In this document: one piece after another, positions 1 through 64,000 of the stretch | How positions within the stretch are numbered: the stretch's first letter is position 1 | How the letters are laid out: each line of letters opens with the position of its first letter | Source: Massalongia carnosa | Lineage: Eukaryota | NCBI GenBank assembly: GCA_965645245.1 | Contig: OZ287087.1 | Location: forward strand, 1,364,001 to 1,428,000 | Reading direction: 5' to 3' | Length of the DNA: 64,000 nucleotides | The notes under the pieces: model-generated | Database searches by the model: none | Seen by the model: the letters and a program-made list of their open reading frames with translations, nothing else | Told to the model about the DNA's origin: nothing | Translations under genes and position numbers: made by a program

Positions 1-385
1 AACGTTCTTGTCTTAGTCTATCTACATATTGATTTCGTCATTCAAGAAAGCAAATAGTGTTCAGATATTTTGTTTTCAAGACAATCTCGTGACTTTGTTA
101 TATGTAAGATATCTTATGACGTGGAATGCATGTTTCTAACAACATCATCTCAGGACGATCTTCGTTTGAAGAATTTCATCAGATTAGCTCAAGATTCTTT
201 TGAATCAGGAGTGCTTTGAAACAGTGTGATATTTGGTTGACAAGATTTCAAGTACCAGTCTGTGTTAGAGCCAAGTGCAAGCAAAACATTTTCTTCGGTC
301 AAGCTATGAGAAGCTAAATACGATTGCACCAACAACTTCAAGCAAAACATCTTTTCTTCATACCAGTACAAAAAAAGGAAAGCGT

Positions 386-1305
386 TCACGAGCTAAACTG
401 ATCCTCGTCTTCGTTCTCGGCCTCGGTGACCTCCATCTCATCCATGATGGTACCAAATTCCTCCGTCTCTGGCTTGTCTGATGATTCCTTTCTCAGACGT
501 TTTGTCCGAGCTGGTTTCAATTTGAAATGGTGTGGCTTGATGTTTTGGTATTTCGCCATTTGGGGAAACGTATCATAGAACTCTAGCAGGGAGGTTCGAT
601 CTGTCCCTTCTGCTCTGGGGGCATCCAAGAACAACTTCGTCTTCGCCGCTAAATTAAGAAAAACCACTTGTTTTATATCAGTATGTAAATATCATCAGTT
701 CTCCCATGCCTTGTCACGTACCTTTAATCCAATAGGGTCCTCGAGGTATTACGCCCTTTTTTGAAGACTCATGAAACATCAAATCTTTTGCAGCCCATGG
801 AAAAACGGTTTCAGCATCGTGAGGATCGTATTGCTGTGCAAAAGCATTGAATAATCTGCTCGAGTCATGCTCGGATTCCAGCAGCCCTAGGTTGTCTCTC
901 CTCATCGTAGACTTCACATAGTCCTAACAAAATTCAGAAGTCGAGTATAAACGCTAATAGCAAGCTACATACTTCAATACAGGTCAGAGAGCGATATTTC
1001 CACGTTGAAACGTTGGACTGCGCTTTGGTGAGTCCTTTCCTGAAATATATATCTTCGTCATCCACATTTTCCTTGATTTCAGTACGTGCGATATGCGCTA
1101 TCTGATCTGCGTCCAACTTGCCATAACGAAGCGCAAATAGCCGCAAAGCAGCCTCCAATCGCATCGCTATTATTTTCCATTCCGACGTAATGGCGTGTCT
1201 TCTCCGCCTCTTTTTTGTTGATATTTCTGCCGCTATTGGCCCTGATTCTATCTCGGATTGTGTCATAGGTTCAAGGACCTCTTCATTTGAGGATGAGATA
1301 TTCAT
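386..1305 (-). CDS. Predicted 3-exon hypothetical protein (~271 aa; exons 1305-973, 923-722, 666-386), head-to-head with the CACTA-like transposase
   Basis: ORF-track fragments 934-1428, 714-917 and 386-667 join in frame via introns 972-924 (GTATGT...TAG) and 721-667 (GTACGT...CTGAT...AAG); total 816 nt. No family recognised. Confidence 0.55.
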
Positions 1306-1660
1306 GATTGTATTTGTGATATCAGCATGAACGATAGTGCAATCGGAAGAAAGCCTGAAGAATGGTAATGTTCTGAAACAGTGTGCTAAAGCCCTAAGAA
1401 CTAAAATATCAACGCACAAGCAGTTCATGAGAATACCTCACCTGCGCACAGAATTGAACTCAGTCATAAGACACGATGCCTCGTCGTGTATTTCAGGATG
1501 ATGTGACGGAGAATATGATGATCGATGAAGGTCATGTTTTGAGGAAGAGAAGAAAGCCTAAACCATTGACACTACTTCAATCATCTCAGCAGTAAGCCTT
1601 CTTCATATCAGTCTGAATAAACCAGACCTTGATGAATTAAGTTTCCAGGGTCCTCCTCTT

Positions 1661-4600
1661 GTGGAAAAGGCATTGATTGTTTCAGCATCCACTGTTCAAA
1701 GCAGTGTCCCACAGGCCAACCCACAGCCTTTCAAAAGTCAACCGATAGACTTCCCCGATCATGAGTCTATGCAAGCCGGTTCTTCATATCAACACAATTC
1801 TGCACATATTCATGAGGAGCAAAAGCAGACTCAGAGCTCAGAACCAATAGCAATGACGCATAAGAAGAGAACCATAGAGAATCTCGATAAAATTCAATCA
1901 TCGTCTAATCAAGTTCCTGAACAACACGTTTAAGACAATTTCCCAGCCGATATAGAGACGGCATTCGATCAAAATAGTGATTATGACCGGGAAACTGATG
2001 AAGAGTTTCAAAAGGTTAATACTCGACCTACTTTAATCGCTGATACATCGGCCTTTGCTGTCGGCTTAATTTCTTCAAATGCTATCATGACATTATCATC
2101 CAATCAACTCGCGGAATTTGATATAGAAATAACAGACACCGCTGAGTCTTTCAACGAGTTTGCCCCTTCTGCTTTTGAAAGTACGATTGATGATGATATC
2201 CGGGTGCCCTCCCGCCCAGTACGAGGAGAAATATCGGATTTCTGTTTGGCTCTTGGTCTCTGGTGTGATAAAGAAGGCATCAAGCGACGCACCTATGATG
2301 GCCTGCTCGAAGTTTTGCAACTGTTAGACATTCATGAAGTGCGAAATTTGCCAAAGCGACTATCAACTTTGCACTCCTGGTGCCGTAAGCGCCTTCCCCT
2401 TCCATCCATTCAGAAGGCAGCGATATCAGTACGACGAGAAAAACAACCCACCGGAACACCAAGACCGGCTCAAGCGAACGTCTATTACTTTGATACTCGA
2501 ACTGTCATCAGTATCTTTCTTTCAGCCACGACTCAACGAAACATTCATATCGGTATGGCAGAGATCGTTGATAGTCCTTCGGAATACTGGCACTCAAACA
2601 GTTGGGGTTCTTCTATTCGCACATGTTCCACTGATTTTGCGAGATTTCCCGATTCATCCCCTATTTTCCCCTCTGACATTGTGCAGTATCGCTGTGGCAA
2701 TGATAAATGTGGAATTATTCATGATAGTCACTGCGGACAGGTCATATTTTTTTGACGTGATCAAAGATTGCGATCTCTGACCCTAGGTCAAACTCTTGTC
2801 AGGGTTCGTCCTTTGATAAGTAGAAAGAACGTCGACGAATATTCAGTTCCAGTCACGTTTGACTGGCCCGAAGATCAGTTGCTTTTGATAGAAGACGTGG
2901 ATCAAGATGTCTTATCCGAGCATGTTCTAGCTCGCCGTTTCGATGTTGCAGTTTGTAGGGATAATCAGTTACGGTCTACAACGCCTGTCTTAATTCGTCA
3001 GATATTCAACGTCACGCGAGGAGATCTTAGATCAATCAATCTTTCATCACCGATTCGAGCGGAATTAGAATTGGAGGTCTTTGGTCGAGAGTACCTAAGC
3101 TCACAGCTAATTAAAGGAGTTCAGTCATATCCTCTAGTCATTTTCATCGACGATTTCGGGTTATATCGAAACATGTATCGTTCCATCACAGGTGTTTATG
3201 CCATGCCAGCAGGCTTGCCCGCCTCGGAACGTCAAAAGAGTTTTAATGCTTACACCATTGCTCTTGGCCCGCACGGATCCGAGTTTAACGATGTGATGAA
3301 CTGTCTTCATACCAGTTTGGGAAACATGGATCGTGGTTGCATTCTTGAAATCAATGGACAGAAACAAGCGGCTTGGGCCCCGATTCTAGCATATCTCGGT
3401 GATATGAAGCAGCAGCAAGCCTCCGGAGGGTTTCTTGGGCCTCGTGCCAACTATTGTTGTCACTTTTGTGATGCGGGCCTTCATAATCGAGGAGATTTGC
3501 AGCGGGATATTCTACTTCATGGTCGTTATCATCATGAGGTGTTGGCTATACGAAAAAAAAGCCTAGCAATAAAAGAAAAGACAAAGAGATTGGCATATCT
3601 TACACGAAATGGGCTCAAATCCGAATCTTCTGCGCTTCAGACATTAACCCCGGCGCTTGATCTTATCATGGGTTGTCCACCGGATCCGGCTCATAGCGAG
3701 TATTACGGACTGGTACGAAGATTGTACCCTCTTCTTTACACGAAAATACTCACGAAACGGGCTGCTGAAGAGTTTACAACTGGCTTGCACTGTTTTCCGT
3801 TTCCACCTGGCTGGGGTCGAATACAGTCTCCGGCTATACATATGACCTCATGGAGTATGAGCGAATGCGCTCGTGCCTCAGTCGTAATACCTCTACTTCT
3901 TCGCTGTTGGTTAAGAAACCATCGAAATGGATTAAAAATCCAGTTTCCTAAAGAATGTCGCCATTGCGCTTCAGATGAAGATTTGATAGTGTTTTGCTTT
4001 GGGAAACTCGCATGGAGTAACACGTTAATCTCGTCTTTCGAGTTATCCCTTAAAGATCGTCAAGAATTTCACAGTCAAATCATCAATGCTCGACAAAATT
4101 TTTTAGGTCTGATGAATGCAGCACAAAATCCAAAAGGACAAGGAAAGAAGAAAGACAACGAGAAAAGTGATTTTGTCACTGAAGAGTTGTCTTCCAGTTC
4201 TAGACGAGCATCGATTTCTGAAACATCCATAAACATCCTTGATGGTGACTCGGACACTCCATTTGAAGAGGCGTCCGTTGATAATCTTGCATCAGATACC
4301 AACATGGGACTTTCTGCATCAATGACTGCTCGGAATGGCGAAGCCAATAAGCTGCCAAACTTTCATATCGGTATGCATTTCGAAAGAGTCATGCAGGAGT
4401 ATGGTGTTCTGTGGAACGTTAATGTACTCTTTGGAGAAGATAAACATCGCCTTTTTAAGCAAGCTGTATTGTCAACAAATCATCGAAAGCCAGAGCGACA
4501 GCCTTTAGTGAAAGCCGCTATCCTCTTCACTGTTGTCGCTCTTTTGAATGACTCGTTTCGTCATACCGATCTGGAGATCACTCTGCAAATGATTCGTTTG

Positions 4601-5729
4601 AAGCGGAACTGCCCGGCTCTTCTTGAGAGTCTATTATTCCACGGGGATCGCTCACAAACAGACGATCAGGAGTCGACAAATACTTGTCTATTAGAATCTC
4701 CCTCATATCTAAAACCTGCAGTGCGGGGAAAGCTCAAACCTTCCTATGCACAAAATCAAGGTCTTCCTATCAGAATAACCAACTCTACAGAGCTCCGATT
4801 TAGGCAACTGATGCAGACTACTATGATCGAGTATGGCCTTAACTGCGTCCAATGGGGAAACAAGCCTTTGTACTGGTATGAATAATGCTCCTTTACTGTC
4901 AGGTCGACCGGCAAACGTTTCTCATTGCATATTGGCGACTTTCTTCGAATCCGCTCTGGCACATATGCTCAGCTTCGACAAATTTATACTCACTGTCTAC
5001 CATTTGAGGATATTCAGCGAGTTTTCCTTTGGATTCGACTGCTAGAGACCGCTTCCTATAAAGACGAGGTCCTAAATTTAAGCATCTTTCAACTGACAAA
5101 CACGGATAGAATAATCCCGTTATTCTTTGTTGATCCAGATAAGATCTACATTGTTCCTATCAATCGTACACTCAATGAGCCAGTATCCTCACATACTATG
5201 CCGACCATAAGTTCAAGCAGTAACAAAGAATCAGACATGGATTTGTTACATTGTACATGGGGAATCTGTCACGGAATCGCTTCGCACCCTTCCGCTTGTC
5301 CTGATCGGGTTAGTATTTAACAGTGCCCATTGCTGTGAAATCTCACCCATCGTGCTCAGGCGTTCTTCTGCCGCCCTCAGCGCACTATCATTCTCCTACA
5401 ATCCGTATCCAATCTCCACGTCTCCACTATCCAGGCTTATGACTGAGAGTGCTTCAGCACAGATAAAGGCGGGATAGGTCAAAGCAATCATGTTAAGGAA
5501 ATTAGTATAGGAACAGAGATGGGGCAAGTCGAGAATAGGAGAGTTGAAAGCCATGGCTATAAAGTCTATGTGGTTTCCCAGGTGTTTAGAGCTCTTCATC
5601 GGACGTCTTGTGTATTATTCTCAACTTCTAGTTTTAGCATATCTAGATATCCGTTCTGCAAGATAGAGTCTTGTATCTCTCCAGCCCTCCCCTGACAGAA
5701 TCAACTTATTGTTAGAAAAATCGTCATGA
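1661..5729 (+). pseudogene. CACTA/EnSpm (CMC)-like DDE transposase, broken by stops and a solo LTR
   Basis: ORFs 1661, 2087, 2768 and 4925 share one frame separated by stops (1931-33, 2753-55, 4883-85). Motifs FIDDFG, YLGDM..CHFC, PDPAH, GEDKH resemble the CMC catalytic core. Last codons resume after the LTR at 5703. No TIRs found. Confidence 0.65.
5267..5697. mobile_element. Solo LTR (431 bp)
   Basis: TGTCA...TGACA termini; TSD GAATC at 5262-5266 and 5698-5702. Confidence 0.9.
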
Positions 5730-6921
5730 CGACTGAACTGATGTCGCGTGAATTTAGGACAACACTTTCGCTACTAGCCTCAAATATCATGTTGATCTTC
5801 ATTTCACTTCATCTACCCTTTTTTATCTTTACCTTTTCATCCATCCTTACCTTTTTTCTCATCTTTATCTTTCTTCGCATGCGTCATTGATTTGTTCTTT
5901 CAATCCTATTGCTCATTCCTTCGTAATCTGAGTACTACTATCGATCTCTTCTCGATCATCAGTTCTTAAACTGGTATGATCGTCTGACTTGATTTTGAGA
6001 TACAACCTCATCTCACATTGCATTATCACAGATTTCAGCCTCTACTTATCCACATCATGGAAGAAAATGTTTATTCCTCATAATATCTTCATCTAAAGCT
6101 TTTAACTTACCTTTTTTCAGGCGATCCCGATCACGCCTAGAAAAACGAGGAGAGCGGTAAAGAAGGATATAGATAAAAAGATGACAAATGAGAACTAGGA
6201 CTCTCATGCCAAGTTTTTCAAGAATGAACCAAAGACAGCCGCTTATTTAGGATACAGCGATGTCGCCGAATAGAGGAAGTTTCGGTTCAGTAGTGTTGTA
6301 CTGGAATGGTATATTCCATATCATCAAAACTGCCAACAGAGAAGTGTCAAAACTCCTCTGGCGCTTCTTCGAGATCTTCCTGACCTGTCAGATGCTTTTC
6401 CAGCTGACTTAGGTCAGCTTCTTTCAAAATATCCTATTACAGATCAGGATGATAGGGCCAACAGGCATCAAAGCAATGATAGCAGGGACTATCTATATGT
6501 CGTCATACTTTTTCGACTCGCAGAAGCTATTGATGAGGTTTCGTCTACTAGATCTTATGATGTTGAAAGACACAGAGCGGCTTCAAACCGATTTGAAAAA
6601 ATTAGGGTTCGGATACGGGGACACCGGGTAGGATGCATGTACACCGGGCACTTGATGCATGTACACCGGGCACTTGATGCATGTACACCGGGCACTTGAT
6701 ACATATACACCCTCTTCCCAAAAAGGTAAAGGGCCGGCACATTTCGCACCACTTTACCTTTCTTGGTTAGCAGATGAAAAATCAGATGAGATCTTGAAAT
6801 TTTCAATTGATGCATCATCTTTCTCAATCATTCTCAAATTATGCCTCTGGCTCCTCCTCACGATGACCAGGTTTTTTCCACCTTGGAAGAACTCATTCTC
6901 AGCGTCAATACTCACGCCGGC

Positions 6922-6993
6922 GGCCTGCTGGGTCAGAAACCTCTACGTGGTGCAGGCTATCAACACCTCCTCGGAGGTGGCCAATATCTGATC
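6922..6993 (+). ncRNA. HDV-like self-cleaving ribozyme
   Basis: P1 GGCCTGC 6922-28/GCAGGCT 6952-58 (G1-U wobble); P2 GGTCAGAA 6931-38/T(A)TCTGATC 6985-93; P3 ACC/GGT around L3 TCTACGT; single P1.1 pair U6944-A6959; P4 CACCTC/GAGGTG; J4/2 GCCAA with putative catalytic C6981. Confidence 0.82.
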
Positions 6994-7078
6994 ATCGCCA
7001 ACGCGGAAGTCCACCTCGGTGGCCATTTGAACGATCAACGTCTCTACTGATCATTCGTCACCTCGAAGGCACACATAC

Positions 7079-7224
7079 AAAGCCCATTCATTCGAAATGG
7101 CCACACCCCTCAGGCGGAAGCCTTTCACCTCATCGAAAAAGCCCACTCATTCGGAATGGCCACACCCCTCAGGCGGAAGCCTTTCACCACATCGAAAAAG
7201 CCCATTCATTTAGAATGGCCACAC
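7079..7224 (+). repeat. 59-bp tandem repeat (~2.5 units) inside the retroposon
   Basis: Units start 7079, 7138, 7197 (AAAGCCCAYTCATT...GGCCACAC); full units carry an AGGC-GGAA-GCCT hairpin. Confidence 0.9.
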
Positions 7225-9541
7225 TTACACACCTTCATTTATACGACACCACGATCTGCCCTCGATCACGGCCAGTCTTTCCTCCATTGAATCAAAACGT
7301 TTAAAGAGAGAGAACGTTCGTCGAACGTGTGAAAATACACTGTCTAGTTCATCGAGTCTATAGGATTCCTAGCGCTTGAAGATCTGGGTGTACGCACCGC
7401 GTGGTAGAAGGACGGTCTCGTTGCGTTCAACATGGAACAAGGGAGTGGTTTTACCCTGGGGGCCAGGTTTCCACTTCCTGACTGTTGTTTATGTACATAA
7501 ATAGCAGTCACAGCGTCATATCCTTAGGATGCATACGCTTAATGAATTAATAATAATAAACTCACGCCGGCTCAGAAGGATACGCGGTGGTCACAGCTAG
7601 ATCAAAGAAATCAGATCTTGGCATCAAGAGAAAAGTCTGGTTGCGCTGCGACAGGGGAGGTAGCAATCGAATACCTCGAGGCAGAGATAGACGTCATACT
7701 AATACTCGAATCATCGATTGTCAGTTCAAGGTCACGGCGGTGCGAAACAGAGTGGATGGAACCTGGTTATTGGAAGTAATCAACCCATTCCATAATCATG
7801 AAGCTACAATTGCTGGATCGCATCCAACGTTACGCAAAATGGCTATGACTGAAGAGATTAAGAACGACATCTCTAGACAATTGACCGTGCAAACAGCTCC
7901 TTCTAAGATTCTCTCCACCCTTCGTATTGACACCGATAACAACAATCCGTTATTCAAGCCTCGAGATATCTACAACATCAAGGCACAGCTGAGACGAGAT
8001 ACTCTAGGTCCTTTAACCCCGGTTCAGGCATTGATGCAGGAACTTGATCAAAACGACTGGACGTATAACTATCAGAAAGACATTCGCAATCAGATCACCC
8101 ACTTATTCTTCGTGAGAGGAACATCCCAAACTCTACTGAAGGTCAATCATGAAGTTCTGGTCATGGATTGCACCTACAAAACCAACAGATATAAACTTCC
8201 GTTGCTGATCATCAGCGGGCAAACGGCCCTACATACTAATTTCTATGTCGCGTTTTGCTTCATGGCAAAGGAGAAGCAGGTGGATTATGAGTGGACATTG
8301 GGACAATTGAAGTCGTTGTATGCGCAGTTGCAAATTCCAGATCCGGTGGTTGTTGTGACCGACATGGAGCGTGGGTTGATGAATGCCGTGCGATTGATCT
8401 TTCCCAATACGAATCATCTGCTCTGTCTTTGGCATATCAACAAGAATGTGACGGCAAATTGCAAGAAGGACTTCAATACCAAAGAAGAATGGGATGACTT
8501 CATATCCGCCTGGACTTCTGTTGTATACGCCGCTTCCAGAGTTGATTACGAGTCGGCGTGGCAGGGAATGAATGACACCTACTATCTAACGTATGGAGAA
8601 TGTTTGGATTATCTGCGAGAAACGTACATCATGTCCTTTCATCGTCGCTTCGTGAAATTTCAAACCGATCAGGTGTTACATTTCGGAACCACAACTACTT
8701 CTAGAGGTGAGGGGGGGCACGCAGCTCTTAAACGTCATCTCGGAGTATCAACAGGTAATGAGTACAACCCTAAGAAACATTCAATACTGACTGAGCTGTA
8801 GGAGATTTGAAAACAGTTGTAGATGGCATCAACCGACTTCTAATCAACGAGCGACAAAATTACATGATAGCCTTTGACGAAGCGAAGATGCGATACCCTA
8901 TGGATCTTCGAAAACCAGTTTTCAATCGCATCGCGGCGTTCGTAACCCCATACGCATTGAGAAGAATGGATGATCAATACAGACTGTTGACGGACCAAGC
9001 AACGGCAGTCAATCGTTGCACTGGAAGCTTTACAACTACTACCGGATTACCATGCAGTCACAAAATGCAGGAACGTTCATTCGGACCTGAGGGATGTCTG
9101 ATTTTGGAAGATGTCCATCCTCATTGGAGGTTTGAAAGATCTTCCTTACCTGATCCAATCAATGATCCAACTCTCGATCCGCTACTTCAGGTGGAAGAAC
9201 CAGCAGTTGTCCAACCTCGAGGACGTCCTGCAGGGGCGGAGAATCGTAGACAAGCATTGGACAACTCCACCTATCGGAATCCATCTCAATTCGAAATCGT
9301 TGAAGGTGAAATAGCAGAGCAACATGGGAATGAACTGCCAGCGGATATCGAACGAGTTCTGGCAAGAGCCGAGGCTACACCAGCGGGACGCGGGCGCGGG
9401 CGCGGGCGCGAGCGACGACGAGATGAAGGTGAGGTGGCAGGTACTCGTGCCTCATCCAGGCCTGCGACTCAAGCAGCAACTAGGGCGCGCAGGGCGGGCA
9501 GGGCGGACAGGGCGGACAAGGCGAAAAAGGTCGGCGAGGCG

Positions 9542-9603
9542 GGCAGAGGGGGCAGGGGGGGCAGGGGGGGCAGGGGGGGCAGGGGGGGCAGGGGGGGCAG
9601 GGG
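9542..9603 (+). repeat. (GGCAGGGGG)n 9-bp repeat encoding the transposase RGG tail
   Basis: Direct reading; translates GRGGRGGRGGRGGRGGRGGRG. Confidence 0.9.
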
Positions 9604-10163
9604 AAGAAGGGGTAGGACTGACGAGGCAATTACGACCGAGTAGCTAGAAGATATCATCTTATCAATCTTGATGAGATGCAACAGATCAATGCTAAAAACT
9701 TCATTGCCGCATAGTTTTCAAATCACCATCTGATTTTTCATCTACTAACCAAGAAAGGTAAAGTGGTGCGAAATGTGCCGGCCCTTTACCTTTTTGGGAA
9801 GAGGGTGTATATGTATCAAGTGCCCGGTGTACATGCATCAAGTGCCCGGTGTACATGCATCCTACCCGGTGTCCCCGTATCCGAACCCTTTCAAATAGTC
9901 ATTCCAACCACCACAAGGTCCTATGACCACCCACGGCGAGCCTATCATGGCACCCCATCGGCCTGAGGGTCACCCCGAGCACCTCCATTTATTTCTACAT
10001 ATCCAAACGGAGTAAAAACGTTTCAAAATAGACTACAAATAGTTGGGTTATAAGTGATTTTTGGAGATAGCCATTTCTGCGCAAAGAAATCACGACATGT
10101 CGAAGCACTAACAATCAACGACTCTTCGAAAAATATATCAATATTAACGAGATAAGGAACAAC

Positions 10164-11644
10164 ATGAACGCTGAATTCGAAGAATCATTCGTGGTCGCGC
10201 ACACGCAGCAGAGAGATTATCTGCTGGACAAGATAAATGATTATCTTGTAGGAATAGGAGATGAGGGTTAACCGGAGGGGACCATAGTCCTGCAGGAAGT
10301 GGAAACTTTTCTCGAAAATCAGAGAAATTTCGACAACGACAACGACGATGACAAGACGTCGAAGACTCTAAACGTCACGTTAACAGAAATCCAGAAAAGC
10401 CTTGCTCGCATCGAAGGAGCAAAAGCAGTCACAACAAACTCGGATAACTACGCCGCCGCTGCCACCAGAGGCCAGGCCGCTTAAGCCCCACCGGTCCCAC
10501 GTCGCACGAAGCCAACTGCACACTTAAAGCACACCGAGCCCTCGCCTCAAGAGATTCGAAAGGCCAGGGAAATAACCATCGTCGTCCCGAACACAATAGA
10601 CAAAGAAAAACCAAAGAACGTGACAACAAAAGATCTCGTGGAGACACTACAACGTGAGACGAAGGGGATTCGGGGAATATCACGTCTCATGAGCGGAGAT
10701 CTCAAGATTCATACCGAATCTTTAGAGGCCAAAAAGCTCCTACAAGAGAAACCGGAGTGGGTTCAAATTGTAGCCGAATCAGCCGCGATAAAGACACGAA
10801 CGTACTCTATCAGGGTAAATGGTGTCAAGGTCGAAAATATCAAAACCGCCAACCAATCGCAGGCTATAGAGTACCTACAGGCCGCTAACGCACGTCTGCA
10901 CCTGAACCTGAAGATCAAGAAATAGCCTGGTCCGTCAAAGCTATAAGGGAAAAAAAGACGTATTCTACGCTACATATGGAAGTCGCAACCGCCGAAACGG
11001 CCAACCGGATCATAGCCGAAGGCCTTGTGGTCGACTATGAAATCAAAGATTGTGAAAGGTTCACCAAGGGATGTACCATGACGCAATGCTTCAACTGTCA
11101 CAAATACGGTCACATAGGTCGCTCATGTCCAAATCCTACCGCCTGTGGCCACTGCGCCGGGGGCCATCCCAGCACCGAATGCAACATGGAAACGACGGGT
11201 AGATACCGAAGATGTGCTGCATGCAGTGAAAAAGGCCATGAAGCCTGGTCCACATCCTGCGAAATCAGGAAATCGGAAAAACGCAAAGCAGACAAGGCTA
11301 TGCAAAATCGGGTTCCGTTTTATCCAGTCGCTGTCCCAACACCAACAGTGTTTAGATTTCAAGAGGAAACAACAGTTATAAATTCAACCGATACAAGCAG
11401 CAAAAAACGAAAGACCGCACCCCCACCAGGTTCACCGCCGATTCCCCCTAAAATCGGAATCACATGGGCGGACACGGGTATCATGAATCCAGAGAACATG
11501 ACAAAAGCTCTTGCAAAACCAGTTGTAGGCAGACCCCCAATCAGGCCGCGAGACGAGTCTACAGCTCCGATTACGCCTAGCTCCAACGCATCAATCAGCG
11601 CCGTCTCCTCGACTTCTCAGGTCGAAATCATGGACGTCTTATGA
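10164..11644 (+). pseudogene. LINE-A ORF1 (gag-like), with stops and frameshifts
   Basis: CFNCHKYGHIGRSC, CGHCAGGHPSTEC, CAACSEKGHEAWSTSC knuckles; stop overlaps the ORF2 start (ATGA, 11641-44). Confidence 0.85.
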
Positions 11645-14007
11645 GGGATAAAAATTCCCTCTCTATATTGCAGTATAATGTCAGAAATGACAGAGTAAGT
11701 ACTATGCTACCTCTCTTAGCAGACCCGAACACTCAGGACTACGATATCATTGCTATTCAAGAACCCTGGCGTAATCCCTCAGCTCTCACCACATTAAGTT
11801 CTCATCAAAGCGGCTTTCACCTACTATACCGCCCGAGCGGAGAAACAAGAGTATGTTTCTATATTAGTGACTCAATTGACCCTGATAGCTGGGAAGTAAA
11901 ATTTCCATCACCCGACATGTGCACGCTAATAATTCGCACAAAAATTGGAGAAACGTCAGAAGTAATTTATATTCACAACGTGTACAACCCTTCTCCCGCC
12001 TCTTACTCCTCCGTAGACTGTCCGTCCACTCTGACAACCGTGAAACGTCAATTAACGGCAGGCGTAAAACACGTCTTATTAGGGGATTTCAATTTAAATC
12101 ATCCTCTTTGGAACGACTCAACGAGAACAACTCAACATGCGAGTGCAGATCAGCTGTTAGACGTGATTGAAGAAGCTAACCTTTCACTGACATTACCAAA
12201 AGGCACCATCACCTGGGAGGCAAGACAATCGTTCAGCACTATCGATCTTGTATTCATGTCGGACGACCTAGTCGCGAGACTAGAACATTGCATGTCAAGA
12301 CCTGAACTTAATCAATCGTCCGATCACATACCAATCTCAACTCGAATAACGCTTAACAGTGAGCCTCAAAACAATTGTTGAACGCAGGGCCTGGAAGCGG
12401 GTAAATATGGAAAAATTGAGGGAAGTTGAAAAACGGGCTCCGCTTCCGTTCTCTCCCCGATCTCCGGACGAAATCGAAGCCTACACGATAACGATTCAAG
12501 AATTCCTTCAAGAAGTCATAAACGCTACTGTACCATGGGCAAGACCCAGTAAGTACGCCAAGCCATTTTGGAATGATGAATGCAGTGTAATCACGAAAGA
12601 AACTCGCAGGCTTAGACGCGCCTGGACGAACTCCAGAGATCTTTCAGATTGGATAACGTACACGAAGTCTAATCATTGAAAACAAAAAATCATTCAAAAA
12701 GCCAAGAGACTGTCATTCCGCAAGGAAATAGAAAAAGCTACTGAATCGCCTATGGGATTATGGCGGCTGGCTAAGTGGGCAAAAGACAAAAGTGAGAAGC
12801 CAAGAGAAATTCCAAAAATGCCTAGCCTCACCCGAGACGATCAAATAGCTTCCACGTTCGAGGAAAAAACGGAGATGCTGAAACAGAAATTCTTTCCACC
12901 TGCACCTCCTGCCGATCTTAGCGACATAGAGGGCTCCTTTTATCCTAGTCCTCCTCACTGTCCCACAATCGTAACCAGATCGGAAGTAACAGAATCGATA
13001 CGCCGACTCAAGCCCGACACGGCCCCTGGTCCGGACGGAATAACCAACAGAATTGTAAAGGCGTGCTCCGAAAAGCTGTCCGATTTACTAACTCCTTTGT
13101 TTCAAACATGCATAGATCAGGCGTATCATCCACGCGCGTTCAAGACCGCAAACACAATCACACCGAGAAAGATAGACAAAGATGATTATACGGCTCCGAA
13201 CGCCTATCGTCCTATAGCACTCCTGAACACGCTTGGCAAGGTTATGGAACCTTTCATGTCCAAGAAAATCACCCACATAGCGGAAATACACCGACTTCTA
13301 CCCGATACCCAGATGGTGCCAGAAGAGGAAGATCAACAGAAACTGCACTGAAATTGTTAATGGAACAAATCCACACAGTATGGGGACAAGGCAACGACAA
13401 AGTAGCCACTCTGTTGAGCATGGACGTAGCAGGAGCATATGATATAGTGTCACATAGACGTTTAATCCATAACCTGCGCAAACGGAAAATCCCAAAATGG
13501 ATTACTGACTGGGTAGACAGTTTTTTAAACGAACGAAGTACCACGCTAGCAATACATAGCCGAGTCACAGACATATTCGAAGTAAGAACCGGAATACCAC
13601 AAGGCTCTCCTATTTCTCCTATCCTCTATCTTTTCTATAATGCAGACCTACTAGACATACGTGAAAGACCCGGAACCAACACGAGCGCCATAGGTTTCGT
13701 AGATGACATAAACGTGTTAGCATATGGGAAAAGCACGGAAGAAAATTGCAAAACGCTGGAGGAAATTCACAAGAAATGCGAAAGATGGGCCATTCGGCAC
13801 GGATCGGTTTTTGCACCGAAAAAATACGAACTGATATAATCGTCGGCTCGCTTAGTGGGATCCGACTCGGAGGCCGTCGCCTCCTAGTCGGGGAAATCAA
13901 TTTGCATCCGGAAAGCGATTTGCATCCGGAAAGCGATTTGCATCCATTCAAACTGAAATTTTGACCATTTTTCACCTTTTACCCTCAACCACATTGATTT
14001 ATTGATT

Positions 14008-16161
14008 CTAAATTTCATACAAAGCTCGAAAGGCATCGTTATCATCAAAGCCGTCATTAAAATCATCCCTCTGACCCCCCTGACCCCCTTGACCACCCTG
14101 ACCACCCTGATTATTCTGATCTTCCTGACACCCCGCATACCCCGCATCCCCCTCATAATTCGAAGCATCTCCCGATTCGAAACCTGGATCGAAAGACACA
14201 AAATCATCTCGTAGCCATGCTTCTTCTTCTGGAATGTCCGGAATGTTCGAAATGTTCGAAATGCCTCCATTTCTAGCTTCAGTCTCATCTACAATAAATG
14301 TGACGTCTTCTTCAACATTGGCACGAGCAGATGCAGATGGATTCTTTCTGGCTTCTTTTTTCACTTCCTCAGCTATCCACACCTCATTCGTCGCTTTCCA
14401 TAATGCTTCGGGGTCAGGAATCTCCTCATACATCTCAACTGAGATGGCACCGAGATCTTTCAGCATCTCTTTTAGTCGTTTGACTCGATCCCTTTCTGCT
14501 TTTCGAGCAGTCACCCCTTTGACATGAATTTCGTCTCTTTCCGTTCTTCACAACTTCATGAAGTTATTTTTCTCCTTCTTCTTCTCACTTTCCTGATCTT
14601 TTTGTAGCTTCATGGCTATAGCTTGCTTCGCATCTTCAGCGGTTATTCCCAATCTTCCGATTTCAGGTCTCAATCTTTTACGAGATATTCGTCTGCTGTT
14701 TAGCTGATTCGTTCTTTGCTGCTGATACATTTCAAGCTCCGCTTCTCCGAGTATAGACTTCGAAATGATCTCTTTCGTACCAGCTATAAAAGAATCAAAT
14801 TCCCCTGCTCGGGCGGGATCACTCCATTGCATAGATTCTTGAATTTTTGACCCCCATTGACGCAATCCATGTTCTATGTCGACTATATCCCTAGGTTGAA
14901 TTTGACGAGGTAGAGGAAGTGAGGGCTGATCAGTCAGATCAGAATTGTTCAGACTAGAATTGTCGAGAATGAATTGTTTCAGCTGACGAATGCATGCTTC
15001 TGGATTGACCGGCCACATTCCCGAATTTTCAAATGCATGTCGGATTGTAGAAGCTTTGAATGTCTGGTTTCTAATTTTGATCAAATCCTGAAGAAACCGA
15101 GTCAGGGAATACTCGACAAATGACGATGCAACATTCTCCTCAATAGCCTGTTGATGCCATTGTTTATAGGGCTGAAATACGCCGACATCCAATGGCTGCA
15201 TGCAATGAGTCAAATGTGGAATTAGTGGGTAGGGACGAATGTGATTTTCATTGGCCAGAAGTACAAATTCAGGAGTAACGTGACTGCCATGATTATCCAT
15301 CAGGAGCAATTTCCACTCTGCATTAGGTCCTGCATCCGAATTTTGAATGAGATGCTTCAAATATTCAATTGCTATCTTATCAGATGTGAAACCACTGTCG
15401 GAAGGCACAATACGCGTGCCCACCGGCAAATCCTCCGAAAACCACGTCGCCATGATTTCCTGACCCTGTATGATGATCATGGGGGGAAGGGGATAGTCGC
15501 CAGCAGTATTGATCGTCTCAATGACCGTCGCAGATCTGCGATTCTCCGGGCTGACGGCGTAGAATTGCTTGATTTCCATAGGAACGTAGATTTCCTGACC
15601 CTTCATGCATCCAATTCGAAAACCAGCTTCATCAAAGTTTAGAATGTTTCGTCTTCTTCTGATTTTCAATTCTCTCAATACCTCTTTGTAGCCATCAAAC
15701 CATTTGATCACATCTGATTCTTCAGCGGCTTCAAAGCGAATCATTGGTAATGGTTTGGTCTTAATCTTGTGTAAACTGCTACGTTTCCACCAAGACCGAA
15801 ACCATCGTCTTGATGGAGCTTTTAATTTATGAGCCTTTCTCAGACTTACAATTGCATTAAAAGCCATGTGATGCGTAGGTGGAATTCCATGTATCAATAA
15901 GGATTTAATGAATCCATCTAAAGCCCTAGCTTCATGCTCTTTCAGTATCTGATTTTCTCCCCCCTTTTTTTTCCCTTCTTTTTTCTGTCCTTCTTTCGGA
16001 TGACGACGAACAGAAGACGTCAACGTTTTAACGTTGACATTGTAGATTTTTGACGCAGCAGCCTTGCTTTCTTTGGGATGATCAATCAGAAATTGCTTCG
16101 CTTCTTCCAATCTTTCCATGGGACTGGGAGTGGAAACCAAGATTGAGGCATTATTTTCCAT
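14008..16161 (-). pseudogene. pogo/Fot1 transposase with one in-frame stop (14548-50)
   Basis: NFDEAGF, LMDNHGSH, HCMQPLDVGVF motifs; probable ATG 16161; frame continues into ORF 14008-14514. Confidence 0.9.
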
Positions 16162-16572
16162 GGTACGAAGGGAGGTTGAAAATGTCAGGGTCCTAGCCTG
16201 ACATAAGGCTGAGATGGAAGGGGGGAGCACGCGAGCACGCGAGGCTAGCGCGACACTCGGTGCAGATATTTCTAGCGAGTCGCGCACAATGTTTCTTTTC
16301 TTCTTTTGTAGATAAATTTTAGTTTAATAGCGGTTGATTAGAATCGACGACAGCTTCCTTACACAATTTATCTACCTATTAGTATTCTTTCTTCCAGAAC
16401 TTTCAGTAGGGACGAGGTCCCGTTCCAGCAACTTTCTTCCAGATAGGGTGAAAACCCGTTCCAGTAACTTTCCAGACTGATCGTTTGTGCGAATCCAAAC
16501 CGATCCAAATTCCAGAACTTCCAGAACTTTTAGAATCAGGGAATCAAGCTATCCCATTTTCAGAATCCAGTC

Positions 16573-18219
16573 ATGAGCTCAAAAACGCCCATGACGGCGA
16601 GAAAGGCCGTAGCCCCTCCCGCAGAGGCCCAGACCGGCCCAGCATTTAACACCCGTGCTCGTTCCGTCTCCCATCATTCGTCTCGCTCGGATAGCAGCAT
16701 GCCGGGAACGTTTGAAGACTCCGAATTACTTCAGAACGAACAGATTAAAGAAACCACGGAGGGGACGTGGGAAAAAACCCCAAGAGCAGGACGTGAAAAA
16801 GAAAAGAAGTTTTTTCAGAAGATCGATGTCTCCGATCATCCATATTACGAGAAGGAAGCCGCGGAACATCCGTCCCACGTTGCAGCACACAATTTGAAGG
16901 AATTGCAGAGCATCTTGCGAGACGAGAAAGAAGGACCCCGATGGTATGACTTCCTCGCGAGAGCGCTCGAATACGACAAGACCCTATTCAACAAATACAT
17001 CTCCTTGCAGGGCGACCTGGAGAAGCTTGGCGAGGTCAAAAAGATCAACAGACGTTACAAACAAGTACATGAACGTCTCATCACGGAAAAAGACGATGCC
17101 GAACGAGAGGCCCTTCTCGCGCAAGAAGAACTATCGCATAGAGATATCGAATTAAAGGCAATGACTATAGCAAAAGAGAGATTACAGAAAGACATAGACT
17201 CCCTGGTCCGCCAGTTAGCGGAAACACGGGAAACACCACGTCATCAACGAGAAGATACCGTTACTACCCGAAGCACCAACACCAACCCCCAGAATTGGCG
17301 ACCCCGTGGTATAAACCCTAGCAAGCCACTTAAAGGTGAGGACTCGGAGGAGTATAGTCCTTGGGCATACTCCGTCCGCAATAAACTGAAGACAGACGCA
17401 CCCCTCTACGCCGATGAGAACGAAAAGGTCGGTTACGCGCTGTCTCAAATGGAAGCGCCGATCTTCGGGGCTATGCACTCTTGAATAGTGGATATGGGAG
17501 ACTCACTATCGGCCGACGCTTTATTCGAAGAGATAGAGCACTATATGGGCATTCACCTCCAGAGTCGCGACGCCAAGAAAGAACTCCTCACCGTCACCAT
17601 GAAAGGGGGCGAAAGCGTCAGCGAGTAATATCACCGAATCTTCAAGCTATGGCAGAAAGCCAAAACTCCCGTTGACGAGCGAATTGAGAAGTTCCTCGTG
17701 ACGTTAAAGCCTAGCATCTCCAACTCTCTTATGGGTTCAGTCTTTACTGATTTCCGCCCTTTACTTGACGAAGCACGAAGAATCGAAGACCGCCGCAAAG
17801 ATGTGGCGCACCACTTTCCTCGTCCCGATAAACCAGCCGCAACGAAGAATTCCAGCCAACGAAGCAACTTCTCCAGCGGACAATCCTCAACCCAGTCCTC
17901 CGGCGGAAAGTCCGCCTCATCCTCCATCAATCAAACCAGCTCCAAGAAATCTGATGATCGGCCGAATGCGAAACTGATGCCAACGATATTCAAACCGGCC
18001 GGTTGGGTAGGCACCTGGTATGATCCAGACCCAAACCCAAAGAAGCTGAAGGACGACGAGCGCGAGTCCCTCTCCCGTCAACGCCGATGCTGGGCATGCA
18101 GGGGATCAGGACATCGAGGAAACGATACCATTTGTCCTCAATACAGGGACAAGAATTTGAGCACCATGAGAACAGTAGAAACAGATTCGGGAGCGGAATC
18201 TGAGGCGGGAAAAGCCTAG
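16573..18219 (+). pseudogene. gag: Gypsy-1 gag with two in-frame stops
   Basis: One frame with TGA 17482-84 and TAA 17626-28; CWACRGSGH..C knuckle. Confidence 0.88.
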
Positions 18220-21200
18220 TCCTTGATCGAAATCGCGATCAAGGGCTTACAAACAAGGAGGTTGTTAATGGGAACGGTGACACTGAAACGAAAATGATTA
18301 GGGTCTCTACTTGTGCTGTCCGCGATACTGAAAAGAAAATCGAGGGCAAGCATTTAGTTTTTAAAACTAGCATAGCTGGAATTAAAACCCGTTTACTTAT
18401 CGATAATGGAAGTGAAGCTGAACTCATTGACGAATCCTTTGTGCGTAAACACAAATTGAACACCTTCAAATTGGATGAGAAGGTGAAACTTACTTTGGGA
18501 AATGGAGAGGTAGTACAGCTCCTCTCGAAGGCCGCCTTGATCGACGTGAAAATCGGAGATCACGAAGAGCAAGTCTTATGTTATTTGGCAAAACTAGAAG
18601 CGTATGCAGTCATTTTAGGGGATGGATGGCTGCAAACGCACAACCCAATGATCAATTGGAAAGAGAGAACGATGAAGTTCAACTCATCAAATTGTCTTGA
18701 AAAAGGATGTCTTACACGAGGGATAACTTGCACCGAATTCGCTGTGGGAAGCAAGGTTAAGAATAGGATCGAGCCTAAGGAAGACATCGAAGTTCTTCCA
18801 GTCAACGCAAAACACTTCTTTCGAATGGCCAGAAAGAAGGATCACGACGGCTATCTATGGATTCCTCGAGAAACAAAGAAGGCCTTCTGCGCAACTACCA
18901 CCGGAGCAGTGACATCAGGAGATTACGACAAGTTCATGAAGGGAAAACCGGAATACACCCGAGAGGAGTTGTTGGAGAGAGTCCCAGCAGCTTATCACAG
19001 CGTAATAGATGTTTTCATGAAGCACAAGGCGGATGAACTGCCTGAACACCGGAAGGAGGATCATCAGATAAATCTCGAAGCGGGAAAAGAAGCTCCGTAC
19101 GTAAGGAACTATAAACCCATGTCAGAACAAGAATTGGAAGCGGTTAAAAAATACATCGACGAGCATCTGGGAAAAAGCTTCATCCGTCCAAGTTCGTCAA
19201 GCGCAGCAGCCCCCGTTCTTTTAGTTAGAAAACCAGGGGGTGGTTTAAGATTTTGCGTAGATTATAGAGCCTTAAACTCCATCACGATCAAGAACAGGTA
19301 CCCAATACCGTTGATAAATGAAACGTTGGGAAAACTATCACAAGCCAAGAAGTTCACAAAACTGGATGTGATTACCGCTTTCAATCGTATGAGAATGAAG
19401 GAAGGCCACGAATGGCTAACGGCTTTCAATACCAGATATGGTCAGTTCGAATATCTGGTAATGCCATTCGGTCTCTGCAACGCTCCGGGAACCTTTCAGA
19501 GCTTCATTAACGATACAGTCAGAGAATACTTAGACGTCTTCTGCACTGCGTACTTGGACGATGTCCTAATTTATAGCGAAAAGGAAGAAGAGCATTCCGA
19601 ACAAGTGTTAAAAGTTCTAACTCGATTGAAGGAGAAAGGACTGCAAGTGGACATAGACAAATGCGAATTCTCTGTGACGGAAGTAAAGTATCTTGGATTA
19701 ATAGTTACCACCGATGGAATAAAGATGGACTCGGAGAAAATCGAGGCGATTCTGAAATGGGAGACCCCAGGCTCCGTAAAAGACGTGCAAGCATTTTTAG
19801 GCTTTGCGAATTTTTATCGACGATTTATATCGAGATTTTCGCAACGGACGAGATCGTTAACAGAATTAACAAAGGGCGAACAAATAACGACGAAATCAGG
19901 AAAGAAACGAACCAAGTATAATTCGTTCGTATGGTCTGAAGATTGTCAAAAGGCCTTCGAAGATTTAAAAATTGCGTTCACCACCGCTCCCGTCTTAGCA
20001 CATTACGATCCGGCCCTGGAAACATGGGTCGAGACTGACTCTTCAGATTTCGTCAGCGCCGGAGTACTCTCTCAAATGCACGATGGAGTACTGAAACCGG
20101 TAGCCTATTTTTCCAAGAAGATGACCCCTGCCGAGTGTAACTATATGATTTATGATAAGGAACTCCTCGCTATTGTAAAGAGCTTCGAAGTCTGGCGCCC
20201 CGAGGTTGCAAGTGCTGCTCCTGATAAACCTGTTAAAGTATACACCGATCACAAGAATTTAGAGCACTTCATGACCACGAAGCAGCTAAACAGAAGGCAA
20301 GCCAGATGGGCGGAATTTCTTTCCGAATTTAATTTCAAGATTATGTATCGACCGGGAAAGCAAGGAGAGAAACCGGATACGCTTACTCGACGCTCTCAAG
20401 ATCTCCCGAAAGGATTCGAAGATATCAGAGAGCAACATCAGTTTCAAACGCTGCTTCAAGAGCATCAACTAGATGACGATGTACGAAAAGCGTTAGCAGT
20501 CGTGTTCTGCGCAAACACAGCGGACGACGACGACGACGATAACAATCAAGATAATCAAAGCGAATTCATCGAGGAAGACACAACAGGATCGGAGGAACCC
20601 AACGCAGAACCTACATCAGTGATCGACGAGACCGAGAGCTCAGTAACGAAGACTTTGGAGGAACTAATTGAAGAAGCTTACGAAAAAGACGAAACAGTTC
20701 AAGACATAGTAGCAGCAAAGAGGAAGGAACTGAGGAAACTCCCATTGAACCTCATAAAAAGAGGAATAAAGCTAGCAATGGGGGACCTCAAACTAGAAAA
20801 CGACAAGCTGTATGTCAAAGGAAGACTATACGTACCAGATTACGAGCCATTGCAGCTACATTTACTGAAAAAGCATCACGAACCACCATTACAGGGCCAT
20901 CCGGGATACAAAAGTATGTATCAGATAATGAGAGAAAATTATTTCTGGTTTGAAATGAAGGATCACTGCAAGAGATACGCAGTTAACTGCTCCGTATGCC
21001 GAAGATCAAAAGCATACAACGACAAGAAGCAAGGCCTGCTGAATCCTCTTCCTATTCCAAATAGAAAATGGATGGACGTGTCATTGGACTTCGTCGAATT
21101 CCTTCCAGAATGCCGAAGACGAAACAGAGTCTATCAACACATATTAGTGATAGTAGATCGTTTAACGAAAAGACGATTATATGAACCACTAACCTCTCTC

Positions 21201-22241
21201 TCTACTGATGAACTGATGGATGCGATGTCCAGGAGATTATTCTCCTCTTACGGATTTCCTATATCAACAGTAAACGATCGCGGTAGTCAACTAACCGCTC
21301 ACTTATGGAAAAGAGTTTGCGAAAGATACGGGGTGAAAATCAAATTCTCATCTGCACATCATCCCGAAACAGACGGTCAAACCGAAAACGCCAACAAGGT
21401 AATGAAAAATTATCTCCGAGCATACGTCAATTACACACAAGACAACTGGGTGGATTATCTTTCAGACGCAGAGTTTGCCGCCAACAATCATGTAAATGTA
21501 TCAACGGGAATGACTCCATTCTTCGCAGACCATGGCTTCCACCCACGCTGTGGCATCGAACCACCAGGCACATACGAAGGAAAAGGAAAAGTAGAGATAC
21601 TGCATGCTGACAAAATCATAGAACGGCAAGAAGCCATGCGAACCTGGCTCCGAGATCAATTAGCCTGGGCTCAGGAAGAACAAACACGACACGCAAACAA
21701 AGGCCGTCAACCTCACCCCGAATACAAAATCGGGGACATGGTTTATGTAAACGCCAAGCACTTTGCTTCAGAAAGACCCAGCAGATCATTAAGCTTCAAG
21801 AACATAGGACCATGGAAGATAATAAGAATTATTGACAATAAAGCATACGAATTAGAGATCCCGGATCAGTTAAAGAACGTCGGGCTTACCCCCATCTTTC
21901 ATCCGTGGAAGCTACATCTCGCACCTTCCAACCCATTCCCAGGACAAGTCGTACCGCCTGGACCGCCCATAGCCATAACCGAAAACGACGAAGAGGAGGC
22001 CCACGAAGAATGGGAAGTCCTCGAAATAATAGACTGCCGCGAAACAAGAAAGTTCGGCGTGCAGTACAAAGCAACCTTCATTGGAAATTGGGATGAATGG
22101 AACGCGAACCCTTACTGGCAACCATGGACCGACTTCAAGAATTCAAAGGACAAAATCCTCCAATATCATCGAGAACATCCACAGAAACCCAAACCACCAG
22201 ATGATCTAACAAAAATAGATGATAATCAAGAATCAGGCTAG
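18207..22241 (+). CDS. pol: Gypsy-1 pol (PR-RT-RH-IN-chromodomain), entered by -1 frameshift
   Basis: LIDNGS, YLDD, ETDSS, H..GHPG..C..C, DGQTE, WEVLEIID..YKATF motifs; frame open from 18207. Confidence 0.95.
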   Translation, partial: GKSLVLDRNRDQGLTNKEVVNGNGDTETKMIRVSTCAVRDTEKKIEGKHLVFKTSIAGIKTRLLIDNGSEAELIDESFVRKHKLNTFKLDEKVKLTLGNGEVVQLLSKAALIDVKIGDHEEQVLCYLAKLEAYAVILGDGWLQTHNPMINWKERTMKFNSSNCLEKGCLTRGITCTEFAVGSKVKNRIEPKEDIEVLPVNAKHFFRMARKKDHDGYLWIPRETKKAFCATTTGAVTSGDYDKFMKGKPEYTREELLERVPAAYHSVIDVFMKHKADELPEHRKEDHQINLEAGKEAPYVRNYKPMSEQELEAVKKYIDEHLGKSFIRPSSSSAAAPVLLVRKPGGGLRFCVDYRALNSITIKNRYPIPLINETLGKLSQAKKFTKLDVITAFNRMRMKEGHEWLTAFNTRYGQFEYLVMPFGLCNAPGTFQSFINDTVREYLDVFCTAYLDDVLIYSEKEEEHSEQVLKVLTRLKEKGLQVDIDKCEFSVTEVKYLGLIVTTDGIKMDSEKIEAILKWETPGSVKDVQAFLGFANFYRRFISRFSQRTRSLTELTKGEQITTKSGKKRTKYNSFVWSEDCQKAFEDLKIAFTTAPVLAHYDPALETWVETDSSDFVSAGVLSQMHDGVLKPVAYFSKKMTPAECNYMIYDKELLAIVKSFEVWRPEVASAAPDKPVKVYTDHKNLEHFMTTKQLNRRQARWAEFLSEFNFKIMYRPGKQGEKPDTLTRRSQDLPKGFEDIREQHQFQTLLQEHQLDDDVRKALAVVFCANTADDDDDDNNQDNQSEFIEEDTTGSEEPNAEPTSVIDETESSVTKTLEELIEEAYEKDETVQDIVAAKRKELRKLPLNLIKRGIKLAMGDLKLENDKLYVKGRLYVPDYEPLQLHLLKKHHEPPLQGHPGYKSMYQIMRENYFWFEMKDHCKRYAVNCSVCRRSKAYNDKKQGLLNPLPIPNRKWMDVSLDFVEFLPECRRRNRVYQHILVIVDRLTKRRLYEPLTSLSTDELMDAMSRRLFSSYGFPISTVNDRGSQLTAHLWKRVCERYGVKIKFSSAHHPETDGQTENANKVMKNYLRAYVNYTQDNWVDYLSDAEFAANNHVNVSTGMTPFFADHGFHPRCGIEPPGTYEGKGKVEILHADKIIERQEAMRTWLRDQLAWAQEEQTRHANKGRQPHPEYKIGDMVYVNAKHFASERPSRSLSFKNIGPWKIIRIIDNKAYELEIPDQLKNVGLTPIFHPWKLHLAPSNPFPGQVVPPGPPIAITENDEEEAHEEWEVLEIIDCRETRKFGVQYKATFIGNWDEWNANPYWQPWTDFKNSKDKILQYHREHPQKPKPPDDLTKIDDNQESG

Positions 22242-24198
22242 CTGGCAGGGCGCCTGCCACTTAGCGCTTCGGAGACCTCGCCAATAGAAGGGGGGATAGT
22301 GTCAGGGTCCTAGCCTGACATAAGGCTGAGATGGAAGGGGGGAGCACGCGAGCACGCGAGGCTAGCGCGACACTCGGTGCAGATATTTCTAGCGAGTCGC
22401 GCACAATGTTTCTTTTCTTCTTTTGTAGATAAATTTTAGTTTAATAGCGGTTGATTAGAATCGACGACAGCTTCCTTACAGAAAACGTCTTTTCGAAAGT
22501 TGCAAATGCGATAATAAAGGATCGGAAATTGAGGGGGGGGGATAATTTTGATGACAACGATGACGACGACGATGCTTTCAAGCTTTTTACGATATTAAGT
22601 AATGATTGATCAATGTGGTTGAGGGTAAAAGGTGAAAAATGGTCAAAATTTCAGTTTGAATGGATGCAAATCGCTTTCCGGATGCAAATCGCTTTCCCCG
22701 ACTAGGAGGCGACGGCCTCCGAGTCGGATCCCACTAAGCGAGCCGACGATTACTTGTCAAAAAATCCGAAGAAATTTAACATGACTGCTGTTGTTAAGAT
22801 AGAAAACAGCATCATTAAACCAAAAACAGACATTAGAATCTTGGGACTCCGAATCGACACCACATTGAAATGGGGTCCACATATCAGAAAGATTCAGGAA
22901 AAACTGACAAAACAATCCAGGGTACTGACAAAAATTTCTACCTCCACATGGGGCGCCACCTTTCCAAAAGCCCGCCAGATATACACCGCCGTAGTTCGCC
23001 CGGCCATAACGTATGGTTCTACTATATGGCATATGCCAAAGGATATAAAAAAATCGAACGGCATCTCAAACAAGCCAGCTGTCATACAGAATAAATGCTT
23101 ACGAACTATAGCTGGAGCATTTAAGGCGACCCCAATAGCGGTATTGGAAGCAGAAACGTATATAGCTCCTATTGACATACATCTAGATCAACTTCAGACG
23201 CAGGCTAGACATCGCTTGTGTCAGGGAGGTCAAAAGAAATTCATCATCAATGCATGCAACTCTATTGCAAAAAAACTCAGAGGCCGGGCTGGACGCAAAC
23301 GAGCTCCTGCGAGTACCCCGGGAATGCTGAAACACACATGGGCCAAGAAAATAATATCGGACACACATAAAATCGCGTCGCCGGTAGTGCACCCACCATG
23401 GGCCGAACCCCCCCCGAATACAGCTCGAGAAATTGAAGAGGCGCGGGCGGCTCAAGGTAAAATAACCTCAAAAATAAAAAAACGATATATAGACGCATGG
23501 CAGACCTCATGGAAAACATATCAGAATCGCACATCTACGCCTACTCCAGCACAGGCAGCCCCACTAACCAAAAAACGCATCAAATTACACAAAACTCTAG
23601 CCAAAGCAGAAAGCGCTCTAACTATCCAGATACGCTCAGAAAAGATAGGCCTAGCCGACTTTCTATTTAGACGTCATGTCCCCGACGTCCTAACACCAAA
23701 CTGTCTATGTGGCTAGCCGAAACAAACCGCGAAACATGTAATCATGTTTTGCAAACTTAACAGCAACAGACAGTCAATATTACGTTCTATAGGCACAAAT
23801 AACTATCGACTAATTACCGACTTATCCAGAGCGATAAAACTGATCACCGCTTGGTTAATGAAGACCGGCTTACTGACTCAGTTTTCAATGACAGCACAGC
23901 ATTTATATCATTGACAACCACACGTCAAGTCGCTAAAAGGCGACTTTCCTTCCTTTAACCTGTCACCGGTCAACTGTTCTTCAGATAGATCCCTCGACCG
24001 AGACTCGAAAAGTATTAGGAGAGATGTCGGATTACTTGGTTTTTCTTCCTTAAAAGGATTTCCATGTATTATATTATTCCATAGATTTGCCCGCATGGGC
24101 CGGCCTTCGGCCGGTACCACATCGGAATAAGAATTATCATCATCATCATCATCATTATAGAATCCTGACGCACGCGAGTTTTTTCGTTGTTTAGATTC

Positions 24199-27100
24199 TG
24201 TCAAATATATAAGGGTCAAAAGGCATAATCAGGGAATTGGGTAGATGTTGATTGTATTGTGGAGGAGGTGGAAAAGTGGGAATCTATCTAAGGGGGGAGG
24301 CCACGTGTCTAGTCGGGCCGGAATAACCCTTCGGATATATCATCCTGAGTTACCACTGATGTTTAGGATTAGTTATCCTATAATTTGACACACCCCCTCA
24401 GATCTAGAAACACCGTTTATAGATCTGGAATCAGTCCAGTATAATCCCTTATATTCCTCATCTTGATGCTTTGTCCTCCGAAACACGCCACCTGAACGCC
24501 CGATTGTGAATGCATTAGACGATTTTTCAAACTTTCCATCTTTCGTATCGAGTCCAATCTTTCCGATATGTTTACCAATCCTATCAATCTTATGAATCCC
24601 TCATGCTTCTGCCTTGATAAGGCCTTCGTCAATCCGTCCGCCGGCATCTTAGCTGTGGCCAACCATCTTATCGACACCCTACCGGCCTGATATTCCTGTC
24701 TCAACCAGTGATTATGTATGTCCACATGGCGAAGCCGAGTTTGAAGCTTCATATCCTCACTAGTTATCAAGTTGATAGTCTGTTTGTTGTCGCAGTCGAT
24801 GATCACCGGTCCCTCCAGTCTCACCTTGATGGCCTTTAACAGTCGTCTTAGATACATTGCTTCTTTGGTGGTGTCCGACAAGGCCATCAATTCGGCCTCA
24901 GTGCTCGATGTGGTCACCGTCGCCTGTTTGCTTGCTTTCCATGCAACCGGTCCTCCGAACAGCGTCATTATATATCCTTGAGAAATTTTCCTATCCTTGT
25001 TGTCCGCGAAGGACGCGTCGCTAGCACATAGGAACCCTTGTATCCCTTCCTCTTGTTTTCCTTCATATTGAATCGCCAGGGTTTTGGTGGCGTAGGCGTA
25101 TAGGTATTCTAGGACTCGCATCGCTGCCTGGTGATGTTCATCTGAAGGATTTATGGAGAATTGGGATAGTTTGGACACCGTGAATGCGATATCTGGTCTG
25201 GTGGTTATGGCTGCGAATAGGGCTGTTCCTATCCTTTGTTGATATAAGTGAATGGACTGATGGGAAGCTTTGTTTTCTGAGACTATATATTGAGTTGATA
25301 TCATAGGAGTATCTGGTAGTTTCTTATCTAGTTGAACATCGAATTTATTAGCCATCTTATCAATATAGGCCTCTTGGGATAGCCATAGAAGTCGCTTAGA
25401 CCTATCTCTTATGACTCTGATTCCTAAGAACCATTCGATTTCCCCCAGTGATTTCATGGTGTATATTGAACATAAATGCTCGATGGCTTTCAAGGCCTGA
25501 CCCTCGATCGATTTGTGGTAACAAAATACCGTGTCATCCACATAATAGAATACTAGGATTCCGCCTCTCATCATTATACATGATTCTTGAGGTATGGCCC
25601 TAAATTCCATGGATTGAAATGTTTTTGACAGATGCTTCTGCCATAGATATGGTGACCGTCTCAGGCCGTAGAGTGCTTTTCTCAGTCTTAACACATATTT
25701 TTGTTTTAGACCACATCTCTGATTTAACCTCTTCCACCTTTGAGCTTTACTGTCCGGGACTATACCGATTCAAGGGTGATCAGTCCTTGTCGACTAGTTC
25801 TCTAGAATGGTTTCTCACCTAGACTGGCCGCGTTTTCTCTTGGGTGTGAAGGCCTTCCTTTTACAGAAGTCATCATTTCACCAGGGGTCGCCGCTGTTTG
25901 GTCTTCTGATAGAGTCGTCCTCTTTTCAGTGCCCGCCCGCTCGACGGCGAATGCGAATGCCTACCTGTGAATGGATAATATGGTGGAATACGTATGTATA
26001 CCACCTCGTCCAGCGGACAGTTGACAAATGCATTTACTGCATCGAGTTGTCTAGTTTCTAGATCATACTTCGCAACTAACGCAATCATGGACCTGAATGC
26101 TGAGCTGGCCAAAGTGGTCGCTCGTGTTGGTAGTTCCCCAACCTCTTGTTGATTCCCACATACTACTAATCTAGCTTTGCATTTTACCAAATAGCCATCA
26201 CTGTCTGTCTTGTAGGTGAAAACCCACATGCAGTCCAGCACTTGATGTCTTATGGTATACTTGCTTTCGACTAGTTCAGACGTCTCCATCTTCTCATGCT
26301 CACCGAGATGTTCTCTGATGGCATCGATGAAGTGAGACTCGAACATGTGACCCTCCAGGTCACGTATGGTTTTGGGAGGTGGGGGTAGATTCAACTTATG
26401 GAACTTACTGAACAACCGACCAGCGGCAAATGCCCCGAGTTCTGATATTTGGATGCGTGGTGCTTCTTTATTGATATAGATATTATCGTCGAAGTCACAT
26501 TGAGAGCAGCTTGCCTCATGTATATCTTCAATTTCTAACCGAGCATGAAGTGCCATGGCTAATTCGTCATCCTCATCTGGTGGTGGTGTTGGTAATCCAC
26601 GTTCTTGTTCCTCTGCTTGGCGTAGATCCTCGATCAATTTGTCTGGTCTATCAAGCCTATCGACGTCAGATATATCCTCTGCTTCATCATTATGATACTC
26701 TAGTATCTCCACATCTTCCTCTAAGATGCCTTCATTTATTGCTTCAGCCACTGGCAACTCGATCCTATTTATGATGGTCTCTCTCTCTACTTCAGACGTT
26801 CCTTCTTCGGGTAACTGTCCTTAGTAGAATCTGGACTCATCGAATATCACGTCTCGTGTGGAGATGACACCATGTCTTTCTGGTATCCACACTCTAAAGA
26901 TATTCGTCGATCGGTATCCTACCAGGTGTCCTATATATGCACGGGGTTGGAGTTTCTGTCGTCTGTTCTTATGAAGTTGAGCGTCCTCAGTCATCGCATA
27001 TGCTCTGCAGCCATAGGCCTTTAAATGGGCCAATTGAGGTTTGGTTTTGTAGAATGTTTCGAACGGTGATTTCCAGGACTGAGCCTCTCTAGGAGTCCTA

Positions 27101-29071
27101 TTATGTAAATACGTTGACGCATCTATTACCTCCTTCCAGAGATTTGATGGTAACTTAGCTCCTATTGACATCGCTCTCGCCTTCGTCACTATCACACCCC
27201 CTGAACGTTCCGCTACACCATTTTGTGCTGCAGTTCTAGGAGTGGAAGGTTCGAATTCTATCCCTACCGATGACAACCACTTGTTAGTACGCTTTCTATT
27301 CAACTCCAAATCTGACCGTATCCTTTCTATCAGTAGGTTCCGTTGCTTGCACCAAGCCATTAGGTCTTTGAGAATCTTGAGGGTTTCTGACTCCTCTCCG
27401 TGTGTTGACATGAAATAAGGTATGACTTATCCAGTATATTTGTCTGTGATAAACATTGTTCGTATAAAACCATCCATGGCCTTATCGAAATCCGTCCAAT
27501 CTATGTGCAGTTCCTGGAATGGCTTCGTCACTTTTCTATTTCCTGGCCGACGTGATATTTGTCTATGCATCTTTGCCAGACTACACGCCTCACACTGAGT
27601 GGTCGATGGCCCTAATAGTGTAATACCTAATGAGTTCTCTCCTAGTTTGTGAAGGCTTATTGGTCCAGGATGTCCCATACGACAATGCCAGATGAAGGCA
27701 TCTCCCTTTGAGAAGGATCTAGGTTTTCCTGAACGACGACGAGGTATTGGAGTTATTAGCAATACGGCCTTAATAGATGAATCTGACCTTTGGAATGCAG
27801 GAAGTTCGTCAACTTGATGAATCAGACAAATTGTCCTCTTTAGTTTTCCTTTTCCCTATAGTGTAGTCATCTGGTTTCCCTTCTGGGAATATAAACCAAC
27901 AGTTCTCGAGATCATGGCCTGGTCTTTCACACGCAGGGCATATCTTATCGTGCCTTTTCCCTCCACGGTGAGATTGTCCAGTTGTATTTTCCCTCTTTCT
28001 CTTAGTGGCTGTATTGGCTACTTCTTCTAGTAGGCCATCTTCGTCTTCGTCGTCCACTAACGTCTGGAACGCGGCTCCCCGGACCGTCTGCTTCACTCCA
28101 TCTCTCAAGTATTCTCGGATTTCTCGTAGGACTTCTGGATATTGCGATATGTCATTTCTTGCGGCGTCGTTGCCTCTGGATCGAAGTGCATAGGATAGTT
28201 CTGGTGCGTGTGGTTTCATCCACGACGACATATTTCCAAGCCATATTCCGTGCTTGAACTCCGACAAATCGTGTTGTCGGGCCTTGGCTACTACCTTCTC
28301 CCACTTATCCAACCAGTCTAGTGGTTTCGCCTTCATCCTAAGCAACTTATCATATTTCTCCTTCGCCAACGCCATGGAATGTCACGTCGGAGGTGCCATA
28401 AGGTTTCGTAAGATAATGACACACTCCTTTACTGACACACTCGCTTTCAGGCTCGTTCGGTTTGTGATCGGGACTGTTTCTACTATGTGTTTTCTTATCG
28501 TCGTCAACGAGGTTTCTTGTCTCATATAGTCTTTCTGATCCGACTCGTAATGTTTTCTTGCATTATCGAATATTCGCTGATTTGCGGCTGAGAGGTTTGT
28601 GTATAGTGTCTCTCCTTGTACTATGTCTGCTACTACCGGCTTGTAGGGAGCTGCCGCAGGAAGAACAGTAGGTTGGTCTGGATCTGCCATATTCCAAAAC
28701 TCGTTAGCTGATATCGTTTTCAATTCATCATACCACGTCTCCCAATCCTCTGATGTCTCGAGGATTGTCCTCATCGGTTTGGATTCTGCTACCATTTTCG
28801 CGATTGCTGTCTCGTTGAATTTAAGAATCTAATGCTCTTGACGATTTGCGGTGTCTTTACGACTATCCGGGCTCATAACTGTCAAATATATAAGGGTCAA
28901 AAGGCATAATCAGGGAATTGGGTAGATGTTGATTTTATTGTGGAGGATGTGGAAAAGTGGGAATCTATCTAAGGGGGGAGGCCACGTGTCTAGTCGGGCC
29001 GGAATAACCCTTCGGATATATCATCCTGAGTTATTACTGATGTTTAGGATTAGTTATCCTATAATTTGACA
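24199..29071 (-). mobile_element. Ty1/Copia Copia-1, degenerate
   Basis: 192-bp LTRs 24199-24390 and 28880-29071 (4 differences seen); TSD GATTC; PBS GTTATGAGCCC; PPT TGAGGGGGTG; fragments WHCRMGH, QNGVAER, KARLVV, ALYGL, YYVDD, SDASFAD. Confidence 0.95.
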
Positions 29072-29076
29072 GATTC

Positions 29077-29335
29077 TTCAGTAACTTATTCAGCGCAGGA
29101 AATTAATCCTTTTACTAAGTATATTCAAAATAATCAAATCCATATTAATTGAATTATCGAATTCGTTAAAAAGTTTTAATTCAATTATTTGCTCAGAGCA
29201 AAAAATATTGATATTATCAATCTGGATATCATTAATTAGATTATCGTACTTTTTAATATGATATTTTAATTTTCATAATTGATTTTCTTTAGTCTATTGA
29301 AAATTCTTCATATAACATTTTAATTCTTCAAGATA
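29077..29335. other. Strongly AT-rich, TpA-rich degenerate tract (RIP-like relic)
   Basis: Visibly AT-rich compared with the flanks; no ORF. Confidence 0.5.
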
Positions 29336-29356
29336 TAACGAGTCTTCAATAAGTAT

Positions 29357-29814
29357 TGTAATAGGGTAGGCCTAATATGCGTTCGTTGAACGTAAGACTG
29401 GCCTATGTGGCTATGTGGGATACGTACAGCCAAAATAACTACCAAGACAATAAGGTCCCGTCTAACCCAGTAAGGTATAGTGTGGGGACTTAACTGATGT
29501 ATCCCCTCGCCTCGCCTCACCTCCCCTAGCTCACCTGCCTAGTCTTATCTACCCGTGTCTTTCGGTGTCCGAAGTATTTCGGAGTCCGAAAATACCAGGT
29601 AGTATGGGCAAGGTATTGAAGAAGAGCTTAGGTTATAGATTGTCCTATCCTATATAGATCAATGATCAAGCACTACAAAAGGGTAGCATTTAGTCTACCC
29701 TTTAACCCGACCCTACCTATTTTGTACCTCTATTGTGACCATCACGTTGTGTAGCCCCTGTGGATCCCATCTTCCAGTAGTGAATGCCTGCTGGGAGAAG
29801 GTCTCCCCGTTTCA
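29357..29814. mobile_element. Solo LTR (458 bp)
   Basis: TGTAA...TTTCA; TSD AGTAT 29352-56 and 29815-19. Confidence 0.82.
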
Positions 29815-29945
29815 AGTATATACGTAACAGGAGTCTTTGACACAGTGACACATCGAAGACTGATTCACAATCTTCGCAAAAGAAAAATCCCAAAATGGAT
29901 CACTGACTGGGTTCACAGTTTTCTAAATAAATAAACCACTACCCT

Positions 29946-30116
29946 TGTAACGGTTCGACCAAGCGCGGTGCGGACGGCAGGACCTATAGCGATCATAACA
30001 TGAGTCCCAGTTATAGTAGAATAGAGCTTGGTCTGCGGACAAAGTATTGTGCCTTTTGGTCGGGAAGGACAGGTGGCGCAATAGTAGAAATCTATTCACT
30101 ATCTCGCTTCGTTACA
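29946..30116. mobile_element. Solo LTR (171 bp)
   Basis: TGTAAC...GTTACA; TSD ACCCT/ACCCG; interrupts LINE-B. Confidence 0.82.
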
Positions 30117-30200
30117 ACCCGGGCGATTCAAAGCCGAGTCACGGGCATATTCGATATAGAAACCGAAATCCCACAAAGCTCCCCTATTTCTCCTATTCTT

Positions 30201-30456
30201 TATTATGATCTACCTAGAGACAAGTCATAGGGACGCTAGAAACGAATACAATAAAGATAAAGAAGGAAAAAGACAACTGACACCCCGAACCTGCCTCTAT
30301 ATATCCACTATTGCGCTAGTACCCATGTGGTATTAGCGCGGAAGAATCTTCTAGTGATTGCAGGAACAAAAGTTCCTGCGCGTTCCATCTACGGTTTGCC
30401 CTATGCGGTGCCGAGTTTATCCGAGTACCAAAGTCGTGCCGAGTAGAATCGTGACA
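30201..30456. mobile_element. Solo LTR (256 bp) with mutated left end
   Basis: TSD TTCTT 30196-200 and 30457-61; right end ATCGTGACA; left end TATTATGAT differs from the expected TGTCACGAT by three transitions. Confidence 0.82.
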
Positions 30457-31439
30457 TTCTTTATCTGTTCTACAATGCAGACCTACTAGACATATGTAAA
30501 AGACCAGGCAGCAACTCGAGTGCTCTAGGCTTCGTAGATAATATCAATGTACTAGCATACGGAATAAGCACCAATGAAAATTGCAAGACGCTAGAGGTAA
30601 TTCACAAAAAATGTGAAAAATGGGCAAGTCGACATGGTTCAGTCTTCGCTCCGATGAAATACGAATTGATACATCTGTCTAGAAATCCGAAGAAATTTAA
30701 CATGTTCACTGTTATTCAAATAGGAAATAACATCATAAAACCAAAGACAGACGTCAGAATTATAGGACTTCAAAGCGATTCAAAATTGAAATAGGGCGCT
30801 CACAGATGGAAAATCCAGGAAAAAATGACAAAACAATTGTTGAAATATGTATATGACTATGGCTATATGGCTATGTTGTCATGAAATGCCTCCGACCTCA
30901 CCACGTGCCTCTATCACGTGCCTTGATCTGATGACTACTCACGGACGTCGTGCCATGCCTTCGGGACCCTCATATCATTCTTCGAATTCGCCGATTACTG
31001 ATCATTAATCAGCCTCGCATTGACGATTTATTCCCGTCTTTCGACTATTATCATGTCTAATAGCTTCGCATTGATGTTTGACATCTCCCGTCTTCTCGCT
31101 GACCCCATCGTGCTTATTGCCGCTATAATGCCCCTCATTCATCATCGCACTGACTAGACATCATTCGCCGCCACCCTAGAAAGATGAATATGGGAGGACA
31201 AAGATATAAGAAAGAAGTCGAATCATGGAAGTTCTGATTCTTTGTCGAACGTCTTGAATAGCCAACCTAGCCTAGCCTAGATTCATAGCTATAGACTCAA
31301 TCAATAAGCTTGACCATCAACCCACCTTGCCTTTGCCCTTGCCCTCGACCTGATTTCGTGACATTACGTTCGACCAAGATTCAAAAGTGCCTTCCATAGC
31401 ATTTTCCCTCATCTCCCTTTATCTCATTCCCCCTCAATC

Positions 31440-32582
31440 ATGTCTTCAGCAGAAGAGAACCTCTCCGAGCTGGATAAGCGTATTCGATTCATTCAGGAAC
31501 GTCTTCAGGCAGACCCTCAGCAATTCCTGAGTCAAATGGACAACCTAGAAGCCGAAGTAAACCAACTTCGCAACAATGCCAATACCCCTTCTATTTCCGA
31601 GCCCATACCTATCTCAAATCCACCCCCCCCTACCTTGGATCCGCAAATCATGGCCATGATGCAGCTGCTCCTGGCGTCAAAAAACTCCCTCATCCGCTCC
31701 GAAAAGCTCCCGGACATCACGGAGTATGAGGGCGAAGAAGTCAAGCTGGATGCGTGGGAGCAGTCCCTGATTCAAAGAATGCATGTCAACAATGATCGAT
31801 ACCCGTTCGATCAAGCCAAAATTGCCTATGCCGAAAGCCGACTCACCATAGGCAAAAAGGCTCATAACCTAATGAATGCGTACAGGGTCGATGGCCTTTG
31901 CGTACTCACCTCATTTGCTGAATGGCGATCAGCCCTCCGCCGCGCATGCGGAAATCCCTACGAGCAGGAGGATGCTCGCAAATACCTTCGCGATATCCTC
32001 AAACAGGGAAGTAGTAGCTTCGAGGAGTACTACAACCTTTTTGCGCAGAAAAAAGACCGGTCCAAGATGGAAGATGCCAGCCTGATCGATGCCATGAAGG
32101 CAAATGTGAATTATTCAACCCAGACCGCAGCCCTAATGTATAGGGTCCCCGGAACCCAAAGGCAACCATCCACCTTCGACGAGCACGTCACCATGTGGTT
32201 GGAGACAGATCGTGGCCTTCGCCAGATCCGCCACATTGCCCCAAAGGCGAACACCACCACTATCACCCCGACACCGAAAAAGCCAAACCCGTTATCAGCA
32301 CTTCCCCCGACAGTCGCTCCCGCTGCCAAAGCACCTGTCGCTTCTCCCGCCTCCCCTGCGCTGCTCATTGGCGACCCCATGGACCTAAGCTCTGCCATGG
32401 CAGCGGTGAAAGGCCAATCGCTCAAAACCGAGGGGGTCCGCAAAATCTGCGAAGACTGGAAGTTGTGTTTCTACTGCAAATTGCAGCATCCAGGGAAGTC
32501 AGCAACTGACTGTCCCAACAAGCGAACCAACCTTCGGAGCATGGAGCTCGAAGCCCCTGATATTGATCAGGGAAAAGCCTAG
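31440..32582 (+). CDS. gag: Gypsy-2 gag (380 aa)
   Basis: Open ORF; CFYCKLQHPGKSATDC knuckle. Confidence 0.93.
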   Translation: MSSAEENLSELDKRIRFIQERLQADPQQFLSQMDNLEAEVNQLRNNANTPSISEPIPISNPPPPTLDPQIMAMMQLLLASKNSLIRSEKLPDITEYEGEEVKLDAWEQSLIQRMHVNNDRYPFDQAKIAYAESRLTIGKKAHNLMNAYRVDGLCVLTSFAEWRSALRRACGNPYEQEDARKYLRDILKQGSSSFEEYYNLFAQKKDRSKMEDASLIDAMKANVNYSTQTAALMYRVPGTQRQPSTFDEHVTMWLETDRGLRQIRHIAPKANTTTITPTPKKPNPLSALPPTVAPAAKAPVASPASPALLIGDPMDLSSAMAAVKGQSLKTEGVRKICEDWKLCFYCKLQHPGKSATDCPNKRTNLRSMELEAPDIDQGKA

Positions 32583-35500
32583 TCTCTGCACATCGTCGCG
32601 TGCAGGGACTCCCCCCCCTTCTCATTTCCTCATGTTTGATGGCCAGTTTTTCCCCCTCTTTGAGATCCAATACGCGATTTTCCGCAGCCTCCGCTTTGGA
32701 GCTGTTTGAATCAGATAAGACGTTCAGAGACAGTCACATGGTGATGACAGGTATCTTGCGATTATCTAGATCTAGGATTAGAACGTATAATCTAATTGAT
32801 TGTGGTGCATCTGGCTTTTCATTCATCGATGAGAAATTTGCGCATACTAACCAAATTCCCCTTCATCTTCTCAAATATCCCCGCCGGCTCGAAGGATTCG
32901 ACGGCCAAAGGGCTCTATCCGGCAATATCACTCATGTGGCCGAAATCACCATGGATCTAGAAGGTCATGTAGAAAAACTCTTTCTATATGTCACCGGGTT
33001 AAAAAACTATCCCATTATCCTGGGCCATCCATGGCTCCGCCGGCATAACGCCATAGCCGATTTTGGGCATAATACGCTCACCTTTGCCTCCCCCTACTGC
33101 CTCACTCACTGTTGCCCCCACCCGGTCAAGCTTCAAGCCGTTGAGGAAGAATTCCTCACCCCGGCCGAGAGTCGAAAAATCTGGGATGAAGAGATCCTCG
33201 AAGACGCCCTAGGAAAAGTTATCAATCAAGACACGTCTATCAGAACGTCGATAACTTCTCTAGAAGAGGGGGAAGAAATTCCCACAATCAAAAATTCCAT
33301 TCCTGACAATCCCGTCAAAATCGAGGAATCCATCCCTTTGTTCAAAACCGCGCCGCGCGATTTCACCTTAATCAAACCCGAAATCAATGAACCCGAACCC
33401 CAGCCTCAAAACCCCACCGATGAACCCAGTCGCATTGAAAATGCAATCCAGCAAGGGCTTCCCCCCCCGAAAATCCGATACCGAAGCCCGTCCAAATTGC
33501 GGACATCCACCCAAAGACGTGCTCATCAAGCAGCACGCAAAACCACCCCGCAGATGAATGTCTGCGAAATCGGAGCTATCTCCTTCAATCGACTGACTCG
33601 GAAGAAAAACCACGATAGTTTCGCCCTGTCCATGAAAGAAATTGACCTCTTTCTAGGAAAAACCAACCCCGAACCTCTAGTAATGAAAGCCTCACCTAGT
33701 TCAGCCCCCGATTTGATCGAAAAAGCCAAAAAACCCAGCCCAGCCTACCAACCATTGCCATCTCGAGCAAGCCCGCACGAGAAAGAAATCCACCTAGCCT
33801 TATTTAAGATGAATAAGGCCCTAACCCTAGCCACCGCCGTGACTCGTGAAGAGTTAGACGCTTACCGAGAAAGTAAGAACGTCGACCCAGCCCCCCTTCT
33901 GCCCAAGCAATACCACGAATTCCTAGATGTCTTCTCGAAGAAGAAATCCGAAGACTTGCCCCCCCGCCGTCCCTACGATCATGCCATAAACCTGAAAGAA
34001 GGTACGCAGGCCCCTAGTCAAGCCCTGTATGGTATGAGTCGTACCGAAATCGAGGAGCTCCGCCGCTACCTCGACGAAAATCTAGCCAAGGGATTTATTC
34101 GGGCTAGTCGCTCCCACGCCGCCTCCCCGGTGATGTTCGTGAAAAAGCCAGGTGGGGGACTTCGATTTTGCGTGGATTATCGTGCTCTGAATGCCATCAC
34201 GATTAAGGATCGCTATCCGCTGCCCTTGATCGCCGAGACCCTGCACCAATTAATCAAAGCCAAGATATTCACCAAGATAGACATCATCGCCGCCTTCAAT
34301 ATGCTCCGCATACGAGAAGGAGACGAAGAACTCACCGCTTTTCGCACTCGTTTCGGCCTTTTCGAGTCCTTGGTCCTACCCTTCGGCCTATGCAACGGGC
34401 CCGCCTCATTTCAGCACTTCATCAACGATACGCTTCACGAGTATCTTGCTGACTTTTGCACTGCGTACCTAGATGATATCCTCATCTACAGTGACAATGA
34501 GCTGGAGCACGAGGTCCACGTCAAAAAAATCCTGTCTCGACTCCGAGATGCAGGCCTGCAAGCCGACATCACCAAGTGCAAGTTCCATGTCACCGAAATT
34601 GCATACCTAGGGATGATCGTGACCACCGAAGGGATAAAAATGGACCCGGCCAAGGTGGAAACCGTCGTCAATTGGCCAAACCTCGTCAATGTGAAAGATG
34701 TGCAAAGCTTTCTGGGTTTTGCTAACTTTTATAGACGATTCGTGTATGGGTTTAGCGACATAGCTGGCCCCCTAACCAACCTGACCAAGAAGGAGACGGA
34801 ATTCCTGTGGACTGACAAATGCCAATTGGCATTCGAAATGCTGAAAAAAGCTTTCACCTCCGATGTCATTCTCAGGCATTTCGACCCCGATCGTCCCATC
34901 ATCGTCGAAACCGATGCCTCCGACTATGTTTCGGGGGGCATTCTTTCTCAATACGACGATGATGGGATACTTCACCCCGTCGCCTACTTCTCAAAGAAGC
35001 ACAATCCCGCCGAGTGCAACTACGAGATCTATGACAAAGAACTGATGGCAATCGTTCGATGTTTTGAAGAATGGCGACCCGAACTAGAAGGATCTGCCTT
35101 CCCCATCAGCGTCATATCCGACCACAAAAACCTGGAGTATTTTGCCTCCACCAAGCAGCTCAGCCGTCGCCAAGCTAGATGGAGCGAATTTCTCTCTCGA
35201 TTTGACTTCAAGATAGTCTATCGACCAGGAAAAGCCGGAGGAAAACCGGACGCTCTAACTCGTCGATCGGGAGATCTTCCTAAAGAAGGGGATGATACGG
35301 ACGAGCGAAGGAAATTTCAACACCAAACCGTTTTGAAAACCGAAAACCTGGATGAGGAAGTCGCAAAAAGTTATTTGCGATCCATTCTTCTGGCACCAGC
35401 TTTCCTAGATGATGCAGATATCGAAGAAGCAGAACCTCAGCTAGATGAGGACCTCATCGATCCCGATGAGGATATCTCCACGGAGCTCCTCTGGGAACAA

Positions 35501-37027
35501 GCCCTGACACGAGACCAATTCGCCCCCGAAGTCCTGGAAGCCCTTCGTAATAACGAGAGGCATCACAATCGAATCCAATTAGCCGAATGCGAAGATAGGG
35601 ACGGTATCTTGTATTTTCGAAACAAGAAATACGTACCTCGATCCGATCGTCTGAGGCTTCGTATCATTCAACTCGCTCACGATAGCGTCGCCGGCGGACA
35701 TCCGGGCCGTTCCAAATGCCATGAGTTGGTAAATCGATCCTACTGGTGGCCCAGCATGCATCAGTCCATCAAGCGATTTATTCGAAACTGCCACACTTGC
35801 AGAAGATCAAAACCATCCCGCCAGCGCTATCAGGGCTGGCTACGCCCACTCCCCCCCCCCGAGCGCAGATGGCGGGATATTTCCATGGATTATGTAGGCC
35901 CCCTGACCCCCAGCACCTTCATTGGAATCACTTATCGCTACATCTTGGTGGTTATAGATCGCCTGTCCAAGATGCGACATTTCATTCCTATCACGTCCAT
36001 GGAAGTTGAAGACGCCGCCGATGCGTTCTATCAGAATGTCTGGAAACTACATGGGCTTCCCGAAGCCATGGTTTCTGATCGTGGCCCCCAATTCGTCTCC
36101 GATTTCTGGCAGCTCATGTGCAAGAGGCTGAAAATCGACGCCAAGCTATCCACCGGATACCACCCGGAGACCGACGGGCAGACCGAGCGAGCCAACGCCA
36201 CCATGGAGCACTACCTAAGGGCTTATGTCAACTACATGCAGGATGACTGGGCACAATGGCTTCCTGGCGCCGAATTCGCCAGCAATAACACCGATTCATC
36301 TAGTATCCTGGCCTCCCCCTTCCTAGCCAACTTCGGGCAACATCCCCGCATGGGATTTGAACCGGAGGAACCCCTGCCGCAAGACCTAACCGCTCAGGGC
36401 AGAGCAAACCTAGTTGCAGCCAATCAGTTCGTGAATAAGATGCAGGATATCGACACTCATCTTCGAGACGAAATGCTGATGGCCCAAGCTTCGTACGAAG
36501 CAACTGCAAATGCTAACCGACGTCCCTGCCCCCGCTATTTCGTTGGCGATATGGTGTGGCTAAGCACCAGAAATATCCAAACCGCTCGCCCCACAGTCAA
36601 GCTGGATGACCGAAATATCGGCCCCTACCGCGTCAGCAAGGTGTTTTCCAACCCCTTGATCGTACAGCTGGAGCTTCCCGATACCGTCAAAATCCATCCC
36701 GTCTTTCACGTCAATCTGTTGCAGCATGATGCCAATGACCCCCTCCCCGGGCAGAGACCGGAGCCTAGAGACCCCGTCATCGCCGAAGATGGCCAACGAG
36801 AATGGTATGTCAATAGGGTATTGGATTCCAAGCTCGACCGACGGTTTCAACCCCCGCTTCTGAAATACCTAGTGGATTGGGAAGGGCATCCTTCCACCTG
36901 GGAGCCTTTCAACTATCTCATCAATTGTCAGCAAGTCATAGACGAATACCACCAAGCCTATCCCAATGCGGCCGGCCCTCATCTAAACCCCTGTCAAATT
37001 CCCCGTTGCCAATGCCACGAGGCATAG
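32570..37027 (+). CDS. pol: Gypsy-2 pol (PR-RT-RH-IN-chromodomain), entered by -1 frameshift
   Basis: LIDCGAS, YLDD, ETDASD, GGHPG, DGQTER, WYVNRVLDS..YLVDWEG..TWEP motifs. Confidence 0.96.
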   Translation, partial: GKSLVSAHRRVQGLPPLLISSCLMASFSPSLRSNTRFSAASALELFESDKTFRDSHMVMTGILRLSRSRIRTYNLIDCGASGFSFIDEKFAHTNQIPLHLLKYPRRLEGFDGQRALSGNITHVAEITMDLEGHVEKLFLYVTGLKNYPIILGHPWLRRHNAIADFGHNTLTFASPYCLTHCCPHPVKLQAVEEEFLTPAESRKIWDEEILEDALGKVINQDTSIRTSITSLEEGEEIPTIKNSIPDNPVKIEESIPLFKTAPRDFTLIKPEINEPEPQPQNPTDEPSRIENAIQQGLPPPKIRYRSPSKLRTSTQRRAHQAARKTTPQMNVCEIGAISFNRLTRKKNHDSFALSMKEIDLFLGKTNPEPLVMKASPSSAPDLIEKAKKPSPAYQPLPSRASPHEKEIHLALFKMNKALTLATAVTREELDAYRESKNVDPAPLLPKQYHEFLDVFSKKKSEDLPPRRPYDHAINLKEGTQAPSQALYGMSRTEIEELRRYLDENLAKGFIRASRSHAASPVMFVKKPGGGLRFCVDYRALNAITIKDRYPLPLIAETLHQLIKAKIFTKIDIIAAFNMLRIREGDEELTAFRTRFGLFESLVLPFGLCNGPASFQHFINDTLHEYLADFCTAYLDDILIYSDNELEHEVHVKKILSRLRDAGLQADITKCKFHVTEIAYLGMIVTTEGIKMDPAKVETVVNWPNLVNVKDVQSFLGFANFYRRFVYGFSDIAGPLTNLTKKETEFLWTDKCQLAFEMLKKAFTSDVILRHFDPDRPIIVETDASDYVSGGILSQYDDDGILHPVAYFSKKHNPAECNYEIYDKELMAIVRCFEEWRPELEGSAFPISVISDHKNLEYFASTKQLSRRQARWSEFLSRFDFKIVYRPGKAGGKPDALTRRSGDLPKEGDDTDERRKFQHQTVLKTENLDEEVAKSYLRSILLAPAFLDDADIEEAEPQLDEDLIDPDEDISTELLWEQALTRDQFAPEVLEALRNNERHHNRIQLAECEDRDGILYFRNKKYVPRSDRLRLRIIQLAHDSVAGGHPGRSKCHELVNRSYWWPSMHQSIKRFIRNCHTCRRSKPSRQRYQGWLRPLPPPERRWRDISMDYVGPLTPSTFIGITYRYILVVIDRLSKMRHFIPITSMEVEDAADAFYQNVWKLHGLPEAMVSDRGPQFVSDFWQLMCKRLKIDAKLSTGYHPETDGQTERANATMEHYLRAYVNYMQDDWAQWLPGAEFASNNTDSSSILASPFLANFGQHPRMGFEPEEPLPQDLTAQGRANLVAANQFVNKMQDIDTHLRDEMLMAQASYEATANANRRPCPRYFVGDMVWLSTRNIQTARPTVKLDDRNIGPYRVSKVFSNPLIVQLELPDTVKIHPVFHVNLLQHDANDPLPGQRPEPRDPVIAEDGQREWYVNRVLDSKLDRRFQPPLLKYLVDWEGHPSTWEPFNYLINCQQVIDEYHQAYPNAAGPHLNPCQIPRCQCHEA

Positions 37028-38427
37028 ATAAGATGGCATCGCAGGAGCTCTGCCTTGAAGGGGGAGCTACTGTCATGAAATGCCTCCGACCTCACCACGT
37101 GCCTCTATCACGTGCCTTGATCTGATGACTACTCACGGACGTCGTGCCATGCCTTCGGGACCCTCATATCATTCTTCGAATTCGCCGATTACTGATCATT
37201 AATCAGCCTCGCATTGACGATTTATTCCCGTCTTTCGACTATTATCATGTCTAATAGCTTCGCATTGATGTTTGACATCTCCCGTCTTCTCGCTGACCCC
37301 ATCGTGCTTATTGCCGCTATAATGCCCCTCATTCATCATCGCACTGACTAGACATCATTCGCCGCCACCCTAGAAAGATGAATATGGGAGGACAAAGATA
37401 TAAGAAAGAAGTCGAATCATGGAAGTTCTGATTCTTTGTCGAACGTCTTGAATAGCCAACCTAGCCTAGCCTAGATTCATAGCTATAGACTCAATCAATA
37501 AGCTTGACCATCAACCCACCTTGCCTTTGCCCTTGCCCTCGACCTGATTTCGTGACATATGTAATAATAAAGGTATGTGTAACCGTGATTTTGAGGATGA
37601 ATTATTGCTAGGCAGCAATCTTTTTGTAATGGGTCAGCGTGAGAGGTGGAAGATAGCTACAACGTGCTAGTCTCCGAGAGTATACGTGATCCAAAGAACT
37701 TACTGATGTGGAAGTGCTTAGACCAAGAGATCTCGTCCGAGACCCAAACGTAGGTTGTTTACTGTGCTGGTAGGAATTGGATATTCAACAACAATCCAGG
37801 GCATTGACAAAAATATCCACCTCCACATGGGGCGCCACTTTTCTAAAGGCACGCCAGGTTTACACCGCCGTAGTCCGGCCGGCCATGACGTACGGCTCTA
37901 CTATTTGGCACATATCAAAAGAAATTCAAAAATCAAAAGTTATCTCAAACAAACATCCCCGCTAGACAAACCCGACGATAAGAGCCACAAGTAAGCGTAC
38001 AAACCACGGTCGAGCATCTGATCTCCTCCCCAAAGCATCATTACAGTTATCATGATAAGAAGCAGAGTTGCATACCCTACAATGTTAACAAAACAAGGCC
38101 TTCTAAACGCAAAGGAGAATAATTGACTGAAAGGTATGAAAATAAAAAGAAAAAAAAGCGACAAGGTGCTCATACAATTTGGGAATGCGGAGGAGGTCAT
38201 CCAATTAAACCTTGCTGTAAAATTCAGAGCTATTGGGAGGCATTATATCTGAATTGAAACGTGTGAATGAAATTCATGTAAATAGTAGTTGATTGGGCGT
38301 TCTGTCAAAAAGGGTCAAATAGGGTTAGCAAGTACTTGATCTGATTGGTGGGAAATTAAGGTTTCGGGAGCTCTAAACTATCTATAGTTAGTGGGGGAGG
38401 GTGATGCCTTCGTGCCAGCGAGAGGGG

Positions 38428-38570
38428 TATACTCTACTGCACTAGTTCCTATATGGTATAGTAGTCATGGAACCTTCTTATAGCTACGTGAACGAAATCG
38501 AAAGTGCCTACGTGTTCCACATACGATTACCCTAGGCGGTGCCGAGGTCGTGCCGAGTAGAATCGTGACA
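38428..38570. mobile_element. Truncated LTR related to 30201-30456
   Basis: Shares the end GTCGTGCCGAGTAGAATCGTGACA and upstream similarity. Confidence 0.7.
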
Positions 38571-38669
38571 ATTAGGAGATCTCGCTTAATCGCTGAAACT
38601 TTTGTACAGGGGGTATAAATTGACAGAGGATAAAGATTGGCGACTTTTGCATAATAGATCGTAAACTCC

Positions 38670-38896
38670 TGTTGAATATCCAACTCCTATCAGTACAATG
38701 AACATAGCATCTAGGAAACCGTAGAAGCCGCATTAGGCCTAGTCCCAAGATAAGATAAAGATTACCTCGCTTAACAGAAGGTGACCAGTAATAGGATAAA
38801 GATTACTGAACAGCACTCTTCATCCTTAACATTATAGTTATACATTCACTTAATATTACATAGTCATATAGCCATAGTCATATACCTATTTCAATA
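38670..38896. mobile_element. Solo LTR related to, and inverted relative to, the 30838/37790 LTR
   Basis: TGTTGAATATCCAA... and ...TATAGCCATAGTCATATAC match the reverse complement of that LTR; TSD ACTCC/ACTAC. Confidence 0.78.
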
Positions 38897-38960
38897 ACTA
38901 CCCTAATTTAATTAAAAGATAGAATCTGAACATACTACGGAGCTAAGGTTATCGTGTGTA

Positions 38961-40284
38961 CAGTCGGGTCTAGGAAGTGACCGAACAGCGCACGTTCCAC
39001 CCCCATTTTACCCCTCACCCCTAATGATGAAAATCACCCTAATCAATCAATTTTCAACTTGATGCTTTGAAACCTTCATGTTTCGTCAAATACTGTATGC
39101 TGAAGAAGATTAAATCATCAGTATTTAATAGAACACCCTTTAGCCTTAATAAGAAAGCGAATACACTCAGGCATGCTCTCAATGCACCGTCTGAAGTCCT
39201 CCTCAGTCAACAGCTCCCATTCCTCCCGAATAGCCTGCTCCATGGCCTCAATTGTATGGATTTGGTGACGACGGGCACTGACCTGTATTTGATAATACGC
39301 CAGAGATTCTCAATGGGATTCAAATCGGGTGACTGAGGTGGCCAATCCATGCGTAAAAGCCCGTTTCGTCTCCCCCAATCAATCACCTTTTTCGAAGTAT
39401 GATAGCTGGCTCCGTCATCTATCCAGATCGTCAAACCTCGCCTAGTCAAGCATACTTCATAAAACGAGAGCCCTAAAGGCCGTAGCACCTCGTCAATGTA
39501 GATATCTGAATTCATTCGTCTCCCCTTATTCAAAACGAGCATAGGGCCTTTTTCACCAAATCGTATGCTAGCCCAGATGCCCACAGTGCTTCGTCCGCTT
39601 TTGAATGTAGGCTTCAGATATCTAGACTCCATGGCCGTGCCTTTTCGTCTCGTGACGTAGCACGAGCGAGTATCTAAACCAGTTTCAAACGTAGCTTCAT
39701 CTGTCCATATAACTCGGCCCCAATCTCCTACCGTCCAATGCTTATGCTCCTTGCCCCATTTTAGCCTGATTGCTTTGTGACGTGCTGATAGAAACGGCTT
39801 TTTTCTAGCCCTGAAACGGAAATAGCCACCGAGCTTCAGATATTTTCGTACGGTGACGCGAGAGAGCTTTTGACCCGATTTGGAAGGGGTAGTCAGGGCC
39901 AGCAAATTATCGTGTGGATTTTTCTCAACATGGCGAATCAATGCCCGTCTGGCACGGACATTTAGCTTGGTTGGCCGACCAGTACGTTTTTTGGGAACGG
40001 AAGAGGCGTCGGCTTGTCTCTTAGCTCTATGAACTATGGTGACCACGGTGGAACGGGCCAGCCGAACTTGACGGGCTATTTCAGCATAGAAATAGTGGAC
40101 TTCATGAAGAGCTACAACGACAGCAATGGTTTTAGACGAATGTTCACGTCTGGCCGTCTTGGGTTTGGAAGGCATTTCGTTGATCAGATGAAAATTGATG
40201 GAGAAAGGGGAGGGTGAAGTAAGGGGGGAATTTAGATGAGGGGAAATTAAGCGAAGTGTTTGCTGACTTCCTAGACCCGATTTG
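38961..40284 (-). mobile_element. Tc1-like (DD34E) transposon Tc1-A; transposase 40175-39118 with a late frameshift
   Basis: TIRs CAGTCGGGTCTAGGAAGT; TA flanks; WTDEATF, DDGASYH, SPDLNPIENLW motifs. Confidence 0.92.
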
Positions 40285-40489
40285 TACAAATCATGTCAAC
40301 TCGTTATATGAACTATTGATTTGTAATAATGATTGAAAATAGTTGGTAACAATATATCTCAATTCTTTCCCAGTTTACATCTCCTTACATGACTTTTCAT
40401 TCATACTTTCGTGTCATGATAACAATCTTTAATAACTCAACTTTGTAGACCTAGCCAATTTTCTTGTCCTTGTATCCGCCCATAAAAAA

Positions 40490-41053
40490 TCAGAGGGCGG
40501 CGTGGTTCTGAACACGAATTCTACGGTTGCGACTATAGACCTGCTTCACCTCGGTGTCTAGCACGCATTCGCAATCGGTGTTATCTTTTGCGTCGACTAG
40601 GCACTTGATGATGAAGCCTTCGTCACAGTATTCGTCGTTGTCATCATCTCCAGCTATAGCGAAATTATTGATGAGTAGAAGTTTATGCAAAGGTTAGATG
40701 ATGATAACATGAGAGACTCACTCATATGTGGCGTCTTCATCACTGCGTTTGGAGGGCAACAATACGCCTTGAAGCCAGTCGCGCAGCATTTTCCATCTCC
40801 GCATTGCGACCTACCAGACTCTTTAAACCCGTTTTAGCAATTGCCGATGCAGATAGGTGCCGTTCCTGCCCAGTAGCAGTAGGCTGTAGTGCTGATATCC
40901 GCAGGTGTGGTAACGTGGACGTCTGAGAAGTGTTGATGGAGTCATTAGTCACTATAAATGAGCAACTCGAAAATGCTAGAATGACATACCTATAGTTGAA
41001 GCGGCGGCAAGGGCTGCGAGAAGTAAAGGGAGCTGGCATTGTAGAAAGTGCAT
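40490..41053 (-). pseudogene. Small secreted Cys-rich protein, copy 1, premature TAA at 40836-34 (exons 41053-40990, 40922-40722, 40653-40490)
   Basis: Exon lengths (64/201/164) match copy 2; introns GTATGT..CTAAT..CAG and GTGAGT..CTAAC..TAG. Confidence 0.85.
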
Positions 41054-41764
41054 GATTGATAGTGTTGATTGGGACTTGGTAGTTTTTTCTAAAGATAATA
41101 AGAGCTTGATTATTTGTTATTCTGGAAGCCGATACTGTTGAACACCCACTATCGCAGGGTAGTCTACCTGTATTATATCGCTGAGAAATGATGAGAAGAC
41201 TCGAGTTGAAAGCGTCACAAAAGTATACTGTAATGCAGATACCTCTGCTCATTCCTCCGTGTCGCGGATATGAAGACGGAAACTCCAGAACGACGTACAT
41301 CAATCGATTCTCGTACACCGCATATCTTCATCGAAAGGTGTCCATTATCAGCTGCAAAAAGTCTATTCATGTAAGTCGGGTATAGCAATTGCTTTATCCA
41401 CTACCTACCCCCGAACCCATCCGAAAGAAGGGGGTATCAAGATGACATCAAGCATGTTCTTGTACTGATGATGCTTTCGCGTCAAAGTTCTTTCGAGCAA
41501 TAAGATGTAAATACTCGTTGTCTCAATATCTCTGGTTATGCTAGAGATAACACGGATTACATCCGGTTGCCGATCATTTATAAGGTTGCGGATGTATTCC
41601 GTGTATTATGTGCGCACTCCTCAAAAATACATGATACATAAGCCGAATGCTCTATGCAACAGACTACATGTGAATTCTTTCTCCTCCAATAGTGCCTTAA
41701 ATTTTCAACCTACATATGTGAATAAAATCCCAGGTTGTGTTATTTGTGTCATGGAGTGCTAAGG

Positions 41765-42004
41765 TGTCAAACCTGAATGCGGTCGATTCTCATCGCCGAT
41801 CCTCGACCCCCTGTCGCGGCTGATGCCGCTAAGACTACGCCATTTCTTTCCCACCTTTACCCCTCAATTTGCCCGGGTTGATATCGTTGCCGCCATGACC
41901 CCTTTTCCCTTCTATATAGGTAGCTAGATGTGTGCATTTCCCATATACAGAATACAGTCTTTTCATCCTTCCTGAATCCATGTTATTGATCAGAAAGGTT
42001 GACA
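41765..42004. mobile_element. Solo LTR (240 bp) upstream of gene copy 1
   Basis: TGTCAA...TTGACA; TSD TAAGG/CAAGG; empty site GACAAGGTCCG in the paralog near 50635. Confidence 0.9.
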
Positions 42005-43785
42005 CAAGGTCCGACCCTCAACGGAAATCTAATTGTTGCTTATTATGTTAGAATATACTAATCATACATCTGACATTGCGAAAATGCATGTTTAAATCAT
42101 GGTAAAGTCAACATGACATTTAGAACAAGCTATCTTCGAATCGTCGCGTCTTTTAGTTCTCTCTCGTTTTTTTATCCATCGCCAAACGTCTTGTCTGTTT
42201 TAATAGCAATGGAAATGCAACATCGATATGACCGCTGGTATTTCTAGTCATGACATCAACTGTGTATGTGGAGTTTCGACAAAGACCTCAGCTTAGATCT
42301 TATATTTGACTTTTTGACTTTCTTCCCCGCTCGCAAAACGCATCACCCTGCCGCCGGCATTACAAAATATAATCGGGTGTTTGTTGTCATGCCGTTGATT
42401 ATGTAGTGTGAATTTTTGACCAAGACCTCAGCATAGATCCTGTTTCTTCCTGTTAAAACGGGCAACCGATACCAGGTACCGAAACTAGCTGACAAAGCAA
42501 TTTGTATGGAGTCAGAAATCGCATCGGGAGAAACAAACGATGAGATGGGAATGGGGCTTCTGGAATGGCTAGTGGACGGGCATAACTAGGAGCAGTTTTA
42601 CCCTACGTACTGGTAGAAAGTCAACCATTTCTCCCTGTCTTTTGTGCACTTGTATAGCTCGTTTGTCAAACTAGTTATATCACCTGTCCAGTGCTACCAT
42701 TCCGCCTATTGCAGTCACATTTCCAACGTGTTAGATATCGAACTTCCATTAGCATAAGGAAAACTTGCAAGTTCAATAAACAAAATTACTTAAAATTATC
42801 ATAAATTGAAATAACACATGCGAAAATCTTCAGATGGGGGGGCAAGAGAATCCAACGGATATGTAGCAACAGAAGGCAGTAGATCTAGTCACTCTATCCA
42901 CTGTTTTCGCGACAGACCTTTCAGGTCACATGGCCCACAACGGGTTATCCTTCTTTTCACACGGCTCAGTCTCCTCTTTCCTTGGTGGGTCTACGCGCCT
43001 GCGCTGCCTCGACCTCGCATCAGACGTTTTGTCAATCGCGCTCGCATTCATGGGTGGCCCTTAATCTCCTCATCCCTCAATCTCCTCGGCCTCCCAACTC
43101 TGATCCTAGGCTTGAGGAACTAGAGGATCGTGCCAATTTAGCCGTTGCGCTATCTCTCCGTTCTCCCGCTGCAGGTCTGCATGAATGGAGATGGATCCAT
43201 TTGGAAGCAAGCTAGAAGCTCGTAGACCGTCATATCTGCCTCTGCCTCCTCCGTCGAGCAATGTTCCACGAATTCTCACCTGATCTTCAAGTTTGCTACG
43301 GCATTGTTTGAAAGCTTTGGCATACAGGAAGGATGGCATCGCCGCCAAAGCTTGGGGTTTCCACAAGTCTGCATGGCTGTGTTAAAACGAATCGCACTTT
43401 GGGGATTGAAAGGAATGACAGTTATGTCTCTAGGAGAGAGGACCCCTGAAATGTTGATTTGGACACAATCTCTATATCAACACTGCTCATAGGAATATAA
43501 CTGAACAAGAACAGGACTAGGGAAACGTTGCTCCTAGAAGCCTCGGCCTCCCAGCCTTGCCCTGTGTATGAGAATACTTCAATTGTAGCATATGTTCGCC
43601 AGATCCGTAAGATAGACTGATAAAGCGTTAACTAGAGAAAGTCATCGCTTTGAATAAAGAAAATAATATCGAGAGAGTCGAGAAAACGGATGTGATTCGA
43701 TCAAATAATATCAAAGATTGTCGCATTCGTTATTATAAAGATATTATATCTGATGACTATAGATGATGTCATAAGTTTATAAATA

Positions 43786-44122
43786 GAGTACGGATACGTG
43801 GACACCCCTTTGGTTACCTGGACACCCGCCAGTGATACATGGACACCCCCTTCCTAGAATAGGTAAGAATCAAGGGTTCAGCCCCCTCACTTACCCACTT
43901 CGGGGTAAGCTCCCGAGGGTGCACCTCGGGAATTTTTTTTCAACCGTAAGCACCAACATTTTGGCACTTCGTAAACATCAACATCACCAACATTTTGACA
44001 CTTAATCATATCTGCACCACCTCCTGACCCCCCTCCTCCTGACGGACTTGCACCCCTCGAAGATGAACCAGCTGTTAGATGAGACAGCCATCCTATGTGC
44101 CGTGCCAGACGGCAACATAACC
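43786..44122 (+). mobile_element. Left-end remnant of a MULE related to MULE-1
   Basis: GAGTACGGATACGTGGACACC resembles the MULE-1 TIR start; three TGGACACCC repeats; no partner TIR. Confidence 0.5.
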
Positions 44123-47100
44123 GAGATGCTTAGGGACAGTCCCCCCCCGACCGTCCCCCCCCCCCCTGTGTAAATCTTTGCTAGTAAACAGCCATTTCAT
44201 TTCACTGCTTATCCAGGGTTGCGTACAAGCTAGTACTGCAACTGCCAACAGCACATTAAACTCTTCTCGGTTTAAATCGTATGACGTGTTGTTATTGCTA
44301 CTAATAATTACCCTACTCGGTCTGATAAAGCATACCCTCACCCTCACCCTCATATACCATTTGCCCTTGCCCTTGTCCTAACCCTTTGCCCTCCCTAAAT
44401 CTCCCCTTCCACTTATGCTATACCTCATATTATATATTTTACTACTCATCGCGATGGAGTTCGATCCCACTTCTTTGGATGCACGGAAGCAACATGCCAT
44501 TGCACTTCTACCCCCACCTCACCTCCTCCCTCCGCAAGAGAATGAGTTATTTTCGTCTTGGGAGGAGGCAAAGACTCGTCTTCAAGACTATGCCTTCACC
44601 CAAGGCTTCGCGTTGGTCACAGAAATTCACGATAAGAAAAACCATTTAATCGTATTAGACTGCACACGCCACCACAAAAGAGTTAGAAACACTAGAAAAG
44701 TAGAGGAGGAAGACCGGGTGCGAGCCAATACCAAAGTTTCGTTCAATGAGTGCCCTTATCGCCTCCGTCTCAAAAAAAAACAAAGACAATGCATGGAGAC
44801 TAATAGTCACTGACTGCGAGCACAATCATGAGATGGCCACTGATCCCTTTGCATCAGAGAACATCATAGTAGGGACCCTGATCGAACATGCCCTAGATCA
44901 AGCGAAGAGTCTCCGTGCATCGTCAACCCAATATGGCCAAGCAGCGAGAATATTAGGAATCCAAGGACTCCGTCTGTCGAGGAGCGATTATTATAATCTC
45001 GCTCATTCGGAGGGAGCTCACACGCCTGAAGAAGAGCTTCTTTTTGCTTTGGGCTCGTTGAAAGACAGGGGCTTTCATGTATGGTGTAAGGAAAAATAGA
45101 TTGTTAAGAATAATGTGCGTGAGAGACGGGTGATAGAACAAATTTTTTTTTGCAATGCAGAGCAAATTAGGCGGGCTCGACGTTTCGTGGGTGGGTTTTT
45201 ATTAGAAACGGATGCAACGTTGAATACTAATAAATTGAACTTGCCTTTATCCGTTTTGGTTGGAATCACTAATACCGACCTTTCGTTTCCCGTCGCTTAC
45301 TGCTATATAACTTCCGAATCAGCCGAATTTTTCACTTTTATTTTCGAATGTATGAAAGAGTTGATTTTTCATGATGATTGCCCCGGGCCTGGGGTGATTC
45401 TCGGGGATTTTGCAGCTGGGTTGACTGTAGCCATGCAAAGAAAAGCTAAAGCTCTGGCAATTGATCTTGATGCTGCATTGACTATTGCAAGAGAGGTCGC
45501 CGAAAATCTAAACCAATCAACGATGAAAGCGGGCGAGGAGAGATGCGTTTTGCAGCTGTGCACGTAGCATGCGGCCGAGGCAATAAAAAAACGACTGATC
45601 AAGGCATGAAAATAGCCCCAAGAAGTGAGCAAAAAGCTGGAGACTCTGATTTGGGATTATATAAAATCCCTCACTATGGATGAGTTGGATGAGAGACGAA
45701 GAAAGTTGTTGAATGAACTTCATCCCGCAGAAAAGGTTAGTAGTGATATATCAAATTAAATTTCAAGCGAATTAGGGCTACTGCTAACGCTACCTCTTTC
45801 GCAGGATTATCTCATGAATTTCTATCAACGTCAAGAAATTCAATTCGTGCATGCATATACTACTAAACTCCCTAATTTAGGCGCACACAGCACACAGCGT
45901 TCAGAAGGTCTACATTCATTGGTTAAAAATGTGACCAATAGAAATACTCCTATAAGACAATCGGTGCAGAAAATATGTGATGAGGTGCGGAATAAACAAT
46001 TAGATCGGGAGATTTGGTGCAATCAACAGCGAATACGCAATCCTAGATTGATCGATAGAAATGCTTTTACGTTACTCATTGGGAAAATTACGCATCATGC
46101 CATTGGCCTCGTTTCAAGAGAACTCGATGCCGCCAAATCATTAGCTGAACGAATCCTTTCTATTGTCACTGATGGTGGAAGCTGTCTTTATGATTGTGAG
46201 TTGCCTTTAAGGTACGGTCTCCCATGCAAATGCTGATTGTATAAATGCATCATCGACTCGGTCCCTATTCCCATTTCCCTCATCCACCCCCGCTGGTTTT
46301 TTGATGGCCCACCTTATGCGGTCTCTTGGCAAATGACCTTCGATTTCGCTCGCGGCTCGGAGCCCGAGGTCGAAAAGATCGTCGATGAGGTCGAAGGGAC
46401 GGGAGAGATTGAGGCGGATAAGGCTGAGGTCGAGCTCGAAGAAGGCGTGTTGAGTGCAGATAGATTTCGCCGCGGGGGCCTTGATTTGCTACATTCTGTG
46501 GCATATCAATCTATTGACCTGCATCAATCAATAGAAGATTCTCATCGAAGGGAGGAGTACGCTCGCGAGCATGCTCACATCGTTGAAAAGTTCAATAAGA
46601 AATGGCAAAAGAAGGAGCTGGTAAGACCTCTCATCCCCACCACATTCCCCGACGAAATTCGGCCCAAAGAAAACCTCATGTATAAGAAAGGAGGGAGTCG
46701 TCGACGTGCCTACACTGGTCGCGAGGCAGCTGAGGCTAGAGAAACTGAACAGCGACGTACTAGGCGAAAGGACTCTATTGAACATGGGAGGAGGCTTAGA
46801 TATAATAGATTGCGTGCTGGGGGCGACGATGAGGTTGAAGGTCAAACAGAAGGTAAAATTCACGATGTTGCAAAGTTATTGCGCTCGGGTCGGCTAATAT
46901 TGGGTACAATAGGTTTAGGAGAAAACTTAGTTATGGAGAGAATCGAAAAGGCGTCTATCGTCTCCGACGACGATGACGAGGTGCAGTATATAAGCACTCA
47001 GCCCATTCTCGGTCGTTCTATGGATCCTATGCTTCCTTCGGATGACGAAAATGATATTATTCTTACATCAGAAGCCTCGTCGGATTCGCTCGAAGATATT

Positions 47101-47550
47101 GAGTCAAAAAGCCCTACCTCAGGCAGCGCCGGCTCCACCTCTTTATAGCCATAGCCAAAACGTGCGCGCCAGTCAAATTCTCCCTATTTCCTCTGCAACA
47201 ACGCGAAGGTCTCGGGGTGTGGCGAAGTAATCAAAGGCTCAGTTGGAGTTGGAATCTCAGCAAAGAGTCGAGAAATCAGTCAAACAGGCTAGGGCTCAAG
47301 CGAGAAAGGTGGCTAAAACCATGAAGCCTAGAAAAGATGATATATCGCAATTGGCTGACGAGTTTTTGGAGTTGAAGTCATCGCAATCGGTAGATTTGTA
47401 GGTGTGGAATACACTTAGTCAGTAACAGCAACATTATTAATACGTAGTATAACTGCTAGCTTGTACGCACCCTGGATAAGTAGTAAAATGGCTGTTTACT
47501 AGTAAAGATTTACACAGGGGAAGGGGGGGGGGACTGTCCCTAAGCATCTC
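44123..47550 (+). mobile_element. MULE-2 with degenerate transposase (~44454-47400)
   Basis: TIRs GAGATGCTTAGGGACAGTCCCCCCC...; ETDATLNTN, LGDFA, LQLCT*H, STQRSEG, YGLPCKC motifs; many stops and frameshifts; no TSD. Confidence 0.9.
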
Positions 47551-47733
47551 GTTGAGAGTATGTCTAAGCGTTGTCGCATGATAATTCAGGCTAAAGGAGG
47601 ATCTATCAAATATTGATTATTTGATTTTGCTCAGCGATCACAATATCATCAAATTTGAATGTTTGAAGTCATTGAATTGAATATTGAATTTGGAAAGTAT
47701 GTTGAAAGAAAGGGAGTAGGGTACACCCGATTG
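47551..47733 (+). mobile_element. 3' remnant of a second Tc1-like element, Tc1-B
   Basis: VESMSKRCRMIIQAKGGSIKY* (stop 47614-16) resembles the Tc1-A C-terminus; ends ACCCGATTG followed by TA. Confidence 0.78.
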
Positions 47734-47938
47734 TACACATCATGTCAACTCGTCATATGAGCTATTGATTTGTACTAATGATTGAAAATAGTTGGTAACA
47801 ATACATCCCGATTCTTTCCCAGTTCATATCTCCTTACATGACTTTCCCATCATACTTCCGTGTCATGATAACAATCTCCCATAACTCAACTTTGTAGACC
47901 TAGCCAACTTTCTTGTCATTGTATCCGCCCATAAAAAA

Positions 47939-48502
47939 TCAGAGGGCGGCGTGGTTCTGAACACGAACTCCACGGTTGCGACCATGAACCTGCTTCACCT
48001 CGGTTTCTGGCACGCATTCGCAATCGGTGTTATTTGTTGCGTCGTCGGGGCACTTGATGATGAAGCCATCGTCGCAGTATTCGTCATGGTCATCATCTCC
48101 AGCTAGAGCGAAGTCGTTGATGAGTAAAAGTTTGTGCAAAGGTTAGATGAGGATAACATGAGAGACACACTCATATGTGGCGCATTCATCACTGCGTTCG
48201 GGGGGCAACAATACGCCTTGCTGCCAGTCAAGCAACATTTTCCGTCTCCGCATTTCGACCTGCGAACCTCTTTAAACCCGTTTTTGCACTGGCCTTCGCA
48301 GATAGGTGCTGATCCTTCCCAGTAGCAGTAGGCTGTAGTGCTGATATCTGCAGGTGTAGTGATGTGGACGTCTGAGAAGTATTGATGGAGTCGTTAGTCG
48401 CTATAAATGAGCATCCTGAAAATGCTTGAATGACATACCTATGGTTGAAGCGGCGGCAAGGGCTGCGAGGAGCAAAGGTAGCTGATGTTGTAGAAAGTGC
48501 AT
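47939..48502 (-). CDS. Small secreted Cys-rich protein, copy 2, intact, 142 aa, 12 Cys (exons 48502-48439, 48371-48171, 48102-47939)
   Basis: Spliced product MHFLQHQLPLLLAALAAASTIDVHITTPADISTTAYCYWEGSAPICEGQCKNGFKEVRRSKCGDGKCCLTGSKAYCCPPNAVMNAPHMTGDDDHDEYCDDGFIIKCPDDATNNTDCECVPETEVKQVHGRNRGVRVQNHAAL; introns GTATGT..CTAAC..CAG (67 nt) and GTGTGT..CTAAC..TAG (68 nt). Confidence 0.88.
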
Positions 48503-49038
48503 GATTGACAGAGTTTTGATTGGGACTTGATAGTTTTTGCTAAAGATAATAAGAGCTTGATTGTTTGTTATTCTGGAAGCCGATGCTATTGAAAACCCAC
48601 TATCGCAGGGAAGTCTACCTGAATTATATAGCTGGGAAATGATAAAAAGACTCGATTTGAAAGCGTCAGAAAAGTATACTGTAATGCAGATACCTCTGCT
48701 AATTCCTCCTTGTCGCGGATATGAAGACGGAAAATCCAGGACGACGTGCATCAATCGATTCTCGTACACCGCATATCTTCACCGAAAGGTTTCCATTATC
48801 AGCTGCGAAAAGTCTATTCATCTAAGTCGGGTATAGCAATTGCTGTATCCATTACCTACCCCCAAGCTCATTCGAAAGAAGTAGGTATCAAGATGACATT
48901 TAGCATGTTCTTGTACTGGTGGTTGCTTTCGCATCAAAGTTCTTTCGATCAATAAGATCTAAGGCAGTGCTTTGTCGAGAATCCATAGAAAACGGGAAGG
49001 CGAAGATGCTCGTTGTCTCAATGTCTCTAGTCATGCTA

Positions 49039-50414
49039 CGAAGGATGACGCCGAAAGTCCTTGCTAACGCTAAATATGCAGCTAAAAAAGCTACTTTACA
49101 TGGGTATATTTGCATGGATAGATATTTATTATACGGTCGTACGACTCCGATCTCTCTGCCTTCTCTATACTCTTTACCTCCGTCTAACAATATCACCTCG
49201 TCAACATGTCGCTTTATACGTTCAATCCAGGACTGAATTCTTTTCTGCGTCAACTCCTCCGTCCAGCACTTTGTCCAGGCACTGGGGGCCTTTTCTTCCT
49301 GTACGATAGTGTTTGGTCGATCTATCATACATTTTTTTGCAAACGGAAGAAGCTTAGGAATTAAGACGAGTTTTTGATAACGATACCAGTCCACTCCTCC
49401 CTTGCCATCTCGAACGACTTTACCGTGTGTTTTATCGCATTTCCAGAAAGGTTTTCCACCTCCTGGATTACGTAGCTTCATTCGTCTCATGCTGGTTTCT
49501 AGCTCCCAATCTCATTGAGTTCAGCTAACTCAATTTGAGCCTCTCTTTTCTCTTTTGCGGTCTCTGTTTTCTAGATATGAAAAGGTCCTTTCTTATCGTA
49601 CGAAAAACAGCCCCAAAACAAAAACCCGGAGCATCCTTTCTATCTACGTCGAATACACGTTTTAGCATACATTTCTTTCGAGGTACGCCACTGAAGTCTT
49701 CTTCCACGTCTAGAACTCAATATAATGCTTGTTTCTTCAGTCCATATAACGTTCTTCCAATCATCAATAGTCCAGTGCTGATATCGCAAACAAAAATGCA
49801 GACGAGCCTCTTTCATGATCGAATCTAGACCTGGCGTTTTCGTGCTTTTACAGGGGCGAAACCCATTCTGTTTAAGCGTAGGAAGTATAGTAGTGGAGGA
49901 GAGTTTATGATCAAAGCCAATCATAGCTGAAGATTTTTTCTCTGCTATTTCGGTCTTGCACTACATTATTCAATACAGCTTGCTCTACCTCCGGTGTAAC
50001 CTTTTTAGGTCGTCCTGAACGAGGTGCATCTTCTATATATTCTACTTCTAAAACACGAGATACAGCTGGATCATATCCACGCAGTCGTGCTTTGATTTTG
50101 AGAGCTGATATCGATCTTGTAGAGACTCCAGTCACTGCTTGCACGATTTTTGCCGCAATTCCGTGTTCTACAAGCGCTAAAGCCTGTATTCTTTGTGCAA
50201 TCGGGAGACTATTACTCTGTGCATTGGGCATGATAATGATGATGATTAAAACCTTCTACTGAATATCAGATGTAGTATTACTGTCTTTTTGACGACGAGA
50301 ACAGAAGCAATTCGAGATTCTCTAGACTATTTTAGTACTATATTCCCCTTGTAAGCTAATAAACACTAATGCACGTCTCATGTACGCTAGCAAGGACTTC
50401 AGCGTCATCCTTCG
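49039..50414 (-). mobile_element. Tc1/mariner element Tc1-C, frameshifted and internally deleted
   Basis: TIRs CGAAGGATGACGC..AAGTCCTTGCTA; TA TSD; DAPRSGRPKK, WKNVIWTEE, VQEEKAPSA fragments; SPDLNPIE region absent; empty site in copy 1 near 41541. Confidence 0.9.
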
Positions 50415-51618
50415 TATAGACCACACGTATGACATCGGGTTGCCGATCATTTATAAGGTTGCGGATATATTCCGTGTATTATGCGCGCACTCCTCAAAAA
50501 TACATGATACATATGTATAAGCGCAATGCTCCATGCAATAAGTTAGACTACATGTGAACTCTCTCCTCGAATAGTGCATTAAAGTTTCAACCTACATATG
50601 TAAATAAAATTCTAGGTTGTGTCATGGAGTGACAAGGTCCGTCCGTTTACGGAAACCTTATAGTTGCTTATTATGTTAGAATATGCTAATCCTACATCTG
50701 ACATTGCGAAAATGCATGTTTAAATCATGGTAAAGTCAACATGACATTTAAAACGAGCGATCTCCGATTAGTCGCGTCTTTTAGTTCTCTCTTGTTTTTT
50801 TTATCCATCGTCAATCGTCTTGTCTGTTTGACTAGCAACGGAAACGCAACACCGATATTACCGCTGGTATTTCTAGTCATGACATAAACTGTGTATGTGG
50901 AGTTTCGACGAAGACCTCAGCTTAGTTCTTAGATTTGACTTTCTTTCCCGCTCGCAAAACGCATCACCCTGCCGCCGGCATCACATAATAGAATCGGGTA
51001 TTTGTAGTCATGACGTTAATTATGTAGTGTGAAGTTTTGATCAAGACTTTAGCTTAGATCCTGAATTTGACTTTCTTTCTGTTAAAACGGGCAACCGATG
51101 CCAAATACCGAAACCAGCTGACAAAGCAATCTCTATAAAGTCCGAAATCGCAAACAACCGATATGATAGGAATGGGGGCTTCTGGAATTGCTGGCAGACG
51201 GGCATAAGCAGGAGCAGTTTTACCCTGCATAGTGGTAGAAAGTCAATCATTTCTCCCAGTCTTTTGTGCACTTGTAAAGCTCGTTTGTCAAAATAGTTAT
51301 ATCACCTGCCCAGTGCTATCAATTCCGCCTGTTGCAGTCAGTCACAGTTCCAAAACTTCCCCGCTCGCAAAACGCCTCAGCCCACCGTCGGCATCACATA
51401 TGTAGGTAGGTATGGAGATCTGAGAGATCATAGGATGGGTTGAAGTAGAGACTGAGTTTATTGAACTACTGAGCTCGATAGAGCAGAATATATAGCTCAA
51501 ATGATGACTAAGTACACATGTGAAAGGGGAAATGTCGAGGACATGTGATCGAGCATGTGAAAGAGTGAGATAATTCAGGCTGATACACCCCCAGGTTGCA
51601 GAGAGTCGGAAAGCTGTA

Positions 51619-53545
51619 ATCGTGCCAAAACACTAAACCCCAGGGTCTAGGGCCTGACGGTCTACTGACGCATACAGTCTACTGACGCACTTTTCCCATT
51701 TTCACTACCATTTTCACCACCTCGTTCATCTACCACCATGCCTAACTCATATTCTAATAAGGAGGATCAAATTGTCGATGCTATAAACGCGTGGAACACG
51801 GGTGAATTTCGAAGTATACGCGCAGTAGCCATTGATTTCGATGTCGACATTCGTACGCTTCAAAGACGACTTGCTGGAGTGGGTTCGCGCATCGGTCGAT
51901 CTGGCCCCAACAAGGTCTTATCTCATGAACAAGAATTGGCCCTTTGTGAATATATTGTGATGCTCGATCAAGCCGAACAATCAGCCAGGTTTTCAATGGT
52001 TCGGGGGGCTGCTAATTATCTACTTCGAGAAGCTCATTTAGACGCCTCCATCCCCCCCCCACCTCACGTCAGCGAGGCTTGGACCAAACCTTTCCTCAAT
52101 CGTCATCCTCAATTTTTCAAGCGAAAACAAAAACCTCTGGCCGCTGAGCGAAAACACGCGCACAATGCATAAGACATGCTCGAGTATTTTGAAGCATATC
52201 GAACTGCGCGAAAGACGCGGGGAATAGCGGACGAGGACGTTTAGAACATGGATGAAACGGGCTTCGAATTGGCTGTGGCAGGGCTCATTGGGTTATATCA
52301 ACTCACTCCAGAAAGCCCTTGCTATTGACAGATCCAGATAATAGAGAATATGTCACCTCGTGTGAGTGTATTAGTGCTGGGGGGCGAAACATTCCCCCCC
52401 ATGGTGATTATCGCGGGGGTTTTGATTCTCGAAAAGTGGACACAACAAAACGATCTGAATGACGATATTTTGTTGACTACTAGTCCTACCGGCTATTCCA
52501 ATGATGATTTGGCTATTGATTGGTTGAAACATTTCGATAAACACAGTCGAAAGGGTCAGGTAGGGGCCTGGCGTATGTTGATCATGGACGGGTATGGATC
52601 TCATATGACATATGAGTTTTTTACATATGCCAAACGAAATCACATTGAATTGTTTCGTTTGCCTCCTCATTCAACACATCTTCACTCAGCCATTGGATGT
52701 AGGATGTTTTCAGCCGTTCAAACATTATCATTCCGAAGGCATTGACGAAATGGTGCGACTCGGAGGGGCAGATTTCGACAAACTGGATTTTTTGTCCAAT
52801 TTTCATCGCATGCGAAATCAAACATTCACCTCATCTACCATATTATCGTCATTCTGAAACACGGGTCTGGTGCCTTATAATCCCAATGTGGTAATTCGAA
52901 AGCTGGAGGCAATTCAAACCCGGAGACCTGCTACCCCGCCCCCACCTTTGTCAGCCCCTCTGCTCGCCAGAACGCCCCGTACGACTAAAGAGGTGGTTGA
53001 ATATGGCTTACACCTTCGAATGAGTTTGAAGAAATACAACGTGCTGGACAATGAATGGGATTGTCATGTGAATTGATTTGTGAAGGGCTCTATTTCCAAT
53101 GCGCATGCACGTTAGATTATCGAGCGGGACCTTCGAGCCAGTCAACAACAATCCATCGCGAAGGCGGCTCGTAGAAAATTGGATGGAACGGTCGCCCAGA
53201 AGGGAGGGGTCATAACTGTAGGAGATGTACGGGCCAAAACCTCGAAACGTTGTCAGAACGAGGTGGAAAAGACCAGACTGGCCTATGAACGTGCCACACT
53301 AGCTGCTGAAAAGAAGCAGATTGCCCTGGACAAAAGGTATAAAAGAATCGCCAGATCGATGCCCAGACAAGCGAAGCTATTTTACCAGCGTCATAATCAA
53401 TCAGTTTCTGCATAACCGTTGTTGTCCTCGATTTGTAGCAGAAATGGTAGTGAAAATGGGAAAAGTGCGTCAGTAGACTGTATGCGTCAGTAGACCGTCG
53501 GGCACTAGACTCTGACTCGGTTGGGGTTTAGTGTTTTGGCACGAT
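51619..53545 (+). mobile_element. pogo/Fot1-like transposon pogo-2 with degenerate transposase (51738-53415)
   Basis: TIRs ATCGTGCCAAAACACTAAACCCC...; TA TSD; NMDETGF, MDGYGSH, QPLDVGCF motifs. Confidence 0.93.
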
Positions 53546-55415
53546 TAAGGCATGCTAACAAAACGAAGGAGATGAAAAGCAGTCGAGGAGCGTATGAGCG
53601 ATTACGACGTGGGTAATGATCATTGTCAAGTATCAGTGGAAGTGGGAGAAGGCTGTGAGACGTTGAGTTGATCGCCGATATCCTCAAGACTGAGCTGGGC
53701 CATGAAGACAGCGTGTTTCTGTCGCGAAAGGATCTTCGTGAAGTCGTCGGCTGGCATCTGATTTGTTTTGATCCATTTCACGTTGATCTCATCGTGTTGG
53801 ACGGCTTGACGGAGCCACATCTGATGGATGTCAACGTGCTTGAGTTTCATCTGAAGTTTCTCAGTAGTCTTGTTGACTACTCCGACCATTTGAGCGTTGT
53901 CACAGTAGATCGTGGGTTTGATGTCGGGATCGAAGTCAAGTTGCTTGAAGAGATTGTTCCACCAGATGAGCTCGGAGCCTGTGCGAGAAATCGGCCTCAG
54001 TGGTGGATTTGGATACCGTGCGTTGCTTGGTTGCCTTCCCGTCAATTGGCAGCTTGAAGAGTTTGAAGATGTATCCATCAGAGCTGGTTCTAGAGACAGG
54101 ATCGTCGGCAAAGGAAGCGTCAGAGGCACCGAAAAAGCGTGGTTCAGTGAAGGCGAGATCTAATTCATCGTCCTCGGAGTGAGGAGCAATCCAGGAGTGG
54201 CTTTCGTTGATATTTTCGTCAGCGGAGGCCTTCATGGCGGTAGTGTACGTTTTCCAGAGGAAGCGCCATGACTGAGTGATCTGGCTGAGGTGCTTCGGGC
54301 CAGGAAAGGTGAGGTAGCGTGAGAGTACGCTGTGGGACTTGGAGACGTCAGGTCTTGTTTGAGCTGACAGGAAGCCAAGGGATCCAACAAGTTCTTGATA
54401 GACAGCTTGTAGCTTAAGGTCGATGGGGCCGATGAAGGGCTCAAGCTGTTCATCACTCATAGGACAGTCTGGGAGAGAGGTGACACCTTTGAGCAGGTCG
54501 TACTTCTTCACCACCTGTTCGATAAATGAGTCTTGACAAGCCACGTGTGCTTGAGATCGTTGCTGCGTACGACGCGGATGCCGAGAAACCAGTTGAGTTG
54601 ACCCATAGAGCGGAGCTTGAAGCGGTCTTTGAGACGCGATTCGAAGTTCTTGTGAGCATGGAGTCGGCTGGGATGAACTAGTTCAACGCTAGTTCGTGTC
54701 AATCTCGTTATATTGCTACTAAGTATGTTTGGGCTATTGCTCACAGCCCCCGGCCTCGAGAGGGGGACTCGATAAGGGCCTTGCTGTCTACTAATGTAAG
54801 ACCCTCTCGCAGGCCTTGGGCTGTGAACAGACTCCCTCTATCTAAGCGACAGAAGAACTGGAGTGGGTGGGTGGGAAAGAAAACGTTGCAAACAGTGCTA
54901 TCAAAATGCTATGCTTTTTGATTGTCTTGAGATGTGAGATGATGAGGGATACCGTCTGGGACCTCCTCTTTATATATCTTCTTCCTATTCTCCTTGTCCT
55001 ACTCTACCATCCCAGTATGCCCCATCAACGCGGCCCATAGCAAGGCATACACAAATCCGAAACCTAACTGTCGTCCGAAGGATCGATGCGGTGCTAAGAT
55101 CTCTATGCCGTGCTGAGACATCCTTATGGTGCTGAGACATCTATGCCGTCCGAGAGATCCATGCGGTGCCGAAATCAAAGCGGGAGCTGTCTCGATTAAC
55201 GACGCACTAGCTCTCAGCATAGCCGAACTAGCTAGTTCGTGTCAATCTCGTTATATTGCTACTAAGTATGTTTGGGCTATTGCTCACAGCCCCCGGCCTC
55301 GAGAGGGGGACTCGATAAGGGCCTTGCTGTCTACTAATGTAAGACCCTCTCGCAGGCCTTGGGCTGTGAACAGACTCCCAATCCCCAACATGGAACGACC
55401 CGCTTGCGGTGTTGT

Positions 55416-56231
55416 TCAGGACCTAGTGACTGGATTGTGAGGTTCCGTGGGTAATGTTTGAAGGCGTTTTGAGGCGTTAAGAAGGTAAGTGGGGTGGGTT
55501 TGTATGTAAAGCTTGTATGCGTCTGACTTCCATCTTCCTAGCATCTGAATCTCGTCTTCGGTGAGTCCTGCCCGTCGCGCTGTTGTTGCCGCACCTCTTC
55601 TGAACGAGTGGCCAGAGAAATTTCCTATATAGCCCAAGTTCCTTAAGGTGGATTTCATCGCTGTTGTAATGTAGTCTCGAGTGAAGGACTGACCGTTTTT
55701 AAAGAGTGGTGCGGCCGGAGAACTTGGGAATCGCCTATATAAATTTGTAAGAGAAGCTAGTGCACAAGCAACATCGTTGGTAGCCGCAATTGTCAGTGTT
55801 ATGCCTCGGCGAAAGGGATCGGTTTTGGAGACTGGTAGAGAGAGCTGTAGGTGATCTGCTTCGAACCTAATAGATTTTCTGGTGAGGTGCCATTGATCAA
55901 AGCTTGGGTCTAGTACATCTTGCGTTGTGTAAGTAAATTCTCCGGCTCGTAAGAAGCCTGCAAACGCTAAGCAGTACGCCGCATGTAAATTTGCGCCTTT
56001 CTCTTTCGTTTGATCAAGACGACTTAGCAATTTGATTAAGATCTCTCTAGTAATTGGTAACCTTTCACGTTTCTCGGCTTCACCGTTCTTTCGCTTTATG
56101 CCAGTAAGGATGCGATCTAACACCGGGTGATGAAATACGTCGAGATTACCGAGGCCCATATCTATCTGGCATGATCTTATGCCCGTCAAGTAGCTCTTAA
56201 TAGTTTTTGGTTGCAGGCGTCGTTCACCCAA
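55416..56231 (-). CDS. Tyrosine recombinase; frame stays open upstream toward the RT/RH end
   Basis: GFLRAGE (R), SKTD (K), GHSFRRG (HxxR), GRW.S.AYKLY (W, Y). Confidence 0.93.
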   Translation of the reverse strand: MGERRLQPKTIKSYLTGIRSCQIDMGLGNLDVFHHPVLDRILTGIKRKNGEAEKRERLPITREILIKLLSRLDQTKEKGANLHAAYCLAFAGFLRAGEFTYTTQDVLDPSFDQWHLTRKSIRFEADHLQLSLPVSKTDPFRRGITLTIAATNDVACALASLTNLYRRFPSSPAAPLFKNGQSFTRDYITTAMKSTLRNLGYIGNFSGHSFRRGAATTARRAGLTEDEIQMLGRWKSDAYKLYIQTHPTYLLNASKRLQTLPTEPHNPVTRS

Positions 56232-56431
56232 CGCTGCGATCCACGAAGACAGCGTCCGGATGTTGGCTGGAAATGGTGGCGCGTTGAGGTTTACCCTACA
56301 GTAAAGAACGTATCCCTTTCTTGCCGTTGTGTATAAAGATCTTGTCTTAGTGGCCAGGCCCCACCAGAGGTATCGTGCTGCGATTTCGTCTAGAGGTACC
56401 TCACTGTACCAAGATGGGGGTGGATCGCGTC

Positions 56432-58003
56432 CTATATTGCTGAGGGTAGAGCCTGAAACTGAGGGATTTTGTCAGCCAGTTTCTTCAAAAGTCCTCTAGA
56501 CAAGAGATCAGCAATATAATTTTCTTTGGATGATATCCATCGCGCTTCTATCTGGATATCATGTAATGCAGCTAGCATTGTAATTGCCCGCAGGGCATGC
56601 ATTGCTTGGCCTCGTATAGAGGTTTTATTCACTCCTTTCGTGACAGCGTAGCTATCACAATAGAGGATTAAATGACTACCCTTGCATATAGGTAGCCACT
56701 TTTTCATAGCTTGAAGAATTGCTGTCATTTCTTTGACGTTGATATGCTTTGCCCTAAGGCGCGTAGTAAAGCGTGTGCTAAAAGCCTGCCGGGCTGCTTG
56801 TATATTATGCAAATTTTGATCCTCGCTGAGGATAAAGCCGCCCATACCATATGAGCCGGACGCATCTGTCCATATTCTCATAGTATGTCTAGTACGGTTG
56901 AGCAGATGTATGCCATTCCATTTAGGTAGGAAATGATGCCACCATAGAAGATCAGCCCTCATGTCCTTGTTAAGATGGATTGGTTTAGAGGTTACGCTTG
57001 CCGTAGCATTGAAAAGACGGCGTAGAAAGGCTCTTCCTGGTTTTACCACTCTGGCTGCAAAGCATAAGAATCCTAGAAGAGAGTCGAGTTCCTTCCTGGG
57101 TATGGCTTTTTTATTCAAAGCTGCCGATACTAGGGTCTTTGCTTTTAGTAACTTTTCGGAAGGCAAGCGTGCTTCCATGAGCGCGGTATCGATTTCAATG
57201 CCGAGGAAATCGCAAGTCGTTCCAGTTCTGTTCTTTTCGAGCTTGATTTTCATGCCAAGATCTTTACAAATGTTGTGGAAAACTTGATCAAACTTTTCAG
57301 CATCTGGTCCGGTGCTGACTATTATTAAAAAATCATCCAAGTAATGAATAGCGTCTTTCCAACCACAGTTGTACAATATCCAGTTGATACCCTTCGCGAA
57401 CAGATCAAAAAGGAACGGCGACGTTCTCAGCCCAAAGGGTAAGTATTTATCCATCCAAAAGGAATCCTGCCACTTGAAACCTAGTAACCACCAATCGCTT
57501 TTTGCTACTAGTATGTGGCGAAAAGCGTCCGCAAAGTCTCTTTTAATAAGAATACACCCTGGCCCGCGTTGCTCAATCAACCTAATGGCTTCGTCGAAGC
57601 TGGTATATTCCAGGGAGCCCCAGTCTTCCGGTATGTGGTCGTTGACTGAGCTACTCTCCGGATACGATAGATGATGGATTCGCCGCCAACCACCGTTAGC
57701 CTTTGGTACAAGGCCTAATGGGGAACATATAAAGCAAGAAGGAATGTTGTTGACTTTCTCCAACCGATTACTAGCTATTTGTTCTTCGAGGTCATTGGTA
57801 AGAACTTCCGGTGCCTCATTTGCAGAGGCAAGATTATCGCTAATAATGAGTTGATGTGGTCCTGTATAACCAACTTTGGCACCGTAGGTGATGATATCGA
57901 TAATTGTTTGTGTGTAAGTGCGATCCGGGTGATTGGCCAAATGTTTCTCCCAGCCTTCTTTCTTCAATGGGCCCGGTGGGATCTTTGTTAGATTGTCCGT
58001 CAA
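56432..58003 (-). CDS. DIRS/Ngaro-type reverse transcriptase-RNase H
   Basis: PLGLVPK..WRRIHHLS, DFADAF, LPFGLRTSP, YLDDF, WTDAS, INVKE, YCDS, ADLLSR. Confidence 0.95.
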   Translation of the reverse strand: MTDNLTKIPPGPLKKEGWEKHLANHPDRTYTQTIIDIITYGAKVGYTGPHQLIISDNLASANEAPEVLTNDLEEQIASNRLEKVNNIPSCFICSPLGLVPKANGGWRRIHHLSYPESSSVNDHIPEDWGSLEYTSFDEAIRLIEQRGPGCILIKRDFADAFRHILVAKSDWWLLGFKWQDSFWMDKYLPFGLRTSPFLFDLFAKGINWILYNCGWKDAIHYLDDFLIIVSTGPDAEKFDQVFHNICKDLGMKIKLEKNRTGTTCDFLGIEIDTALMEARLPSEKLLKAKTLVSAALNKKAIPRKELDSLLGFLCFAARVVKPGRAFLRRLFNATASVTSKPIHLNKDMRADLLWWHHFLPKWNGIHLLNRTRHTMRIWTDASGSYGMGGFILSEDQNLHNIQAARQAFSTRFTTRLRAKHINVKEMTAILQAMKKWLPICKGSHLILYCDSYAVTKGVNKTSIRGQAMHALRAITMLAALHDIQIEARWISSKENYIADLLSRGLLKKLADKIPQFQALPSAI

Positions 58004-58048
58004 GGTGTATGGAAAGGACTCCGCGATGGATAAGAATGGGGCGGTTAG

Positions 58049-59203
58049 TCATTGCCTTGATGGGAGAGGCATCGAATTTGGGTTAGAGGGTTGATTTTTT
58101 CCATTTGTACAGTCCATCGCCCGATGTTGCTTTCCACATTTCTCGCACACATGTTGGAATCTACAATATACGGGACAGTCTTTGCCATAGTTGTATTTCT
58201 TACAGATAATCTTTTCGCCTGAGGTTTTGAAAGCCGTAGAATTATCGTCCGGTTTTGCAAAGTAAGCGGACGGTTTCCGCACAAGATGCCTTTCCAAGGA
58301 ATGGTCCATTTCTTTCCATCCATCCGGGTTGTCAATCCCGCGAAAGGCTCGAGATTTGTGGAAATTCAAATGAAAGATGCGAACCGAGTCCCAGGTGTAG
58401 AAGGCGTATAATGATAGAAGATGGTCCTGATAAGCCATGAAGGCTCTCATCAGGTTTATCTGGAGACCGGGGTGTGCAAAGTGTAGTAGTATCATCCAAT
58501 ATACCCCGAGACATCGTATCAAATGAACTATCCCTTTGATATCTTTTAAGGAGCCATCTTCTTCTCTCGTGGCGATTTCCAGACCTTCTCCGAGTTTGAC
58601 GTATCTAGAGTTGGTTTGAACTCCGTCGATGTCGGTACATAGCTTGGTAATGTTGATTGGGTCAAACGTATTCTCGGAGATTTGCTTTATCCATATGGGC
58701 TTGATAGTGGGATATTCGTTCATAAGAGAAACAAAACGAGGATCCATACCTTCTGTATACAATGAGTTTGGTCGATGCGGTGGAAATGATGTCGGAAATA
58801 ATAGGGAAGGCTGTTGAGCTGAGGCTACTGGCCCAGGGACCACGTCTCGGGCACGTGCTTGTTGGGTTTCGATATCCCGCCTAAGACTTACTCTTTCTCT
58901 TTCCTCGGCTTCCCTGCGGGACATTTCGCGTTGTGCTCTAAGTTCAATAATGTCATCAGGGGTGCGAGAACGGGTTTCCGGTATAACAGGCCCTTGTGAG
59001 GAGGAATTAAACGCTGAAGATGGAAGAGGAGAAGGTTGAGGATGGCTTTGAAGGGTTGCCGTGCTGTCTTGTGAGTCGGGTACTTCGACGTCTGGGTTGG
59101 AGTTGGCTAGATTTGCCCTAGCTCTAGTTCTAGTACGGGCTAGAGTGCTGCCTTGTGTGCGGGAGGTAGGCTTGGTGATTCTGTTGGAGATGCGGGTGGC
59201 CAT
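58049..59203 (-). CDS. Ngaro gag-like ORF1
   Basis: Open ORF from MATRISN; C-terminal CKKYN..C...C...HVCEKC...H....C zinc motifs. Confidence 0.85.
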   Translation of the reverse strand: MATRISNRITKPTSRTQGSTLARTRTRARANLANSNPDVEVPDSQDSTATLQSHPQPSPLPSSAFNSSSQGPVIPETRSRTPDDIIELRAQREMSRREAEERERVSLRRDIETQQARARDVVPGPVASAQQPSLLFPTSFPPHRPNSLYTEGMDPRFVSLMNEYPTIKPIWIKQISENTFDPINITKLCTDIDGVQTNSRYVKLGEGLEIATREEDGSLKDIKGIVHLIRCLGVYWMILLHFAHPGLQINLMRAFMAYQDHLLSLYAFYTWDSVRIFHLNFHKSRAFRGIDNPDGWKEMDHSLERHLVRKPSAYFAKPDDNSTAFKTSGEKIICKKYNYGKDCPVYCRFQHVCEKCGKQHRAMDCTNGKNQPSNPNSMPLPSRQ

Positions 59204-62200
59204 TTTTGGAGGAGAGGGATTTGAATAGAGTAAATTTAAGTGTAGTGGTTGTATAAATTTGAATTGGGTGAAAAGAAAACGTTGCAAACAGTGCTATCAA
59301 AATGCTATGCTTTTTGATTGTCTTGAGATGTGAGATGATGAGGGATACCGTCTGGGACCTCCTCTTTATATATCTTCTTCCTATTCTCCTTGTCCTACTC
59401 TACCATCCCAGTATGCCCCATCAACGCGGCCCATAGCAAGGCATACACAAATCCGAAACCTAACTGTCGTCCGAAGGATCGATGCGGTGCTAAGATCTCT
59501 ATGCCGTGCTGAGACATCCTTATGGTGCTGAGACATCTATGCCGTCCGAGAGATCCATGCGGTGCCGAAATCAAAGCGGGAGCTGTCTCGATTAACGACG
59601 CACTAGCTCTCAGCATAGCCGAACTAGATAGTACGCAAAATGAGCGCCACGAGGAGGACGTCCACGGCCACGGCCAGTGGGACGTGATCGATCAAGTGGC
59701 TGCGAGGGACTTGCACCGGAGCGAGTACGTCGTTCAAGTACGAAGTTACCACCACCAGAGATCTCTTAAGCACGCGGGGCCCTATTGTGTCGAGGATTGA
59801 GAGGTTGAGTGGGTGGCTGGTACGTAACTCTACTCGGACGGGATGGTTGTTCCAGTACTTGCTGGTCGTTGAACAGCTGTTGATCGAGGAGAATTTGATC
59901 ATCTTCCTCTAGTGTGGGCGAAGCCAAAGCCTCGCTGAGTTCGCTAAGAATGGAATCTTCAGGTAGCTGAGGAGGGCTTGCTGTACCCATACGAGAAGCG
60001 TCAGGAGTAAGGAGCTGCATCTGCTGAGGCGACTTATTCGTGCTGGTTGCTCGAGTAGGCGGAGTTGATGGCTGATCAGACGACTCTGTGGCCAGGGAAA
60101 GCTCTTGAGTGTAACGAAGCGTTTGCTCAGGCGTGTAGAGGTCGTCGGCAGTGACTTGTTCCTCAGGCATGGTGAGGTCAAGTATATCGATTTCTTCTTC
60201 AGCAACCTTGGGAGCGTGTAGCTTGTGCTCAAGATCGTCTTTGTACATGAGATCATGCTTGAAGATAACATCTCGGGTGCGAATGACGCGTCGGCTATGA
60301 TGGATCCAAACACGAAAGATGTTTGTCGAATCGTAGCCAAGAAGGTAGCCAATGTGGACTCGAGAGGACGTTTTGTCGGCTGCGTCGAGGTCGCGATTGA
60401 GCATGTACGCTCGGCAGCCGATGGGAGCGTAGTGAGATATCGTAGGTTTGTAGCCATAGATGACCTCATACGGCGTGCGCCATTGGTTCGAGCGAGTGGG
60501 CGTGGTGTTGAGCAGTTGGATGGCCGTAATCGTGAGCTCGTTGACGAGGTCCTGCGGGAGATCTGAGGCGATTCGAAGGGCGCGAGTGCGCGTCATGATC
60601 GATTTGCCAGCAGACTCTTGAAGACCTTTGGGCTCATCGGTGTCCGCTGGGGTACGTTCGACCTTCATACCAACATCTCTGAGAGATCTTACATGACCTT
60701 TGGTCCATCCGCGTTCGTTGTCAGATCGAACTACGAGTACAATATACTTGTAGCCAAATTGACGCTGAATCTTCTCGATGATCCGATAGACTGCAGGGAC
60801 TATCACCTCATCTCCGCGGGGTGGGAGAGTTTCTCCTTCGTGCCACTTAGAGAACTGACAGACGGCATGAAGGAGATATTTGTCGCCGTTGTAGCAGGAT
60901 TGGCCAGTGGGGATAAGCTGAACGATGTCGATAGCAATTCGCTCAAACGGTCTTGTAGCTGGGTGCTCTGGTGGGCGGCGAGAGATCTGTTCATTCATCT
61001 TCGTCTTGATGCAGTCTTCCCGCACTCCTTCCACGTGGTAGCTGAGTCGCCATCAATGAGGCGTAAGCCGTTCACGGCGTACTCAAGGTAGGCAATGGTG
61101 TCGGGCCCTGGATGGGCGTAGAGGTGATGTGCTTGAAGCGGAGTTACTTCAATGTCAGGCTTCGGATCACGGGAGGGGCGAGGCGTTCGAGTAGCCATCG
61201 CTAAGTGGGGTGGTGTGCTAGACTTGGAGCCTGGATGGGCGTCGATAAGCCAGTGTCCATTGTTATACTCAAGGAGAGCAACAGTCTCATTAGTCTTGGC
61301 CCGATAGATCAGGTCGCTGCCTGAGTCGAAGTGGAGGCCCAGGGTTCGACAGCGAGAGAGTCCAAGAATGTTGGAGAAGAAGGTTGGGACGTAAGCGACG
61401 TTCGTGAGTCGTATGTTCCGCACGCCTTCAGGGGCGTTGATAAGAATCTCAACCGAACCGTACTCAGTGACGGGCATGAGTTGAGAGCCAGCATAGATCA
61501 CCTCCGTGGCACCAGCCTAGTGCGAGTGGATCCATGACCAAGCCTTCGAGTTGGTGACGTGGATTTTGGAGCCAGGGTCCATAATCCATCAGTTGAAGAA
61601 AGCCGGGGGTTCATCAGGCTGATGAGTGGAGAAGGTTCCCTTCGGCTGCCAGTGGGCAGCGGCTATAGCCGTTGAAGGTGGAGATGATCCATCATCAAAC
61701 TGATTGTTGTACTGGATCGAGGACGCTAAAGTAGCGTTGGAGCATGAGGTGGACCTAGGCGCCTTAGCATCGTCAAAGGCCATAGCGTTGGTCGAGGTGA
61801 AAGGCTTCACTGAAGAGATATCGGATGAGCGTTGCCGTTCGCGTTCAGCAGATTCAAGAGCCTTGTCAAAGCGAGTTTTGACGCCTGGACTCTTGCGAGC
61901 TTCTTCAAAACCGGCCGATATCGTCCTGTCAGCCTTCCAACCTGACGGGCGTTTGGCTGGAACGAAGTAAGGGCAGTCCTTGTACCAATGAGCTACTCCA
62001 CAGTAGCAATCGCGTGGTGGCTGACGGGAGCGAGAGCCAGAGCGGTTGCCGGGTTGAAATGGAGTAGTAGAGCATGGAGATGGGCTCTTAGAAGAAGGAC
62101 CTCCCTGGTTATCAGACGCAACGCCGAGGGTGGCGCCGAAAGTACCGTTCTGGTTGGTACTCCCGATGATGCGATAGAACTGACGGAAGTCGGCAATGAG

Positions 62201-62925
62201 AGTACTCACTTCGGGAACCGAGGAGACCTTGGACGAGTCGTTGATGAGGGCGAGTAGTTTGACAAGCTCCTGAGTGGCCCATGTAGTGTGGACGTGCATG
62301 ACTGAATTGAGGAAGGCCTCCTGTACCTGACCGTCTTTCATCTCCGGCATATCTAGAGATTTCATGAGGTCGGTGACACGTAACCATTCCTGGAGCCAAT
62401 TGTCTATTGATTGGTTGCGAGCTCGGCGAGGGTTACGGATTGCGTCGTACGCCTCTCGAATCTCGCGTTTTCGGGTTGGGTCAGAAGGAGCAATGTGAGC
62501 GCTCAGGGTGCTGAGGCGTTCCCACACGCTCTTCTTGCCCTTGATGAGCGCTTGATAGTGGGCAGCAATCGAGCTGTTCATGTTGATGAACATGGTGTCT
62601 AGAGCGTCGCGTTGTCGAATCCACTTGCTGTGTTGGTACTGCCATTGGGAGAGCTCGTGGCCATGCATCTTGAGCTCAGCATCTTTGGAGTCTCCAGCAG
62701 GGAGGCCAGGATGTATGGGTTCCGTGGGCTCCTCGGGCTGAGTGGCGAGAGCAGGATTGCAGTACGCCCAAACACTTTTAGCAGTGGCGTAATCCTCATA
62801 TCCAAAAATCCAGGAGGACCAGTTTTCAGGCTTCGAGAGCACCACAGTGGTGATCGTCACCTTCTGCTTGACTTCCGCGGACAAGATGAGATGGAGCGTG
62901 ATAGACGTCCGAGTAATCTCAACAA

Positions 62926-64000
62926 TTGATGGAAAGCGACCTTATCACCTTCATTCAAGATACCATCACAGTCCAAAATGCCGCCTCAGAAAGAAGAGCC
63001 TCATCCATGGAACCAGCTTCGAGCACTGAAAATCCGCTTAGCACCGAGCGACTCAGCACGCTGCATAGAGATCGAGAACAAATATCACAGATTATGCAAG
63101 GGATCAGGCAAGCAGGATATTGAAACATGGTTAGAAAAATGGCAAACAGTCTACACCGATGGCAAGGCATATGGATTGGTGAAATGATGGGAACACGGCC
63201 TATTCGTGATTTTATAATGGCCGTTCTTCCCACCGAACCTTCATTTGCCAACGCCCACCTGATTACTTTAGACAGCAAGGAAGAGAAAGATTTCCACCCG
63301 CTAATTGAGAGCTTTCGCAAATATGTTCGCCTGCATCAATCGCAAAAAATAAGAATAGCAACACGCATTCAGCTTTTGCAACCGAGAAAAAGAAGGAAGG
63401 ACAGGGAGCGAAATTTAATGGGCAAAAAACGCCTCCCAATGTCTTTGTGGGTCCGTTTATTGGTACAATGACTGCTACTATCTAGTACCAGAGAAGCGGC
63501 CCTCAAATTGGACTTCCAGACCCCAAATTCAAACACAGATTGATGGAGCAATATAAGACCAGCAGTTGAAAGCTAAAGTGGAAAAATCCCTTCAGCCATC
63601 AAAGGAAATACAACAATCAAAAGCCACTAAAACCACCAACACCAACACCAGTACTACTGAGAAGGAGTTAGGCGCTTTTACATCTACTAAAACATCGTCA
63701 TCATTCTCGGCAGATAGCTACACAATCAAGAGCTCATGGATATTGGATAACGGGTCTAATATCCATGTATGCAACAACACCATGAAATCGCGCTACACAC
63801 AGAAAAGGAAATCAATAGGAGAGTATCTAACTGCGGGCACCCAACGCCTAGCAATAGAAAGCTATGGTACGGTCGAAATCACCGTATCAAATCCTACCGG
63901 ACCTCAAAGCATCACACTTCTAAATGTAGCCTATGTATCCAACTTCATGACCAACCTAGTTTCTCAGGACTTGCTCTATGTGAAAGGCCTTTACTTTGAT
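62926..64000 (+). pseudogene. Copia-3 gag/protease relic running off the window end
   Basis: LRALKIRLAPSD, ETWLEKW, a Cys knuckle, SWILDNGSNIHVCN, LLNVAYV; several frameshifts and stops. Confidence 0.82.

Follow-up and report, generated by a model that had tools for sequence, protein, structure and literature searches.

The question raised by this locus is what kind of element has inserted into a MULE transposase gene, and what determines its 5' end. In the stretch of DNA that we analysed (64,000 nucleotides, hereafter the window), the transposase ORF is split, 81 nt past its ATG, by a 638-bp non-coding insert in sense orientation (positions 6922-7559). An earlier note, made from the letters of this DNA, had described the insert as a fungal retroposon that begins exactly at the cleavage site of an HDV-like ribozyme. 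Our analysis favours the reading that it is a multi-copy, non-coding, non-autonomous non-LTR retroposon, cut by its ribozyme from read-through transcripts and copied in trans by a LINE, to which we assign a probability of roughly 0.75. Its self-cleavage, read-through transcription and mobilization in trans are processes that we infer from sequence.

The insert is bounded by a perfect 12-bp target-site duplication (TSD), at both copies of which the transposase frame reads T-H-A-G (Table 1). The upstream part of the split frame occupies positions 6811-6921, with its ATG at 6841. The downstream ORF (7560-8801) has a Pfam MULE match (7.3e-26) and, beginning at its residue 3, a FAR1 match covering positions 7-88 of the 90 in the profile. 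Because the TSD is in frame and the FAR1 and MULE domains lie on the downstream ORF, deleting 650 bp rebuilds a single ORF. The description in the earlier note of a 638-bp insert with a 12-bp TSD (the same ACTCACGCCGGC on both sides) and a TAA tail (here (TAA)4) proved correct throughout, as did its account of an interrupted MULE frame, which is restored in frame through the FAR1 domain. No further copy of the retroposon was found in the 64-kb window.

Table 1. Positions in the window of the retroposon's parts, of its ribozyme fold and of the MULE transposon that it interrupts.
Feature	Position	Strand	Description
Host MULE DNA transposon	6604..9889	+	TIRs 6604-6799 and 9716-9889; transposase with FAR1 and MULE domains
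Left TSD copy	6910..6921	+	12 bp, ACTCACGCCGGC; T-H-A-G codons of MULE transposase
HDV-like ribozyme fold	6922..6993	+	72 nt; Rfam RF02682 (below gathering threshold), custom descriptors, class-level covariation
P1	6922-6928 with 6952-6958	+	7 bp; G1·U37
P2	6931-6937 with 6987-6993	+	7 bp, including one G·U
P3	6939-6941 with 6949-6951	+	3 bp
L3	6942-6948	+	UCUACGU
J1/4	6959-6963	+	starts AU
P4	6964-6969 with 6974-6979	+	6 bp; loop CUCG
J4/2	6980-6986	+	GCCAAUA; C at 6981
Candidate catalytic cytosine	6981	+	in J4/2; aligned to the GGCUAA cytosine of both Rfam HDV consensus lines
5' body past ribozyme	6994..7078	+	no Pfam match, no long ORF
Tandem repeat	7079..7224	+	2.5 copies of a 59-bp unit
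3' structured domain	7400..7547	+	three hairpins
(TAA)4 tail	7548..7559	+	TAATAATAATAA
Right TSD copy	7560..7571	+	12 bp, ACTCACGCCGGC; MULE ORF goes on in frame

The base that follows the TSD opens an HDV-like fold that is complete in its helices P1 to P4, its G1·U37 pair and its J4/2 cytosine (C6981). The four helices occur in the canonical nested double-pseudoknot order and are all fully paired, with the 3' strand of P3 followed directly by that of P1. The predicted cleavage site lies 5' of G6922, the first base of the element, and G6922 forms a G·U wobble with U6958 at this site. The window's GGCCAA at 6979-6984 aligns with the GGCUAA of both Rfam HDV consensus lines. Our custom descriptor recovered the 72-nt fold that the earlier note had drawn from this base, and the note's placement of C6981 in J4/2 agrees with the alignment to the consensus lines. 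The fold is weak in P1.1: J1/4 starts with AU, not with the AGG of RF02682; the canonical P1.1 of two G-C pairs cannot form, and at most one U-A pair seems possible. The AU variant of J1/4 is common to six other natural (metagenome) sequences in which the helices are intact.

We assessed this fold with a structure-only descriptor, using shuffled windows as the control, and with a strict descriptor that adds the core letters common to the two Rfam HDV consensus lines. The structure-only descriptor has 3 matches in the window, whereas shuffled windows have 1.63 on average, which corresponds to about 1.3e-5 matches per given start base. The strict descriptor matches the window only at 6922 (128 kb, both strands) and has no match in 300 shuffled windows. 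In an Rfam scan of the window the ribozyme at 6922 is again the sole HDV match, and no match in the window reaches the gathering level: its RF02682 score is 29.9 bits against a gathering threshold of 44 (E = 0.0054 when 2.5 kb is searched and 0.14 when the window is searched whole), and its RF00094 score is 24.5 bits against 50. The scan with HDV-like models that the earlier note had suggested as a check points to the ribozyme with both models, but with both below gathering.

Words of the element are present in 14 public sequencing runs from 12 studies, some of them labelled lichen metagenome and none of those listed from RNA, and we compared copies, as contigs, in four of these runs (X1, X5, X9 and X11). 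Run X1 has 2,419 contig pieces that matched the element. The match ends at 6922 in 13 X1 contigs and at 6921 in 8, and the flanks beyond this point in these 21 contigs disagree with one another (agreement 0.41-0.47). In run X5 a full copy with its own 13-bp TSD (AAATTACATCGGC) lies on a contig of 2,051 nt, run X9 has another flank at 6922, and one contig in run X11 ends at 6922. In all, the 21 X1 contigs and one contig each in X5 and X9 stop at 6918-6922 next to unlike flanks. These contigs support the interpretation that the element belongs to a multi-copy family with a common 5' end, as the earlier note had anticipated from a shared GGCCTGC start, and its expectation of variable TSDs also held, with 12 bp in the window and 13 bp in the X5 copy. 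The 3' loose ends of copies lie at 7547, 7553 and 7560, with A-rich continuations and tails that vary in length and composition. The copy number of the tandem repeat differs as well–for example, the X5 copy is without 7088-7146.

The element's 5' end is conserved among these copies. At least 39 variant places are listed inside the element, of which none is within 6922-7004 (P = 0.0044 assuming uniform placement, a value that rises to 0.63 if all 6 unlisted variant rows fall there). In run X9, none of the 115 positions compared at the 5' end is different, whereas close to the 3' end 18 of 151 are (Fisher 2.7e-5). Among runs labelled as different organisms the 5' module shows no difference over 115-172 nt, whereas the 3' part has diverged by 12%. 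This contrast could reflect strong selection on the ribozyme, families that swap their 5' heads as modules, or horizontal transfer from one lichen-associated fungus to another. Rarer, diverged X1 contigs differ by about 10% over 6928-7041. The ribozyme does not differ between the common copies, and we saw no covariation within the element's own family.

Covariation is seen at the level of the ribozyme class. By scanning metagenomes with a ribozyme core pattern, which comprises the single-stranded core and P3 only, we found 27 loci, most of which are gut contigs of the AGG-CAAC type and none of which is a copy of the window's element; the pattern had 0 matches each in the genome-contig and viral-contig collections. 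There were 21 distinct core-pattern sequences, and after dropping two that have no P1 within 24 nt (L017 and L026) we examined 19, parsing their helices by a custom script because a MAFFT alignment misplaced the window's P1. P1 is fully paired (7/7) in 18 of the 19 and occurs as 12 different sequences; P2 has at least 5 bp in all 19, and the P4 stem has at least 4 bp in 18.

The metagenome element L003 is 665 nt long, is unrelated in sequence to the window element, and has the following layout: a 16-bp TSD (CCCTGTACCTAAAACA) is followed by a ribozyme beginning with its G1, by a body that codes for nothing, by a (CAT)n tail and by the second TSD copy. Its ribozyme scores 38.7 bits with RF02682 (E = 6e-5). 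Relative to the window, its P1 has two double compensatory changes, and its P2 and P4 are wholly different yet paired. The comparison supports L003 as an independent replicate, at the sequence level, of the layout seen in the window. Covariation, which the earlier note had proposed as a check on copies, is seen in the class and between the window and L003; none was seen among the family's common copies. The 3' region of L003 is not unusual in structure (z = -0.05). At the 3' end of another element, L024, we looked for a TSD and found none. L002, L016 and L021 we rejected as retroposons, their neighbours being ordinary genes (chaperonin, DNA methylase, HAD_SAK_1). The ribozyme of L027 is identical to that of L016, and its ORF layout appears similar.

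In the body of the window element, the four longest frames have no Pfam family at threshold (the best is DUF7662, E = 0.039, 14.2 versus 26 bits). Folding of 7400-7559 gives a minimum free energy of -50.6 kcal/mol (z = -3.32), and 0 of 200 shuffles are as stable; the structured 3' domain at 7400-7547 is a candidate recognition site for the mobilizing reverse transcriptase. The earlier note had seen no Pol III boxes, and this was confirmed: even with 2 mismatches allowed no A box is present, ARAGORN detects no tRNA, and the Rfam scan gives no tRNA, 5S or 7SL match. The sole B-box-like match has 2 mismatches and is at base 10 of the element, and a T4 run lies at base 528.

Our preferred reading implies the following cycle. 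The element would lack a promoter of its own and be transcribed within a longer host transcript, which at this locus would be the mRNA of the MULE transposase, the insertion being in sense. The 72-nt ribozyme would then cut just 5' of G6922, which would give all element RNAs a uniform 5' end. The structured 3' domain and (TAA)n tail would be used by the reverse transcriptase and endonuclease of a LINE, and target-primed reverse transcription would produce TSDs of 12-16 bp. Like R2 SIDEs, the element may have arisen from its LINE by internal deletion (5' UTR plus 3' UTR), a suggestion that comes from one contig only; a 3,231-nt X1 contig, which is a lead toward the partner, matches 6928-7041 and 7245-7382 and then has about 2.8 kb of further sequence. 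We rejected the neighbouring LINE fragment in the window (approximately 10,000-13,839) as the partner: it has no sequence in common with the element, and its 3' end has been lost to pogo and Gypsy insertions. The host is probably a lichen-associated ascomycete. The leads for the description 'fungal' in the earlier note are a neighbouring pogo/Fot1-type transposase, whose nearest clusters are from Ascomycota, and the lichen-metagenome labels; a protein cluster look-up of the MULE led mainly to plant clusters, a result that does not itself settle the taxonomy.

An alternative is that an internal Pol II promoter or initiator at 6922 sets the 5' end, and that the fold is inactive, a relic, or serves something else, for example the binding of proteins or the stability of the RNA. 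A promoter fits the first 83 nt without a listed common variant equally well, the weak P1.1 favours it, and the same 77 nt of L1Tc are described in the cited passages as both promoter and ribozyme (PMC3383444; PMC3185411). It would not, however, require paired helices, and a complete fold is present at base 1 of two unrelated elements (the window's and L003) whose helices differ yet are paired; nor is the strict descriptor matched by any of the shuffled windows. We regard a promoter in place of a ribozyme as unlikely. A variant in which the two coexist, as in the Pr77/L1TcRz dual system of L1Tc, could also apply.

The remaining alternatives are less probable still. A retrozyme-like or tandem life style, in which head-to-tail copies are cut by the ribozyme into units, perhaps circularized, and the circle or unit is the transposition intermediate, would also explain a 3' end just past the tail, which cleavage at the next G1 would set. 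One X1 contig does join 7551 directly to 6922 in a head-to-tail junction, but it is a single contig, it could equally be an insertion into the tail of an older copy, and the copies in the window, in X5 and in L003 each stand alone between ordinary TSDs; we consider this very improbable. The general traits of SINEs are all present (638 bp, non-coding, TSD, simple-repeat tail), but the lack of an A box, the poor B-box-like match, the T4 run at base 528 and the lack of any tRNA, 5S or 7SL match make it extremely doubtful that this is a conventional Pol III SINE with an incidental ribozyme-like fold. Lastly, the idea that an ordinary LINE fragment, truncated at its 5' side, ends by chance in a sequence that fits the HDV-like descriptor is nearly refuted. 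Rfam scores under gathering and the frequency of structure-only matches in shuffled windows leave some room for it, whereas the low expectation at a given base, the empty strict search of 300 shuffles, the many copies with the same 5' end (unlike random truncation) and the recurrence of the layout in L003 all argue against it.

The principle of an HDV-like ribozyme at the 5' end is established, as described in the cited passages, for L1Tc/NARTc and for R2 and its SIDEs (PMC3185411, PMC3774820, PMC3414825), so non-autonomous retroposons with such heads (NARTc, R2 SIDEs) are already described. NARTc, like RIME and SIDER, is reported to be non-coding, with a first 77 nt that form an HDV-like ribozyme cleaving at +1 and a 5' module in common with its autonomous LINE; it is released from longer co-transcripts and occurs both solitary and in tandem (PMC3185411, PMC4035085). 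NARTc, RIME and SIDER, the reported non-autonomous partners of trypanosomatid L1Tc/ingi LINEs, resemble the window element in being non-coding and ribozyme-headed, but they come from another kingdom and are unrelated in sequence, and their 77 nt are also a promoter (Pr77), whereas the window element has a (TAA)n tail. Drosophila R2 SIDEs are described as having lost the ORF but kept an HDV-like ribozyme at the 5' end and, at the other, the 3' end that the reverse transcriptase requires, and as being mobilized in trans (PMC3414825). They are site-specific in 28S rDNA and transcribed by Pol I, whereas the window element is dispersed with 12-13-bp TSDs, and its insertion sites are a MULE transposase ORF here and unlike flanks elsewhere, not 28S rDNA. 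R2, RTE, Baggins and L1Tc are likewise described as promoter-less and reliant on co-transcription and 5' processing by a ribozyme (PMC6765202, PMC3774820), but they encode their own reverse transcriptase, whereas the window element encodes nothing.

The best Rfam match, the Faecalibacterium (F. prausnitzii) HDV ribozyme (RF02682), has the same P3/L3 (ACCUCUACGUGGU), J1/4 CAAC and J4/2 GGCYAA, but it is bacterial, lies outside retroelements and has AGG in J1/4 in place of the window's AU. Plant and animal retrozymes, Schistosoma hammerhead SINEs and S. mansoni non-LTR elements with a twister variant are also reported to be non-autonomous and to process their RNA by self-cleaving ribozymes (PMC4918200, PMC8501958, PMC6765202), but their ribozymes are of classes other than HDV-like, and retrozymes are said to spread via circular RNAs. 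On the mapping of RNA ends, the AbRiDGed preprint reports poor detection of HDV-like products by ligation methods. A fungal occurrence of HDV-like ribozymes is mentioned in PMC3774820, which cites Webb and Luptak 2011. Our literature searches, which covered work other than Webb 2009, Ruminski 2011, and Webb and Luptak 2011, turned up no fungal retroposon with an HDV-like ribozyme at its head, and a search by the name of a Trichoderma ribozyme gave no match.

A ribozyme-headed retroposon in fungi is apparently unreported before, although the strategy is known from animals and trypanosomes. If our reading is right, it would bring this host-transcribed, self-excising strategy into a fungal genome, probably one associated with lichens, and into an element that codes for nothing. 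A more speculative and less probable reading is that promoter-less, non-coding 'ribozyme-SINEs' have come up repeatedly beyond animals and trypanosomes, with at least two unrelated families (the window's and L003) in fungi and other environmental eukaryotes, and that they may have a common HDV-like core module at the first base, consisting of ACCUCUACGUGGU, AUCAAC and GGCYAA. The independent L003 element suggests that they are under-annotated because Rfam thresholds miss them. The window's candidate ribozyme would be a compact natural example of 72 nt with a weak P1.1, for which C6981U is the obvious control mutant, and the combination of the same 5' head and the same 3' domain provides a sequence handle toward the driving LINE. 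Sense copies inside genes would cut the host transcript, and could therefore cause post-transcriptional knock-down of the genes and transposons that they hit.

The element is a 638-bp insert lying between two copies of a 12-bp direct repeat, ACTCACGCCGGC, and closed by the tail TAATAATAATAA. It is in sense with the MULE transposase that it interrupts, 81 nt past the ATG at 6841 in a frame that begins at 6811. On either side of the insert the 12 duplicated bases are in one frame and encode T-H-A-G, and the downstream ORF (7560-8801) contains Pfam MULE (7.3e-26) and ZSWIM RNaseH-like domains, with a FAR1 DNA-binding domain in its first 100 residues, starting at residue 3 and profile position 7 of 90. 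Because the frame is shared and FAR1 is present almost from the start of its profile, removing 650 bp restores a single transposase ORF. To find 12 bp directly repeated within 1 kb is by itself not rare; what makes the insertion secure is the restored frame, the tail immediately 5' of the right-hand repeat, and the element boundaries observed in further copies. The duplication, tail and restored ORF bear out the earlier note, which had described a 638-bp insert with a 12-bp target site duplication (TSD) and TAA tail interrupting a MULE frame. The terminal inverted repeats of the MULE also contain, at 6632-6711 and 9804-9889, a 22-bp unit, GATGCATGTACACCGGGCACTT, that is tandemly repeated 3.6 times. 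Inside its ORF, 8243-8273 scores 31.5 bits as an Rfam L31-Firmicutes ribosomal protein leader, just under the gathering threshold of 33.3; in this eukaryotic MULE ORF the match is almost certainly due to chance.

Coordinates of features in the window and in the metagenome contig L003
Feature	Position	Strand	Detail
MULE, long terminal inverted repeats	6604-6799 and 9716-9889		host of the insert
Left TSD	6910-6921		ACTCACGCCGGC
Element	6922-7559		638 bp; G1 = G6922
Element tail	7548-7559		TAATAATAATAA
Right TSD	7560-7571		ACTCACGCCGGC
Ribozyme P1	G6922-C6928 with G6952-U6958		7 bp, G1·U37
Ribozyme P2	6931-6937 with 6987-6993		7 bp including one G·U
Ribozyme P3	6939-6941 with 6949-6951
Ribozyme L3			UCUACGU
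Ribozyme J1/4			AUCAA
Ribozyme P4	6964-6969 with 6974-6979		loop CUCG
Ribozyme J4/2			GCCAAUA; candidate catalytic C at 6981
LINE fragment, ORF1 with zinc knuckle	10889-11644
LINE fragment, APE	11581-12381
LINE fragment, RT	13186-13839
Pogo/Fot1-type DDE_1 transposon cutting LINE fragment	14548-16323	minus
Gypsy gag, next after pogo in LINE fragment	16534 onwards
L003, left TSD	723-708	minus	CCCTGTACCTAAAACA, 16 bp
L003, ribozyme G1	707	minus	first base of 665-nt element
L003, (CAT)n tail	ends at 43	minus
L003, right TSD	42-27	minus	CCCTGTACCTAAAACA again

The predicted ribozyme fold was read from the sequence and then recovered by a purpose-written descriptor. Of the Rfam families, RF02682 (HDV ribozyme from F. 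prausnitzii) matches best, aligning end to end with 6922-6993 and scoring 29.9 bits against a gathering threshold of 44 (E = 0.0054 in a 2.5-kb search, 0.14 in a search of the whole window with all families); RF00094 scores 24.5 bits at the same fold. Nothing in the window reaches an Rfam gathering threshold, so by their own thresholds the fold falls outside both families. A structure-only descriptor matches three sites in the window, compared to 1.63 on average in a shuffled window (about 1.3e-5 per prescribed base). Two of them, at 26856 (+) and 13298 (-), are in Copia and LINE coding sequence; they are at chance level (1.63 expected) and fail a strict descriptor that adds the letters found in both Rfam consensus lines (the G·U of P1, the UC start and CG of L3, and GCNAA in J4/2). 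The strict descriptor matches the window only at 6922 and has no match in 300 shuffled windows. The fold starts at the element boundary, which is set independently by the duplication. At the sequence level this upholds the claim that an HDV-like fold, with P1-P4 complete, G1·U37 and C6981 in J4/2, begins at the first base after the TSD.

We found no Pol III A box in the element, and its sole B-box-like match, at base 10, has two mismatches, in agreement with the earlier statement that no Pol III boxes were seen. A T4 run lies at base 528. The element contains no tRNA, no Rfam family besides HDV, no Pfam family in its longest frames, and no terminal inverted repeats or LTR-type ends.

For comparative support we scanned a metagenome collection with the single-stranded core and P3 alone, which gave 27 loci (21 distinct sequences), none of them a copy of the element. 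L017 and L026 were left out, P1 being absent within 24 nt, and 18 sequences plus the window made 19 that were parsed by script. P1 is paired 7/7 in 18 of the 19 and occurs in 12 different sequences, P2 has at least 5 bp in all 19, and P4 has a stem of at least 4 bp in 18. The window's AU-CAAC J1/4 is common to six metagenome loci. It makes the two G-C pairs of P1.1 impossible, allowing one U-A pair at most, which counts against high activity; nevertheless, the variant recurs with intact helices. Three loci of this type (L002, L016 and L021) are surrounded by ordinary genes. L002 (5340-7052) and L021 have the same ribozyme core, with A1-U37 replacing G1·U37, on gene-dense contigs; a Cpn60/TCP-1 chaperonin gene is near the ribozyme in both, and the L002 ribozyme is also about 1 kb from a gene for a HAD_SAK_1 'Swiss Army Knife RNA repair' domain.

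The 64-kb window contains no second copy of the element, but its 31-mers are found in 14 public sequencing runs of 12 studies, with at least half of them present in eight runs. The matching runs are labeled with nine coded organisms, and three are labeled 'lichen metagenome'. We compared contigs of four runs (X1, X5, X9 and X11) with window positions 6600-7900. In X1, 2,419 contig pieces match this interval; at the 5' boundary the match ends at 6922 in 13 contigs and at 6921 in eight, and the sequences beyond disagree among contigs (agreement 0.41-0.47), while at the 3' boundary matches end at 7547, 7553 and 7560, beyond which the contigs are A-rich. X5 has a full copy in one 2,051-nt contig, minus one 59-bp unit (7088-7146), flanked by AAATTACAT+CGGC before G1 and TAA+AAATTACATCGGC past the tail. 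X9 has a different flank at 6922, and a 172-nt contig of X11 stops there. Other copies therefore start at this very base, at sites unrelated to one another. The earlier note had proposed such a search, and the shared first base amid unlike flanks (X1, X5, X9), with the X5 copy having its own 13-bp duplication, agrees with its reading. One X1 contig joins the tail at 7551 straight to 6922, which implies a head-to-tail dimer (or circle) somewhere in that run. Just 5' of G1, the window copy (6918-6921) and the X5 copy, which is independent of it, both read CGGC, and X9 reads CTCGG; across these three cases, the similarity may reflect a preference of second-strand cleavage or of 5' joining, or chance.

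The 39 variant places listed within the element all lie outside 6922-7004 (P = 0.0044 under uniform placement), a depletion that would disappear (P = 0.63) if six further variant entries beyond those listed all fell in that interval. In X9, the 5' piece (6922-7036) differs at 0/115 positions and the 3' piece (7401-7551) at 18/151 (Fisher 2.7e-5); X11 has 0/172 differences, and rarer X1 contigs are about 10% different over 6928-7041.

L003, a 1,172-nt metagenome contig, contains a complete, putatively non-coding 665-nt retroposon at 27-723 on the minus strand, with no tRNA found by ARAGORN. Its ribozyme matches RF02682 at 38.7 bits (E = 6e-5). In its P1, two base pairs differ from those of the window by compensatory double changes (C-G to U-A, U-A to G-C), and its P2 and P4 are entirely different in sequence but still paired; the body and tail are unrelated to the window element. 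The same layout thus occurs twice independently: duplication, HDV-like G1, putatively non-coding body, simple-repeat tail, duplication. The L003 body also has a second, partial L3 core copy (AAACCTCTACGTG), after which comes a T-arm-like hairpin, GTAGGTTCGATTCCTAC. L024 may be a third ribozyme-headed element: its related ribozyme (1648-1733, minus strand; P1 6/7 paired, long P4 insert) follows a 5' flank ending TTCATCATCTTTT and precedes a tandem array of about ten units, each roughly 24 nt long. We looked for a TSD and 3' end in L024 and found neither.

We propose that the element RNA would be made within a host transcript (in this case the mRNA of the MULE transposase), that the ribozyme would cleave it 5' of G6922, and that a LINE enzyme would copy it by target-primed reverse transcription, a process that would leave 12-16-bp duplications. 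The 3' 160 nt of the element fold much more stably than shuffled versions (z = -3.32; 0/200 shuffles fold as well), which would suit a reverse-transcriptase recognition domain. The neighboring non-LTR LINE fragment (about 10,000-13,839; ORF1, then APE and RT) was considered as the partner and rejected, having no sequence in common with the element; its 3' part was lost through insertion of a pogo/Fot1-type transposon and of a Gypsy element. A lead is a 3,231-nt X1 contig: beginning at 6928, it aligns with 6928-7041 and 7245-7382 and then continues for about 2.8 kb. Its version of the element's 5' part is about 10-17% different, and the 59-bp repeats are replaced by 136 other letters. This contig may be the parent LINE, in which case the element would be an internally deleted derivative.

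The window harbors nested transposons (MULE, LINE, pogo, two Gypsy, Copia and Tc1). The nearest relatives of the pogo transposase are in Ascomycota clusters, and a look-up of the MULE transposase was uninformative on taxonomy. Judging from the pogo relatives and the lichen-metagenome runs, the host is likely a lichen-associated ascomycete. The principle that HDV-like ribozymes head retroposons is already established: PMC6765202 and PMC3774820 describe them at the heads of R2, RTE, Baggins and L1Tc, and the non-autonomous RIME and SIDER (PMC4035085) and R2 SIDEs (PMC3414825) are likewise ribozyme-headed. A full-text literature search, outside which key primary papers lie, returned no report of a fungal retroposon with an HDV-like ribozyme at its head, and an earlier description of one is possible. 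The observation made in the earlier note is confirmed, and its interpretation of the element as a non-coding retroposon headed by an HDV-like ribozyme is supported in silico.

Follow-up and report, generated by a model that had tools for sequence, protein, structure and literature searches.

A small, probably secreted Cys-rich gene in a transposon-packed region of a Peltigerales-type lichen fungus, with an unnamed cross-kingdom module

Alpha-defensins are peptides of about 30-35 aa with C1-C6, C2-C4 and C3-C5 disulfides and a short C1-C2 spacing. Cis-defensins (CS-alpha-beta) are recognized by a CxxxC in a helix linked to a CxC in a strand. In the available part of PMC8877149 the trans-defensins are placed in animals and the fungal defensins in the cis superfamily; as fungal defensins are described there as cis-type only, an alpha-defensin-like module in a fungus would be noteworthy. 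DUF-B of the aquatic-clade SMase D/PLD is a further Cys-rich unit, which measures about 70 aa, carries 10 conserved Cys and lies C-terminally (PMC6299612, available part). For lichens, the available part of a study of the Xanthoria secretome reports effector-like folds, does not mention the term defensin, and states that most symbiosis-induced genes have no assigned function (bioRxiv 10.1101/2024.08.16.608140). A pangenome study of Peltigera places CAZymes and the remaining secreted classes at distances from transposable elements (TEs) as short as those of putative effectors (bioRxiv 10.64898/2026.06.16.732702, available part).

Here we describe a gene, copy A, found in a stretch of 64,000 nucleotides, the whole of which will be referred to as the window. 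We propose, with a probability of roughly 45%, that copy A encodes a secreted, disulfide-locked, non-enzymatic protein that binds surfaces (a glycan or lipid head group) and acts on cells of the thallus.

Gene model of copy A

Copy A is composed of the following features:

47939..48502, minus strand: whole gene, three exons, ATG at 48502, TGA end
48624..48630, minus strand: putative TATA-like box (TATATAA), 128 nt 5′ of the ATG; TATAA at similar distance in the twin
48439..48502, minus strand: exon 1, ATG and hydrophobic leader, 21 codons plus 1 nt
48372..48438, minus strand: intron 1, 67 nt, phase 1, GTATGT..CTAAC..CTCAG; donor and acceptor identical in the twin
48171..48371, minus strand: exon 2, short linker, 8-Cys module, short linker
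48205..48327, minus strand: 41-aa module without a name, within exon 2
48103..48170, minus strand: intron 2, 68 nt, phase 1, GTGTGT..CTAAC..TCTAG; GT..AG retained in the twin
47939..48102, minus strand: exon 3, acidic 4-Cys module, C-terminal tail and stop (TGA)
about 48014-48100, minus strand: acidic 4-Cys module in exon 3, net charge -10

The preliminary description had proposed three exons with canonical splice signals encoding 142 aa, and exactly this model was found; the product contains 12 Cys, eight from exon 2 and four from exon 3. Fifteen models with three exons, GT-AG introns and a product no shorter than 120 aa are possible. Consensus-like sites occur in four of them, and the copy A model is the longest of these four. 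Both introns contain a CTAAC branch site, and the acceptor used is in each case the first AG 3′ of it. Alternative acceptors at 48348 and 48333 and an alternative donor at 48168 are less likely, since they would skip the AG nearest the branch site or entail loss of Cys.

Homologs support the model. P0175, a protein of 148 aa from another organism that carries leader, module and acidic tail in one frame, was compared with the whole genome (52.16-Mb assembly, 25 contigs) and matched exon 2 at E 2.5e-10 and, with 46% identity, exon 3 at E 5.8e-6, both on the expected strand and in the expected sequence. When an HMM was trained on 49 homologs, the query being left out, it recognized exon 2 with an iE of 1e-22 compared to 0.99 for the best unrelated site in the window, a comparison that is partly circular because the homologs were chosen by their likeness to the query. 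By eye, the residue created at the first splice junction aligns with an Asp that several homologs conserve behind the leader. Where the introns fall, paired predictions for homologs diverge by an insertion or a read-through, a hint that the intron positions may be conserved in the family.

The remaining statements of the preliminary description on the gene itself held equally well. The leader is hydrophobic (best 9-aa Kyte-Doolittle value 2.69), with no further hydrophobic stretch in the product, and this hydrophobicity together with the family leads us to infer secretion. The 8-Cys motif reads as had been written, and exon 3 carries the acidic 4-Cys module that had been announced. The gene was said to escape the ORF track, and no stop-to-stop ORF of at least 100 aa holds the protein; exon 2 sits in an open frame of 96 aa. 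Judged from its sequence, copy A is a genuine small Cys-rich fungal gene whose product is probably secreted.

Transposon setting and the twin copy

The surroundings are as rich in TEs as had been claimed. Among 36 other ORFs of the window that were scanned, 18 gave Pfam matches and 18/18 of these were transposon-type (MULE, DDE, Tc1, Gypsy, Copia, LINE, tyrosine recombinase). Across 80 kb of flanks most long ORFs appeared TE-like by eye, and host-like genes are found again ~25-30 kb downstream. Despite the very high TE density no RIP signature was detected, the composite indices being negative in 32/32 bins of 2 kb.

The preliminary description had overlooked a 90%-identical twin 7.4 kb away, copy B. 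The twin and the elements next to both copies are as follows:

40490..41053, minus strand: twin copy B, offset 7449 nt, both introns and 12/12 Cys retained, probable pseudogene
40834-40836, minus strand: in-frame stop in exon 2 of copy B
47722..48962, no strand assigned: duplicated block A, 89.6% identical to 40272-41510
50415-51340 versus 41542-42717: homology beyond block A, picked up again upstream
44122..47551, plus strand: degraded MULE transposon with terminal inverted repeats, between the twin copies
49037..50416, minus strand: Tc1/mariner remnant, inserted 535 nt upstream of the copy A ATG, missing at the corresponding place of copy B
38964..40280, minus strand: Tc1/mariner element adjoining the 3′ side of copy B

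Additional features of the window were noted:

16183-22483: second Gypsy element, 184-nt LTRs 99.5% identical, open 1345-aa pol
24198-29071: degraded Copia element, 193-nt LTRs 98% identical
30877-37558: Gypsy element, 488-nt LTRs 100% identical, open gag (406 aa) and pol (1486 aa), very recent insertion
42499-43806: single-copy island between copy B and the MULE, two short ORFs without Pfam match
51617-53547: degraded Tc5/pogo-type transposon, near-perfect terminal inverted repeats
54688-59635, minus strand: apparently young tyrosine-recombinase retrotransposon (YR, RT, RNase H) with split direct repeats

In the last element 59265-59635 equals 54868-55239 (99%) and 55231-55379 equals 54688-54836 (100%), a layout A1..B1-A2-B2 that we take to be the one of Ngaro elements. 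Capture of the gene inside the MULE was considered and rejected, as copy A lies outside the terminal inverted repeats.

The stop in copy B is not an assembly error, since contigs of three runs (X1-X3) contain it and match 40489-40898 with 0 differences. The four runs compared, none of them listed as RNA, are contigs that pass unspliced through the introns, no intron joint appearing among the rows examined, and they carry no information on expression. RIP was rejected as the cause of its decay, with no CpA-to-TpA excess and negative composite indices across the window. Comparison of the two copies yielded pS = 0.19, pN = 0.098 and dN/dS = 0.47 (p 0.03). As pN is indistinguishable from the divergence of the introns (15/135 differences, p 0.74), the evidence for constraint is modest.

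A third full copy was not found in the genome search. An isolated 270-nt copy (89-90%) of the upstream region of the gene is located at C21:1449347 (L014:1347-1618), ~37 kb off and with no exon match nearby; it is possibly a remnant of a third copy.

Copy A might itself be silent or decaying, an intact-looking relic that follows its twin in a TE graveyard. The stop in the twin, the non-synonymous divergence at the level of the introns, the isolated upstream fragment, the Tc1 insertion and the end of the MULE 388 nt downstream of copy A all agree with such a fate, whereas the frame of copy A is open, its splice and branch sites, TATA box and 12 Cys are intact, and its leader differs from that of the twin at 1/21 residues (pN 0.04 vs pS 0.30). 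Moreover, in run X4, which carries another organism label, copy A differs at 4/515 nt and copy B at 18/618 nt (Fisher p 0.009, with different parts of the gene compared), which fits a live copy A and a dead copy B. We regard the relic as improbable. In the reading we prefer, that of a secreted surface-binding protein, the gene lies in a TE-rich compartment in which it was duplicated locally and one copy fell to a stop, in the manner of birth and death.

The exon-2 and exon-3 modules

The exon-2 module follows the pattern C-x-W-x-G-[TS]-A-P-x-C-x3-C ... G-D-G-x2-C-x-T-G-x-K-x2-C-C and spans 41 aa from first to last Cys; residues are numbered within the exon 2 peptide (P0001). The family comprises 470 clusters at E<=0.001 in fungi, bacteria and animals (to amphioxus). 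Pfam, whose profiles include carbohydrate-binding modules and lectins such as CBM18, CBM14, LysM and ricin-B, gave no match for the exon 2 or exon 3 peptide (E 0.01) nor on the module in 150 relatives, although short modules can be missed there. The ESM Atlas returned no usable match for exon 2 and, for a Beauveria homolog, leads at <=0.80 only, while NCBIfam and PHROGs offered nothing meaningful for 50 family members. The motif GTAPFC and its variants were absent from the literature searched, a collection with few subscription papers, and no title or opening of an abstract listed there described the module.

In the 150 clusters examined out of 470, 91 proteins carry 2-5 tandem modules, 111 are <=200 aa long and 89 begin with a hydrophobic leader by a crude cut-off. 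Partner domains were identified in 20/150 relatives: nine enzymes (astacin 3, Exo_endo_phos 2, PI-PLC-X 2, GDPD-like 1, kinase 1), four lectin-type domains (ricin-B 2, tectonin 1, tachylectin 1), four BTRD1 and three TSP1/EGF, the PI-PLC, GDPD and tachylectin matches falling below the Pfam cut-offs. Matches to FANCL_C, zf-FLZ and cEGF on 4/150 relatives were dismissed as Cys noise (0 passing stretches). In five proteins (P0053, P0098, P0146, P0026, P0084), probably bacterial, three N-terminal repeats of a four-Cys form of the module are fused to a GDPD-like phospholipase D, a PI-PLC-like domain or Exo_endo_phos, and these fusions suggest membrane targeting. P0006, with 304 aa, contains five modules parted by dibasic (KR) sites and looks like a precursor processed into single modules. 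Inspection of six bacterial loci provided no gene-context clue, and a scan with one protein was also empty.

Conservation extends beyond the Cys. Over 370 aligned modules W is kept in 92%, P in 94%, D in 71%, T in 71%, K in 92% and the glycines in 82-95%. Among 290 parsed modules, which as related sequences are not independent, C15 and C55 are both present in 214, both absent in 69 and discordant in 7, and disulfides C15-C55 and C39-C45 are supported by this kind of covariation. The other four Cys, candidates for the C2-C4 and C3-C5 disulfides of alpha-defensins, are near-invariant (95-97%), so that covariation cannot pair them. The AlphaFold model predicts a small antiparallel beta-sheet with a pLDDT of 91-92 in the core.

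The module behaves as a ligand-binding or targeting domain: it is attached in tandem arrays to secreted hydrolases and lectins, retains its Trp, Asp, Thr and Lys in organisms ranging from bacteria to chordates, and shows no uniform charge. The module of copy A carries +3 and the whole of exon 3 -8; across the family the median is 0 and 29% of modules reach +2 or more. A direct antimicrobial action, in which a defensin- or RELM-beta-like peptide would permeabilise bacterial or fungal membranes and police the microbiome of the thallus, with the acidic tail as neutralising pro-piece, appears rather unlikely to us.

The acidic module of exon 3 consists of an Asp-rich stretch followed by C-x6/7-(C)-C-P-x2-A-x2-N-x2-C-x-C. 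It occurs behind the exon-2 module in 6/222 module-bearing proteins and in 0 of 100 shuffle rounds, with a pattern that was derived from the query and its first matches. Four of the six bearers have names, namely Lasiodiplodia, Aplosporella, Jackrogersella and Annulohypoxylon. In the model of P0175 the module forms a separate small unit (pLDDT about 75), and its D-x-D-x-D run invites speculation on cation binding.

The host genome contains further genes with the module. One that bears two modules and another Cys-rich tail is present twice, at C16:976346 (L003) and C10:1721053 (L004), in 3-kb stretches that are 96% identical; its C10 copy appears frameshifted behind the second module, and a similar protein falls into one cluster with Sticta canariensis MCJ1425251.1. 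C10 carries one additional module gene, and C6 a GH18 chitinase in which the module lies behind the GH18 domain (E 5.7e-6; PF00704). Chitinases with the module are presumably of the killer-toxin-like (subgroup C) type, and one module-only relative carries the JGI label 'chitinase'.

The chitinase makes a role in the fungus's own wall or matrix conceivable, as a structural cross-linker or as a protector or regulator of its own hydrolases, with no other organism targeted. A protein with the same architecture as copy A has 55 homologs, 35 of them with names; of the latter, we assign 4/35 to plant-pathogen genera and many to wood or litter decomposers with no living host, the decomposers speaking for an own-wall role. 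The module is nevertheless shared by bacteria and animals that have no fungal wall, and local duplication and loss in a TE compartment would be more typical of interaction genes. We consider this role quite improbable, and binding to a surface ligand remains our preferred reading.

Host, proposed action and relation to known systems

The best named matches of an MCM2 exon are Lobaria immixta (95%), Sticta canariensis (95%) and Peltigera leucophlebia (94%), by which the host is a Peltigerales-type lichen mycobiont near Lobaria, Sticta and Peltigera and no plant pathogen. This bears on the suggestion that copy A is a typical effector candidate. The part of it that stands is a small (142 aa, 12 Cys, within the usual <200-300 aa), Cys-rich, probably secreted protein in a TE-packed, gene-poor region; its reading as a typical effector is not supported, given the lichen host, the old, conserved family and the few plant-pathogen genera (4/35) among the named homologs. 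Proximity to TEs does not discriminate, since all secreted classes in Peltigera, in the available part of that study, sit near TEs; the location fits a secreted gene and is no mark of an effector. Avirulence-type effectors are lineage-specific and fast-changing, whereas the module has near-invariant non-Cys residues in an old family. Fusarium oxysporum and Beauveria are nonetheless among its bearers. A classical effector that acts on the photobiont and, through a protein target, alters its defences or metabolism would agree with the small, secreted, Cys-rich, TE-associated product and with the effector-like folds of the Xanthoria secretome; 10/13 exon-2 differences between the twins lie in the module, but this excess is not significant (p 0.46), and with the deep cross-kingdom conservation and the TE proximity common to all secreted classes we find it improbable. 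In the broad sense of a protein that acts on microbes of the thallus, copy A may still be an effector.

For the surface-binding protein that we favour, the following course is conceivable. Both short introns would be spliced out, as splice signals and homolog mapping indicate, and the leader, by its hydrophobicity and by family, would direct the protein to secretion. The exon-2 module is predicted to fold as an alpha-defensin-like small beta-sheet with four disulfides, two of which covary and two of which are presumed. A conserved patch (W17, T/S20-A-P, D42, T48, K51) would be the binding site for a ligand conserved on cell surfaces, for which a glycan or (glyco)lipid head group is most likely in view of the conservation and of the attachment of the module to secreted hydrolases and lectins. 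The acidic 4-Cys tail might form a separate accessory domain, possibly and speculatively cation-binding. In the thallus, the protein may coat or recognise walls or membranes of the photobiont (cyanobacterial or algal), of bacteria, of other fungi, or its own wall.

A wider and, as a whole, doubtful proposal is that the exon-2 module belongs to a cross-kingdom family, so far undescribed, whose fold and order of disulfides are of alpha-defensin type; fungi, bacteria and invertebrates would employ it by itself in secreted proteins and also to target chitinases, phospholipases and proteases. Such a module would be a microbial counterpart, perhaps the ancestor, of animal trans-defensins and would recognise a conserved surface ligand, and lichens would use the two-module form to manage photobiont or microbiome. 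If true, a widespread fungal and bacterial module of trans/alpha-defensin type would bear on the origin of that fold, and a name would be given to a domain that hundreds of hypothetical proteins share with fungal chitinases. For lichens, copy A offers a small, expressible candidate for recognition of partner or microbiome with clear residues to mutate. As one more TE-adjacent small secreted protein it is ordinary; its value lies in the unnamed cross-kingdom module and not in its location.

In comparison with described systems, identity with DUF-B was rejected, as rows of the supplement show another Cys pattern and 'GTAP' occurs 0 times in the files searched (PMC6299612, available part). Resistin, the RELM-beta head and the C-terminal modules of PCSK9 (1rgx, 1rh7, 7anq) superpose at an rmsd of 3-5 A with 13-20% identity, and the module lacks the coiled-coil stalk. 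The Cys-rich region of fungal GH18 chitinases contains the same module, but the 142-aa product of copy A has no catalytic GH18 domain. Fungal small secreted Cys-rich proteins, including lichen secretome candidates, resemble it in size, leader, Cys content and TE-rich location; effector candidates differ in being lineage-specific in sequence, whereas copy A carries a cross-kingdom conserved module (470 clusters, fungi to bacteria to amphioxus) in a mutualist host.

The fold predicted for the module resembles that of alpha-defensins (HNP4 6dmm/1zmm, HD6 1zmq, cryptdin-4 2gwp), for which homology would be a candidate explanation, and the C1-C6 disulfide has its counterpart in the covarying C15/C55. 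In contrast to alpha-defensins, it has longer loops (8 residues C1-C2, 17 C3-C4) within 41 aa, an optional fourth disulfide, its own W-x-G-T-A-P / G-D-G / T-G-x-K signature, a neutral family charge, and tandem or appended use. Compared with cis-defensins, its CxxxC lies in a strand or loop of the model and not in a helix, and the module ends in CC. Since it lacks the lineage-specificity of classical effectors, the spacing of alpha-defensins and the helix of cis-defensins, we assign the copy A protein to none of these three. The true closest family consists of uncharacterised hypothetical proteins of Lasiodiplodia (KAK0642771.1), Aplosporella (KAF2146168.1), Jackrogersella and Annulohypoxylon, which combine the same module with the acidic Cys module; unlike copy A, they have one more pair of Cys around the first module and often a tail module with five Cys.
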